DNA of 32,000 nt from Methanocaldococcus jannaschii DSM 2661 (GTDB lineage: Archaea > AGJL01 > Methanococci > Methanococcales > Methanocaldococcaceae), in contig NC_000909.1 in the NCBI RefSeq assembly GCF_000091665.1, positions 1,464,118-1,496,117 on the forward strand. Direction: 5' to 3'. This document shows, piece after piece, positions 1 to 32,000 of this stretch. Under the pieces are notes generated by a model. It was given only the letters and a program-made list of their open reading frames with translations, made no database searches and was not told the DNA's origin. Numbering within the stretch: the first letter of the stretch is position 1; each line of letters begins with the position of its first letter. The translations under genes and the position numbers were made by a program.

Positions 1-176
1 GGTTTTACTTCTTTATTAACCCATCTATAAGTCATAAATGCAATAGCAAATAATAAAAATAGATAAATTCCCATAGCTATATAAAATACTTCTGCATTTC
101 CCAATTGCATAACTACCAGCCTCTAAACTCTTAAAGATGGTTAATATTTTTATTTAATACTTTTTATTTTTATTAG

Positions 177-1478
<1,302 letters not shown>

Positions 1479-1552
1479 TAATATAAAAATAGAAAAATAT
1501 ATAAAATCAAAAAATAAAAATTTTAATGTAATTATAATTAAAAATAAACTCG

Positions 1553-1936
1553 GTGAAATATATGGTAAGTTTTGACCAGGAAAGAATGTTAAAACCAGCG
1601 GTAATTGGAGGAATTATAAACGGTATATTGGGGGCTATTTGTTGTTTGTGTTATGTTATTGGTGGTGCTGTTGCCGCTCATCTCTATGTTAATGCTGGAG
1701 GTATTTGCGATTATGAAAACTGTGGATTAGTTGGAGCAATATCCGGAGTTATAGGGGGAGTTATCGCTTCAATTCTAAGCTTTTTATTTATGTCTGCATA
1801 CCTATCAGCGCTTGGATTAAAAGCGGCGATGTTTACTGGGGCCTCATTCATTATTGGATTTATTACAGCAATCATCTTTGGAGCAATACTCGGGGCTGTT
1901 GGTGGAGTTATATATGTTGTTATAAAGAATAGATAA
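1553..1936 (+). CDS. Small Gly/Ala/Ile-rich integral membrane protein, function unknown
   Basis: Hydrophobic ORF with about 3-4 predicted TM segments and a CCLC motif. The more likely start is ATG at 1562, preceded by GGTGA. Tightly packed with the next gene. Confidence 0.55.
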   Translation: MKYMVSFDQERMLKPAVIGGIINGILGAICCLCYVIGGAVAAHLYVNAGGICDYENCGLVGAISGVIGGVIASILSFLFMSAYLSALGLKAAMFTGASFIIGFITAIIFGAILGAVGGVIYVVIKNR

Positions 1937-1944
1937 GTGGGGTT

Positions 1945-2415
1945 ATGAAAAAATATTATTTAATAGTCCTTATTTCTTTTCTTATTTTTTATTTGAGTAT
2001 TTTTTTAGCACCTTATTTTGCATATTTGGGAGAAACATCAAATTTTTGGAAGTTTATTTCAATATGTTTATACGCTGTTTATTCCCTTATATGCCATCAA
2101 ATGCCACAAAGAAGCTTTTTTATCTTTGGACATAAAATGGCCGTGTGTGCAAGATGTTTTGGGATTTATACAGGGGTTTTAGTAGGGATGATTATTTATC
2201 CATTTATTAAGAAATTAGATGATTTTAAAATCCCTAATAAATGGTATTTAATAATTGCATTAATTCCTATGGCAGTTGATGGAACCACTCAACTAATTGG
2301 ATTGAGAGAAAGTTTTAATGAGTTGAGGTTTATAACTGGCTTTATTGCTGGATTTACTGTAGTTTTTTATATTCTGCCGATATTTTTTGAAATGATTTAT
2401 AAAAAATTTAAATAA
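1945..2415 (+). CDS. DUF2085-like membrane protein
   Basis: Multi-TM ORF with CHQMPQRSF ... CARCFGIY cysteine motifs, which I recognise as the DUF2085 signature. GTGGGG SD-like site before the ATG. Confidence 0.6.
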   Translation: MKKYYLIVLISFLIFYLSIFLAPYFAYLGETSNFWKFISICLYAVYSLICHQMPQRSFFIFGHKMAVCARCFGIYTGVLVGMIIYPFIKKLDDFKIPNKWYLIIALIPMAVDGTTQLIGLRESFNELRFITGFIAGFTVVFYILPIFFEMIYKKFK

Positions 2416-2420
2416 TTTTT

Positions 2421-3116
2421 GTGATAACCATGAACTACGACCCAAAAATAATAGAAAGAGGAAAGCTATATTATAGAAACAATTTAGTCAAATACTGCAT
2501 AAAATACAAAAATTTTTTATTTGGGGAGGTTGTTGGCTCAGATACTTATAAAGTTAAAGTTGATTTAGATAATAACTATTTTGGATTATGCACCTGCCAA
2601 TACAAATACAACTGCAAACATGCCTATGCTTTAATTGAAGCTTATGAAAACAACAACTATGTGGATGCAGAAGAAATATTTAAAGAAATAGAAGATAAAC
2701 CTAAAGAAGAGATTTTAAAAATTTTAAAAAATTTGGTTGTTAAATATTATCTATGGGATGAGTTTTTAAATACAGACAGTTTATTAAATAAAGCCATTGG
2801 CTTAATAAAACTAATTCCATTAGAGAGAAAAAATATTTATACATTTAAATCATTTTTAAGAAATCAGTTTGTTAAAAATGCTGATGATGAGGAGTTGATA
2901 AAGGTTATTGATGAGATGATAAGGGCAGATTTGGATTTTAATAATTCTGATATTATTGAGGCATTAACCATAATATTAGACGAAATATTTAGAAGAGAAA
3001 ATAAAGAAGCAATAAAAAAGCTTATAAATTTATATAGAAAGCATAAAAAAGAATTATGGATTGTTGGAGATTATTTAATAGAGTATTATGATAATTACTT
3101 TGATTATGAGGATTAG
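2421..3116 (+). CDS. SWIM zinc-finger domain protein
   Basis: CxC-x(n)-CxH SWIM signature (GLCTCQYKYNCKHAYAL) followed by a helical C-terminal region. The ATG at 2430 is a plausible true start (track start is GTG). Confidence 0.65.
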   Translation: MITMNYDPKIIERGKLYYRNNLVKYCIKYKNFLFGEVVGSDTYKVKVDLDNNYFGLCTCQYKYNCKHAYALIEAYENNNYVDAEEIFKEIEDKPKEEILKILKNLVVKYYLWDEFLNTDSLLNKAIGLIKLIPLERKNIYTFKSFLRNQFVKNADDEELIKVIDEMIRADLDFNNSDIIEALTIILDEIFRRENKEAIKKLINLYRKHKKELWIVGDYLIEYYDNYFDYED

Positions 3117-4228
3117 AGATAGAGGTGTTGTGGAGCTTCTCTTCTATTGCCTAATATTTTCTTCAACGCCCATTCTAAATCTTCCTTGCTAACGTAATCC
3201 CTGTCTTCCAATATTGCTCTATGTAACGCTGGCTTTAGGAATTTCTCTTTGATATCTCTACCGCTAAATCCTTTTGTTTTCTCTACAAACTCCTTCAAGT
3301 TAGCTTTAACTGGAAGTGGCATTTTTTTAGCATAAAGCTCCATAATCTTCAATCTCTCCTCATCATTTGGTAACTTAAACTCAATCTCTTCCTCAAACCT
3401 ACTTCTAATTGCTGGGTCTAACATCGCTGGGTTGTTTGTCGCTGCTATAGTTACAACTCCCTCATTTTCTTTAATTCCATCTAATTCAGTTAATAGTGCA
3501 TTAACTACTTCAGAAACATCTCCTCTCAATGATTGATATTCCCTACTTAATCCTATAGCGTCCAATTCATCAATAAACACTATACATGGAGCACTCTCAG
3601 ATGCTCTTTGATACAACTCCCTAATCATTTTAGAAGCATCTCCAACATGCTCTCCAATAAGCTCTGGAGCTTTCACCAATATAAATGAGGAGTTTGTCTC
3701 TGTAGCTAAAGCTCTTGCCATCAATGTCTTTCCAGTTCCTGGAGGACCATAGAACAACACATTCTTTGGAGCCCATTCTCCAAAGAGCTTTGGATTCTCT
3801 AAATACTTCATAATAATTCTACACTTCTTCTTTGCCTCTTCCTGCCCAATAATCTCGCTGAACTTAGCTTTTTTAAACTGTGTTCTAAGAACTTTTTTAG
3901 GAGTTTGTAATTTAAAGACAGTCTCGCTTGTAATCATTCCTCCCTCTTTTGGATAAGTTGAAATAACCTTGAAAGCATAATCTGGAAGGATTGAGTTATC
4001 AAATAAGTAATCTCCCTCTTTAACAATCTCGCCAATCCACTGGTCTCTCGCATAGATGTTGAATAATATAGGATCATCAGTAGAAACTTTAACGTTCTCG
4101 CTACTAACCCTGATTGGGAATCCCGCAGGCTCTAATACAACGTACTTTAATGATGGTAATGTATCATCGTAAGTTTTAATCTTTGAAAAAGATTTTATTT
4201 TTATTGGATTAAATCCAATTTTACTCAT
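3113..4228 (-). CDS. AAA+ ATPase (single AAA module, proteasome-ATPase/FtsH-like) with N-terminal beta-rich domain
   Basis: Walker A GPPGTGKT, Walker B CIVFIDELD, second region of homology ATNNPAMLDPAIRSRF. The track start is TTG at 4234. The ATG at 4228 has a GGTGAT SD 5 nt upstream. Confidence 0.9.
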   Translation of the reverse strand: MSKIGFNPIKIKSFSKIKTYDDTLPSLKYVVLEPAGFPIRVSSENVKVSTDDPILFNIYARDQWIGEIVKEGDYLFDNSILPDYAFKVISTYPKEGGMITSETVFKLQTPKKVLRTQFKKAKFSEIIGQEEAKKKCRIIMKYLENPKLFGEWAPKNVLFYGPPGTGKTLMARALATETNSSFILVKAPELIGEHVGDASKMIRELYQRASESAPCIVFIDELDAIGLSREYQSLRGDVSEVVNALLTELDGIKENEGVVTIAATNNPAMLDPAIRSRFEEEIEFKLPNDEERLKIMELYAKKMPLPVKANLKEFVEKTKGFSGRDIKEKFLKPALHRAILEDRDYVSKEDLEWALKKILGNRREAPQHLYL

Positions 4229-4255
4229 AGTCAATCACCAGTTTAAGTGATGATA

Positions 4256-4350
4256 AATAGGACTTTCGCAGTTTATGTATAAATTTGGAGCTTAGACACT
4301 CAAAGAGTGTCAATATTCAATAAAAATATTTTTCCTGCGAAAGTCCTATT
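4256..4350. repeat. 95-bp inverted-repeat element, copy 1 (MITE-like or structured RNA)
   Basis: Perfect 16-bp terminal inverted repeats AATAGGACTTTCGCAG (4256-4271) and CTGCGAAAGTCCTATT (4335-4350). Central 6-bp hairpin GACACT-caaag-AGTGTC (4295-4311). A second copy lies at 10929-11023. Confidence 0.85.
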
Positions 4351-4362
4351 AATAAGGCAACT

Positions 4363-4374
4363 ATATTTATATTC
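4363..4374 (+). promoter_or_regulatory. Putative TATA box for the protease operon
   Basis: TATATTTATATT lies about 35-50 nt upstream of the candidate ATGs at 4410 and 4422. Archaeal TATA boxes sit about 25 nt upstream of the transcription start. Confidence 0.35.
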
Positions 4375-4421
4375 ATGAAGTGATATTAATAATTTACCTT
4401 ACAAAAATAATGGGGGATGAA

Positions 4422-5258
4422 ATGACATCGATGGATATGTTTTTCTTCTTATTCATATTTCTATTATTTATTTATCCAGAGATGATGATGAGATATAGGA
4501 TAATGAAAAGGTTGAGATGTATAAGGGAGATTGAAAGACAGAGGGGAACAAGAGTTATAGCTATGATACATAGACAAGAAGCATTAACATTCTTAGGGAT
4601 ACCAATATATAAATTTATCACTATTGAAGATAGTGAAGAGATTTTGAGGGCTATTAGATTAACACCAGAAGATATGCCTATTGATTTAATCATTCATACT
4701 CCTGGAGGTTTAGCTTTAGCGAGTGAGCAGATAGCCTTAGCTTTAAAGGAACATAAGGCAAAAACAACAGTTATAATTCCACATTATGCGATGAGTGGAG
4801 GAAGTTTAATTGCCTTAGCTGCAGATGAAATAATTATGGATAAAAACGCTGTAATGGGGCCAGTAGATCCACAGATTGGGCAGTATCCTGCTGCATCTAT
4901 CTTAGAGGCATACTATAGGAAGGGAGAAAAAGTAAGTGATGAGACATTAATATTGGTTGATATATCTAAAAAAGCTATTAAACAGATGGAAGAATTTGTT
5001 TATGAGTTGTTGAAAGATAAATATGGAGATGAAAAAGCTAAAGAAATCGCAAAAAAACTAACTTCAGGAACATGGACACATGATTACCCTTTAACAGTTA
5101 GTAAATTAAAAGAATTAGGTATTGAAGTTAATACAAATGTTCCAAGAAAGGTTTATGAGTTATTAGAGCTTTATCCACAACCAATGGGAGCCAAACCTTC
5201 AGTTTATTACATCCCTGTCCCATACAGCAAAAAAGAAAGTGAAAAAAATGCAAAATAA
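4422..5258 (+). CDS. Membrane-anchored ClpP-fold serine protease (SDH/S49-like family)
   Basis: N-terminal TM segment ([13 protein letters not shown]), then the ClpP/crotonase-fold block [15 protein letters not shown] ... [19 protein letters not shown]. The track start is GTG at 4380. The ATG at 4422 follows a GGGGGA SD, and ATG 4410 is an alternative. Confidence 0.7.
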
Positions 5259-5592
5259 GAAAATTAAAAAAGTTAAAGTTGGAAATTTAGAATTTGAAGT
5301 TGTATTGGCAGATAATTTTATTAAAAGAGCTTTTGGTTTAATGCTTAGAGATATTGGAGATAAAGCTATGCTTTTCCTATACAAAAGAAGAAAGATAGCT
5401 ATGCATACATTCTTTATGCTTTATCCTATTGATATAATTTTTATTGATAAAAATAGGGTTGTCGAAGCTGTAAGATTAAAGCCATGGAAAACCTACAAAT
5501 GTAAAAATTACTCAACAGCAATGCTTGAATTTAAGTGTAGTGATATTGATTTAAATGAAATTATTGGAGAAAAAGTAGAATTTATGAGATGA
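5248..5592 (+). CDS. DUF192 (COG1430) family protein
   Basis: Small ORF with AFGLM ... [16 protein letters not shown] pattern reminiscent of DUF192. Overlaps the upstream gene by 11 nt, and its stop overlaps the downstream start in an ATGA arrangement, suggesting translational coupling. Confidence 0.55.
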
Positions 5593-6629
5593 TAATTATG
5601 GATTATTTAAAAATCTTAGAGGATTTGGTGAAAATTAGGACGGATAATAGAATTGGTGTTAAAAAGGCATTTAAATATTTATCTAATCTTTTCAATAACT
5701 TAGGAATAAAAAATACTATCATTGAAGGATGCTTTGTAGCATATAAAGAAAAAGAAAACTTTGATTTGATATTAAATTCACATATAGACACTGTAAAGAT
5801 TCAATCAAATTTTAAAAAAGATGATAACAATTTTTATGGGACTGGAGTTATAGATGCTAAAGGGAATGTGGTTTTAATGATTCATGCTTTTTTAAATAGC
5901 AATAACTCTCTATTAGTTATATCTCCTGATGAAGAAACAGAATCAAATGGTATTTACAATTTTTGCCAATATTTAAGAAATAAAAATAAAATTCAAAGAG
6001 GTATTAAATGCATAGTTGGAGAGCCTACTGACTTAAATGTTTGTATTGGACATAAAGGAAGATTTGAGTATATTGTTGAAAGTTTTGGGGAGGCGAGGCA
6101 TGCCTCATCTCAAGGCCTAAATCCAATAGAAATCTTAAGCAGAGTTATTTTAGATTTAAAAAATCTTCCTTTGGAAAAGATTAAGGTTGATAAAATCTAC
6201 AGTTCTTCAATAACTCCAACCATAATAAAAGGAGGAATTCAAAGCAATATCATTCCAGATTATGCTTATGTCTTATTTGATGTTAGAAGTGTTGAAAAAG
6301 ATATAATAAAAAAGATAGACGACTTTTTATCTCAAAAAAATTATTCAAAGCATATAAAAAGCTCATTAAATCCTGAAAGACATTATGCTAATTTCTACAT
6401 GCTTGAAAATAAAGAGTTAATAAATAAGTTGTCTAAGCACTTTAAAATATCATTTTTTAATGCTACTTGCGAAGCATATTACTTCAACAAATTTTTAAAG
6501 GCAGATACTATTATTTATGGTGTTGGCAAATTAGAGCTTGCCCATTCTAAAGAAGAATATTTAAACTTAAATGATTTTGATAGGGGAATTAAAGAAGTAG
6601 AGAAGCTTGCAGAATTGATGATAGAATAA
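5589..6629 (+). CDS. M20-family metallopeptidase/deacylase (ArgE/DapE/CPG2-like)
   Basis: Zinc-ligand blocks [22 protein letters not shown] and a C-terminal AHSKEE block in the order typical of M20 enzymes. The substrate cannot be assigned from sequence. Confidence 0.7.
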
Positions 6630-6648
6630 ATAATGATGGGGATTAAAA

Positions 6649-7527
6649 ATGGAGATAAATAAAATCTACTGTATGGATTGTTTAGAGGGAATGAAACAGT
6701 TAAAAGATAAGACAGTTGATGTTGTTGTTACGTCTCCACCCTATAATATTGGCATAAAATACAACAAATACTCTGATAATTTAAGTAGAGAAGATTATTT
6801 AAATTGGATTGAAGAAGTTGTCAAAGAAATAAAGAGAGTATTAAAAGATGACGGCTCATTTTTTATAAATGTTGGCTATACTGCAAAAGACCCGTGGATT
6901 GCCTTTGATGTTGCTAATGTTATAAGAAAACATTTTAAATTACAAAATACTATACATTGGGTAAAATCAATTGCAATACAAAAAGAAGATGTTGGAAATT
7001 ACCCAAATATTATTGGAGATATTGCTGTTGGACATTACAAGCCAATAAACAGTGATAGATTTTTAAGTATAATGCATGAATATATTTTCCACTTCACAAA
7101 AAATGGGAACGTTAAGTTAGACAAATTAGCAATTGGTGTTCCTTATCAGGATAAAAGCAATATAAAGAGATTTAACAGAAAAGGAGATTTAAGAGATAGG
7201 GGAAATACGTGGTTTATCCCTTATGAAACAATCCAATCAAAAGAAAAAGAAAGACCTCATCCTGCAACATTTCCTCCAAAACTTCCGGAGATGTGTATTA
7301 AATTGCATGGTGTTAAAAAGACAAATCTTGTTTTAGACCCATTTATGGGAATTGGAAGCACAGCAATAGCATGTATTAGGTTAGGGATTGATTATATTGG
7401 CTTTGAGATTGATGAATACTATTGCAGAGTTGCAGAGGAGAGGATAAAAAAAGAACTTTTAAAAACAGATGGAAAATTTGATAATGTAAAAAACAAAAAC
7501 ATAATTACTCTTGATGCATTTATTTAA
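6649..7527 (+). CDS. Beta-class exocyclic amino DNA methyltransferase (probably N4-cytosine), R-M modification subunit
   Basis: Catalytic motif IV SPPY (VVTSPPYN, residues 29-32) near the N-terminus. AdoMet motif [10 protein letters not shown] near the C-terminus. This order marks the beta class, and SPPY is typical of m4C enzymes. From memory this matches M.MjaV (GTAC) if the organism is M. jannaschii. Confidence 0.85.
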
Positions 7528-8006
7528 ATAGTGTTCTTAAGATTGTGAACAGTCGTTTTTAGAGAATTTGCTAAATTTTTTATATTTTGAACTCCTGTCG
7601 CAGAACCTTCTAAATTTTCTAATTCACTTTCTATCCTCTTAAACACTTGTTTTGCCACTTTTTTTATTTCATCATTATTACATGGGATAAATACGCCTCC
7701 TTTACGTCCTGGATAAACCAATGTTGCTATGATGCCATACTGTTTTAGTGGTATCAACACTTCATGTTGGAAAGCTTCCCTATTTTTGGGATAATTTATT
7801 CCCTTTATAATATCGCTAATTTTTGCCCTACAATCTATCCCACAATGTCCATTATTTAATAAGTACTTTACTGCTTCAACTTGATAATATTCCTTAGTAC
7901 CTGTTTGAACATTTTGATTTTGAGCAATAAAATTATTTGCTCTTTGTATCCATGGGCTGTTATTACATTTTGGGCAATTTTGGTTTTTATTCCCAGACTT
8001 TGACAT
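7524..8006 (-). CDS. Uncharacterised protein between the M and R genes: N-terminal CxxC, probable winged-helix core, C-terminal coiled coil
   Basis: 160-aa ORF with its own GGGGGAAAT SD and an upstream TTTATATAT box. Contains CPKCNN and HCGIDC cysteine pairs. The segment [45 protein letters not shown] looks wHTH-like. Confidence 0.55.
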
Positions 8007-8105
8007 ATTTCCCCCTACTTACTTTATTTAACATTAATATATAAATAAATACATAAATTAATTTTTATGAGTAATAAAAATTGAAGAGAAGATAAGCGAA
8101 TTTAT

Positions 8106-8798
8106 TTATTTTAAATCCTTTTCATAAATAATCAAATCCTTTTTATATAATTCTCTATTAGATGCGTTAAACTCTCTCTTAATTCCTCCTTTTAGTTTAG
8201 ATAAGTCAATTATTTTAAAACCAGTAGCATAATAATCCCTACCTAACTTCTCAATCTTAAATGATAAGCATAAATGAGGAGCATCATATCTTATTTTTAC
8301 CCCTTCTTCATCTTTTGAAGGAGAAGCATAAAAAGTTCTATGGGATGAGTTTATATTTTTCTCATTGAATGTTTTAATTTCGATATAAACAACCCTTCCA
8401 TCCCTTTCTTTCTTTCCTTTATACCAAAATTCAATGTCCGGATAACCCGTTGATTTTTGCTTACCTTTTTTAGTTTTTGGAGTAATTGCATAGCCGTATT
8501 TGTTTAAAACATCTTTAACATAATGCTCAATATGATTGCCAACTTCATTAACTCTTTTTGGTGTTTTTCCTTCCTTAGTTTTTACACCACCAGTTTTTTT
8601 AATCTCTTCAATAACTTCATTACATGCCTTAGCTAAATCGTTAATTAGTTCTTTATCTTCTTTTTTAGATAAATCAATAGGGATAATTTTATAACCACTA
8701 ACTACTCTAATAAAAGTAGAAAATGAAATTTTTTCAATTGGTTGTAGTATTTGCCTTAATATGCTTTCTATTTCTTCATAGTAGCTCTTATCATCCAT
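8106..8798 (-). CDS. Type II restriction endonuclease, PD-(D/E)xK fold
   Basis: Canonical PD...ExK catalytic signature GYPD(121)IEF ... VYIE(140)IK(142)T. Located next to the methyltransferase. From memory this corresponds to R.MjaV. Confidence 0.7.
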   Translation of the reverse strand: MDDKSYYEEIESILRQILQPIEKISFSTFIRVVSGYKIIPIDLSKKEDKELINDLAKACNEVIEEIKKTGGVKTKEGKTPKRVNEVGNHIEHYVKDVLNKYGYAITPKTKKGKQKSTGYPDIEFWYKGKKERDGRVVYIEIKTFNEKNINSSHRTFYASPSKDEEGVKIRYDAPHLCLSFKIEKLGRDYYATGFKIIDLSKLKGGIKREFNASNRELYKKDLIIYEKDLK

Positions 8799-8821
8799 AA
8801 AATCACCGTAAAAATTTAAAA

Positions 8822-9493
8822 TTAAATCTCCAAATTAGTAATCCTTATACCAGTTCCTTTTGATTTATATTTTATATTTAACCCAATCAATAATGGTGTT
8901 ATAGCCTCTATAATTCTTGATTTTTCTAAATTACCACAATCAATTGCCCTAACTCCATCTATTTGATTAGCTAAATCAATAACTACCTTTTTTGCTTCTT
9001 CATCATTTCCACAAACTAAGATATCGCAATCAACTGGATTATCTAAATCTTCTAAAACAGCGTGACAAACGTTTTGGAAAGCACTAACTACCTTACTCTC
9101 TTTTAATACATTTTGAACCATTTCAGCAACTGACCCATCTGGGGGAAACAACAACCTTGTTGGCTTATCTCCTATTGCAGTTGCCAAAGGAACGCCAATA
9201 GAAACTACTATCTTCCCCTTTAATTCTTCTTTCAATTGTTTTATTGTTGATAGAGTGTATTCATAAGGTAAAGATAGGATAACAACATCCCCTTCTTTTG
9301 CTGCATCTTTATTCTCTAAACCAATAATATCTGCCTCAATTCCTCTCTGTTTCAATATCTCTTTAGCCTTTTTAGCTGCTTCTTCAGCTTTTTCTTTCTT
9401 TCTTGAACCTATGATTATCTTATTGTTTTTAGCCAATCTTAAAGCTAAACCAAATCCTTGGTCCCCAGTACCTCCTAATATTGCTATTTTCAT
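8822..9493 (-). CDS. fno: F420-dependent NADP(H) oxidoreductase
   Basis: N-terminal dinucleotide-binding loop ILGGTGDQG. About 220 aa, with overall NpdG/Fno-like sequence. Confidence 0.8.
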   Translation of the reverse strand: MKIAILGGTGDQGFGLALRLAKNNKIIIGSRKKEKAEEAAKKAKEILKQRGIEADIIGLENKDAAKEGDVVILSLPYEYTLSTIKQLKEELKGKIVVSIGVPLATAIGDKPTRLLFPPDGSVAEMVQNVLKESKVVSAFQNVCHAVLEDLDNPVDCDILVCGNDEEAKKVVIDLANQIDGVRAIDCGNLEKSRIIEAITPLLIGLNIKYKSKGTGIRITNLEI

Positions 9494-9497
9494 TTTT

Positions 9498-10451
9498 TCA
9501 CCCCAATAAATCTTTTTTTATATCATAAGATTTTAAATCTTCGCTGATAATAATTTTAAAGCTCTCATTATACTGTTTAACGTTCATTTTATATAAGTTG
9601 AAATACTCCTCCTTGTCATATCTTGCTGAGATATGGGTTAAAATTAATGCCTTTACATTTGCTAATTTGGCTATATTAACGGCATCTCCTATTGTAGAAT
9701 GCATATTCTCTTTAGCAGCATCTTTGGCTGAATCATCAAATGTTGCTTCATGGATTAATACATCACATCCCAACTCTTTTAAATATTTCCCAAAATCTTC
9801 TAATGGAAGAGTGTCTCCACTGTAAGCTAAACAAAATCCTTTTTTTGGTGGTAACAAAACATACTCTGGTTTTATTATCTCTCCATAGATATTTTTAACT
9901 GCCTCTCCATTTTTTAGTTTTTTTAAATCTGGGCCAATTTTAACTCCAAGTTTTTTAGCTTTCTCAATATCTAAACGTGGTTTTTTTATTTCTTTAAATA
10001 TATAAGCGTAAGATGGAATGCCATGTTCAGTTGGATAGGCAATTATCTCATAATTTTCTTCTTTATAGATGGTTATTGGCTCTTTTGTATAAATTTCATA
10101 AACTTTTATTGGAAATTCTATATAATGGGTTCCAAGTTTTAATGAGTTCTCTATAATTTCCTTTGTTCCTTCAGGGCCGAAGATTTTAAGCTCTTTCTCT
10201 CTTCCAAAAAATCCCATACTCTGTAAAAGTCCTGGAATGCCCAATATATGGTCTCCATGTAAATGAGTTATAAATATGTGATTAATTTTCATTGGAGATA
10301 CTTCAGTAAAAAGCATCTGCCTCTGGATATTTTCACCACAATCAAATAAAAAAACCTCTCCTCCAAATTTGAATGCTATTCCAATATGATTTCTATTTTT
10401 TGATGGAACTGCCGCTCCAGTTCCTAAGAATATTAGCTTCATAATAATCAT
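9498..10451 (-). CDS. rnz: Ribonuclease Z (tRNA 3-prime endonuclease, metallo-beta-lactamase fold)
   Basis: N-terminal FLGTGAAVPS, motif II HLHGDH, and a C-terminal THISARY block. The track ORF starts at 10472 and overlaps the upstream gene. An internal Met at 10451 (MIIMKL) or 10442 (MKLIFLGTG) removes the overlap. Confidence 0.9.
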   Translation of the reverse strand: MIIMKLIFLGTGAAVPSKNRNHIGIAFKFGGEVFLFDCGENIQRQMLFTEVSPMKINHIFITHLHGDHILGIPGLLQSMGFFGREKELKIFGPEGTKEIIENSLKLGTHYIEFPIKVYEIYTKEPITIYKEENYEIIAYPTEHGIPSYAYIFKEIKKPRLDIEKAKKLGVKIGPDLKKLKNGEAVKNIYGEIIKPEYVLLPPKKGFCLAYSGDTLPLEDFGKYLKELGCDVLIHEATFDDSAKDAAKENMHSTIGDAVNIAKLANVKALILTHISARYDKEEYFNLYKMNVKQYNESFKIIISEDLKSYDIKKDLLG

Positions 10452-10461
10452 CTTTTTGGAG

Positions 10462-10860
10462 TTATTCCTCAATATTCTCTAAATATTCTTTAACAACATC
10501 CTCGAATTCTAATTCTTCTACCCATTTTTTCATATTGTTGCACCACTCTTCCATAGTCTTTTTTATAATCTTTTTCGTTTCTTCAAATGGAATTGCCTCA
10601 TAAACATAATAATACCCTCCATCTTTTATATTTACCTGCTTTCTCTTTACTAAACCAGCATTCATTAAATTTTGAACTGCTCTCTGAACTGTACTTCTAT
10701 CCCTATTAATTCTCTCAGCAATGTCGTTTATTTTTGAAGGGCCGTTTTTTAAAATATCAAAATAAACTTTGACATCAGAAACTTTTATACCAAAAACACA
10801 TGCCATTAAACTATCAAACGTCCAGGTTGTGCATGGAGTTTTTAATAAAAGTTTACTCAT
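10462..10860 (-). CDS. Winged helix-turn-helix transcriptional regulator (TrmB/MarR-like)
   Basis: HTH segment INDIAERINRDRSTVQRAVQNLMNAGLVKRK followed by a beta-wing (GGYYYVYEA). AGGTGAT SD and a TTTAAATATA box upstream. Confidence 0.7.
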   Translation of the reverse strand: MSKLLLKTPCTTWTFDSLMACVFGIKVSDVKVYFDILKNGPSKINDIAERINRDRSTVQRAVQNLMNAGLVKRKQVNIKDGGYYYVYEAIPFEETKKIIKKTMEEWCNNMKKWVEELEFEDVVKEYLENIEE

Positions 10861-10928
10861 ATTATCACCTTCATGGTTGTGGCATTGGCATTAACTAATT
10901 ATATCATTATATTTAAAGATTATCTTTT

Positions 10929-11023
10929 AATAGGACTTTCGCAGTCTATATTATTAAATTTGGAAAATAGATGCCTTTAGGTATCATTGTTCAATAAAAA
11001 TTTATTCCTGCGAAAGTCCTATT
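10929..11023. repeat. 95-bp inverted-repeat element, copy 2
   Basis: Same 16-bp TIRs (10929-10944 and 11008-11023), same length and orientation as copy 1. Shared internal blocks AAATTTGGA and TTCAATAAAAAT. The central hairpin GATGCC-ttta-GGTATC (10970-10985) has a different sequence but the same pairing. Confidence 0.85.
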
Positions 11024-12124
11024 TTAATACTTTCCATAAGTAAGAATTCTCACAATTCTTTCTCCACTTTTCCCATTTCCAAATGGATTTTTCCAATTTC
11101 TCTTTTTATTGAGCATTATTTCAACCGCTTTAATTAGCTTTTCTTTGTTATCACCAACTAATATATTAGCTCCAACTTCAACTGTTTCTGGCCTCTCAGT
11201 ATTGTCTCTCAAAGTTATACATGGGACTTTTAAGATACATGCCTCTTCTTGAACTCCTCCACTATCTGTTAAAATTAGCTCGGCATTTTTTTCCAGCATT
11301 AGAAATTCCAAATAGCCAACTGGCTCAATAATTTTTATTTTTTTATTGCTTTTTAGTTTATCAAACAAATTAAACTCTTTCAATCTTTTTTTAGTTCGTG
11401 GATGGATTGAGAAAATAATAGCTTTATCGTATATCTCAATTATCTCAAATATTCCCTCTACAATATTTTTTAATCTTTCTTTATTATCAACATTTTCAGC
11501 CCTATGTAGGGTTAATAAAAAATAATCATCATCAATAACAACACTATTAAAAAAAGCTCTAACGTTTTCATTTTTTTCAGCAATTTTTAAATTTTGTAGG
11601 GTGGCATCAACAATTGTATTTCCCACAACAAAAATCTTATTTTCTTCAATGCCCTCTCTTAATAAATTATTCTTAGCTATTTCAGTTGGAGCAAAGAGAT
11701 AACTGCTTATATGGTCAGTCAAAACTCTATTTATCTCCTCTGGCATGTTTCTATCAAAACTTCTTAATCCTGCTTCAACATGAGCTACATCTATCTTTAA
11801 TTTTGAGGCTACTAAAGCTCCTGCTAAAACAGTGTTTGTATCTCCCTGAACTACAACAACATCCGGTTTTTCTTTTAAAAGAACTTTTTCTATCTCTATT
11901 AACATCTTTCCTGTCTGCTCTCCATGAGTTCCAGAGCCAATATTAAGATTATACTTTGGATTTGGTAGATTTAACTCCTCAAAGAATATTTTATCCATAT
12001 TCTCAGAATAATGCTGATTAGTGTGGATGATATGCCAGTCTATGTTAGTTTTTTCTAAAGCTCTAATTATAGGAGAAAGTTTTATAATTTCAGGTCTTGT
12101 CCCTAAGATAATAGAGAGTTTCAT
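11024..12124 (-). CDS. wecB: UDP-N-acetylglucosamine 2-epimerase (non-hydrolysing)
   Basis: Family blocks ILGTRPEIIKLSP, VVVQGDTNT, HVEAGLRSFD, HRAENVD and TDSGGVQEEA. Confidence 0.9.
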   Translation of the reverse strand: MKLSIILGTRPEIIKLSPIIRALEKTNIDWHIIHTNQHYSENMDKIFFEELNLPNPKYNLNIGSGTHGEQTGKMLIEIEKVLLKEKPDVVVVQGDTNTVLAGALVASKLKIDVAHVEAGLRSFDRNMPEEINRVLTDHISSYLFAPTEIAKNNLLREGIEENKIFVVGNTIVDATLQNLKIAEKNENVRAFFNSVVIDDDYFLLTLHRAENVDNKERLKNIVEGIFEIIEIYDKAIIFSIHPRTKKRLKEFNLFDKLKSNKKIKIIEPVGYLEFLMLEKNAELILTDSGGVQEEACILKVPCITLRDNTERPETVEVGANILVGDNKEKLIKAVEIMLNKKRNWKNPFGNGKSGERIVRILTYGKY

Positions 12125-12126
12125 TT

Positions 12127-14463
12127 TTATCCCTCATATTCTGCTGTTAAAACCTCTCTAATCTTTTTAGCTCTCTCTTTTCCGACTCCTTCAACTTTCA
12201 TTAATTCCTCTTCTTTTGCTGTAAATACATTTTCAACTGTTTTAAAGTGCTTTAACAACCTCTCAGCTAATGCTCCACCAACGTCTGGCAAACTCTCAAC
12301 AATAAATTTCTGTTGTTCTTTTAAGGACATTGCTGTCTTTCCATACCTTACCATAACTGTTCTTTTCTCTTTTATTTGCTCTTTCTCAGCAATCTTTATT
12401 AATAAATCAGCTGTTTCTTCAGCATTTTTTGTAAATATTATTGGGATGCCAAAATCCAAAATTATTGATAAAATAGCCCCTTTAAGTGCATTTTCATGTA
12501 ATCTACTAAAGTTTTCACCTTCAACTATTAACAGAGGTTTTTCAACTTTTTTAAGATTTTTTAATTGGCTAAATAACCTCTTATCAATTATTGAATTTAC
12601 AAAGTCTTCAGCTGTCTTTCTCTCAACAACTACCCTATCACTTAAAACATAATCTCCCACTTCTAATGTTTTTAGCTCAATATTTGCATAATTATGTAAA
12701 AGCTTAGCCATATTCTTCTCTCTAACATCTACAATAATCTTTATTGGCTTTTTCGGAATTTTTATCTCTTGTTTTATTTTATCTTCTTCTGATTTAGACC
12801 TTTCCTTAACTTCAATCTGTTTAATGAAATCTAATATCGTTACTGGCTTTTTGGTTTTTTCTTCTTCCTCCTTAGTTTCTTCTTTTACTGCAGTTTTTGA
12901 TTCAATTTCTTTTTCTTTTATTTCTTCTGTCTCTTCCTTTATTTCCTCTTTAGATTTTTCTTCAAATTTCTTCTGTAACCTCTTATTTAGCAAATAACAC
13001 ATATTTTTTAATAATCTCTTCATCTCCCTTTCTTTGTATAAAGCACTCCTGTAATAAGCTTCATCAGCTGTTCCCTTAGCTATTAAAACATAAACCTTCC
13101 CTCCTTCTCCCCTCATCGCTCTACCTCTCCTCTGAATAAACCTAATTTCTGATGGCACTGGTTCATAAAATATGATGTAATTTACCGATGGAATATCTAT
13201 TCCCTCCTCAGAAACGCTTGTTGAAACTAAAACACTTCCCTCTTTTTTAAATCTCTCTATAGCTTCTATTTGCTCTTTCTGACTCATTCCCTTTCCTTCT
13301 TTATTTGCCTGTCCTATAAATCTTATTGCTTTAATTCCATTTTGAGTTAAGAGATTAACAATCTTCTCTACAGTGTCCCTATATTGAGCAAAGATAATAA
13401 TTCTCTCATCCTTATTTTTTTCCAAAATATTTTTAACCATATCAACAACTTTACCTAATTTTGGATGTTCTACATCTGATTTCATTAATAAATTAACTGC
13501 CTCTCTAACTTTTTCATCATTAACAATAGATTTAGCTGATTTTGTTCTTTGCATGGATAATTTATTTATATAGTTTAAAAATACACTCTTTCCTTGACTC
13601 TCTAAGAGTTCTTTGGCATGCATAAGTTTTAAAGCCTCTGAACAAACTTTTATAAGTTCATACTTCACTTCTTCATCATAGGAAAATAGCTTATTATTTA
13701 GCTCAATAAGTTCTGTTTTTGTTACATCGGCAATGGAATTTATAACTCCAGCATCTTTTAATATTTTTAATCTCTCCTTTAAAGCTTCATTTATTAATTT
13801 TAACGCTCTTTTAAATTCGTTGGGTAAATCAATTCTAATTGGGATAAGTTTTACTTTAGCAATGTATGGTTTTACATCCTCATCATCTTCAGTTCTCACT
13901 TCAACGTGCTCAATTCCTAAGTTTTCACAAATTTCCATGACTTTATCAATATCAGAACCTGGAGATGCCGTTAAACCTAAAATATGACATTTATCTTTAA
14001 ATTTTTTTGCTACAAATGCATAGGCATGGTCTCCTGTTGTGTGGTGGGCTTCATCAGCTATCAATAAAATAAATTCATCCACATTTATTCTTCCAGCTAT
14101 GATATCGTTTTCTATAACTTGTGGTGTAGCTATAAAGATTTTCCCTTTTTTATAGAGTTCAGCTCTCTTTTTTGGCTGGATTTTTCCAGTTAAAGCTATT
14201 ATTTTATCTTCATCAATGTTTAAAACCTGTTTTAATCTGTTGTAGTGTTGCTCAACCAAAGGTCTTGAAGGGGCTAAGATTAAAACCTTTCCATCCTTTT
14301 TTGTTAAAATACCTGCTATAACTAAAATAGCAATAGCTGTTTTACCTAAACCTGTCGATAAAACACATAATGTCTTTTTCTTTAAAGCATTTGCTGCAAT
14401 AATCTGCTGATACAACCTCGCCTCCAAAGTTTTTGGTTTTATTAATGGATGTTCAATAAACAT
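12127..14463 (-). CDS. hef: Hef-type helicase-nuclease (SF2 DEAH helicase + XPF/Mus81 ERCC4 nuclease + HhH2)
   Basis: Walker A STGLGKT, DEAH box (IADEAHH), motif VI QRRGRAMR. ERCC4 motif GDYVLSDRVVVERKTAEDF. Terminal HhH (VEGVGKERAKKI). The track start is TTG at 14481, and the ATG at 14463 (MFIEHP) is more likely. Confidence 0.9.
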   Translation of the reverse strand: MFIEHPLIKPKTLEARLYQQIIAANALKKKTLCVLSTGLGKTAIAILVIAGILTKKDGKVLILAPSRPLVEQHYNRLKQVLNIDEDKIIALTGKIQPKKRAELYKKGKIFIATPQVIENDIIAGRINVDEFILLIADEAHHTTGDHAYAFVAKKFKDKCHILGLTASPGSDIDKVMEICENLGIEHVEVRTEDDEDVKPYIAKVKLIPIRIDLPNEFKRALKLINEALKERLKILKDAGVINSIADVTKTELIELNNKLFSYDEEVKYELIKVCSEALKLMHAKELLESQGKSVFLNYINKLSMQRTKSAKSIVNDEKVREAVNLLMKSDVEHPKLGKVVDMVKNILEKNKDERIIIFAQYRDTVEKIVNLLTQNGIKAIRFIGQANKEGKGMSQKEQIEAIERFKKEGSVLVSTSVSEEGIDIPSVNYIIFYEPVPSEIRFIQRRGRAMRGEGGKVYVLIAKGTADEAYYRSALYKEREMKRLLKNMCYLLNKRLQKKFEEKSKEEIKEETEEIKEKEIESKTAVKEETKEEEEKTKKPVTILDFIKQIEVKERSKSEEDKIKQEIKIPKKPIKIIVDVREKNMAKLLHNYANIELKTLEVGDYVLSDRVVVERKTAEDFVNSIIDKRLFSQLKNLKKVEKPLLIVEGENFSRLHENALKGAILSIILDFGIPIIFTKNAEETADLLIKIAEKEQIKEKRTVMVRYGKTAMSLKEQQKFIVESLPDVGGALAERLLKHFKTVENVFTAKEEELMKVEGVGKERAKKIREVLTAEYEG

Positions 14464-14641
14464 AGTTATCCTACTCTTCAATTGTTCTTTAAAAATTATA
14501 AAAGTAGCAAAAAATAGTTTTTAGTATCTAATAGAACTTTTGTGTTTGCATATGACATTAGAATATTAAATTTATAACTTTACAAAAATATGGATATCGA
14601 CATATTGCCAATAAATTATTTATTCATTACGAGAGTTCTAT

Positions 14642-15826
14642 TTAAATTTCCTCAAATTCCTCAAACTCCTGATGTCTCTTTCTTTTTCTAATATATAGGA
14701 TAATTATTATAACAACAATTACTCCTCCAATTATATACATTGGACTTAATGATTCCTCTTTTTTAACTTTTTCTACATGTATATTGAATGTCTCTGTAGC
14801 GTTATATGGGTTGTGATAGTCATCAAAGTATGTAACAGTTACCTTAATTGGAATATCCCCAAACTCCTTTATTTCAAAGATTGAAGTGTCATAATCATCT
14901 TCATCCAAATCTCCAATATACTTGGTATAATTCCTCCCATTTGCAGTTAAAGTCATTACACAATGCTTAATCTTTGTAGTTCCCCTATTTGCAATTCCAA
15001 TAGTTATCTCTATATAATCTCCTTTATTTTTTACATCATCTAAATAAATATACGGCTGGTTTGCATAAATCTTCTTTACAACCCTTATATTTAAAGGAAT
15101 TGTTGAATTATACTGCTTACCATCCTCCCCAACCCAAAATAAGTTTGCATTAATTGAGTATATGCCATCCTCAATTTCTGGAACTGCGTATATTTTTATA
15201 GGGATGATATATTGATTATTTGCTTTTAAACATCCAACAAAAATTAAACTTCCTCCTAAAATATTGATTTTATCATTTCCAATTAAATAAAGGTTTAAAT
15301 ATTTTGCATTTCCAGTTCCTACATTTTTTATGTCTAATTTTATAGTTTTTGTTTTTCCTGGAATTATTGAAGTATCATCTATATTAATTTCAAAGCTTGC
15401 TATTCCATAAACATGTAGATAATAGATTTTAGTTATTTCATAGTGGTGGCTTGTTTCTTTTCCATCCTCTTTATCAACTTCATCATAACTTACTTTTACG
15501 TCTATCCTATAATCTCTTGATGGGGCGTTTTCATCAACATGTAGTTTGAAATATACAGTGTCTGATTCTCCAGGATTTAAATGGCTGATTGTTGCTTTCC
15601 CCTTAATTGGATTAACCTGCCTCAACTCAAATGGATAGTGTGGAGTTACTTCAACAACTATGTTTTTAACTTCATTATCATAATTATCATTGTTTATCTT
15701 AATCCACAAATCCACATCATCCCCAGGATGAATAACATTCGGCTGATACTGAGGAGCATCTATTTGAATGGCAGATATTGAAGATAGCAAAATAAATCCA
15801 ATTAAAATTATCAAAAGTTTCTTCAT
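14642..15826 (-). CDS. Secreted, C-terminally anchored surface protein with repeated beta-sandwich (CARDB/S-layer-like) modules
   Basis: Signal peptide MKKLLIILIGFILLSSISA starts at the internal Met (15826 or 15829), which is preceded by a GGGGGAT SD. Repeated beta-rich segments. C-terminal TM segment (IIGGVIVVIIIILYI) plus a charged tail. The 43-aa N-terminal extension in the track (to 15955) is probably spurious. Confidence 0.65.
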   Translation of the reverse strand: MKKLLIILIGFILLSSISAIQIDAPQYQPNVIHPGDDVDLWIKINNDNYDNEVKNIVVEVTPHYPFELRQVNPIKGKATISHLNPGESDTVYFKLHVDENAPSRDYRIDVKVSYDEVDKEDGKETSHHYEITKIYYLHVYGIASFEINIDDTSIIPGKTKTIKLDIKNVGTGNAKYLNLYLIGNDKINILGGSLIFVGCLKANNQYIIPIKIYAVPEIEDGIYSINANLFWVGEDGKQYNSTIPLNIRVVKKIYANQPYIYLDDVKNKGDYIEITIGIANRGTTKIKHCVMTLTANGRNYTKYIGDLDEDDYDTSIFEIKEFGDIPIKVTVTYFDDYHNPYNATETFNIHVEKVKKEESLSPMYIIGGVIVVIIIILYIRKRKRHQEFEEFEEI

Positions 15827-15845
15827 CATAATCCCCCACATAAAT

Positions 15846-15886
15846 CTATATATAAAGCTTAAGCTTATATTTGTATATAAAGCTTT
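15846..15886. promoter_or_regulatory. Divergent promoter region with duplicated TATA-containing 12-mer
   Basis: TATATAAAGCTT occurs at 15849-15860 and 15874-15885. There are three AAGCTT hexamers, two of them in tandem at 15855-15866. The TATA boxes are placed for both the minus-strand surface protein (start 15826) and the plus-strand permease (start 15908). Confidence 0.45.
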
Positions 15887-15907
15887 AGATGTTTTTTGGG
15901 GAAGTCT

Positions 15908-17095
15908 ATGAAAGTTGATGATATAATTACTTTTGCATTTAAGAATATAAAGCAAAAAAGAACTCAGAGTTTATTGACGATTATTGGCATTGTAATAGGA
16001 GTTTTAGCAATGGTTAGCTTAATCTCTTTAGGATATGGTGTTCAAAATTACATACATGAGGAGATGATGAAAATGGGTTCTAATAAAATAACCATCCTGC
16101 CTATGAAACAGTTTGGCGTTCCTCCTTCACATCTATTTACAAAAAAAGAAATTAAAGCAATTAAAAATGTTAAAGGCGTTGATACAGTTATGTATGGTTG
16201 GTATGGAGGTTGTGAGATAGAATACAATGGAGAAAAGAAGTTTGTATCCTACTATTATGCAATCCCATCAAAATTAAGAGAGGTTTATAAGGATAGTGGT
16301 TACGATATTGAAGAGGGTAGATGGTTAGAGGATAATGACAAATATGCCTGTGTCATTGGCTATGGAACTGCCCATAACTTGTTTGATAGAGAGATAAAAG
16401 TTGGAGATGTAATAAAAATCAAAGATAAAAAATTCAGAGTTGTTGGAATTTTAAAGCAGATAGGAAATCAGCAGGATGATAATTCAATTATATTAAATAT
16501 TGATGTTGGAGAAAAATTATTTGGAAATGAGGGGAAATATAACTTTATCTCCGTAACAGTTAAAGAGGGGGAGGATATAGAAAAAGTTTCAGAGGAAATT
16601 AAAAAAGCTTTAAAAAAATCTTTTGGAGATGAGGACTTTTCTGTTTTAACTGCTGAGCAGTTAGCAAAGACAGTTAGCTCAGTCCTTGGAGTAATAACTA
16701 TATTTGTTGTTGGAGTTGCCGCTATATCTTTATTAGTTGGGGCTGTTGGAATCTCAAACACTATGCATATGAGTATTTTGGAGAGGAGGAAAGATATTGG
16801 AATATTAAAAGCATTGGGAGCAGAGACAACAGATATTTTAGCAATATTTGTTGTTGAGTCAGGATTTTTAGGTTTATTTGGTGGAATTGTTGGTTTAGTT
16901 TTAGGGATTTTATTGGCTGAGGTTATTGAAGCATTGGCTCACAAAATGGGTTATTTGATGGTTAATGCTTGGATTTCATGGGAGTTGATTGTTGGAGTTT
17001 TAATATTTTCATTCTTAGTTGGTGTCATAAGCGGTTATTTCCCAGCAAGAAGTGGGGCTAAGTTAAATCCAATAGAGACATTGAGGGGGGAATAA
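15908..17095 (+). CDS. ABC transporter permease, MacB/FtsX type
   Basis: N-terminal TM helix, a roughly 230-aa extracytoplasmic domain, then a C-terminal FtsX-like 3-TM bundle (ISLLVGAVGISNTM ... GYFPARSGAKLNPIETLR). The ATG at 15908 follows a GGGG SD. The track start at 15896 is a non-ATG codon. Confidence 0.85.
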   Translation: MKVDDIITFAFKNIKQKRTQSLLTIIGIVIGVLAMVSLISLGYGVQNYIHEEMMKMGSNKITILPMKQFGVPPSHLFTKKEIKAIKNVKGVDTVMYGWYGGCEIEYNGEKKFVSYYYAIPSKLREVYKDSGYDIEEGRWLEDNDKYACVIGYGTAHNLFDREIKVGDVIKIKDKKFRVVGILKQIGNQQDDNSIILNIDVGEKLFGNEGKYNFISVTVKEGEDIEKVSEEIKKALKKSFGDEDFSVLTAEQLAKTVSSVLGVITIFVVGVAAISLLVGAVGISNTMHMSILERRKDIGILKALGAETTDILAIFVVESGFLGLFGGIVGLVLGILLAEVIEALAHKMGYLMVNAWISWELIVGVLIFSFLVGVISGYFPARSGAKLNPIETLRGE

Positions 17096-17097
17096 TT

Positions 17098-17772
17098 TTG
17101 ATAGAAGCTAAAAATGTATGGAAAATCTATGGTAAAGGGGAAGCAAAAACCATAGCTTTAAAAAATATTAATTTAAAAATTGAAGAGGGAGAGTTTGTAA
17201 TGATAATGGGGCCGAGTGGATGTGGGAAATCTACCTTATTGAATATTTTAGCTCTCTTAGATACTCCAACAAAGGGGGAGGTTTATTATAAAGGGAGAAG
17301 AACAAGTTCAATGAGTGAAAATGAAAGGGCTATATTTAGGAGAAAGATTAGTGGATTTATATTTCAGCAATTCCACTTAATAAAAACATTAACAGCCTTA
17401 GAAAATGTTGAATTACCAATGATGTTAGATGAGAGAGATAAGAGTTATAGAAGGAAGAGGGCAAAAAAGCTTTTGGAGATGGTTGGTTTAGGAGATAGGT
17501 TGAATCATTACCCTCATCAATTGAGTGGAGGGCAACAACAAAGAGTTGCTATAGCAAGGGCTTTAGCAAACAACCCAAAAATAATATTTGCTGATGAGCC
17601 AACAGGAAATTTGGACAGCAAAAGTGGAATGGCTGTTATGAGTATCTTAAAAGGGTTGAATGAAAAAGGAATAACTATAATTATGGTTACACATGAGCAG
17701 GAATTGACAAAATATGCCTCAAAGATTATTAAGTTGAGAGATGGTGAGATAGTTGAAATAATCAATAAATAA
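17098..17772 (+). CDS. ABC transporter ATP-binding protein (MacB/LolD-like)
   Basis: Walker A GPSGCGKST, signature LSGGQQQRV, Walker B IIFADEPTGNLD, H-loop VTHE. Uses a TTG start 8 nt after a GAGGGGGG SD, with no in-frame ATG nearby. Confidence 0.92.
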   Translation: MIEAKNVWKIYGKGEAKTIALKNINLKIEEGEFVMIMGPSGCGKSTLLNILALLDTPTKGEVYYKGRRTSSMSENERAIFRRKISGFIFQQFHLIKTLTALENVELPMMLDERDKSYRRKRAKKLLEMVGLGDRLNHYPHQLSGGQQQRVAIARALANNPKIIFADEPTGNLDSKSGMAVMSILKGLNEKGITIIMVTHEQELTKYASKIIKLRDGEIVEIINK

Positions 17773-17825
17773 AAAATTTAACTATTAAAATAATCAAATT
17801 AAATATGGGAACTATAAAGGAAACC

Positions 17826-17835
17826 TTTATATATA
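17826..17835 (+). promoter_or_regulatory. Putative BRE/TATA promoter
   Basis: TTTATATATA preceded by purine-rich AAAGGAAAC, 67 nt upstream of the ATG at 17902. Confidence 0.4.
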
Positions 17836-17901
17836 AGTTTCGCAGAGGTATGTTATGAGAACATAAAATAAAAATTTTAAAAATTAAAAAGAGGGGATAG
17901 A

Positions 17902-18363
17902 ATGGCAGAAATGATAATTCCATACCCACAGCTTAAAAAGATAATGAAAACAACTTGTGAAATCGATTTGTATAAAACAGAGGCAGAGGACATAATGGAT
18001 GTTGTTGAGAAGAAATTAGCAGATTTATTTGAAGTAGCACACAGAAATGCAAAGGAAGAGAATGCAAAAATCATAAAGATGAGGCACATCCCATTAACAA
18101 AAGGATTTTTAAACTCAATGGAGTTATTTAGAAGCGTTATTGAAGAGGAAAACATAGTAGCTGAAACAATTAAAAAGTATGTTATGAAAAAAATACCTGG
18201 AGACTTACCTTTGGATGACATAGTTGTTGATAACCTTCCATTAATAACAGGAACAATATTTATTGTAGTTGGTAGAGTAATTAAAGCGTTACATGAAGAT
18301 ATTGAGAGAATAAGAAAAGAGCATATTGAAGAAGCTAAGAAAGTATTAGACTACACATTATAA
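17902..18363 (+). CDS. Histone-fold-like protein (two tandem histone-fold halves, DUF1931-like)
   Basis: Helix-loop-helix pattern [36 protein letters not shown] resembles an archaeal histone alpha2-L2-alpha3 unit. A second helical half follows. GAGGGGA SD. The family call is from pattern recall only. Confidence 0.4.
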
Positions 18364-18380
18364 TCGCTATTTTTCATTTT

Positions 18381-18962
18381 TTATTTTTTCAGTTCATCCA
18401 ATCTATTTGCCCATCTCATTAAAATTTCTCTTGCTCTTTTAAGTTTAGAGTTGCTGTAGTCCAATAAAAATTTTAAGTAATTATTATCAACAAATATCTC
18501 CCCATCTTCTCCTATAGGGGTATCTACCTTATAAGTTGTTAAAATTTCAACAATAACTCTTTTATCTGAAATTGATTTTATGGAAGAGGCTTTTAATCCA
18601 GAGTGTATTGCTAATTCAAGCATCTTTTTTGCTGATTCTATATCTTTACATGCAATATGCAATATGGGGGAGTTCATAACAAAAACTATATAACCCTCTT
18701 TTTTGTTTTTTAAAGCGTTAAATAACTCATCATAAGAGGCATAGTGATGCCACTTCCCAAGCCATCTTGAATATAGCTTTGGATTCTTATCTTTGGGAAT
18801 TTCCATTATTCCAACCCTACCAATACAGCTTGAGGTTGTGTAATAATTATCGATTTCATTGATTTTGTTTAGTATTGGAATTATCTCCTCATCAACTAAG
18901 CCCTCTCTTATAGCAAGTTCTAAATTCATTAATGTCCTCTTTTTATCCTCTAAAAACCCCAT
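18381..18962 (-). CDS. taw3: tRNA wyosine-derivative methyltransferase Taw3/TYW3 family
   Basis: Conserved (S/T)xSSCxGR motif (TTSSCIGRV) near residue 45. About 190 aa, typical of archaeal Taw3. Confidence 0.7.
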   Translation of the reverse strand: MGFLEDKKRTLMNLELAIREGLVDEEIIPILNKINEIDNYYTTSSCIGRVGIMEIPKDKNPKLYSRWLGKWHHYASYDELFNALKNKKEGYIVFVMNSPILHIACKDIESAKKMLELAIHSGLKASSIKSISDKRVIVEILTTYKVDTPIGEDGEIFVDNNYLKFLLDYSNSKLKRAREILMRWANRLDELKK

Positions 18963-19129
18963 ATTTTCACCTATATATTAATTAATATAACTGTGCAAAT
19001 TTATGCCACTATAAAATCTTATGGATATAATTAGCGGATTTAAATTTCTATGTTTTTTATATTATAAAATTAATTATGTATAATTGTGGTTAAAACACCA
19101 CACAACAATGAACAACCATTGAGGATAGT

Positions 19130-19453
19130 ATGGCAGAGTTCGTTCCAGCAGAGACAATTGAAGTTGTAAAGAAAAACTGCCCAGAGTTTTATGAGGCTGT
19201 TGCCAATTTGCAGAAGGAGGTTTTCAGTGGGAAAAAATTAGATGAAAAGATGCAGAGATTGGTTTTGTTAGCGGTTGTTGCAACATTGGGGGATGAAAAA
19301 GCAGTTAAAAGACAGACAAAAAAGTTAATGGAAATGGGGGCAACAATTGAAGAGATTCAGGATGTTATGAAAGTTGTGTATATAGGAGCGGGTATGCCAA
19401 GATTTATAAAGGCAGTTGAGGCAATATTAGAAGTTGCTGGAGACCAGTGTTAA
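19130..19453 (+). CDS. Carboxymuconolactone decarboxylase (AhpD-like) family protein
   Basis: 107-aa all-helical ORF with an LDEKMQRLVLLAVVATLG ... IEEIQDVMKVVYIGAGMP pattern typical of the CMD domain. Confidence 0.65.
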   Translation: MAEFVPAETIEVVKKNCPEFYEAVANLQKEVFSGKKLDEKMQRLVLLAVVATLGDEKAVKRQTKKLMEMGATIEEIQDVMKVVYIGAGMPRFIKAVEAILEVAGDQC

Positions 19454-19465
19454 TTCTACTCCATA

Positions 19466-19484
19466 TTTTTTTATTTTATTTTTT
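19466..19484 (+). terminator. Oligo-T archaeal terminator candidate
   Basis: TTTTTTTATTTTATTTTTT begins 13 nt after the CMD-family stop codon. Confidence 0.4.
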
Positions 19485-19634
19485 AATATTATATCTATAT
19501 ATTTAAATATATAGATTAATGTTCTTACAAAAACAAATAATAAAGTTTTTAAACCCAAATAAACCAAATGAACATAAAAATTAAATTATAATCTATCAGA
19601 TTCTCTAATAAATATTCATTGACTTGGTGTTATT

Positions 19635-22600
19635 ATGATACCGATGATATATAAAGAGATGTGTCCTAACTGTAACGGAGAGATAACGAGTGAAAGGTTA
19701 GCTATAGGAGTTTGTGAAAAATGTTTAAAAGAAGAAAATGTTTTTGAAAAACTAAAATTATGTGAAAAACTTAGAGAAGAGAAAACTTTGAAAAATTTAA
19801 AAGATTATTGTATTATTTGGAATGAATTTAAAGAATTTGAAGAATTTGTAAAAGATTTAGGATTTGAACTTTTAAGTATTCAAAAGATGTGGGCTAAAAG
19901 GGTTTTAAAGAACAAGAGTTTTTCAATCGTAGTACCAACTGGAGTTGGAAAGAGCTTTTTTGGAATACTTATGAGCCTATTCTTAGCTAAGAAAGGGAAA
20001 AGATGTTATATAATTCTACCAACAACACTACTGGTTAAGCAAACTTATGAAAAAATATCCTCCTTAACAGAAAAAAATAACTTAAATATAAGAGTAGTTG
20101 CATATCATTCAGAACTCTCAACAAAGGAAAAGAAAGAGGTAAAGGAGAGGATTGAAAACAACGATTATGATGTTTTGATAACAACATCCAACTATCTAAC
20201 AAAAAACATGCCAAAATGCAAATTTGACTTTGTATTTGTTGATGATGTCGATGCATTGTTAAAAGCATCTAAAAACATTGACAGAACTTTAAAGTTGTTA
20301 GGATTTGATGAAGAGATAATAAATGAGGCATATAAAATCATCTACCTAATAAAGATTGGAAAGATAGAGGATGCAATGAAAAAGAGAGAAATTTTAAAGA
20401 AAAAAATATCTAAAATAAAGCATGGCTGTTTAATAATTGCTTCTGCAACTGGAAAGAGTTATGGGGATAGAGTTAAGCTTTACAGAGAGCTTTTAGACTT
20501 TGAAATTGGATTTGGAATGAATAAGCTTAGGGATGTTGTTGATATCTACGACGAGGAATTTAGCAAAGAGAAGATTTTGGAGTATATAAAATTATTTGGT
20601 TCTGGCGGAATTGTGTTCGTTTCAATTGACTACGGAGTTGAGAAAGCCCAAGAGATTGAAAAATATCTATTAGAAAATAATATCAAGGCAAAATTAATCC
20701 ATTCAAAGGATAAGAAGGGATTTGATGATTTCAGAGAGGGAAAGATTGATGTTTTGATTGGAGTGGCATCATACTATGGTGTCTTGGTTAGAGGTTTAGA
20801 CATGCCGGAAAGGGTTAGATATGCTATCTTTTATGGCATTCCGAAGTTTAAAATTAGATTAAAGGAGTATATAAACAGCTTAAAGGAGAAGGGAGAGTTA
20901 AAAGAAGATATTAACATAGAAGGAAAGACTGAGGAGGAAATTAGGCAGATAATAACTGAGAAATTAAAGATAAAGAACTTCTCTCTAAGGAAGGAGGATG
21001 ATGAATATCTATTGTTAATTCCAGATGTAAAAACCTATATCCAAGCATCTGGAAGAACTTCAAGGATGACAGAGTTTGGTTTGACTAAAGGGGCAAGTAT
21101 TGTATTGGTGGATGAGAAAGAGATTTTTGAAGCCCTCAAAAAGTATATGCTCTTTATGTATGAGAGTGAATTTAAAAGAATAGATGAGGTAAACTTAGAG
21201 GAGCTAATTAAAAAGATTGATGAAGATAGGGAGAAAATAAAAGTTGGAAGAGCCAAAGGAAAAGTCCCAGATTTGCTAAAATCTGTCTTAATGGTTGTAG
21301 AAAGCCCTAATAAGGCAAGAACTATAGCAAACTTCTTTGGAAAGCCCTCTGTTAGAAAGATAAACAACAGAAATGTCTATGAGGTTTGTATTGGAGATTT
21401 AAACTTGATTATAACTGCGAGTGGAGGGCATGTATTTGATTTGGTTACAAAAGAGGGTTTCTATGGGGTTAAAATAGAAAATAACTTGTATATTCCAATA
21501 TATACATCAATTAAAAAAGTGAATGGAGAGCAATTTACCGACCAAAAGGATTTGGAGGAGTTGATAAAGCAGTTAATGGAGAAAGGAGAGAGAGTAAATG
21601 CAATGGATGCTAAGGAGAACATAGAGATTATTAGGGAGATAGCCGATGAGGTTGATGCAATATTCATAGCAACCGATATCGATACAGAGGGAGAGAAGAT
21701 AGGATATGACATAGCCATAAATGCCCTCCCATTCAATAGAAATATCTACAGAGTAGGATTTAATGAGATTACAAAGAGGGCAATATTAAAGGCAGTTGAA
21801 TCATTTAAAAAAGGAGAAGAACTTAGCTTAGATGAAAATAAAGTTAAAGGACAGGTAGTTAGAAGGATAGAAGATAGATGGATTGGATTTAGGTTGAGTC
21901 AAAAGCTTTGGGAGGTATTTAATAAAAACTACCTCTCAGCTGGTAGAGTTCAAACACCAGTGTTAGGATGGATTATTGAGAGATACAATGAACATAAAAT
22001 AAAAGTCCCTTATCTATCTCTAAAATTGGAAAATGACATATATATTGGAAAGATTTGGGAAGATGAGTTTGATAAGGATGAGGTTGAAGTTGAAGTTAAA
22101 GTTTATGAGAAGGAGATTCCTCCATTACCTCCATTCACAACAGACACATTGTTAGAGGAAGCTACAAAGAGATTTGGATTAAGCACCGATGAAATAATGT
22201 CTATAGCTCAAGAGCTTTTTGAGTTAGGGTTATGTTTAACTCCAGATACCTATGTTGTGTTAGGGGATGGAAGAATTGAAACAATTGAAGACATTGTTAA
22301 TGCTAAGGAAAGAAATGTTTTATCATTAGATTTAGATAATTTATCAATAAAAATAGATACAGCCATTAAATTCTGGAAATTGAGATATAATGGAAACCTA
22401 AGTAAAATTACTCTTTCGAACAATTATGAGCTAAAGGCAACTCCAGACCATTGCTTATTGGTTTTAAGAGACAATCAACTAAAATGGATTCCTGCAAAAG
22501 ATATTAAGGAAAATGATTACATTGCAATGCCATTTAACTATAAAGTTGAAAGAAAGCCAATCTCCCTATTAAATCTTCTGAAATATTTGGATATTACTGA

Positions 22601-24476
22601 TGTATTAATAGAGTTTGATGAAAACTCCACAATATTTGAAAAAATAGCTGAATATATTAGAAACAATATTAAAACAAGCACAAAATACAAATATCTAAGA
22701 AATAGAAGAGTCCCGTTAAAATATCTAATTGAGTGGAATTTTGATTTGGATGAGATTGAGAAAGAGGCAAAATACATATATAAAAGCGTTGCAGGAACTA
22801 AAAAAATTCCATTGTTTAAGTTAGATGAGAGGTTTTGGTATTTTGCAGGTTTGGTATTGGGAGATGGAAGCATTCAAGATAGCAAAATTAGAATTGCACA
22901 AACACCATTAAAGGATGTTAAAAGCATATTGGATGAGACATTCCCATTCTTACACAATTGGATTTCTGGTAACCAAGTGATTATTTCAAATCCAATTATT
23001 GCTGAAATTTTGGAAAAATTAGGAATGAGAAATGGAAAATTAAACGGAATTATCTTCTCTCTCCCAGAAAGTTATATAAATGCATTAATTGCTGGATATT
23101 TTGATACAGATGGATGCTTCTCCCTACTTTATGATAAAAAGGCAAAAAAACATAATTTAAGAATGGTTTTAACATCAAAAAGAAGAGATGTTTTAGAAAA
23201 GATAGGCATTTATCTAAACTCAATTGGTATTCTAAATACTTTACACAAAAGTAGAGAAGTTTATTCCTTAATAATAAGCAATAAGTCCTTAGAAACCTTT
23301 AAGGAAAAGATTGCGAAATATTTAAAGATTAGAAAAGAGGCATTTATAAATGGTTATAAAACATATAAGAAGGAGCATGAAGAAAGATTTGAATGTGATT
23401 TATTGCCAGTAAAAGAGGTATTTAAGAAATTAACATTTGAAAAGGGAAGAAAGGAAATTCTAAAAGATAGCAAAATACACATTGAAAATTGGTATAAAGA
23501 GAAAACAAATAACATCCCAAGAGAAAAATTAAAGACAGTGCTAAGATATGCAAATAATTCAGAACATAAAGAGTTTTTAGAAAAGATTGTTAATGGAGAT
23601 ATATCCTTTGTTAGAGTTAAAAAAGTAGAAAATATTCCTTATGATGGATATGTCTATGATTTAAGCATTAAACATAACCAAAACTTTATATCAAATGGAG
23701 TTATCTCACACAATTGCACATATCACAGAACCTCTTCAACAAGAGTTTCATTGGATGGGATGAGAGTAGCAAGAGAGTATCTAAAACTAAACAATTTAGA
23801 GGATTATTTAAAAAATAGAGAATACTTTATGGAAGGAGCTCATGAATGTATAAGACCAACAAAACCAATGAATACCGATGAGTTAATAGAGTTTTTAAAG
23901 GAAAATAACATAAAGCTAACTAAAAATCATATAAAAGTTTATGATTTGATATTTAGAAGATTTATAGCCTCTCAGATGAAAGAGGCTGTTGTTGAATATG
24001 AAGAGATTTATATAAAAGATTTAGATGAGAAGGTTGAGGGATATGTTGATATAAAGTTTGATGGTTGGAGTAGAATTTATAATCTAAAATTAAAAAAGCT
24101 TCCAAGGATTGAAAAGAGCAGTTTAAAAGTTTTAGACAAAAAACTTAGAAAGATTCCAAAAGTTCCATTGTATGATGAGGGAGAGGTTGTTAAGTTGATG
24201 AAAGAGAGGGGTATTGGAAGACCTTCAACCTATGCCCAAATTATTAAAAAGCTGTTAGATAGGGGATACGTAGTTAAAAGTAAAGATAAGAATAAGTTAA
24301 TCCCAACAAAGCTGGGAATTGAAGTCTATAATTATTTGATAAACAATTATCCTCACTTAATATCTGAAGAGAGAACAAGGGAGTTGGAGGAGATTATGGA
24401 TAAGATTGAAAATGGAGAAGTTGATTACATAGAAGTGCTAAAAGCTTTACATGAGGAGATTTTGAGTATAAGATAG
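19635..24476 (+). CDS. rgy: Reverse gyrase (helicase-like domain fused to type IA topoisomerase), interrupted by an intein
   Basis: N-terminal zinc finger CPNCNG...CEKC, Walker A PTGVGKS, DDVD box, Toprim (VESPNKA ... DIDTEGEKI), and topo IA active-site block TYHRTSST after the intein. 1613 aa including a 494-aa intein. Confidence 0.97.
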   Translation: MIPMIYKEMCPNCNGEITSERLAIGVCEKCLKEENVFEKLKLCEKLREEKTLKNLKDYCIIWNEFKEFEEFVKDLGFELLSIQKMWAKRVLKNKSFSIVVPTGVGKSFFGILMSLFLAKKGKRCYIILPTTLLVKQTYEKISSLTEKNNLNIRVVAYHSELSTKEKKEVKERIENNDYDVLITTSNYLTKNMPKCKFDFVFVDDVDALLKASKNIDRTLKLLGFDEEIINEAYKIIYLIKIGKIEDAMKKREILKKKISKIKHGCLIIASATGKSYGDRVKLYRELLDFEIGFGMNKLRDVVDIYDEEFSKEKILEYIKLFGSGGIVFVSIDYGVEKAQEIEKYLLENNIKAKLIHSKDKKGFDDFREGKIDVLIGVASYYGVLVRGLDMPERVRYAIFYGIPKFKIRLKEYINSLKEKGELKEDINIEGKTEEEIRQIITEKLKIKNFSLRKEDDEYLLLIPDVKTYIQASGRTSRMTEFGLTKGASIVLVDEKEIFEALKKYMLFMYESEFKRIDEVNLEELIKKIDEDREKIKVGRAKGKVPDLLKSVLMVVESPNKARTIANFFGKPSVRKINNRNVYEVCIGDLNLIITASGGHVFDLVTKEGFYGVKIENNLYIPIYTSIKKVNGEQFTDQKDLEELIKQLMEKGERVNAMDAKENIEIIREIADEVDAIFIATDIDTEGEKIGYDIAINALPFNRNIYRVGFNEITKRAILKAVESFKKGEELSLDENKVKGQVVRRIEDRWIGFRLSQKLWEVFNKNYLSAGRVQTPVLGWIIERYNEHKIKVPYLSLKLENDIYIGKIWEDEFDKDEVEVEVKVYEKEIPPLPPFTTDTLLEEATKRFGLSTDEIMSIAQELFELGLCLTPDTYVVLGDGRIETIEDIVNAKERNVLSLDLDNLSIKIDTAIKFWKLRYNGNLSKITLSNNYELKATPDHCLLVLRDNQLKWIPAKDIKENDYIAMPFNYKVERKPISLLNLLKYLDITDVLIEFDENSTIFEKIAEYIRNNIKTSTKYKYLRNRRVPLKYLIEWNFDLDEIEKEAKYIYKSVAGTKKIPLFKLDERFWYFAGLVLGDGSIQDSKIRIAQTPLKDVKSILDETFPFLHNWISGNQVIISNPIIAEILEKLGMRNGKLNGIIFSLPESYINALIAGYFDTDGCFSLLYDKKAKKHNLRMVLTSKRRDVLEKIGIYLNSIGILNTLHKSREVYSLIISNKSLETFKEKIAKYLKIRKEAFINGYKTYKKEHEERFECDLLPVKEVFKKLTFEKGRKEILKDSKIHIENWYKEKTNNIPREKLKTVLRYANNSEHKEFLEKIVNGDISFVRVKKVENIPYDGYVYDLSIKHNQNFISNGVISHNCTYHRTSSTRVSLDGMRVAREYLKLNNLEDYLKNREYFMEGAHECIRPTKPMNTDELIEFLKENNIKLTKNHIKVYDLIFRRFIASQMKEAVVEYEEIYIKDLDEKVEGYVDIKFDGWSRIYNLKLKKLPRIEKSSLKVLDKKLRKIPKVPLYDEGEVVKLMKERGIGRPSTYAQIIKKLLDRGYVVKSKDKNKLIPTKLGIEVYNYLINNYPHLISEERTRELEEIMDKIENGEVDYIEVLKALHEEILSIR
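22233..23714 (+). mobile_element. Intein (494 aa) with LAGLIDADG homing-endonuclease domain, inside rgy
   Basis: Starts with Cys (CLTPDTYVVLGDG, block A). Block B is ATPDHCLLV. LAGLIDADG motifs are YFAGLVLGDGSI and LIAGYFDTDGCF. Ends in VISHN, followed by a +1 Cys. Removing it restores ELGL-CTYHRTSST. Confidence 0.95.
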
Positions 24477-24480
24477 TGAA

Positions 24481-25479
24481 TTATCCAACGTAGTTCAGTA
24501 GCATTTTCCCTTTTTCACTTATTCTTATATATTTTGACTTACCTATTTTTTCTGGTTTTTCTATCAATTCCAATTCTAAGAGTTTTTCAACAACATTTTT
24601 ATTAACCCAAACCAAATCACTCTGCCCAGTAGAACTAACTGAACTCCTACACTTTTTCCTCCAAGTAATAATCTTCTTCAAATCATCAACATCACTCCCA
24701 ACGACCTCCTTTAACTCTCTAACTAAATTCTTCATTTTTTTAACAGATGAGTTGCTAACAGATTCCTTTCTCTCCACTGCTTTAATTAACTCTTTTATAC
24801 TCTCATTATCATTTAAATCCACGTTTAAAAACTCTTCTTTTGTTAAAATACTAAGTTCTTTTATAGTTAATCCTCTATTTCCAGCCCTGCCAATGAACTT
24901 CAAAAATATTAGCAACTCTTCCCTTGGCAAAGTTACTTCAAATGGATAGATTAGCTTAACACCTCTAACGCCAAAACTTCTTGGCAAATAAGGGCAGTTA
25001 TATTTACTTTCATATTCTTTTTTTAATTCTTCCTTTTCTTTTTCAGAGAGGCCATCTAAAGATTTCTCTGGCATTACATAATATGGAATAATCCTTGAAT
25101 TTTCCTTATTTAATATCATTGCACAGGTTATGCCAGCAATACACCCAATTGTAGAGCCAGAAGATACGTTAATATAGAATTTAACATCTCCAAATTCTTT
25201 TCTCTCATGAGCTATAATTAACTTCATCTTTTTAACAATATCATCTAAATCAAACAAATCTGCCTCTACAATCTCATAATTAACCCGCTTTTCTTCAAAC
25301 TTTTTAATAATAACATTTTTAAATGCTTTTCCTCGTTTTGAATCATTATTTCCAGGTTTGCAAATTAAATAAACTTTTTCAGCCCTCCTCATTATTGGAA
25401 CTTCTGTAATTCTATCTACTTCATAACCTTGAACTGCTATATGAACTCCACCTCTTATTTTCTCTAAATCATTTGTCAT
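24481..25479 (-). CDS. Csa3/CARF-like Rossmann domain fused to C-terminal winged-helix (putative ligand-sensing regulator)
   Basis: The N-terminal pattern of about 140 aa (VHIAVQGYEVDRI ... KVYLI ... FYINVSSGSTIGCIAGITCAMIL) resembles the Csa3/HFX_2341-type fold. The C-terminus (EKLLELELIEKPEKIGKSKYIRISEKGKMLL) looks wHTH-like. The likely start is ATG at 25479, after an AGGTGA SD (track start is GTG at 25488). Confidence 0.5.
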   Translation of the reverse strand: MTNDLEKIRGGVHIAVQGYEVDRITEVPIMRRAEKVYLICKPGNNDSKRGKAFKNVIIKKFEEKRVNYEIVEADLFDLDDIVKKMKLIIAHERKEFGDVKFYINVSSGSTIGCIAGITCAMILNKENSRIIPYYVMPEKSLDGLSEKEKEELKKEYESKYNCPYLPRSFGVRGVKLIYPFEVTLPREELLIFLKFIGRAGNRGLTIKELSILTKEEFLNVDLNDNESIKELIKAVERKESVSNSSVKKMKNLVRELKEVVGSDVDDLKKIITWRKKCRSSVSSTGQSDLVWVNKNVVEKLLELELIEKPEKIGKSKYIRISEKGKMLLNYVG

Positions 25480-25491
25480 TTTACTCACCTT

Positions 25492-25533
25492 TAGTAAGGA
25501 CAGTAACTACATTAAGGTTACTAAGATAGTAAG
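25492..25533. promoter_or_regulatory. Candidate operator repeats in the divergent intergenic region
   Basis: TAGTAAG occurs at 25492-25498 and 25527-25533, flanking the inverted repeat AGTAAC-n9-GTTACT (25502-25522). Confidence 0.3.
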
Positions 25534-25596
25534 TATTATTTATACTCTCTCATATTAAATTATTCATGAGCATTACAAAACCAAAGTTGTGATACT

Positions 25597-25959
25597 ATGG
25601 AGTATGTGTTTGTTTATGGGAGTTTAAGAAAGGGCTTCTGGAATCATGAACCATATTTAAAAAACTCTAAATTCATTGGAAAAGGAAAAACTAAGGAAAA
25701 ATACGCTATGTATGTCAATATCATCCCCTATGTTGTTGAAAATGAAAAAATCTCTCATATCGTTGGGGAAGTTTATGAGGTTGATGAAAAAACGTTAAAA
25801 AGAATTGACTGCCTTGAAGGACATCCTGATTATTATAGAAGAAAGAAAGTTTCGATAATTTTAGATTCTGGAAAGGAGATAGAGGCTTGGCTTTATTTTT
25901 ATCCAGAATCTTGTGGAATTCTGGTAGAATCTGGAGATTATAAGGATTATAGGGGATAA
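25597..25959 (+). CDS. Gamma-glutamylcyclotransferase-fold protein (AIG2/GGACT-like)
   Basis: N-terminal YGSLRKG motif, GEVYEV strand, and LEGHPDYY containing the conserved catalytic Glu context. Confidence 0.8.
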   Translation: MEYVFVYGSLRKGFWNHEPYLKNSKFIGKGKTKEKYAMYVNIIPYVVENEKISHIVGEVYEVDEKTLKRIDCLEGHPDYYRRKKVSIILDSGKEIEAWLYFYPESCGILVESGDYKDYRG

Positions 25960-25961
25960 GC

Positions 25962-27029
25962 ATGTGTGAGTTGCTTGGAATTTGCTTTAATAAGAAAGTT
26001 AATGTTGAGTTATCATTAAATAGCTTTAAGCATAGGAGTGAAGATCATCCAAATGGTTGGGGGATTGCATTTTATCCAGATGGGTTTGTTAGGGTAATAA
26101 AAGAGCCGATTAAAATGAATGAAGCTTTATTAGCTGAATGTGTCAGATGGACTAAGATAAAATCAAATATATTCATTGCCCACATAAGAAAGGCAAGTGC
26201 TGGAAGTGAATCTTACGTAAATACCCATCCATTTGTTAGAAAATTAGAAGATAAAGAAATAGCATTTGCTCACAATGGAACTCTACTTGGATATGAGGAT
26301 TTAGAGCTTGATGGCTATTATCCAATTGGAGAGACGGATTCGGAGTATGTATTCTGCTATTTATTATCTCAAATTGAAAAGAGGGAGATTGAGTGGAATA
26401 AAGAGGGTTTTGATGAGATGTTGGATATACTGCTTGATATTAATTACTATGGAGCTTTTAATTGCTTATTCTCCGATGGAGAGTATTTATTTGCCTATAA
26501 AGATTATAGAGGGAGGAGAGAGTTGCATTTCCTAAAGAGAAAGCCACCTTATGGAAGAATTAGATTGGAGGATGAGGATTATATTATAAACTTAGGAGAT
26601 GTTAAAAGTGTGAGAGAAGAAGGGTTTATTATAGCTACAAATCCTCTAACTAATGAAGATTGGAAGTCTTTTGAAAATGGAGAACTTATGGTGTTTAAAA
26701 ATGGGGAAATGATTTACTCTAATAAGAGATTGACAGATTTGGAATTGAAAATCTTAAAAATCCTTAGAGAAAGTCCCCATAGAGTCAGTTTAAAGAAAAT
26801 AATTGAAAATCTTGAGTATTTATCCAGAAATATAAGACATGATGCTTCCGTTGTGAGAATTGGGATTAGAAGTTTGTTGGATAAGGGATATATCAAGCAA
26901 GATAGTAGAGACACTGTCAATTGGGATGATTTAGAGGCAACATTTTATACTAAACCAGAAAAGAGGGTAGAGATTGATAAAAGGCTTAAAGGATTTAGAT
27001 GGAGAAGAAATAGGATAATTATGAGTTAA
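25962..27029 (+). CDS. Class II (Ntn) glutamine amidotransferase domain (YafJ/EgtC-like) fused to a C-terminal wHTH-like domain
   Basis: Met-Cys2 nucleophile (MCELLG), HPNGWGIA, HIRKAS..SESYVNTHPF and FAHNGTL blocks. The last 100 aa or so (LTDLELKILKILRESPHRVSLKKIIENLE ... LLDKGYIKQ) resemble a winged helix. Starts 2 nt after the GGCT stop. Confidence 0.8.
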   Translation: MCELLGICFNKKVNVELSLNSFKHRSEDHPNGWGIAFYPDGFVRVIKEPIKMNEALLAECVRWTKIKSNIFIAHIRKASAGSESYVNTHPFVRKLEDKEIAFAHNGTLLGYEDLELDGYYPIGETDSEYVFCYLLSQIEKREIEWNKEGFDEMLDILLDINYYGAFNCLFSDGEYLFAYKDYRGRRELHFLKRKPPYGRIRLEDEDYIINLGDVKSVREEGFIIATNPLTNEDWKSFENGELMVFKNGEMIYSNKRLTDLELKILKILRESPHRVSLKKIIENLEYLSRNIRHDASVVRIGIRSLLDKGYIKQDSRDTVNWDDLEATFYTKPEKRVEIDKRLKGFRWRRNRIIMS

Positions 27030-27050
27030 TTTAATAATAGAATTGAGGTG

Positions 27051-27347
27051 ATGGCGATGAATGAAATAGAACTAATGCAAATTAAAGATTTTGTAAAAGA
27101 CATGGATAAAAATCAACGAATTGTGTATTATGAGCAGAAGAAAAAGAGTGTCGGTATTGCAGTATTGCTTAGCTTCATAATTCCAGGAGCAGGGCAAATG
27201 TATCTTGGAAGGGTTGGAAAGGGAATAATATTGTTATTAACATGCTGGCTTATTATACCATGGATTTATAGCATTTATGATGCCTACAAGTCAGCAAAGG
27301 ATTACAATGCCCAACTTTATTCAATAATCTTCAGCAAAGATGATTAA
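27051..27347 (+). CDS. TM2-like two-helix membrane protein
   Basis: The soluble N-terminus is followed by IPGAGQMYLGRVGKGIILLL, a GxGxxYxGxxxxG motif between two TM helices. The track start is GTG at 27048. ATGs at 27051 and 27057 follow a GAGG SD. Confidence 0.55.
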   Translation: MAMNEIELMQIKDFVKDMDKNQRIVYYEQKKKSVGIAVLLSFIIPGAGQMYLGRVGKGIILLLTCWLIIPWIYSIYDAYKSAKDYNAQLYSIIFSKDD

Positions 27348-27372
27348 TTTTTAATTTTTTGGAGGAGATTTG

Positions 27373-27618
27373 ATGATATTGGATTTAATTGAACTCATAA
27401 TAAGTGTAATGGTTATAATATTCCTGATAGCGTGTATTTTCTTTATTATAGGAGGGATAATGTTTTCAGTCTTGTGTATTGGGATGATAATTGATGGATT
27501 AATCTCCTCTAACTTTGGAGAGGTAGGAATGGGAGTATTTGCACTTGTGGTAACGGTATTTGCATTATTGATGGTTTTTACTATGTTGGGTATGCTGTTC
27601 GATTTCTTAAAGGACTGA
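27373..27618 (+). CDS. Small hydrophobic membrane protein (about 3 TM)
   Basis: GGAGGAG SD 5 nt before the ATG at 27373. Strongly hydrophobic and TM-like. Preferred over the antisense 155-aa ORF because of operon context and composition. Confidence 0.5.
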   Translation: MILDLIELIISVMVIIFLIACIFFIIGGIMFSVLCIGMIIDGLISSNFGEVGMGVFALVVTVFALLMVFTMLGMLFDFLKD

Positions 27619-27633
27619 ATATTCGGTGGCAGT

Positions 27634-27906
27634 ATGGGATTTCTAAAAATAATGTTAAGAATTTTTTGCTGGTTTTTTGCGACGTTGGTGTTGTATTCTA
27701 TAGCTCCATTATGGCCGTTATATGGAATCATTGGAGTGCCAGTAATTCTACCACGCCTTATATTTAAAGACAAAAAGAAGTGTCTAACAACAACATCCAC
27801 ACTACTACTCCTTGTCATATTTCTTCCTGAATTGCTGATTCTTATTGGATTTCTGATATTTCCTATTGTTATGGGCTATTACATCTCTAAGGAATTGGTG
27901 AAGTAA
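27634..27906 (+). CDS. Small hydrophobic membrane protein (about 3 TM)
   Basis: GGTGG SD upstream. TM-like segments are separated by a basic loop (KDKKKC). Its stop lies 1 nt before the next ATG. Confidence 0.5.
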   Translation: MGFLKIMLRIFCWFFATLVLYSIAPLWPLYGIIGVPVILPRLIFKDKKKCLTTTSTLLLLVIFLPELLILIGFLIFPIVMGYYISKELVK

Positions 27907-27907
27907 A

Positions 27908-28744
27908 ATGGTGAAGCTTATGAATTTGTGGAGTGAGAGGATTAAAGATAGGGAAGTTGTTGAAGTTATTGGCTGTGAGAGAGTGCCATTGAATGAAACG
28001 TTGAATGAGATTGTAGTATTATTTGACGAATATACAAAAAGAGGGGATTATAAGGTAGAGATATTTGATGATGTCTTTAATTATTATCATAATAGAATTT
28101 TAACTAATGATGAGTTTATTGATGGTGTTGCAAGAATAAAATTGGGATTGGACACAAGAAATCATGCTAAAGAGTGGTTATTGGAAGTAGTAAATTGGTT
28201 TGCTGGTAATAGATATAATTTAAGAGATGAGGAGATAAAGTTAGGGAATAGATTGAGAGATTGGATGAATATTGGAGTTTCTTTAGTAATTCCTAAAGAG
28301 TTAAAGCCAAAGTTTGATGAGTTTTATAAAATGGCTAAAAAATTTGATTGGCAAGTAGAAATTAGGAATGAGATGATATTTAAGACAACTTTAAATGGTA
28401 AGGAAGTTTATACTTTTATATTGATGGGGGATGTGGTTAATGAGAGGTTAGATAACATCTTAGATGGTGGAGGAGTTTTTGATTTAGGGAAGAGGGTTGT
28501 TTGTGATGATGAGTGGTTTAGTGGGTGGTTAGTTAGGGATATTGATGTTAATAAAAATATAATGGAAGTGTTGGGCATGTTGAGTTTGAAAAGCCAGGAA
28601 ATTCTGGATATTTCAGTGGAGAGTGCTTTAATAAGAAGGAAAAATATAAAGACAAAAAGTATGGTAGTAAAATTGGTAAAAGTAAAAAATCTAATCCAAC
28701 TATTGAAAAGAAAAAAGAAAAGTGGGCTGAATTGCTTAGTATAA
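27908..28744 (+). CDS. Hypothetical soluble protein (278 aa), no recognisable motif
   Basis: Long ORF tightly coupled to the upstream membrane genes. Trp/acidic-rich (DEWFSGWLV). The Lys-rich tail overlaps the alternative frame of the next ORF. Confidence 0.55.
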   Translation: MVKLMNLWSERIKDREVVEVIGCERVPLNETLNEIVVLFDEYTKRGDYKVEIFDDVFNYYHNRILTNDEFIDGVARIKLGLDTRNHAKEWLLEVVNWFAGNRYNLRDEEIKLGNRLRDWMNIGVSLVIPKELKPKFDEFYKMAKKFDWQVEIRNEMIFKTTLNGKEVYTFILMGDVVNERLDNILDGGGVFDLGKRVVCDDEWFSGWLVRDIDVNKNIMEVLGMLSLKSQEILDISVESALIRRKNIKTKSMVVKLVKVKNLIQLLKRKKKSGLNCLV

Positions 28745-29856
28745 TCTTTGGTTCAAAACCTCGTGAAGACGAAATCGACAGTGTAGATAGATACATGACA
28801 AAACTATTCCTTCGCATAATTTTCATTCCAGATTACACTAACAAAATACATGATTTGAGTGAAAATGTTTCTAAAAATATTAAAAATCTTATCATGGAAT
28901 TAAAAAGTGGAAATATATTTGAAATTAACAAAATTCTGGATGATTTAGAATATAATATTTACACAATTGATGATGAGTCTTTAACAATCAAAGAGAGAGT
29001 TTATAATGCAGTTGAGATAATATTTAAGGTAGTATCTAACGAAATACTAAGAACGGAAAGCATAGATGACAAAGAATTAGAAATTATTAAAAAACTGCAT
29101 GAATTAGTGGTGTTAACTGATAAAGTCCTTAGAATTACTTACAATTCACTTAATAGAAGTTTAGAAGATATTAATAGCTATAGAAGGATTATAGCTAATA
29201 ACAATCTTCCAGATGACATTATTCGTAGGTTAAACATAATAAACGCCTACATTGAGAAAATTAAGAGTGATATATTAAGTATGAGAGAAAATGAGCAAAG
29301 AGTATTGATTATTTGCCTATCAAAGTTTTATAATTTATATTTATCAAAAGATAAAAAAGAAAGAGAAAAATTGGCAGATGAAATTAAAAATTTAATAGAA
29401 TATCTATATTTTGATTGGTATTATGACTTTATTGATAACATTGGAGAATATGAGTTTAAGTTTATAAAAAATATAGCCGCTATGTGTTTGCTATATGATT
29501 ATACAAAAGAATTGGAGAAAGATGGTAGTAAAGAGATGTTTAACCATGTAATTTTCAAAATTTTGAGAAATGGAGGTTTTAAAGTTAAAGAGTATGATAT
29601 TATTGAGACATTGTTGAATATTAGGGAAAATTTACCTAAATCATCTAAGATAGATGTTAGATACTTTGATAAGGAGTTAATAAAGATTATTAGAGGAATT
29701 GTTAGAGAATCAAAAAAGGATGTGTTTTATAATAATATGAAGAGGTTGAAGGAGTTTGTTGAAGAGCTAAGAGAGATGGAAAAGAAATTAAGTGAGGCTA
29801 ATAATATAACTCTACATGATTTGAGGAAATTGGGGTTTAATGATATGTTTCTTTGA
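28732..29856 (+). CDS. Hypothetical all-helical protein (up to 374 aa), no recognisable motif
   Basis: Long ORF. The track start is TTG at 28732, and the first in-frame ATG is at about 28795 (MTKLFL). The frame is already open from 28555. Confidence 0.55.
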   Translation: MLSIIFGSKPREDEIDSVDRYMTKLFLRIIFIPDYTNKIHDLSENVSKNIKNLIMELKSGNIFEINKILDDLEYNIYTIDDESLTIKERVYNAVEIIFKVVSNEILRTESIDDKELEIIKKLHELVVLTDKVLRITYNSLNRSLEDINSYRRIIANNNLPDDIIRRLNIINAYIEKIKSDILSMRENEQRVLIICLSKFYNLYLSKDKKEREKLADEIKNLIEYLYFDWYYDFIDNIGEYEFKFIKNIAAMCLLYDYTKELEKDGSKEMFNHVIFKILRNGGFKVKEYDIIETLLNIRENLPKSSKIDVRYFDKELIKIIRGIVRESKKDVFYNNMKRLKEFVEELREMEKKLSEANNITLHDLRKLGFNDMFL

Positions 29857-29971
29857 TAATTATTAGGTTTGTTTATATAGATAATAAGATTGTAAAATAC
29901 TTTAATAAATAAAAGTTAAAAAATATAAATATTACTTCTACTTAATATTAAAATAAAGCTGAGGTGGTATC

Positions 29972-32000
29972 ATGAGAAATTTAATATCTTTGATAGCGTG
30001 GCATGATTCTGGATGGAATGGTAGAGTTTGTAGAAATCCAAAAGAAAATAAATATTGTGAGAGCTTTGGATATGTGATAAGAAAGAGAAAGTATGAATTT
30101 TGTGTAAATAATCCAGATGCTAATTTAGGAAATTCAAGAGAAAGAGCATGTAGTGAAGCAATAGTATTTTGTAAAGGGAAAGTACAGGAGCATAACATAA
30201 GATTTCCAGCAATATTTTATGTTGATAGAAAAAACAGAAATGAACATGAAATAAAAATGATAAAAAAAGAAATTGAAGAACAATTAAGAATGATTAACGG
30301 AAAATACGCAATACTTTATGTTAGAGAAAATCCTTTATCTGAAAATAGAGTAATAGTCGGATGTGTTAAAATAAAGGAAATAATAGATGGTAGCAAGGAT
30401 TACATTAGAAAAAAACAGAGTCCTAATAGAGTAGGAAGAGGCATTGTTTTTGATGTAGAGAATGATGTAATATTTGCTTTACCTTATCAAGAACTCTTAG
30501 AATACTGCAAAAATAAAAATAAAGAAATTGAAGAAATTCTAAAAGAATTTAATTTAATTTTTGAAGTTGGGGACTTTGAAAGATACTTTAAAGGCATGTC
30601 TAACTTTATATCCGATGAGGTGGCAGTCCAAATTCTTAAAAAAGGGCTTGAAATTGTTGAGGAATTCAATAAATTTAGAGAAGAAAATCAGGACTTTGAT
30701 AAATACTTAACTGATGAGAATATAGCATTTAGACCTCATGTTATGAAAAAGTTTGATGAATTCGCTGAAAATATAAAAAAGGTTATTGCAGAACTTGAAG
30801 GTAGTAAATATAAATATCCTGGACTTCCTGGAGTTCTTTATTTCTTAGGAATGGAAGATGCTTACTCAAGATATATTGAACTTTGGAAAAATGAAGGAGA
30901 AAAAGGAGAAGAGAAACTTTATAATGCATTAATTGAAAGTTTAGAAAATAGAAAAGAAAATTTAGAGTTTGGAATTACAAAAAAGGTTATAGACAAATTT
31001 ATAGCACAGAAGGAAGAGTTTAGAGAGTTTTTAAAAAATTATGCTGTTTATTATGAGTTATCTGCATTTAAACTTGAAAAAATTAAGGAACAATATGAAA
31101 AAGAATTTATTAATTTAGATAACATAATAAAAAATCCATACATTTTGGTTGAGGATTTAAAAGAAAATGATAGTTTTGAAAGGATAATATTTGAAGAGCT
31201 TGACTCATGGGAAAGAAGAAGATTGGGGGATAAATTTAATCCTTACAGTCCATATAGAGTTAGAGCTTTATTGGTTGAAATTCTAAAAAGGCATTTAAGT
31301 TCAGGAAACACTACAATTTCAACAAAAGACCTTAAAGATTTCTTTGAAAAAATGGATAAAGACATTGTAAAGATAACTTTTGATGAATTTTTAAGGATAA
31401 TTGAGGAATATAAAGACATAATATCTGAAAAAGTTGAAATAGTCAAAAAAGAAGTTAAAAATAATGAAAATAAAGAAATTATTGAATTATTTACCCTAAA
31501 AGAAATTAGAGAATATGAGGAGATAATTGAAAATACCATAAATTATCTCTTAAAGTCGAAAGCTCCAAATATTGATTTGAATCCATTAGAAATTAGAGAA
31601 AAATTAAGAATAAAAAACGAAAATAAAAAACCAGCGGGAGTTGATAATGAAGAATATGAAAAAGCTTTAGATATGCAAACTGAGGCAGTTGTAAATCTAC
31701 TTAAAAATAGAGTTGGAATATTAACAGGACCAGCAGGCACTGGAAAAACAACGGTCATAAAAACAATTATGGAATTAATGAAGGAAGTGCTTGGATTAAA
31801 TAAAATCTACATATTAACACCAACTGGAAAGTCAGCAATGGTCGTTAATGAAAAATTAAATAATTTAGCAACTGCAAAAACAATACATAGATATATTGCA
31901 GAGGAATTTAAAGATTATTTTGAGGGAGATAATTATTTCATCCTTAGATTGGATAAAATAACTGGTAATGACAAGAAAGAAATTGATGCTTTAATTATAG
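29972..32000 (+). CDS. Large multidomain protein, partial (runs off the window): Trp/Cys-rich N-terminal module + long helical region + RecD-like SF1 helicase core
   Basis: Not in the ORF track. I translated 676 codons from the ATG at 29972 (GAGGTGG SD 4 nt upstream) to 32000 without a stop. Helicase motif I GPAGTGKTT (nt 31727-31753, residues 586-594), motif Ia LTPTGKSA, and then AKTIHRYI. The N-terminus is AWHDSGWNGRVC with Cys at residues 20, 29, 44, 60 and 67. Confidence 0.85.
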   Translation, partial: MRNLISLIAWHDSGWNGRVCRNPKENKYCESFGYVIRKRKYEFCVNNPDANLGNSRERACSEAIVFCKGKVQEHNIRFPAIFYVDRKNRNEHEIKMIKKEIEEQLRMINGKYAILYVRENPLSENRVIVGCVKIKEIIDGSKDYIRKKQSPNRVGRGIVFDVENDVIFALPYQELLEYCKNKNKEIEEILKEFNLIFEVGDFERYFKGMSNFISDEVAVQILKKGLEIVEEFNKFREENQDFDKYLTDENIAFRPHVMKKFDEFAENIKKVIAELEGSKYKYPGLPGVLYFLGMEDAYSRYIELWKNEGEKGEEKLYNALIESLENRKENLEFGITKKVIDKFIAQKEEFREFLKNYAVYYELSAFKLEKIKEQYEKEFINLDNIIKNPYILVEDLKENDSFERIIFEELDSWERRRLGDKFNPYSPYRVRALLVEILKRHLSSGNTTISTKDLKDFFEKMDKDIVKITFDEFLRIIEEYKDIISEKVEIVKKEVKNNENKEIIELFTLKEIREYEEIIENTINYLLKSKAPNIDLNPLEIREKLRIKNENKKPAGVDNEEYEKALDMQTEAVVNLLKNRVGILTGPAGTGKTTVIKTIMELMKEVLGLNKIYILTPTGKSAMVVNEKLNNLATAKTIHRYIAEEFKDYFEGDNYFILRLDKITGNDKKEIDALII

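Follow-up and report, generated by a model that had tools for sequence, protein, structure and literature searches.

Two 95-bp units in a 32,000-nucleotide stretch of Methanocaldococcus jannaschii DSM 2661 DNA (the whole of which we call the window), at positions 4256-4350 (copy 1) and 10929-11023 (copy 2), are probably copies of a non-coding, non-autonomous palindromic repeat of Methanocaldococcus, of the MJRE class and most likely of its group MJRE2, which would be mobile as DNA through recognition of its fold-back shape. Two odd G+C-rich intergenic inverted repeats are thereby explained as copies of a known repeat class, and annotators are cautioned against labelling such repeats as RNA genes or regulatory sites. 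Below, G000 denotes the M. jannaschii genome, coordinates with the prefix C1 lie on it, and the other G numbers denote its relatives.

Two copies of one palindromic unit in the window

Reading the window sequence bore out the original prediction of two 95-bp units with perfect 16-bp inverted arms in the same orientation, which is that of the family consensus on the minus strand. In copy 1 the left arm, AATAGGACTTTCGCAG, occupies 4256-4271 and the right arm, its exact reverse complement, 4335-4350; in copy 2 the left arm, again AATAGGACTTTCGCAG, lies at 10929-10944 and its exact reverse complement at 11008-11023. Both copies contain the inner blocks AAATTTGGA and TTCAATAAAAAT, as had been noticed, and both carry a central hairpin. 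That of copy 1 (4295-4311) has a 7-bp stem, GACACTC/GAGTGTC, closed by the 3-nt loop AAA, and that of copy 2 (10970-10985) reads GATGCC-TTTA-GGTATC. The hairpins, their offsets of 39 and 41 nt and the one G-T pair were found where they had been placed; this pair, in copy 2, is G-T on the plus strand and an A-C mismatch on the minus strand. The arms are also G+C-rich relative to their surroundings, as first described (44% G+C, against 31% for the genome).

The arm is far from a chance pattern: AATAGGACTTTCGCAG with at most 3 mismatches matches the window four times, where 0.23 matches are expected, and none of 100 shuffles gave four. Either strand of either copy folds into a long hairpin, with z-scores of -5.4 to -7.6 relative to shuffles. 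Copy 1 is flanked by divergent genes, one for an AAA ATPase (3113-4234, minus strand) and one for an SDH/ClpP-like protease (about 4422-5258, plus strand). Copy 2 lies between two genes that are co-directional with it. The stop codon of the UDP-GlcNAc 2-epimerase gene (11024-12124, minus strand) adjoins its 5' end, and it sits 68 nt upstream of a gene for a TrmB-like regulator (10462-10860, minus strand).

A repeat family restricted to Methanocaldococcus

The original prediction had called for a genome-wide count of copies and a covariance model. Together these give about 50-55 copies in M. jannaschii and a family restricted to Methanocaldococcus. A pattern search found 51 arms in G000 at 2 or fewer mismatches and none with a reversed control pattern, and pairing these arms yielded 31 units; lengths run between 87 and 127 bp and are most often 94-96 bp. 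The larger figure comes from an iterated HMM search, in which 39 of the loci are full length and every one is chromosomal. The model scores about 70 bits on the better strand of a copy and about 30 on the other; each copy therefore has a polarity, and the palindrome is imperfect.

A covariance-model search detected the family in 11 of the 17 Methanocaldococcus genomes, and the copy number of a species lies between 0 and about 70. Five complete genomes hold many copies, two draft genomes gave about 18-20 (G011) and 9-12 (G012) strand-hits, and four genomes have 1-2 copies. None were found in the remaining six, four of which are 96-99% complete. The copy-rich genomes include G000, G001, G006, G013 and G014, and the copy-free ones G003, G004, G009 and G015. 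All 23 genomes from the sister family were negative in the same search. Viral contigs gave twenty single 15-mer matches, attributable to chance, and none of these is an element by the covariance model.

Base pairing is kept while the sequence changes

From two copies it had been proposed that the sequence changes while the pairing is kept. This holds family-wide, in the arms as well as in the central hairpin. We tested a structure of 16 terminal and 6 central pairs on an alignment of the 39 full-length G000 copies (alignment A2) and on a 36-copy G001 alignment, fitted to the model, in which three rows are opposite strands of the same loci. Standard pairs make up 92.6% of cells in G000 and 97.3% in G001. 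When the partners are slid against one another, pairing drops to 29-44% and 33-39%, respectively. Changes on both sides of a pair occur at 14 of the 22 pairs in G000 and at 17 of 22 in G001. Counted by cell, there are 76 such changes in G000, compared with 24.3±3.8 in shuffles, and 49 in G001, compared with 8.9±2.3; in neither genome did any of 500 shuffles reach the observed number.

The variants themselves are informative. Within the arms, GGAC/GTCC or GAAC/GTTC is combined with CGCAG/CTGCG or CACAG/CTGTG, and all four combinations are seen. The outer four pairs of the arms also co-vary (AATA, TACG, CACA, TACA, CATA and others), and the central stem chiefly alternates between GATGCC/GGCATC and GACACC/GGTGTC. 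Because pairing has been retained through this much sequence change, with two-sided changes at most G000 pairs, the family is not simply a dead repeat in decay, in agreement with the original prediction. A further candidate, a third, middle helix (TTGG/CCAA versus AAGG/CCTT; A2 columns 36-39 with 69-72), was rejected, as only 51% of its cells pair and shuffles do equally well. The compensatory-looking changes could also arise, in part or as an alternative, by template switching within the quasi-palindrome, a process that needs no selection.

Occupied sites differ between sister species

A check of strains for presence and absence had been proposed at the outset; comparison of orthologous sites across sister species showed both window copies to be polymorphic. 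Copy 1 is missing at its orthologous site in G001, G006, G014 and G002, while the G013 site is rearranged; copy 2 is missing in G001, G006, G013, G014 and G002. Flanks at the compared sites are 85-95% identical. Turnover is equally plain across the family. Against G001, the 39 G000 copies comprise 23 with an empty site, 6 scored as filled and 10 others, 29 having resolvable flanks. Against G000, the 36 G001 copies comprise 13 with an empty site, 7 scored as filled and 16 others. True sharing with G001 is confined to 2-3 of the 29 resolvable G000 copies: among the six sites scored as filled, only two are orthologous, and the rest hold a different element or nothing. Other relatives contributed 11 more pairs of filled and empty sites.

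The junctions of about 20 filled/empty pairs also allowed the proposed check for target-site duplications, and no duplication of fixed length was found. Subtracting the element length from the inserted length gives values between -2 and +2 bp, most often 0 or -1. Exact 0-bp junctions occur, for example, at C1:157705, upstream of a 16S rRNA gene, and at C1:1076106, and apparent 2-bp duplications (TG and CC) at C1:177395 and G001:116478. A weak and symmetric flank preference is seen: of 75 copies, 48 have T at -3 and 56 have A at +3. Sites thus differ between sister species: the element moves, into A+T-rich DNA, and does so without a fixed target duplication.

Some sites are occupied in unusual ways. 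The 16S rRNA genes of both rRNA operons are flanked by four copies in all (C1:157705-157798, 159683-159778, 638235-638330 and 640116-640209), the two that lie upstream of 16S rRNA genes are identical to each other, and G001 has empty sites in place of those at 157705, 640116 and 638235. G001 also holds, at the site of C1:573432, a member of a different palindromic family, which may mark a shared insertion hot spot, and at the site of C1:884324 it carries a copy of the same family in the opposite orientation. In addition, the site of window copy 1 has an element of another palindromic family about 50 bp away in G001 (locus L099). Such repeated occupation by several palindromic families looks like the use of insertion hot spots.

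Mobile DNA, RNA gene or promoter

A conserved fold could be selected in DNA or in a transcript. Selection on a single transcript strand should leave more G·U pairs than A·C mismatches on it. We counted mismatches in the two helices of those G000 copies whose arm register is intact (35 of 39) and of 20 copies from sister genomes. On the consensus strand there are 25 G·T and 20 A·C, which are similar numbers, so neither strand is favoured. Moreover, three G000 copies lie inside long ORFs, at C1:953493, 1056871 and 1251126, where they add a net 96, 99 and 93 bp; each length is a multiple of three, and the reading frame is therefore kept. Copies within ORFs, the lack of strand asymmetry and the turnover of sites together favour mobile DNA over an RNA gene. 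The two functions first put forward for the conserved structure have fared differently: a substrate for a recombinase or transposase fits these data, and an RNA is at odds with the polymorphic sites, the symmetric wobbles and the in-frame copies.

The relation of the copies to neighbouring genes is less easily accounted for. Among copies between tandem genes, 33 are co-directional with the genes (15 in G000 and 18 in G001) and 11 are opposed (p = 0.0013). A recount from which spurious rRNA ORFs and copies common to both genomes were removed gives about 29-30 versus 8. Many copies, including window copy 2, start at the stop codon of the upstream gene or supply it, with recurrent gaps of 0, 1, -4 and -21.

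Both observations would suit a structured RNA, either an RNA gene or a cis-acting element that the host keeps for stability, processing or termination, as has been proposed for bacterial REP and ERIC sequences, and so would the strong covariation in two helices. We nevertheless regard this explanation as very unlikely. The copies are mostly without a counterpart at the orthologous site in relatives, several Methanocaldococcus species do without the family altogether, and the mismatch balance and the in-frame copies already described speak for DNA. Rfam gave zero matches at gathering level, with chance-level hits only at E <= 1. Nor is there a terminator signal, runs of at least 5 T being equally common on the two element strands (22 on the co-directional strand versus 18 on the other, of 75 copies).

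Alternatively, the repeat could be a mobile element that doubles as a portable promoter, in which a TATA-like octamer starts transcription near the edge of the element and selection for this produces the orientation bias. In keeping with this, 57 of 75 copies carry TTTATATA, with 1 mismatch or none, immediately interior to one arm. Copy 1 has a TTTATACA box about 21 nt in from its end towards the AAA ATPase gene, and the start codon of that gene is about 27 nt past the copy, which would be normal archaeal promoter geometry. However, the native promoters of this genome read GAAA-NN-TTTATATA, and GAAA is missing from this position on both strands of the element. The distance to the downstream start codon is also the same for co-directional and opposed copies. 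We therefore consider a promoter role improbable. The terminator and promoter explanations that we tested leave the orientation bias unexplained.

No matching transposase among the resident elements

The mobile DNA element favoured here has no coding capacity of its own, and we searched for an enzyme that might move it. M. jannaschii carries two 705-bp copies of an IS6-like insertion sequence, ISMja1 (named in PMC6807381), at C1:1435739-1436443 and C1:16755-17459, along with about eight derivatives that have lost internal sequence and measure about 360 bp; these are genuine MITE-like descendants of a resident element. The ends of ISMja1, GAGACTGTCAAGTTAA, are unlike the arms of the repeat, and those of an IS4/5-like element, also present in two copies in G000, are unrelated to them; both were rejected as partners. 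A Y1/HUH transposase was rejected as well, because PF01797 is absent from the copy-rich genomes G000, G001 and G014 and present only in G006, G013 and G016. TnpB-like genes are widespread, and their distribution does not track that of the repeat. A search for transposases of the IS110, IS630 and IS1595 groups found none. No long element bounded by the arms was found in G000 or G001. The one candidate, a 1.8-kb pair of solitary arms, encloses a CBS-domain gene and another whose Pfam match is weak and under the cut-off. These proved to be ordinary genes, surrounded by nested, degenerate copies of the repeat. Thus, no transposase with ends matching the repeat was found.

These results bear directly on whether the repeat is a classical MITE, that is, an internally deleted derivative of an insertion sequence encoding a DDE transposase, whose enzyme binds the double-stranded arms and moves the element by cut and paste. 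The label stands in part. The repeat is small and numerous, has perfect 16-bp terminal inverted repeats and encodes nothing; species differ in the sites it occupies, and its host genome holds both a MITE-producing insertion sequence and an IS4/5-like element. Yet it lacks a target duplication of fixed length, its arms differ from the ends of both resident elements, and neither an autonomous element with the same ends nor a transposase of the three groups above came to light. Furthermore, a decaying MITE would not be expected to show the same changes in its two arms at many positions and in every combination. An origin as a classical MITE is therefore unlikely.

How the repeat may move

The divergence among copies places further constraints on the element. 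Identity of the inner region between copies averages 0.67, with a median of 0.79 to the best paralogue, whereas two truly orthologous pairs from G000 and G001 reach 0.91-0.93. Given that identity is low and that most insertions postdate the split of G000 and G001, the diversity of the inner regions must mostly predate the present insertions. This in turn implies many divergent lineages, each still able to move. Because close donor copies are lacking, excision and reinsertion are suggested rather than copying; simple copy-and-paste fails to account for the missing close donors of young insertions. A few pairs of G001 copies, at 0.92-0.94 identity, do look like the products of recent copying. 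In resident copies about 95% of the arm pairing is intact, as it should be if the insertions are young and started out with whole stems.

As no mobilising protein was found, the mechanism of movement is something that we infer. The element may travel as DNA, with the mobilising enzyme recognising a fold-back shape that could be either a single-strand hairpin or a cruciform. New copies would then arise solely from copies whose arms still pair, and selection would act at the level of the element. If movement requires pairing, the covariation of arms and hairpin would be accounted for, even though the resident copies are mostly young and serve no function in the host. The mobilising enzyme would act in trans, and would be neither a Y1/HUH transposase nor the resident IS6-like or IS4/5-like transposases. 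The orientation bias hints at a link to transcription that this DNA-mobility model does not predict.

A more far-reaching idea is that MJRE-type elements form a distinct kind of mobile DNA, one that depends on hairpins, makes no target duplication, moves mainly by excision and reinsertion and uses an enzyme outside the known transposase families. In that case the enzyme might be a structure-specific nuclease or recombinase of the Methanocaldococcus host. We hold this to be a rather speculative proposal, with the odds against it. For the mobile repeat as such, the search for the enzyme is narrowed by the kept pairing, the lack of a fixed duplication and the fast turnover of sites despite dissimilar copies, and narrowed further by the gene-orientation bias and by the lack of a Y1 or matching DDE transposase.

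Relation to MJRE and other small palindromic repeats

Palindromic repeats of M. jannaschii, MJRE1-3, have been described before (Suyama, Lathe and Bork, FEBS Lett 2005; 579:5281, as cited in PMC2229807 and PMC2996958). The class to which the present repeat probably belongs is therefore already known, and its group is probably MJRE2; both assignments are made by description and not by sequence alignment. Compared in this way, the two agree in their host genome, in being interspersed palindromic repeats of about 100 bp that are mostly intergenic, and in the low identity between copies. Three MJRE2 elements reportedly lie within coding regions with the frame kept, and here, too, there are three such copies (those at C1:953493, 1056871 and 1251126). 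We found nothing in the MJRE description that contradicts the match. MJRE elements have, to our knowledge, been catalogued for twenty years without a mechanism of movement. Genetic tools now exist for M. jannaschii, so the question of movement is directly testable. What looks new in the present work is modest: the missing target duplication, the 3:1 orientation bias and the absence of close donors.

Other known systems resemble the repeat to varying degrees. Like the MITEs of archaea and bacteria, such as Sulfolobus SM1-4 and the Neisseria Correia elements, it is small and non-coding, with inverted ends, many copies, polymorphic sites and occasional in-frame or promoter-proximal insertions; those elements, however, have a fixed-length target duplication and ends in common with a resident insertion sequence, and the repeat has neither. 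The Rickettsia palindromic elements (RPE) and the coding palindromes of Wolbachia are likewise about 100 bp long, lie in frame within genes and have no known transposase (compare PMC2996958). They are unrelated in sequence and in host, theirs being bacterial endosymbionts. With REP/BIME elements and their RAYT enzymes, and with IS200/IS605-derived PATEs, the repeat appears to share a hairpin-based build, insertion that leaves no fixed target duplication and a dependence on secondary structure, which in the case of the repeat we infer. But each REP/RAYT unit or PATE carries a single short hairpin or a hairpin close to either end, and depends on a Y1/HUH enzyme. In the repeat the two ends pair together around a single central hairpin, and the copy-rich genomes G000, G001 and G014 have no Y1 gene.

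Sister families, composites and a further palindrome

M. jannaschii also contains sister families of the same build, with a terminal stem, A+T-rich arms and a central G+C hairpin, whose arms are different (TATAGTTTTTTGCAAAAC..., AGTCAATCATCAAA... and TAACCAATTATCAAAG...). Examples lie at C1:1073460-1073569, 1077970-1078076, 1119424-1119525 and 1248687-1248788. A crude inverted-repeat scan placed such elements in one cluster of 26, with mixed arm types, plus a few small groups. These sister families are probably the other MJRE groups.

Several copies occur in association with other repeats. The copies with arms of the CACAGG type (C1:398651, 1045872, 1555509 and 1584333) are all inserted at GGGTAT^CCAATAGGG, as is one at locus L088 of G011. 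This site, whose empty form is found at C1:459268, lies between the two G+C-rich hairpins of another short repeat, and the genome contains 21 instances of the motif GGGTATNCCAATAGGG. Either a composite has spread as a unit or this is a favoured site. Another composite, of about 213 bp at C1:852490-852702 (L225:191-403), consists of a family copy with a second, degenerate copy nested inside it.

Finally, a perfect 24-nt palindrome, ATCTATATATTTAAATATATAGAT, lies at 19493-19516 of the window, about 120 nt upstream of an ORF of 1613 aa (19635-24476), and could be a promoter or operator site.

What the first reader, a model, noticed from the sequence alone, without database searches (positions are those of the whole stretch)
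27048..32000. Co-directional cluster: three small membrane proteins, two unknown proteins and a giant RecD-like helicase
Six genes lie on the same strand. The first five are tightly packed or overlapping, with gaps from about 1 to 25 nt. They are a TM2-like protein, two roughly 80-90-aa multi-TM proteins, a 278-aa protein and a protein of up to 374 aa. I can place neither of the last two in any family. After a 115-nt AT-rich spacer comes an ORF of more than 676 aa whose helicase core only begins at residue 586. Membrane components plus unknown adaptors plus a large SF1 helicase is the general layout of many prokaryotic conflict or defence loci. The cluster also sits in an accessory-looking stretch after an orphan CARF-like regulator. 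I cannot match the set to any named system.
Basis: partly seen in the sequence, partly recalled or inferred. Interest (0 to 1): 0.75.

Follow-up and report, generated by a model that had tools for sequence, protein, structure and literature searches.

The report
Patchwork archaeal defence island, not one system
The proposed six-gene "system" in Methanocaldococcus jannaschii is really three separate things side by side: the tail of a conserved regulator-controlled operon, one unknown gene broken in two by a single-base frameshift, and a stand-alone helicase-nuclease from an untested candidate anti-virus family (PDC-S68).

Summary
All the ORFs exist at the stated coordinates, but they are not a six-gene unit. 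Eleven related loci were compared.

(1) The TM2 protein and the two small membrane proteins are the distal genes of an operon that starts upstream at 25597. It runs GGACT cyclotransferase, then GATase_4 fused to a winged helix. It faces a divergently transcribed Csa3-like HFX_2341 regulator across a conserved repeat-bearing promoter region.

(2) The 278-aa and 374-aa "unknown proteins" are two pieces of one lineage-specific gene of about 620-645 aa ("X"). In this genome a 1-nt deletion in an A-run at 28553-28557 splits it. X is intact in two metagenome contigs and disrupted at different sites in five of eight copies.

(3) The helicase has its own 115-nt upstream spacer. It matches PADLOC's untested single-gene candidate PDC-S68 (SF1B RecD2-like motor; the orthologues carry a C-terminal PD-(D/E)xK nuclease). 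It is present in only 4 of 11 related loci, at three different positions. Elsewhere it occurs on viral contigs and beside DISARM on plasmids.

In relatives the same slot holds McrBC, so the defence-island context is supported and the proposed composite system is not.

The most interesting lead lies outside the finding: a GGACT-GATase_4 pair that recurs next to McrBC-like genes on mobile elements in two archaeal orders.

The parts
24481..25488 (-). Csa3-like regulator: HFX_2341_N (CARF-like Rossmann) domain plus a C-terminal winged helix. Transcribed divergently from the operon.
   Evidence: Pfam HFX_2341_N 109 bits (cutoff 30) and DUF6293_C wHTH. PADLOC CARF3--CARF E 1.7e-132. An orthologue sits in the same position in 9 related loci. 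The family prototype is a Csa3a-like repressor (PMC11434293).
25489..25596 (.). Divergent promoter region. It holds 3-4 direct repeats of (T)AGTAAG with a period of about 9 nt, followed by a TATA-like TATTATTTATA. Probably an operator.
   Evidence: The repeat block is conserved in 9 loci, including L003, where the gene downstream is the helicase. Function is inferred, not tested.
25597..25959 (+). GGACT / AIG2-like gamma-glutamyl(amine) cyclotransferase; first gene of the operon.
   Evidence: Pfam PF06094 105 bits. 72-90% identical orthologues in all related loci that reach this position.
25962..27029 (+). Class II (Ntn) glutamine amidotransferase, GATase_4 (YafJ-like), with a C-terminal Csa3-type winged helix (aa ~250-316).
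   Evidence: Pfam PF13230 266 bits. The C-terminus matches the wHTH part of PADLOC CARF3--CARF (E 1e-5). 471 full-length relatives, about 50% identical across phyla.
27048..27347 (+). TM2-domain membrane protein (2 TM). The true start is probably the ATG at 27057, 7 nt after the GAGGTGA Shine-Dalgarno-like site.
   Evidence: Pfam TM2 39 bits. Hydropathy. Orthologues align from residue 4 and follow GATase_4 in 9 loci, plus a TM2-like 115-aa protein in M. indicus.
27370..27618 (+). 82-aa (81 from the ATG at 27373) two-TM protein of no known family.
   Evidence: Hydropathy peaks 3.46 and 2.68. 80% identical in L006 and 66% in L017, with a weak relative in L003 (E 6e-6). Absent from L001, L002, L011, L012, L016.
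27634..27906 (+). 90-aa multi-TM protein of no known family.
   Evidence: Hydropathy. 99% identical in L006 and 81% in L017. In L005, L011, L012 and L014 an unrelated ~100-aa TM protein takes its place.
27908..28557 (+). Gene X, N-terminal conserved globular domain (aa 1 to ~213; start probably the ATG at 27920). This is the genuine part of the '278-aa protein'.
   Evidence: 55-77% identical to X in L004, L011, L012, L014, L017 and 44% in L016. dN/dS 0.19 against L004. No Pfam, PADLOC, NCBIfam or PDB match.
28553..28557 (+). Frameshift site: a run of A5 where relatives carry one more base. This splits gene X.
   Evidence: DNA alignments. Inserting one A restores a 645-aa ORF collinear with the intact 622-aa (L014) and 638-aa (L016) genes.
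28558..28744 (+). Out-of-frame tail of the annotated 278-aa ORF; not conserved as protein.
   Evidence: This tail aligns to L004 only in a frame that L004 does not use for coding. The other frame carries the conserved sequence KYNGSVGHVEFEKPGNSGYFSGECF.
28555..29856 (+). Gene X, linker plus coiled-coil/helical C-terminal part. This is the '374-aa protein' together with 59 conserved codons upstream of its TTG.
   Evidence: The frame is open from 28555. Collinear with L004, L011, L012, L014 and L016. dN/dS 0.41. Only coiled-coil-type chance matches in the PDB.
29857..29971 (+). AT-rich 115-nt spacer with TATA-like TTTATATA at 29872-29879 and a GAGGTGG ribosome-binding site. Probably the helicase's own promoter.
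   Evidence: Sequence. Similarity to the helicase loci L001, L002, L003 starts only ~11-26 nt before the ATG. The promoter was not tested, because the available scan does not cover archaeal promoters.
29972..30493 (+). Helicase N-terminal domain (aa 1-174). Invariant W10, G17, C20, P23, N26, C29, C60; near-invariant H11, D12, W15. Possible metal site plus a beta-rich core.
   Evidence: Alignment A2. No Pfam or PDB sequence match. AF2 pLDDT 69. The Foldseek top list is dominated by PUA-like folds (Lon-N, YTH, ASCH, PUA), all at E >= 0.26.
30494..31675 (+). Helicase helical/DNA-binding region (aa ~175-568), including a wHTH-like segment and the HHH_RecD2 domain (aa 358-447).
   Evidence: Pfam HHH_RecD2 37.7 bits (cutoff 27); HTH_45 only weakly. 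AF2 model pLDDT 82.9, pTM 0.81. Weak Foldseek wHTH hits.
31676..32000 (+). Start of the SF1B motor (Walker A GPAGTGKT); the gene runs off the window.
   Evidence: Pfam AAA_19 65 bits and AAA_30 43 bits. Full-length orthologues are 1101-1160 aa with SH3_13, UvrD_C_2 and a C-terminal PD-(D/E)xK-like domain.

Best explanation
The interval is a patchwork at a variable slot of an accessory island conserved in Methanocaldococcus and Methanotorris. It is not one system.

(a) Operon tail. TM2 and the small membrane proteins are the distal genes of an operon that begins with GGACT and GATase_4-wHTH. The operon is probably controlled, from a repeat-bearing divergent promoter, by the Csa3-like HFX_2341 regulator.

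(b) Gene X. The next gene encodes a lineage-specific ~620-645-aa protein with an unknown globular N-domain and a coiled-coil/helical C-part. In M. jannaschii a 1-nt deletion splits it into the '278-aa' and '374-aa' ORFs, so it is most likely inactive or truncated here.

(c) Helicase. It is an independently transcribed, horizontally mobile single-gene module of the PADLOC candidate family PDC-S68.

Inferred mechanism for (c): the Cys/His-containing, possibly PUA-like N-domain and the wHTH/HHH region recognise foreign, perhaps modified, nucleic acid. The RecD2-type SF1B motor then translocates 5'->3', and the C-terminal PD-(D/E)xK nuclease, seen in the orthologues, degrades the target.

Shown: gene structures, family matches, the frameshift and the synteny pattern. 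Inferred: regulation by HFX, the separate promoter, any defence activity and the helicase mechanism.
For: Synteny across 11 related loci:
- HFX(-) | GGACT, GATase_4 in every locus that reaches those positions; TM2 follows GATase_4 in all but L016 (M. indicus has only a TM2-like 115-aa protein).
- Small TM proteins differ between loci.
- X is present in 7 related loci besides the window.
- The helicase is present in only 4. It lies after X in the window, after a TPR protein plus a 173-aa protein in M. igneus, directly after the TM2-like gene in M. indicus, and between HFX and GGACT in L003.
- McrB/McrC occupy the slot in L006, L011, L012, L014 and L016, and follow the helicase in L001.

Frameshift. 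Intact X in L014 and L016. dN/dS 0.19 and 0.41.

Helicase:
- PDC-S68 match E 1.5e-52 for the fragment and E 1e-122 to 1e-132 end to end for orthologues.
- C-terminal match to HEAT_CxxC_PD-DEXK and PDC-S69.
- Only 69 clusters of 1.84 billion carry the N-terminal region.
- Full-length relatives lie on 7 IMG/VR contigs and next to an integrase and DISARM drmA on Bacillus cereus plasmids.
- PDCs are defined as untested candidates found embedded in BREX, DISARM or type I RM systems (bioRxiv 10.1101/2024.01.29.577857).

Spacing and operator-like repeats.
Against: - No expression or phenotype data; co-transcription and promoter positions are read from spacing only.
- In all four Methanococcales loci with enough context, the helicase lies within a few kb of HFX/GGACT/GATase_4. 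That could mean functional coupling rather than a shared insertion hot spot.
- The frameshift could be an error in the 1996 reference sequence, or the two X fragments could still function.
- The PUA-like assignment of the helicase N-domain is not statistically supported (best Foldseek E 0.26).
- The locus surveys were limited by pattern-based scans and capped look-ups, so the presence/absence counts are small samples.
Confidence: 0.62

Rival explanations
1. The whole island is one integrated, regulated defence supersystem: the HFX regulator, GGACT, GATase_4-wHTH, TM2 and small TM proteins, X or a TPR protein, and then McrBC and/or the PDC-S68 helicase. The gamma-glutamyl-processing enzymes, the membrane proteins and X would act as sensor, modifier or accessory components for the nuclease modules. 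One possibility is that they strip or recognise amino-acid-type hypermodifications on invading DNA.
For: The same order recurs in 10 Methanococcales loci, always ending in McrBC and/or the helicase. A distant GATase_4-GGACT pair (33% identity) sits with an ADP-ribosylglycohydrolase, a TPR protein, a DUF2357/PDDEXK_7 nuclease and an AAA_5-like protein on Thermococcus barophilus plasmid pTBMP1. The same module lies in the mobile island PYG1 of Pyrococcus yayanosii, which also carries McrBC (PMC5126054). In L003 the helicase is embedded between HFX and GGACT, directly after the conserved repeat block. A bacterial GATase_4-wHTH lies beside a helicase plus PLD (Mokosh-like) pair and a transposase.
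Against: The GATase_4-wHTH family is very broad, and E. coli yafJ-type relatives sit in ordinary chromosomal contexts. X is disrupted in 5 of 8 copies, and the TM genes and X are absent or swapped in some loci, so they are dispensable. No biochemical link between GGACT/GATase_4 and DNA is known. Adjacency could simply reflect a stable gene block next to an insertion hot spot.
Confidence: 0.18
2. One reading: the six ORFs from 27048 to the window end form one novel defence system made of membrane components, adaptors and a helicase.
For: The ORFs share a strand and are closely spaced. The context is defence-like and the helicase is a defence candidate.
Against: No related locus carries this gene set. 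L017 shares TM2, p82, p90 and X, but its contig ends inside X. X occurs with McrBC and no helicase in 4 loci (L011, L012, L014, L016). The helicase occurs without X, p82 or p90 in 3 loci. Two of the 'six genes' are halves of one frameshifted gene. A 115-nt spacer separates the helicase. PDC-S68 relatives elsewhere are single genes in unrelated contexts.
Confidence: 0.05
3. An ordinary housekeeping neighbourhood: a gamma-glutamyl-cycle metabolic operon with small membrane proteins, followed by a RecD2-type DNA-repair helicase, with no role in conflict.
For: GGACT and GATase_4 are enzyme families with metabolic members. The authors of PMC5126054 interpreted the pair as gamma-glutamyl-cycle enzymes. 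The helicase has RecD2-type HHH and SF1B motifs.
Against: The helicase scores 93.5 bits against a cutoff of 500 for the RecD2 equivalog. It was not found in close relatives such as FS406-22 or M. formicicus, neither at the syntenic site nor among the search hits. It occurs on viral contigs and plasmids, and orthologues carry a nuclease domain. The GGACT-GATase_4 pair is itself on a plasmid and a mobile island. McrBC fills the slot in relatives.
Confidence: 0.1
4. Gene X is functional in M. jannaschii. Either the frameshift is a sequencing error, or it is bypassed by ribosomal or transcriptional slippage on the A-run as an on/off contingency switch.
For: The break lies in a homopolymer. Single-base indels also break X in FS406-22 and M. 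formicicus, in or next to shorter A-rich runs. Long-term dN/dS is below 1. Intact copies exist in environmental contigs.
Against: A5 is too short for efficient slippage, and there is no X XXY YYZ heptamer (sequence). The database's M. jannaschii protein entry (P0012, 274 aa) carries the same truncated product. Other copies are broken by a nonsense codon and by a 261-nt deletion, which points to plain decay.
Confidence: 0.12

Closest known systems
PADLOC phage-defence candidate PDC-S68 (Payne et al., bioRxiv 10.1101/2024.01.29.577857)
   Same: Orthologues give an end-to-end HMM match. The architecture is the same: N-terminal WHDxGWNG/Cys motif domain, HHH, SF1B RecD-like motor and C-terminal PD-(D/E)xK-like domain, about 1100-1250 aa. 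It is a single gene, and it lies next to restriction-type genes or on mobile elements.
   Different: This is a divergent archaeal branch (441 bits against 1145 bits for a bacterial member). Here it lies beside McrBC-type genes and a GGACT/GATase_4 operon rather than inside BREX, DISARM or type I RM. The family itself has never been tested experimentally.
RecD2 (SF1B 5'->3' DNA helicase, TIGR01448; Deinococcus radiodurans prototype)
   Same: HHH_RecD2 domain, AAA_19/AAA_30 motor; SH3_13 and UvrD_C_2 in orthologues.
   Different: It scores 93.5 bits against the 500-bit equivalog cutoff. It has about 350 extra N-terminal residues, including a Cys/His domain with no family, and in orthologues a C-terminal nuclease.
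McrBC / type IV restriction islands with modified-base reader domains (EVE, YTH, ASCH, SRA fused to nucleases or NTPases)
   Same: A nucleic-acid motor plus a PD-(D/E)xK nuclease, with an N-terminal beta-rich domain whose best (weak) structural neighbours are PUA-like readers. Genuine McrBC genes are the neighbours in relatives.
   Different: The motor is an SF1B helicase, not an AAA+ GTPase. There is no evidence of modification dependence.
Csa3 / HFX_2341 CARF-wHTH regulators
   Same: The upstream regulator is a clear family member and sits at a divergent promoter that carries conserved repeats.
   Different: There are no cas genes or CRISPR array in the window. The regulated genes would be GGACT, GATase_4 and membrane proteins. 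The ligand is unknown.
Module III of Pyrococcus yayanosii island PYG1 / Thermococcus barophilus plasmid pTBMP1
   Same: An adjacent GATase_4 and GGACT pair with a TPR protein (as in M. igneus) and McrBC-like genes, on mobile DNA.
   Different: Gene order is reversed (GATase_4 before GGACT). An ADP-ribosylglycohydrolase is present. There is no TM2, HFX, gene X or PDC-S68 helicase. Identity is only 33%.

Membership tests
PDC-S68 (PADLOC candidate) | Significant match to the PDC-S68 HMMs over the length of the protein | tested here: met
   Window fragment: E 1.5e-52, aa 115-645 on model positions 148-658 of 1202. Full-length orthologues P0001, P0003, P0006: E 1e-122 to 1e-132, covering roughly model positions 173-1203 of 1221. 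The first ~100 residues align to family members separately.
PDC-S68 (PADLOC candidate) | Single-gene unit, found embedded in or beside other defence systems | tested here: met
   It moves independently of its neighbours. It lies next to McrBC in M. igneus, next to DISARM drmA on a B. cereus plasmid, and between AGOG/GIY-YIG, AAA, CHAT-TPR and RmuC genes in L009.
PDC-S68 (PADLOC candidate) | C-terminal nuclease-like domain | not testable with these tools
   The window ends at residue 676. Orthologues match HEAT_CxxC_PD-DEXK (E 5e-6) and the PDC-S69 C-terminus.
PDC-S68 (PADLOC candidate) | Protection against viruses or plasmids | not tested
   The source paper lists the PDCs as untested.
RecD2 equivalog (TIGR01448) | Score above the curated equivalog cutoff | tested here: not met
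   93.5 bits against 500 for the fragment. Only the HHH_RecD2 and P-loop domains are shared.
TM2 domain family (PF05154) | Pfam score above the gathering threshold; two TM helices | tested here: met
   39 bits against 27.9. Hydropathy peaks at aa 35-53 and 59-77.
HFX_2341 / Csa3-like CARF regulators | HFX_2341_N domain plus C-terminal winged helix | tested here: met
   109 bits against 30 and 27.5 bits against 27. PADLOC CARF3--CARF E 1.7e-132.
HFX_2341 / Csa3-like CARF regulators | Association with CRISPR-cas | tested here: not met
   No CRISPR-like array, no Rfam hit, and no cas gene among the genes annotated from 19.6 kb to the window end (ORFs before 19.6 kb were not annotated).
PUA-like modified-base readers (EVE/YTH/ASCH) | Significant sequence or structure match of the helicase N-domain | tested here: inconclusive
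Any known family for gene X (278-aa + 374-aa ORFs) | Profile match in Pfam, NCBIfam, PADLOC or PDB | tested here: not met
   No hit for the fragments or for the intact homologues. Only coiled-coil chance matches in the PDB. Not found on plasmids or viral contigs.

The most novel reading that the evidence does not exclude
The conserved block could be a previously undescribed, mobile accessory module of McrBC-type (type IV) restriction in hyperthermophilic archaea. The block comprises a Csa3-like regulator, GGACT cyclotransferase, GATase_4-wHTH, small membrane proteins, and either X or a TPR protein. Its enzymes would sense or process gamma-glutamyl/amide-type modifications or signals and gate the adjacent nucleases (McrBC, the PDC-S68 helicase-nuclease). 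The recurrent breakage of gene X would then reflect the cost of that system.
Probability: 0.15. Interest if true: 0.7.

Novelty: new member of a known kind. Interest (0 to 1): 0.35.

Why it matters
For annotation, two M. jannaschii 'hypothetical proteins' should be merged into one frameshifted gene. The large 'hypothetical ATP-binding protein' can be labelled as an archaeal PDC-S68-type helicase-nuclease. This extends a purely bacterial-looking, untested defence candidate to hyperthermophilic methanogens, and it supplies a confident model of its N-terminal half.

For discovery, the result removes a false lead (a six-gene membrane/adaptor/helicase system) and replaces it with a sharper one. A GGACT-GATase_4 gene pair recurs next to McrBC-like restriction genes on chromosomes, a plasmid and an integrative island in two archaeal orders. 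In Methanococcales it sits under a Csa3-like regulator with a conserved operator-like repeat. That association can be tested by comparative genomics and in genetically tractable relatives.

Tried and rejected
- Exact-sequence look-ups of the 278-aa and 274-aa products found nothing.
- I first thought gene X was broken in every known copy, a possible universal pseudogene or phase-variable gene, on the basis of five loci. A metagenome scan then found intact copies in L014 and L016, so I dropped that claim.
- The genome-contig scan with GATase_4 returned only 3 loci and missed M. igneus, because the peptide patterns were too specific. It cannot be used for absence claims.
- Literature searches for PDC-S68 and MJ1519 gave nothing relevant. 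No paper linking GGACT/GATase_4 to McrBC as a system was found.
- Rfam, tRNA and tandem-repeat scans of the window found nothing bearing on the locus.
- Gene X has no relative on plasmids or viral contigs, so I rejected a mobile-element origin for X.
- I considered programmed frameshifting and rejected it as unlikely: the run is only A5 and there is no slippery heptamer.

Full report
**Source and setting.**
- The window is from the Methanocaldococcus jannaschii chromosome. The 274-aa product of the fourth ORF is 100% identical to a protein named for that species on a 1,664,970-bp contig.
- Upstream lies reverse gyrase carrying an intein (19635-24476).
- Base composition across 24-32 kb (25-34% GC) does not differ from the rest of the window.

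**Observation.**
- The first is a TM2-domain protein (Pfam 39 bits against a cutoff of 27.9).
- The 82- and 90-aa products are strongly hydrophobic and conserved in close relatives, so they are real genes.
- The final ORF runs off the window after 676 codons. Its P-loop starts at about residue 569-590, and an HHH_RecD2 domain lies at 358-447.
- Intergenic gaps (from the likely true start codons) are 27, 25, 15 and 13 nt, then 115 nt before the helicase.
- The tight spacing continues upstream. GGACT (25597-25959) and GATase_4 (25962-27029) are 2 nt apart, and GATase_4 ends 18-27 nt before the TM2 gene, depending on its start codon. The co-directional run therefore starts at 25597, opposite a divergently transcribed HFX_2341_N/Csa3-like regulator (24481-25488, minus strand).

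**The two 'unknown proteins' are one gene.**
- A search of 5.8 billion proteins with the 278-aa ORF gave three hits.
- One of them (P0014, 485 aa) joins the second half of the 278-aa protein to a homologue of the 374-aa protein.
- On its contig (L004) a single frame reads through both parts.
- In the window the frame of the 374-aa ORF is open and conserved from 28555, far upstream of its TTG start. It encodes KYNGSVGHVEFEKPGNSGYFSGECF, exactly as in the relatives.
- DNA alignment places the break at an A-run. The window reads GTTAAT-AAAAATAT where the relatives have one more base.
- Adding one A restores a 645-aa ORF.
- I call this gene X. Copies were then found in FS406-22 (L011), Methanotorris formicicus (L012) and four metagenome contigs.
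- X is intact in L014 (622 aa) and L016 (638 aa), and intact as far as contig L017 reaches.
- It is broken at a different place in each of the window, L011 (-1 nt), L012 (+1 nt), L004 (TGG to TAG) and L005 (261-nt deletion plus -1 nt).
- Against L004, dN/dS is 0.19 for the N-domain and 0.41 for the C-part. X is therefore a real gene that keeps being lost, including in all three cultured strains.
- X has no Pfam, NCBIfam, PADLOC or PDB relative. Its middle section looks like coiled coil.

**Synteny.** The gene order in each locus is as follows.

| Locus | Gene order |
|---|---|
| Window | rgy, HFX(-), GGACT, GATase_4, TM2, p82, p90, X (split), helicase |
| L017 | HFX(-), 186-aa gene, GGACT, GATase_4, TM2, p82, p90, X... 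(contig ends) |
| L006 | HFX(-), GGACT, GATase_4, TM2, p82, p90, 109-aa gene, McrB, McrC |
| FS406-22 (L011) | rgy, HFX(-), 186-aa gene, GGACT, GATase_4, TM2, another 103-aa TM protein, X (split), McrB, McrC |
| M. formicicus (L012) | As FS406-22, with X split elsewhere |
| L014 | GATase_4, TM2, 100-aa TM protein, X (intact), McrB, McrC |
| L016 | HFX(-), GGACT, GATase_4, X (intact), McrB |
| M. igneus (L001) | HFX(-), GGACT, GATase_4, TM2, 638-aa TPR protein, 173-aa gene, helicase, McrB, McrC |
| M. indicus (L002/L007) | HFX(-), GGACT, GATase_4, TM2-like 115-aa gene, helicase |
| L003 | HFX(-), helicase, GGACT, GATase_4, TM2, 95-aa gene, 258-aa gene... |
| L005 | GATase_4, TM2, 100-aa TM protein, X (broken) |

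- The stable core is thus HFX | GGACT-GATase_4, usually followed by TM2.
- The small TM genes and X (or a TPR protein) vary between loci.
- The end of the block is a slot filled by McrBC and/or the helicase.
- The helicase is present in 4 of 11 loci, at three different positions.
- X and the helicase co-occur only in the window.

**The helicase.**
- The fragment matches PADLOC PDC-S68 (E 1.5e-52).
- Full-length orthologues (1101-1160 aa, 41-78% identical) match the model end to end (E 1e-122 to 1e-132).
- Those orthologues have a C-terminal region that matches PD-(D/E)xK models, in addition to SH3_13 and UvrD_C_2.
- It is not a RecD2 equivalog (93.5 bits against 500).
- PDC systems are 145 untested candidates inferred from being embedded in BREX, DISARM or type I RM loci.
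- The N-terminal 563 residues have relatives in only 69 of 1.84 billion clusters.
- The first ~170 residues carry invariant W10, G17, C20, P23, N26, C29 and C60 and near-invariant H11, D12 and W15. They have no Pfam or PDB sequence match.
- An AlphaFold model of residues 1-563 is confident (pLDDT 82.9, pTM 0.81). Foldseek against the PDB gives nothing significant, only weak wHTH and YTH hits.
- A domain-only model (pLDDT 69) returns a top list dominated by PUA-like folds (Lon-N, YTH, ASCH, ATP-sulfurylase N-terminal domain, Cbf5 PUA). All are at E >= 0.26. This is suggestive, not established.
- Full-length family members occur on 7 IMG/VR contigs. On Bacillus cereus megaplasmids one sits between an integrase and DISARM drmA.
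- A 36%-identical homologue (L009) has entirely different neighbours: AGOG, GIY-YIG, AAA, CHAT-TPR and RmuC.
- Together these results indicate a mobile, single-gene helicase-nuclease. The mechanism I give for it (recognition by the N-domain and wHTH/HHH, 5'->3' SF1B translocation, cleavage by the C-terminal nuclease) is inferred from domain content only.

**The upstream operon.**
- The family prototype of HFX_2341 is a Csa3a-like repressor that affects cas and many other genes in Haloferax (PMC11434293).
- Between HFX and GGACT, nine loci share three to four ~9-nt direct repeats of TAGTAAG just before a TATA-like box. This is a plausible operator.
- In L003 the gene downstream of that operator-like block is the helicase.
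- GATase_4 here carries a C-terminal Csa3-type winged helix. It belongs to a broad family, with about 50% identity in Aquificae, Asgard archaea and Spirochaetes.
- In one bacterial MAG it lies beside a helicase plus PLD pair and a transposase.
- A distant GATase_4-GGACT pair, together with an ADP-ribosylglycohydrolase, a TPR protein, a DUF2357/PDDEXK_7 nuclease and an AAA_5-like protein, is on Thermococcus barophilus plasmid pTBMP1.
- The same module is part of the mobile island PYG1 of Pyrococcus yayanosii, which also carries McrBC (PMC5126054).
- This recurrence is the basis of the 'supersystem' rival, to which I give about 0.15-0.2.

**Verdict.**
- The helicase is a new archaeal member of a known, untested candidate family.
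- The two unknown ORFs are a frameshifted lineage-specific gene.
- The membrane proteins belong to the operon upstream.
- Interest is moderate to low for the finding as stated. The GGACT-GATase_4/McrBC association and the recurrent loss of X are the leads worth following.

Noticed in passing
window 19635-24476 (+): The reverse gyrase is 1613 aa. It aligns at 95% identity with the 1119-aa FS406-22 enzyme except for an insert of about 480-494 aa (about aa 867/882-1360) with LAGLIDADG-type motifs. This is an intein, absent from the close relative.
   Followed up: partly
window 25489-25596; the same region in L001, L002, L003, L006, L011, L012, L016, L017: There are three to four ~9-nt direct repeats of TAGTAAG (consensus AAATAGTAAGTATAGTAAGCTTAGTAAGnTAGTAAGTATTATATAT) just upstream of the HFX regulator gene and next to a TATA-like box. 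They are conserved across nine loci and are probably an operator.
   Followed up: partly
gene X: window 27908-29856; L004, L005, L011, L012 (broken); L014, L016, L017 (intact): The same lineage-specific gene is inactivated independently in 5 of 8 copies (three 1-nt indels, one nonsense codon, one 261-nt deletion plus an indel). These include all three cultured isolates. Two to three environmental copies are intact.
   Followed up: yes
L026 (Thermococcus barophilus plasmid pTBMP1, 7741-17423) and P. yayanosii island PYG1 (PMC5126054): On mobile DNA of Thermococcales, GATase_4 and GGACT sit next to an ADP-ribosylglycohydrolase, a TPR protein, a DUF2357/PDDEXK_7 nuclease and an AAA_5-like protein. 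This mirrors the Methanococcales arrangement next to McrBC.
   Followed up: partly
L013 (bacterial MAG SDBU01000006) 1-9842: A GATase_4-wHTH homologue (46% identical) lies beside an AAA_11/AAA_12 helicase, a PLDc_2 protein (a Mokosh-like pair) and a DDE transposase. There is no GGACT or HFX gene.
   Followed up: no
L003 480-6631 (-): In this metagenome contig, directly beyond the HFX regulator lie a 1305-aa ResIII/DEAD helicase with an MZB (DUF1998-type) domain and a 436-aa protein. This is a DISARM/Druantia-like pair, adjacent to the PDC-S68 helicase.
   Followed up: no
L001 1796-4172 (-): In Methanotorris igneus the island is flanked by homologues of MJECL32 and MJECL33. Those Pfam families are named after genes with MJECL locus tags, which I recall as the tags of the M. 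jannaschii large extrachromosomal element.
   Followed up: no
L011 7976-8536, L012 7983-8528, L017 1255-1791: An extra conserved 181-186-aa gene of no known family lies between HFX and GGACT in three relatives. It is absent from the window, where only 108 nt separate the two genes.
   Followed up: no
window 30230-30294: A 33-nt imperfect tandem duplication (2 copies, 78% match) lies inside the helicase N-terminal coding region, in the lysine/glutamate-rich helix at about aa 87-108.
   Followed up: no

Follow-up and report, generated by a model that had tools for sequence, protein, structure and literature searches.

A plus-strand gene running off a Methanococcales-type chromosomal window belongs to the candidate antiviral family PDC-S68 and carries a predicted RecD2-like motor

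The DNA analyzed here is a window of 32,000 nucleotides of a Methanococcales-type archaeal chromosome, and the plus-strand frame that is open up to its edge is a real gene. Judged from HMM matches, this gene is a newly recognized archaeal member of PDC-S68, a family already catalogued as an antiviral candidate. We put the probability at slightly above one half (about 0.55) that the frame represents the N-terminal ~60% of a single-polypeptide sensor-motor-nuclease, encoded by an accessory gene of the defense type on the chromosome of a Methanococcales-type hyperthermophile. The defense-type role is proposed because of the PDC-S68 membership, the McrBC, type IV, SIR2, and toxin neighbors, the narrow spread within Methanococcales, and the split copies.

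The frame comprises 676 codons from the ATG at 29972 to position 32000 and contains no stop codon; the five remaining frames of this region contain 18–118 stops each. Given the base composition of the window, a stop-free run of this length is expected by chance with a probability of ~1e-26. The closest in-frame stop on the 5′ side is located at 29960, and thus the ATG at 29972 is the first possible start codon. It is preceded by a Shine-Dalgarno-like sequence, and the AT-rich intergenic spacer of 115 nt upstream of the gene holds a candidate TATA box (Table 1). The original prediction had described a long open-ended ORF that is missing from the ORF track, and it was right on both counts: the track lists in this region only short antisense ORFs (29938–30198, 30487–30669, 31243–31539, and 31543–31758), because the lister, by its own description, skips ORFs that run off the source. 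The absence of the gene is thus a mechanical artifact. Homologs with 78% and 71% identity align with the frame from end to end, which corroborates it. Furthermore, over 2,635 nt an independent contig (L002) differs from the window by a single base, and it carries the frame 274 nt (91 codons) past the window edge, where Walker B (DESSMVD) and motif III (GDINQLPPV) are found. The peptide motifs that had been quoted for the protein all occur in the translation and are listed in Table 1.

Table 1 Features of the gene and its upstream region (positions in the window)
Feature	Position	Strand	Residues	Basis or remark
Candidate archaeal TATA box TTTATATA	29872..29879	+		93 nt upstream of ATG; consensus resemblance
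Shine-Dalgarno-like GAGGTGG	29961..29967	+		4 nt upstream of ATG 29972; read directly from sequence
Partial CDS, putative PDC-S68 helicase-nuclease of ~1,150 aa	29972..32000	+	first 676 codons	ends at window edge
N-terminal domain, beta-rich core	29972..30526	+	1–185	AF2 models, conservation; ends at invariant P171-Y172 (PYQEL motif)
Cys-rich insertion between first two strands	29993..30202	+	8–77	AF2 model, alignments; candidate metal-binding site
WHDSGWNGRVC, in Cys-rich insertion	29999–30031	+	10–20
Strand-loop-strand block YAILYVRENPLSENRVIVGCVKIKEI	30305..30382	+	112–137	conserved in alignment
A7 homopolymer inside CDS	30409..30415	+	codon ~146	A6 in otherwise identical contig L002
All-helical module	30527..30946	+	186–325	AF2, pLDDT mostly > 90; invariant P283-G284 in YPGLPG motif
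HHH_RecD2 accessory domain	31043..31312	+	358–447	Pfam 37.7 bits vs cut-off 27, E 2e-9
Start of SF1B helicase domain 1A	31667..32000	+	566–676	AAA_19 and AAA_30 matches; cut by window edge
Walker A GPAGTGKTT	31727–31753	+	586–594
Motif Ia LTPTGKSA	31814–31837	+	615–622
TIHRY	31880–31894	+	637–641

The family assignment is based on three PADLOC HMMs of PDC-S68 (PDLC05066, E 1.5e-52; PDLC05065, E 3.8e-52; PDLC05064, E 4e-36), whose matches cover aa 113–676; the best one aligns aa 115–645 with profile positions 148–658 of 1202. PDC-S68 is one of 145 PADLOC phage defense candidates (PDCs), a set defined by genes that lie inside BREX, DISARM, or type I RM systems (bioRxiv 10.1101/2024.01.29.577857). 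In our literature search, the name PDC-S68 appeared in no searchable paper, and nothing specific was found for a RecD2-like defense enzyme with this architecture. A word-based protein search with the whole query detected 12 proteins, and the named Methanococcales species among their sources were two besides the window organism. The full-length relatives have 1,100–1,160 aa, ranging up to ~1,270 aa (the closest homologs, 1,151 and 1,160 aa), and consist of four parts: an N-terminal module (the N-module hereafter), a RecD2-type HHH accessory region, an SF1B motor, and a nuclease-like C-terminus. Judged from these relatives, the window gene probably encodes the N-module, the helicase, and the nuclease-like module in one polypeptide of ~1,150 aa. 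The original prediction had overlooked the RecD2 accessory region, the nuclease-like C-terminus of the relatives, the PDC-S68 listing, and the defense-island setting.

The motor had been described as RecD/AAA_30-like, and this description agrees well with the matches obtained here. In Pfam, AAA_19 (E 1e-17) and AAA_30 (E 5e-11) both score above their cut-offs, as does HHH_RecD2, and in a sequence search of the PDB the full-length homolog matches RecD and RecD2 best. UvrD_C_2 and SH3_13 were also found in the full-length homolog P0001. The SF1B RecD-like motif set is complete across the window (motifs I and Ia), L002 (Walker B and motif III), and P0001 (the 2A domains). The protein is expected to be a 5′→3′ motor on single-stranded DNA, a polarity predicted because of the RecD2 family resemblance. 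With the RecD2 profile TIGR01448, aa 319–648 align to positions 102–396, and the RecD2-like accessory stretch corresponds to aa ~319–565. Since the score is 93.5 bits as against an equivalog cut-off of 500, the protein is RecD2-like and not RecD2 itself. These results also narrow the 585-aa N-terminal extension that had been claimed: aa 1 to ~320 indeed stay unexplained, but aa ~319–565 are an ordinary RecD2 accessory region according to TIGR01448 and HHH_RecD2. The claim that a conserved N-terminal module is fused to a translocase is supported.

Beyond the window, the full-length relatives carry a C-terminal module of ~150 aa with an E...PDF...E-x-G signature. Its residues E31, E48, P60-D61-F62, E74-H75, and G77 are invariant in 7/7 sequences. 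Pfam gave no match for this module. When its profile was compared with the PDB, the Bax1 nuclease was found at E 0.048, in an alignment that pairs the PDF and E-x-G columns; T7 endonuclease I was found at E 1.2. The Bax1 match weakly suggests that the module is a candidate Bax1-like PD-(D/E)xK nuclease. It is absent from some relatives (P0008, P0009, and P0011).

The surroundings of the gene were compared among the loci. In M. igneus, McrB and McrC lie directly downstream of the ortholog, and in a second Methanocaldococcus genome, the N-module and the helicase are located inside an McrB-McrC-SACS-Upf1-like island. In Haliea, it is preceded by genes for an AspBHI-like type IV enzyme, DISARM-like proteins (helicase, MZB, and PLD), and a NERD-helicase; in Longimicrobiales, SACS/NOV_C genes are found on one side of it and a SIR2 gene on the other; and a fragmented bacterial copy has HepT, BrnT, and two IS110 elements around it. 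Several copies are split or frameshifted, and one is a tandem duplicate. The Bathyarchaeia copy has housekeeping neighbors, and so does the helicase gene in the window (Hef, TYW3, reverse gyrase, and others), where a single neighbor hints at defense, a CARF3/HFX_2341 protein encoded 4.5 kb upstream. The window organism shares the gene order CARF3-GGACT-GATase-TM2-...-helicase with M. igneus and M. indicus, and this synteny of three Methanococcales loci fits a vertically inherited chromosomal function as well. The contig scan with the N-domain alignment employed a single narrow peptide pattern and gave 5 loci, which serve as context and not as statistics. The two ORFs upstream of the gene (27908–28744 and 28732–29856) were considered as partners or paralogs of the N-module and rejected: they have no Pfam or PADLOC matches, the closest relative is the one other locus in which they are conserved, in a degraded-looking form, whereas all the remaining loci lack them, and the agreement in length with the 278-aa P0050 is coincidental.

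The gene might instead encode a housekeeping helicase-nuclease for DNA repair or recombination (RecD2/Dna2-like or XPB-Bax1-like), whose N-module would recognize DNA damage or ends in genome maintenance. RecD2 is a repair and replication-restart helicase, and the RecD2-type accessory region and motor would be in keeping with such a role; nevertheless, the equivalog score given above falls far short of its cut-off. Likewise, Bax1, which serves archaeal XPB as its nuclease, is the sole PDB protein that the C-terminal module resembles, while Hef is already encoded in the window. The synteny in Methanococcales and the housekeeping neighbors in Bathyarchaeia and in the rest of the window also favor this interpretation, but McrBC, type IV restriction, DISARM-like, SIR2, and toxin/IS neighbors recur in unrelated lineages. 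Moreover, the spread is patchy, as the small outcome of the whole-query search indicates, and the frequent split or frameshifted copies and the tandem duplicate are unusual for a core repair gene. On balance, we regard a housekeeping function as rather unlikely.

The N-module is widely conserved. An alignment-based search detected 344 related proteins at E ≤ 1e-3, from archaea to bacteria, and an exhaustive single-sequence search with aa 1–260 gave 46 matches, mostly to the first ~40 residues. In some loci, the N-module is a separate gene beside the helicase. Conservation was evaluated in the sets A7 (61 members) and A3/A5 (129 sequences). The residues C20, C29, C60, Y116, P121, P171, and Y172 are invariant in the family. 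Within the Cys-rich insertion, for which the pLDDT of the AF2 model is 72–93, W10, D12, W15, and G17 are ≥ 90% conserved; C20, P23, N26, C29, and C60 are invariant in A7 and ≥ 90% conserved in A3/A5; and H11 and S61 in A7, and E62 in A3/A5, reach ≥ 90%. The strand-loop-strand block at aa 112–137 has the bacterial consensus SLCFFYAKxTPLSExxRRVIVGVGRV. The original prediction had taken five Cys residues in 67 residues as a hint of zinc binding. The count is correct (aa 20, 29, 44, 60, and 67), but not all of them are equal: conservation of C44 is confined to the archaeal-type subgroup, and C67 shows none. With three invariant cysteines (C20, C29, and C60) and a nearly invariant H11, the conservation pattern makes a Cys3His or Cys4 metal site plausible.

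The AF2 model of the N-module has a pLDDT of 89.8 and a pTM of 0.87, and that of the isolated N-domain has a pLDDT of 82.6. In the N-domain, strands are predicted at aa ~4–7, 80–84, 112–118, 126–133, 136–139, 153–159, and 166–169, and a helix at aa 91–108. The helical module that follows (aa 186–325) gave no Pfam, PDB, or structural match. The beta-rich block had been read as PUA-like or EVE-type, and this reading stood only in part. In its favor, 49 of the top 50 Foldseek matches of the isolated N-domain model in the PDB are assigned to PUA-like families, namely, EVE/UPF0310 (2p5d), ASCH (3iuw), YTH, Lon-N/cereblon, and SRA-like AspBHI/MspJI/SUVH6, and the viral (BFVD) list is headed by DUF3850, which we take to be ASCH-like. 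However, none of the neighbors of the N-module models in the PDB or BFVD is significant (best E 0.027 and 0.017, respectively), and the N-domain matches have probabilities of ≤ 0.54 (PDB, ≤ 0.35), TM scores of ≤ 0.38 (PDB, ≤ 0.31), and rmsd values of 5–14 Å. Pfam searches at E ≤ 10 with 61 members of the N-module detected no EVE, ASCH, or YTH, and an HMM sequence search of the PDB with the N-module returned nothing relevant and no PUA-like family. In hhalign, the N-module gave 0.3% against an ASCH profile, which is weak evidence in view of the shallow profile (E. coli YqfB, listed matches all ≥ 83% identical), and 0.1% against an EVE profile that is also shallow (four PDB chains fetched with a bait consensus; Neff ~1.9). 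The original prediction had named a known replication or repair domain as a finding against itself, and none matches aa 1–320. In summary, aa 1 to ~320 match no described protein family, and their predicted structure faintly resembles PUA-like reader folds. The N-terminus of M. igneus McrB was considered as a relative of the N-module and dropped, as it is mostly helical.

If the protein is a sensor-motor-nuclease of the defense type, it might work as follows. The N-module would confer specificity by binding something characteristic of foreign nucleic acid; the most plausible targets are a base that is flipped out or modified and a DNA end. A structural metal site would stabilize the Cys-rich insertion. 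Its engagement would license the RecD2-type motor for 5′→3′ translocation on single-stranded DNA, and the C-terminal nuclease would then cut the tracked DNA. Overall, the protein would resemble a type IV restriction enzyme that is coupled to a helicase, with a motor of the SF1B class. A more specific version is that aa 1 to ~325 form a metal-stabilized, extremely divergent PUA-like reader, which recognizes on invading DNA either a base that is modified or damaged or a DNA end and licenses the RecD2-type 5′→3′ motor and the nuclease. The family would then be a new class of helicase-coupled, modification-dependent restriction enzymes common to hyperthermophilic archaea and bacteria, encoded by one gene or a split pair. 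We consider this version tentative and, taken as a whole, improbable.

Another interpretation, which we likewise hold to be doubtful, accepts the defense role but not the reading of nucleic acids or modified bases by the N-module. The module would then have a new fold and serve as a protein sensor (e.g., of a viral protein), as a regulatory or oligomerization domain, or as a second catalytic domain, and its PUA-like resemblance would be a generic small-barrel coincidence. Confident models for which neither the PDB nor BFVD provides a significant structural neighbor are in line with this interpretation, as is the lack of Pfam or hhalign ties to EVE or ASCH; a coincidence is, however, harder to reconcile with the fact that about six distinct PUA-like families make up the top PDB matches and that DUF3850 heads the viral list. 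The conserved residues may be viewed in both ways: the polar ones (H11, D12, N26, E62, K118, R126, and H160) would suit an active site too, while the aromatic ones (W10, W15, Y116, F168, and Y172) may fit a base-binding cage. The module can exist as a separate gene beside the helicase, which is compatible with a non-reader; on the other hand, type IV restriction commonly works through a reader that is fused to both a translocase and a nuclease.

Finally, a pseudogene or an assembly artifact, in which the true sequence has A6 and yields no full-length protein, is very improbable: L002 (run ERR9765772) does read A6 in place of the A7 run, which splits the gene into a 153-aa ORF (P0112) and a separate ORF of at least 560 aa, but the window frame is intact, aligns continuously with all homologs through the homopolymer, and is stop-free over a length hardly attainable by chance, and both halves in L002 are still open and 100% conserved, which points to a miscalled homopolymer or a variant of very recent origin and not to decay. 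A stop codon or a frameshift had been named beforehand as evidence against the ORF; the frameshift is thus seen only in the second assembly.

Outside CRISPR and restriction-modification, the antiviral immunity of archaea has been mapped poorly, and most PDCs in PADLOC are still candidates. Through the present analysis, PDC-S68 gains a concrete domain anatomy, i.e., a conserved predicted sensor module, a RecD2-like motor, and a candidate nuclease, together with a confident structural model of a module that has no described relatives, a list of invariant residues, and mesophilic bacterial homologs. If the N-module reads modified bases, a new reader family and an SF1B-based design for type IV restriction would be added; otherwise, what remains is that a gene which the ORF lister dropped at the window edge is now correctly annotated.

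Compared with known systems, the gene is closest to PDC-S68 itself. It is a direct HMM member of this family, the full-length relatives are near the profile length, and, in line with the way in which PDCs are discovered, they lie in or beside loci of the DISARM-like, RM, and McrBC types. The family is, however, a computational candidate without described domains or mechanism, whereas the gene analyzed here is an archaeal, hyperthermophile member read to aa 676. RecD2 (D. radiodurans 3E1S/3GP8; TIGR01448) shares HHH_RecD2 and the AAA_30/AAA_19 1A domain with it, and SH3_13 and UvrD_C_2 with its full-length homolog. It differs in that here an unrelated module of ~320 aa takes the place of the usual RecD2 N-terminus and a C-terminal nuclease-like domain is added. 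In archaeal XPB-Bax1 (6p66), a helicase is paired with the nuclease type to which the C-terminal module of the full-length relatives weakly aligns, including the PDF and E-x-G positions; the helicase there is XPB, a separate SF2 protein, and Bax1 has no counterpart of the N-module.

EVE/UPF0310 (MJECL36 2p5d and PH1033 1wmm), ASCH (3iuw, YqfB, and DUF3850), and YTH domains are nearly the sole structural neighbors of the N-domain model, all of them non-significant. EVE domains have a similar order of elements, that is, an N-terminal strand, a helix, and then the 'FFYxx...IVGxGxV' strand pair. These domains differ from the N-module in lacking its 70-residue Cys-rich insertion and its tightly associated helical bundle. 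SauUSI is a helicase-coupled type IV restriction enzyme, and Nhi, Hna, and Hhe are single-polypeptide helicase-nuclease defense proteins; none of the PADLOC models for systems of these types matched better than PDC-S68. Their motors are SF2 or Upf1-like as opposed to the SF1B RecD2-like motor here, their nucleases are PLD or Vsr as opposed to a candidate Bax1-like PD-(D/E)xK, and the sensor domain of the PDC-S68 protein differs from theirs and matches no described family. Nevertheless, what these proteins and the predicted PDC-S68 protein would have in common is a single chain that combines a specificity domain with an NTP-driven translocase and a nuclease, encoded in defense islands near McrBC-type systems.

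The open frame that the original prediction placed between an ATG at 29972 and the window edge was confirmed by translation: it comprises 676 stop-free codons. At the window composition (30% G+C), chance would place a stop roughly every 12 codons, with p ~1e-26 for 676 open codons, and the remaining five frames of the interval contain 18–118 stops each. Because an in-frame stop lies upstream at 29960, no start earlier than this ATG is possible; GAGGTGG stands in front of it (29961–29967). The absence of the gene from the ORF track was also verified: only four short antisense ORFs are given there, since ORFs running off the source are unlisted by design. The helicase motifs quoted earlier, together with Cys 20, 29, 44, 60 and 67, all lie where they had been placed. 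The G+C content of the gene (27.3%, with GC3 at 17.6%, against a window mean of 30.2%) is somewhat below that of its neighbours.

Pfam detected AAA_19 (E 1e-17), AAA_30 (E 5e-11) and HHH_RecD2 (aa 358–447; E 2e-9) in the product, in agreement with the RecD/AAA_30-like helicase that had been proposed. In NCBIfam, aa 319–648 matched positions 102–396 of RecD2 (TIGR01448), scoring 93.5 bits where the cut-off is 500; the motor with its accessory region is RecD2-like, yet the protein is not RecD2 itself. Three PADLOC models of the candidate defence family PDC-S68 matched aa 113–676 (E 1.5e-52 to 4e-36), a match that we regard as decisive for its assignment. The PDC set comprises 145 'untested phage defence candidates', compiled from genes that lie inside BREX, DISARM and type I RM systems (bioRxiv 10.1101/2024.01.29.577857; see also PMC12988326); no mention of PDC-S68 by name was found in the searchable literature. 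The gene encodes a new archaeal, thermophilic member of this catalogued candidate family. What is new here is the domain anatomy of PDC-S68 and its conserved N-terminal ~320 residues, which are without described relatives.

The best homologs come from Methanotorris igneus, Methanocaldococcus indicus and hydrothermal-type metagenomes. Two of them, P0001 and P0002 (1,151 and 1,160 aa; 78% and 71% identity), carry the complete motor (AAA_19/AAA_30, SH3_13 and UvrD_C_2 in Pfam), and a PDB sequence search with a full-length homolog gave RecD and RecD2 as the best matches. In the full-length homologs, the motor is followed by an extra C-terminal module of ~150 aa with the invariants R27-S28, E31, E48-P49, P60-D61-F62, W73-E74-H75 and G77. 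This module has no Pfam match; its profile aligned with the archaeal Bax1 nuclease domain (E 0.048; PDF and E-x-G columns in register) and, more weakly, with T7 endonuclease I. It is a probable, if weakly evidenced, PD-(D/E)xK-type nuclease, and is absent from some relatives (P0008, P0009 and P0011).

A profile of ten diverse N-termini retrieved 344 proteins with E ≤ 1e-3, among which no precomputed Pfam domain was found. Many are partial genes, or parts separated by frameshifts, that belong to this long architecture, and an exhaustive single-sequence search with the N-module matched mostly 1,100–1,370-aa proteins. The residues invariant or at least 90% conserved (61–129 sequences) are W10, H11, D12, W15, G17, C20, P23, N26, C29, C60, E62, F66, Y116, K118, P121, R126, G130, H160, G167, F168, P171 and Y172. 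Among the five Cys noted earlier, invariance is limited to C20, C29 and C60; C44 persists in the archaeal-type subgroup and in some bacteria, and conservation is lacking at C67. C20, C29 and C60 with H11 form a plausible candidate for a Cys3His or Cys4 structural metal site.

The AlphaFold2 model of aa 1–325 (129 sequences; pLDDT 89.8, pTM 0.87) shows a beta-rich domain, with a 70-residue Cys-rich insertion after its first strand, and then a helical bundle (aa 172–324). Foldseek found nothing in the PDB at E ≤ 0.001 for this model; the best matches were 2p5d (MJECL36), 1wmm (PH1033), a YTH domain, cereblon and an ASCH domain. For the isolated aa 1–185 (pLDDT 82.6), 49 of the 50 best PDB entries are PUA-like by our reading, which assumes that the PUA-like part of multidomain targets is the part aligned (best E 0.027, probability ≤ 0.35, TM ≤ 0.31). 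They include EVE/UPF0310, ASCH, YTH, Lon-N/cereblon and the SRA-like domains of AspBHI, MspJI and SUVH6. EVE, ASCH, YTH, Lon-N and SRA-like domains constitute one superfamily (Pfam PUA clan; SCOP PUA domain-like). Among viral models, the best matches were to DUF3850 (E 0.017), an ASCH-like family. For the proposed PUA-like/EVE-type barrel, the Foldseek lists are dominated by such folds at non-significant E values, and the independent profile tests are negative: Pfam EVE, ASCH, YTH, SRA and Lon-N gave no match at E ≤ 10 among 61 members, and hhalign gave probabilities of 0.3% and 0.1% against shallow YqfB-type ASCH and EVE (four real chains) profiles, respectively. The N-domain is at present best read as a highly divergent PUA-like barrel, short of this being established, and a new fold is conceivable. 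That the protein serves defence with an N-module that does not read nucleic acids is an unlikely alternative.

Coordinates of the helicase gene, its neighbours and the related loci
Sequence	Feature	Position	Remark
Window	Helicase gene, partial	29972–32000 (+)	cut by window edge
Window	Hef	12127–14481 (−)	canonical archaeal: SF2 helicase, ERCC4 nuclease, HhH2
Window	Reverse gyrase with LAGLIDADG intein	19635–24476	zf_Rg, DEAD/Helicase_C, Toprim, Topoisom_bac
Window	Four-gene CARF3 cluster	24481–27347	just upstream of helicase locus
Window	ORF between TM2 gene and helicase	27908–28744	278 aa; overlaps next
Window	ORF between TM2 gene and helicase	28732–29856	374 aa
Window	A7 run	30262–30268	
Window	A7 run in helicase CDS	30409–30415	
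L002 (near-identical contig)	A6 counterpart	1044–1049	
L003 (M. igneus)	MJECL32- and MJECL33-family genes	1796–4172	adjoin CARF3 gene
L003	Four-gene CARF3 cluster	4302–7143	just upstream of helicase locus
L004 (M. indicus)	Four-gene CARF3 cluster	7182–10001	just upstream of helicase locus
L009 (Methanocaldococcus)	SACS protein	1700–3808	just upstream of member
L009	Split pair	8001–11450	278-aa N-module gene, 829-aa helicase gene
L005 (MAG)	Intact nuclease-less copy	9923–12844	3.5 kb upstream of split pair
L005	Split pair	16331–19065	178-aa N-module ORF, 699-aa helicase ORF
L007 (Longimicrobiales)	SACS protein	4192–9892	just upstream of member; NOV_C alongside

Gene order and direction in the CARF3 cluster are shared by M. 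igneus, M. indicus and the window organism. Its first gene, on the minus strand, codes for a protein resembling CARF3/HFX_2341; then come a gamma-glutamyl cyclotransferase of the GGACT/AIG2 type, a glutamine amidotransferase of class II (GATase_4) with a weak match to CARF3 at its C-terminus, and a small membrane protein with a TM2 domain (the 115-aa fourth ORF of M. indicus has no Pfam match). The cluster may itself constitute a signalling or effector module linked to CARF. The stretch separating the TM2 gene from the helicase resembles a slot for variable cargo: in M. igneus it contains a 638-aa TPR protein and a 173-aa ORF, and in M. indicus it is empty. The two window ORFs in it, without Pfam or PADLOC matches, reappear in the closest metagenomic relative (L001) alone, with a deletion and frame changes; degraded and confined to that relative, they were rejected as obligate partners. 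The MJECL32 and MJECL33 families are named for the large M. jannaschii extrachromosomal element, which also encodes MJECL36, ranked first by Foldseek among the neighbours of the N-domain, a hint of traffic between the element and the CARF3-helicase region of the chromosome. Other window genes are of the housekeeping type (TYW3, UDP-GlcNAc 2-epimerase and others); the reverse gyrase intein, with its homing endonuclease, spans about aa 874–1360. The window belongs to a hyperthermophile chromosome of Methanococcales type. Hef is encoded 15 kb upstream of the helicase gene, so the genome already possesses a housekeeping helicase-nuclease distinct from it.

Among the relatives, McrB and McrC directly follow the M. 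igneus helicase, which is preceded by the CARF3 cluster and variable genes; in M. indicus, the cluster abuts the helicase and an ATPase_2 gene lies downstream. The split paralog of L009 sits in an island of McrB, McrC, SACS and an Upf1-like helicase. This pair and that of L005 could be working two-gene forms or products of decay. The 1,271-aa Haliea member is preceded by an AspBHI-like type IV enzyme, DISARM-like genes (large helicase, MZB and PLD) and a NERD-UvrD helicase, and the Longimicrobiales member lies between SACS/NOV_C genes and a SIR2 gene. The pairing with SACS (sacsin-like) proteins may be a recurrent association. HepT, BrnT and two IS110 elements lie around one fragmented bacterial copy, and a Bathyarchaeia copy has housekeeping neighbours. 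A housekeeping repair enzyme would fit the synteny of the locus across M. igneus, M. indicus and the window organism, the likeness of the C-terminal module to Bax1 and the housekeeping neighbours in two cases; we consider it improbable beside the recurrent placement among defence genes.

The near-identical contig L002, an independent assembly (2,909 nt; run ERR9765772), equals window 29366–32000 save one base, and extends the frame past the window edge through Walker B (DESSMVD) and motif III (GDINQLPPV). The differing base shortens the A7 run in the helicase CDS to A6, leaving a 153-aa product (P0112) and a separate ORF of at least 560 aa in place of the one gene. Since the A7 frame aligns across the run with every homolog, the window gene is intact, and a pseudogene or artefact is very hard to credit. 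The A6 form reflects either a miscall in the homopolymer or a variant that arose recently in the population; both an error of sequencing and a genuine on/off variant of this defence-type gene are conceivable.

Taken as a whole, the original prediction stands in its observation and in part of its interpretation. The analysis shows the domain order, intact ATPase motifs, the way the N-module is conserved and the recurrent placement among defence genes; a defence helicase-nuclease is the favoured reading, with a probability of roughly 0.55. In such an enzyme, the target would be chosen by the N-module, the RecD2-like motor would track 5′→3′ on ssDNA, and the C-terminal nuclease would cut. The protein would then resemble, in outline, a helicase-coupled, type IV-like restriction enzyme.
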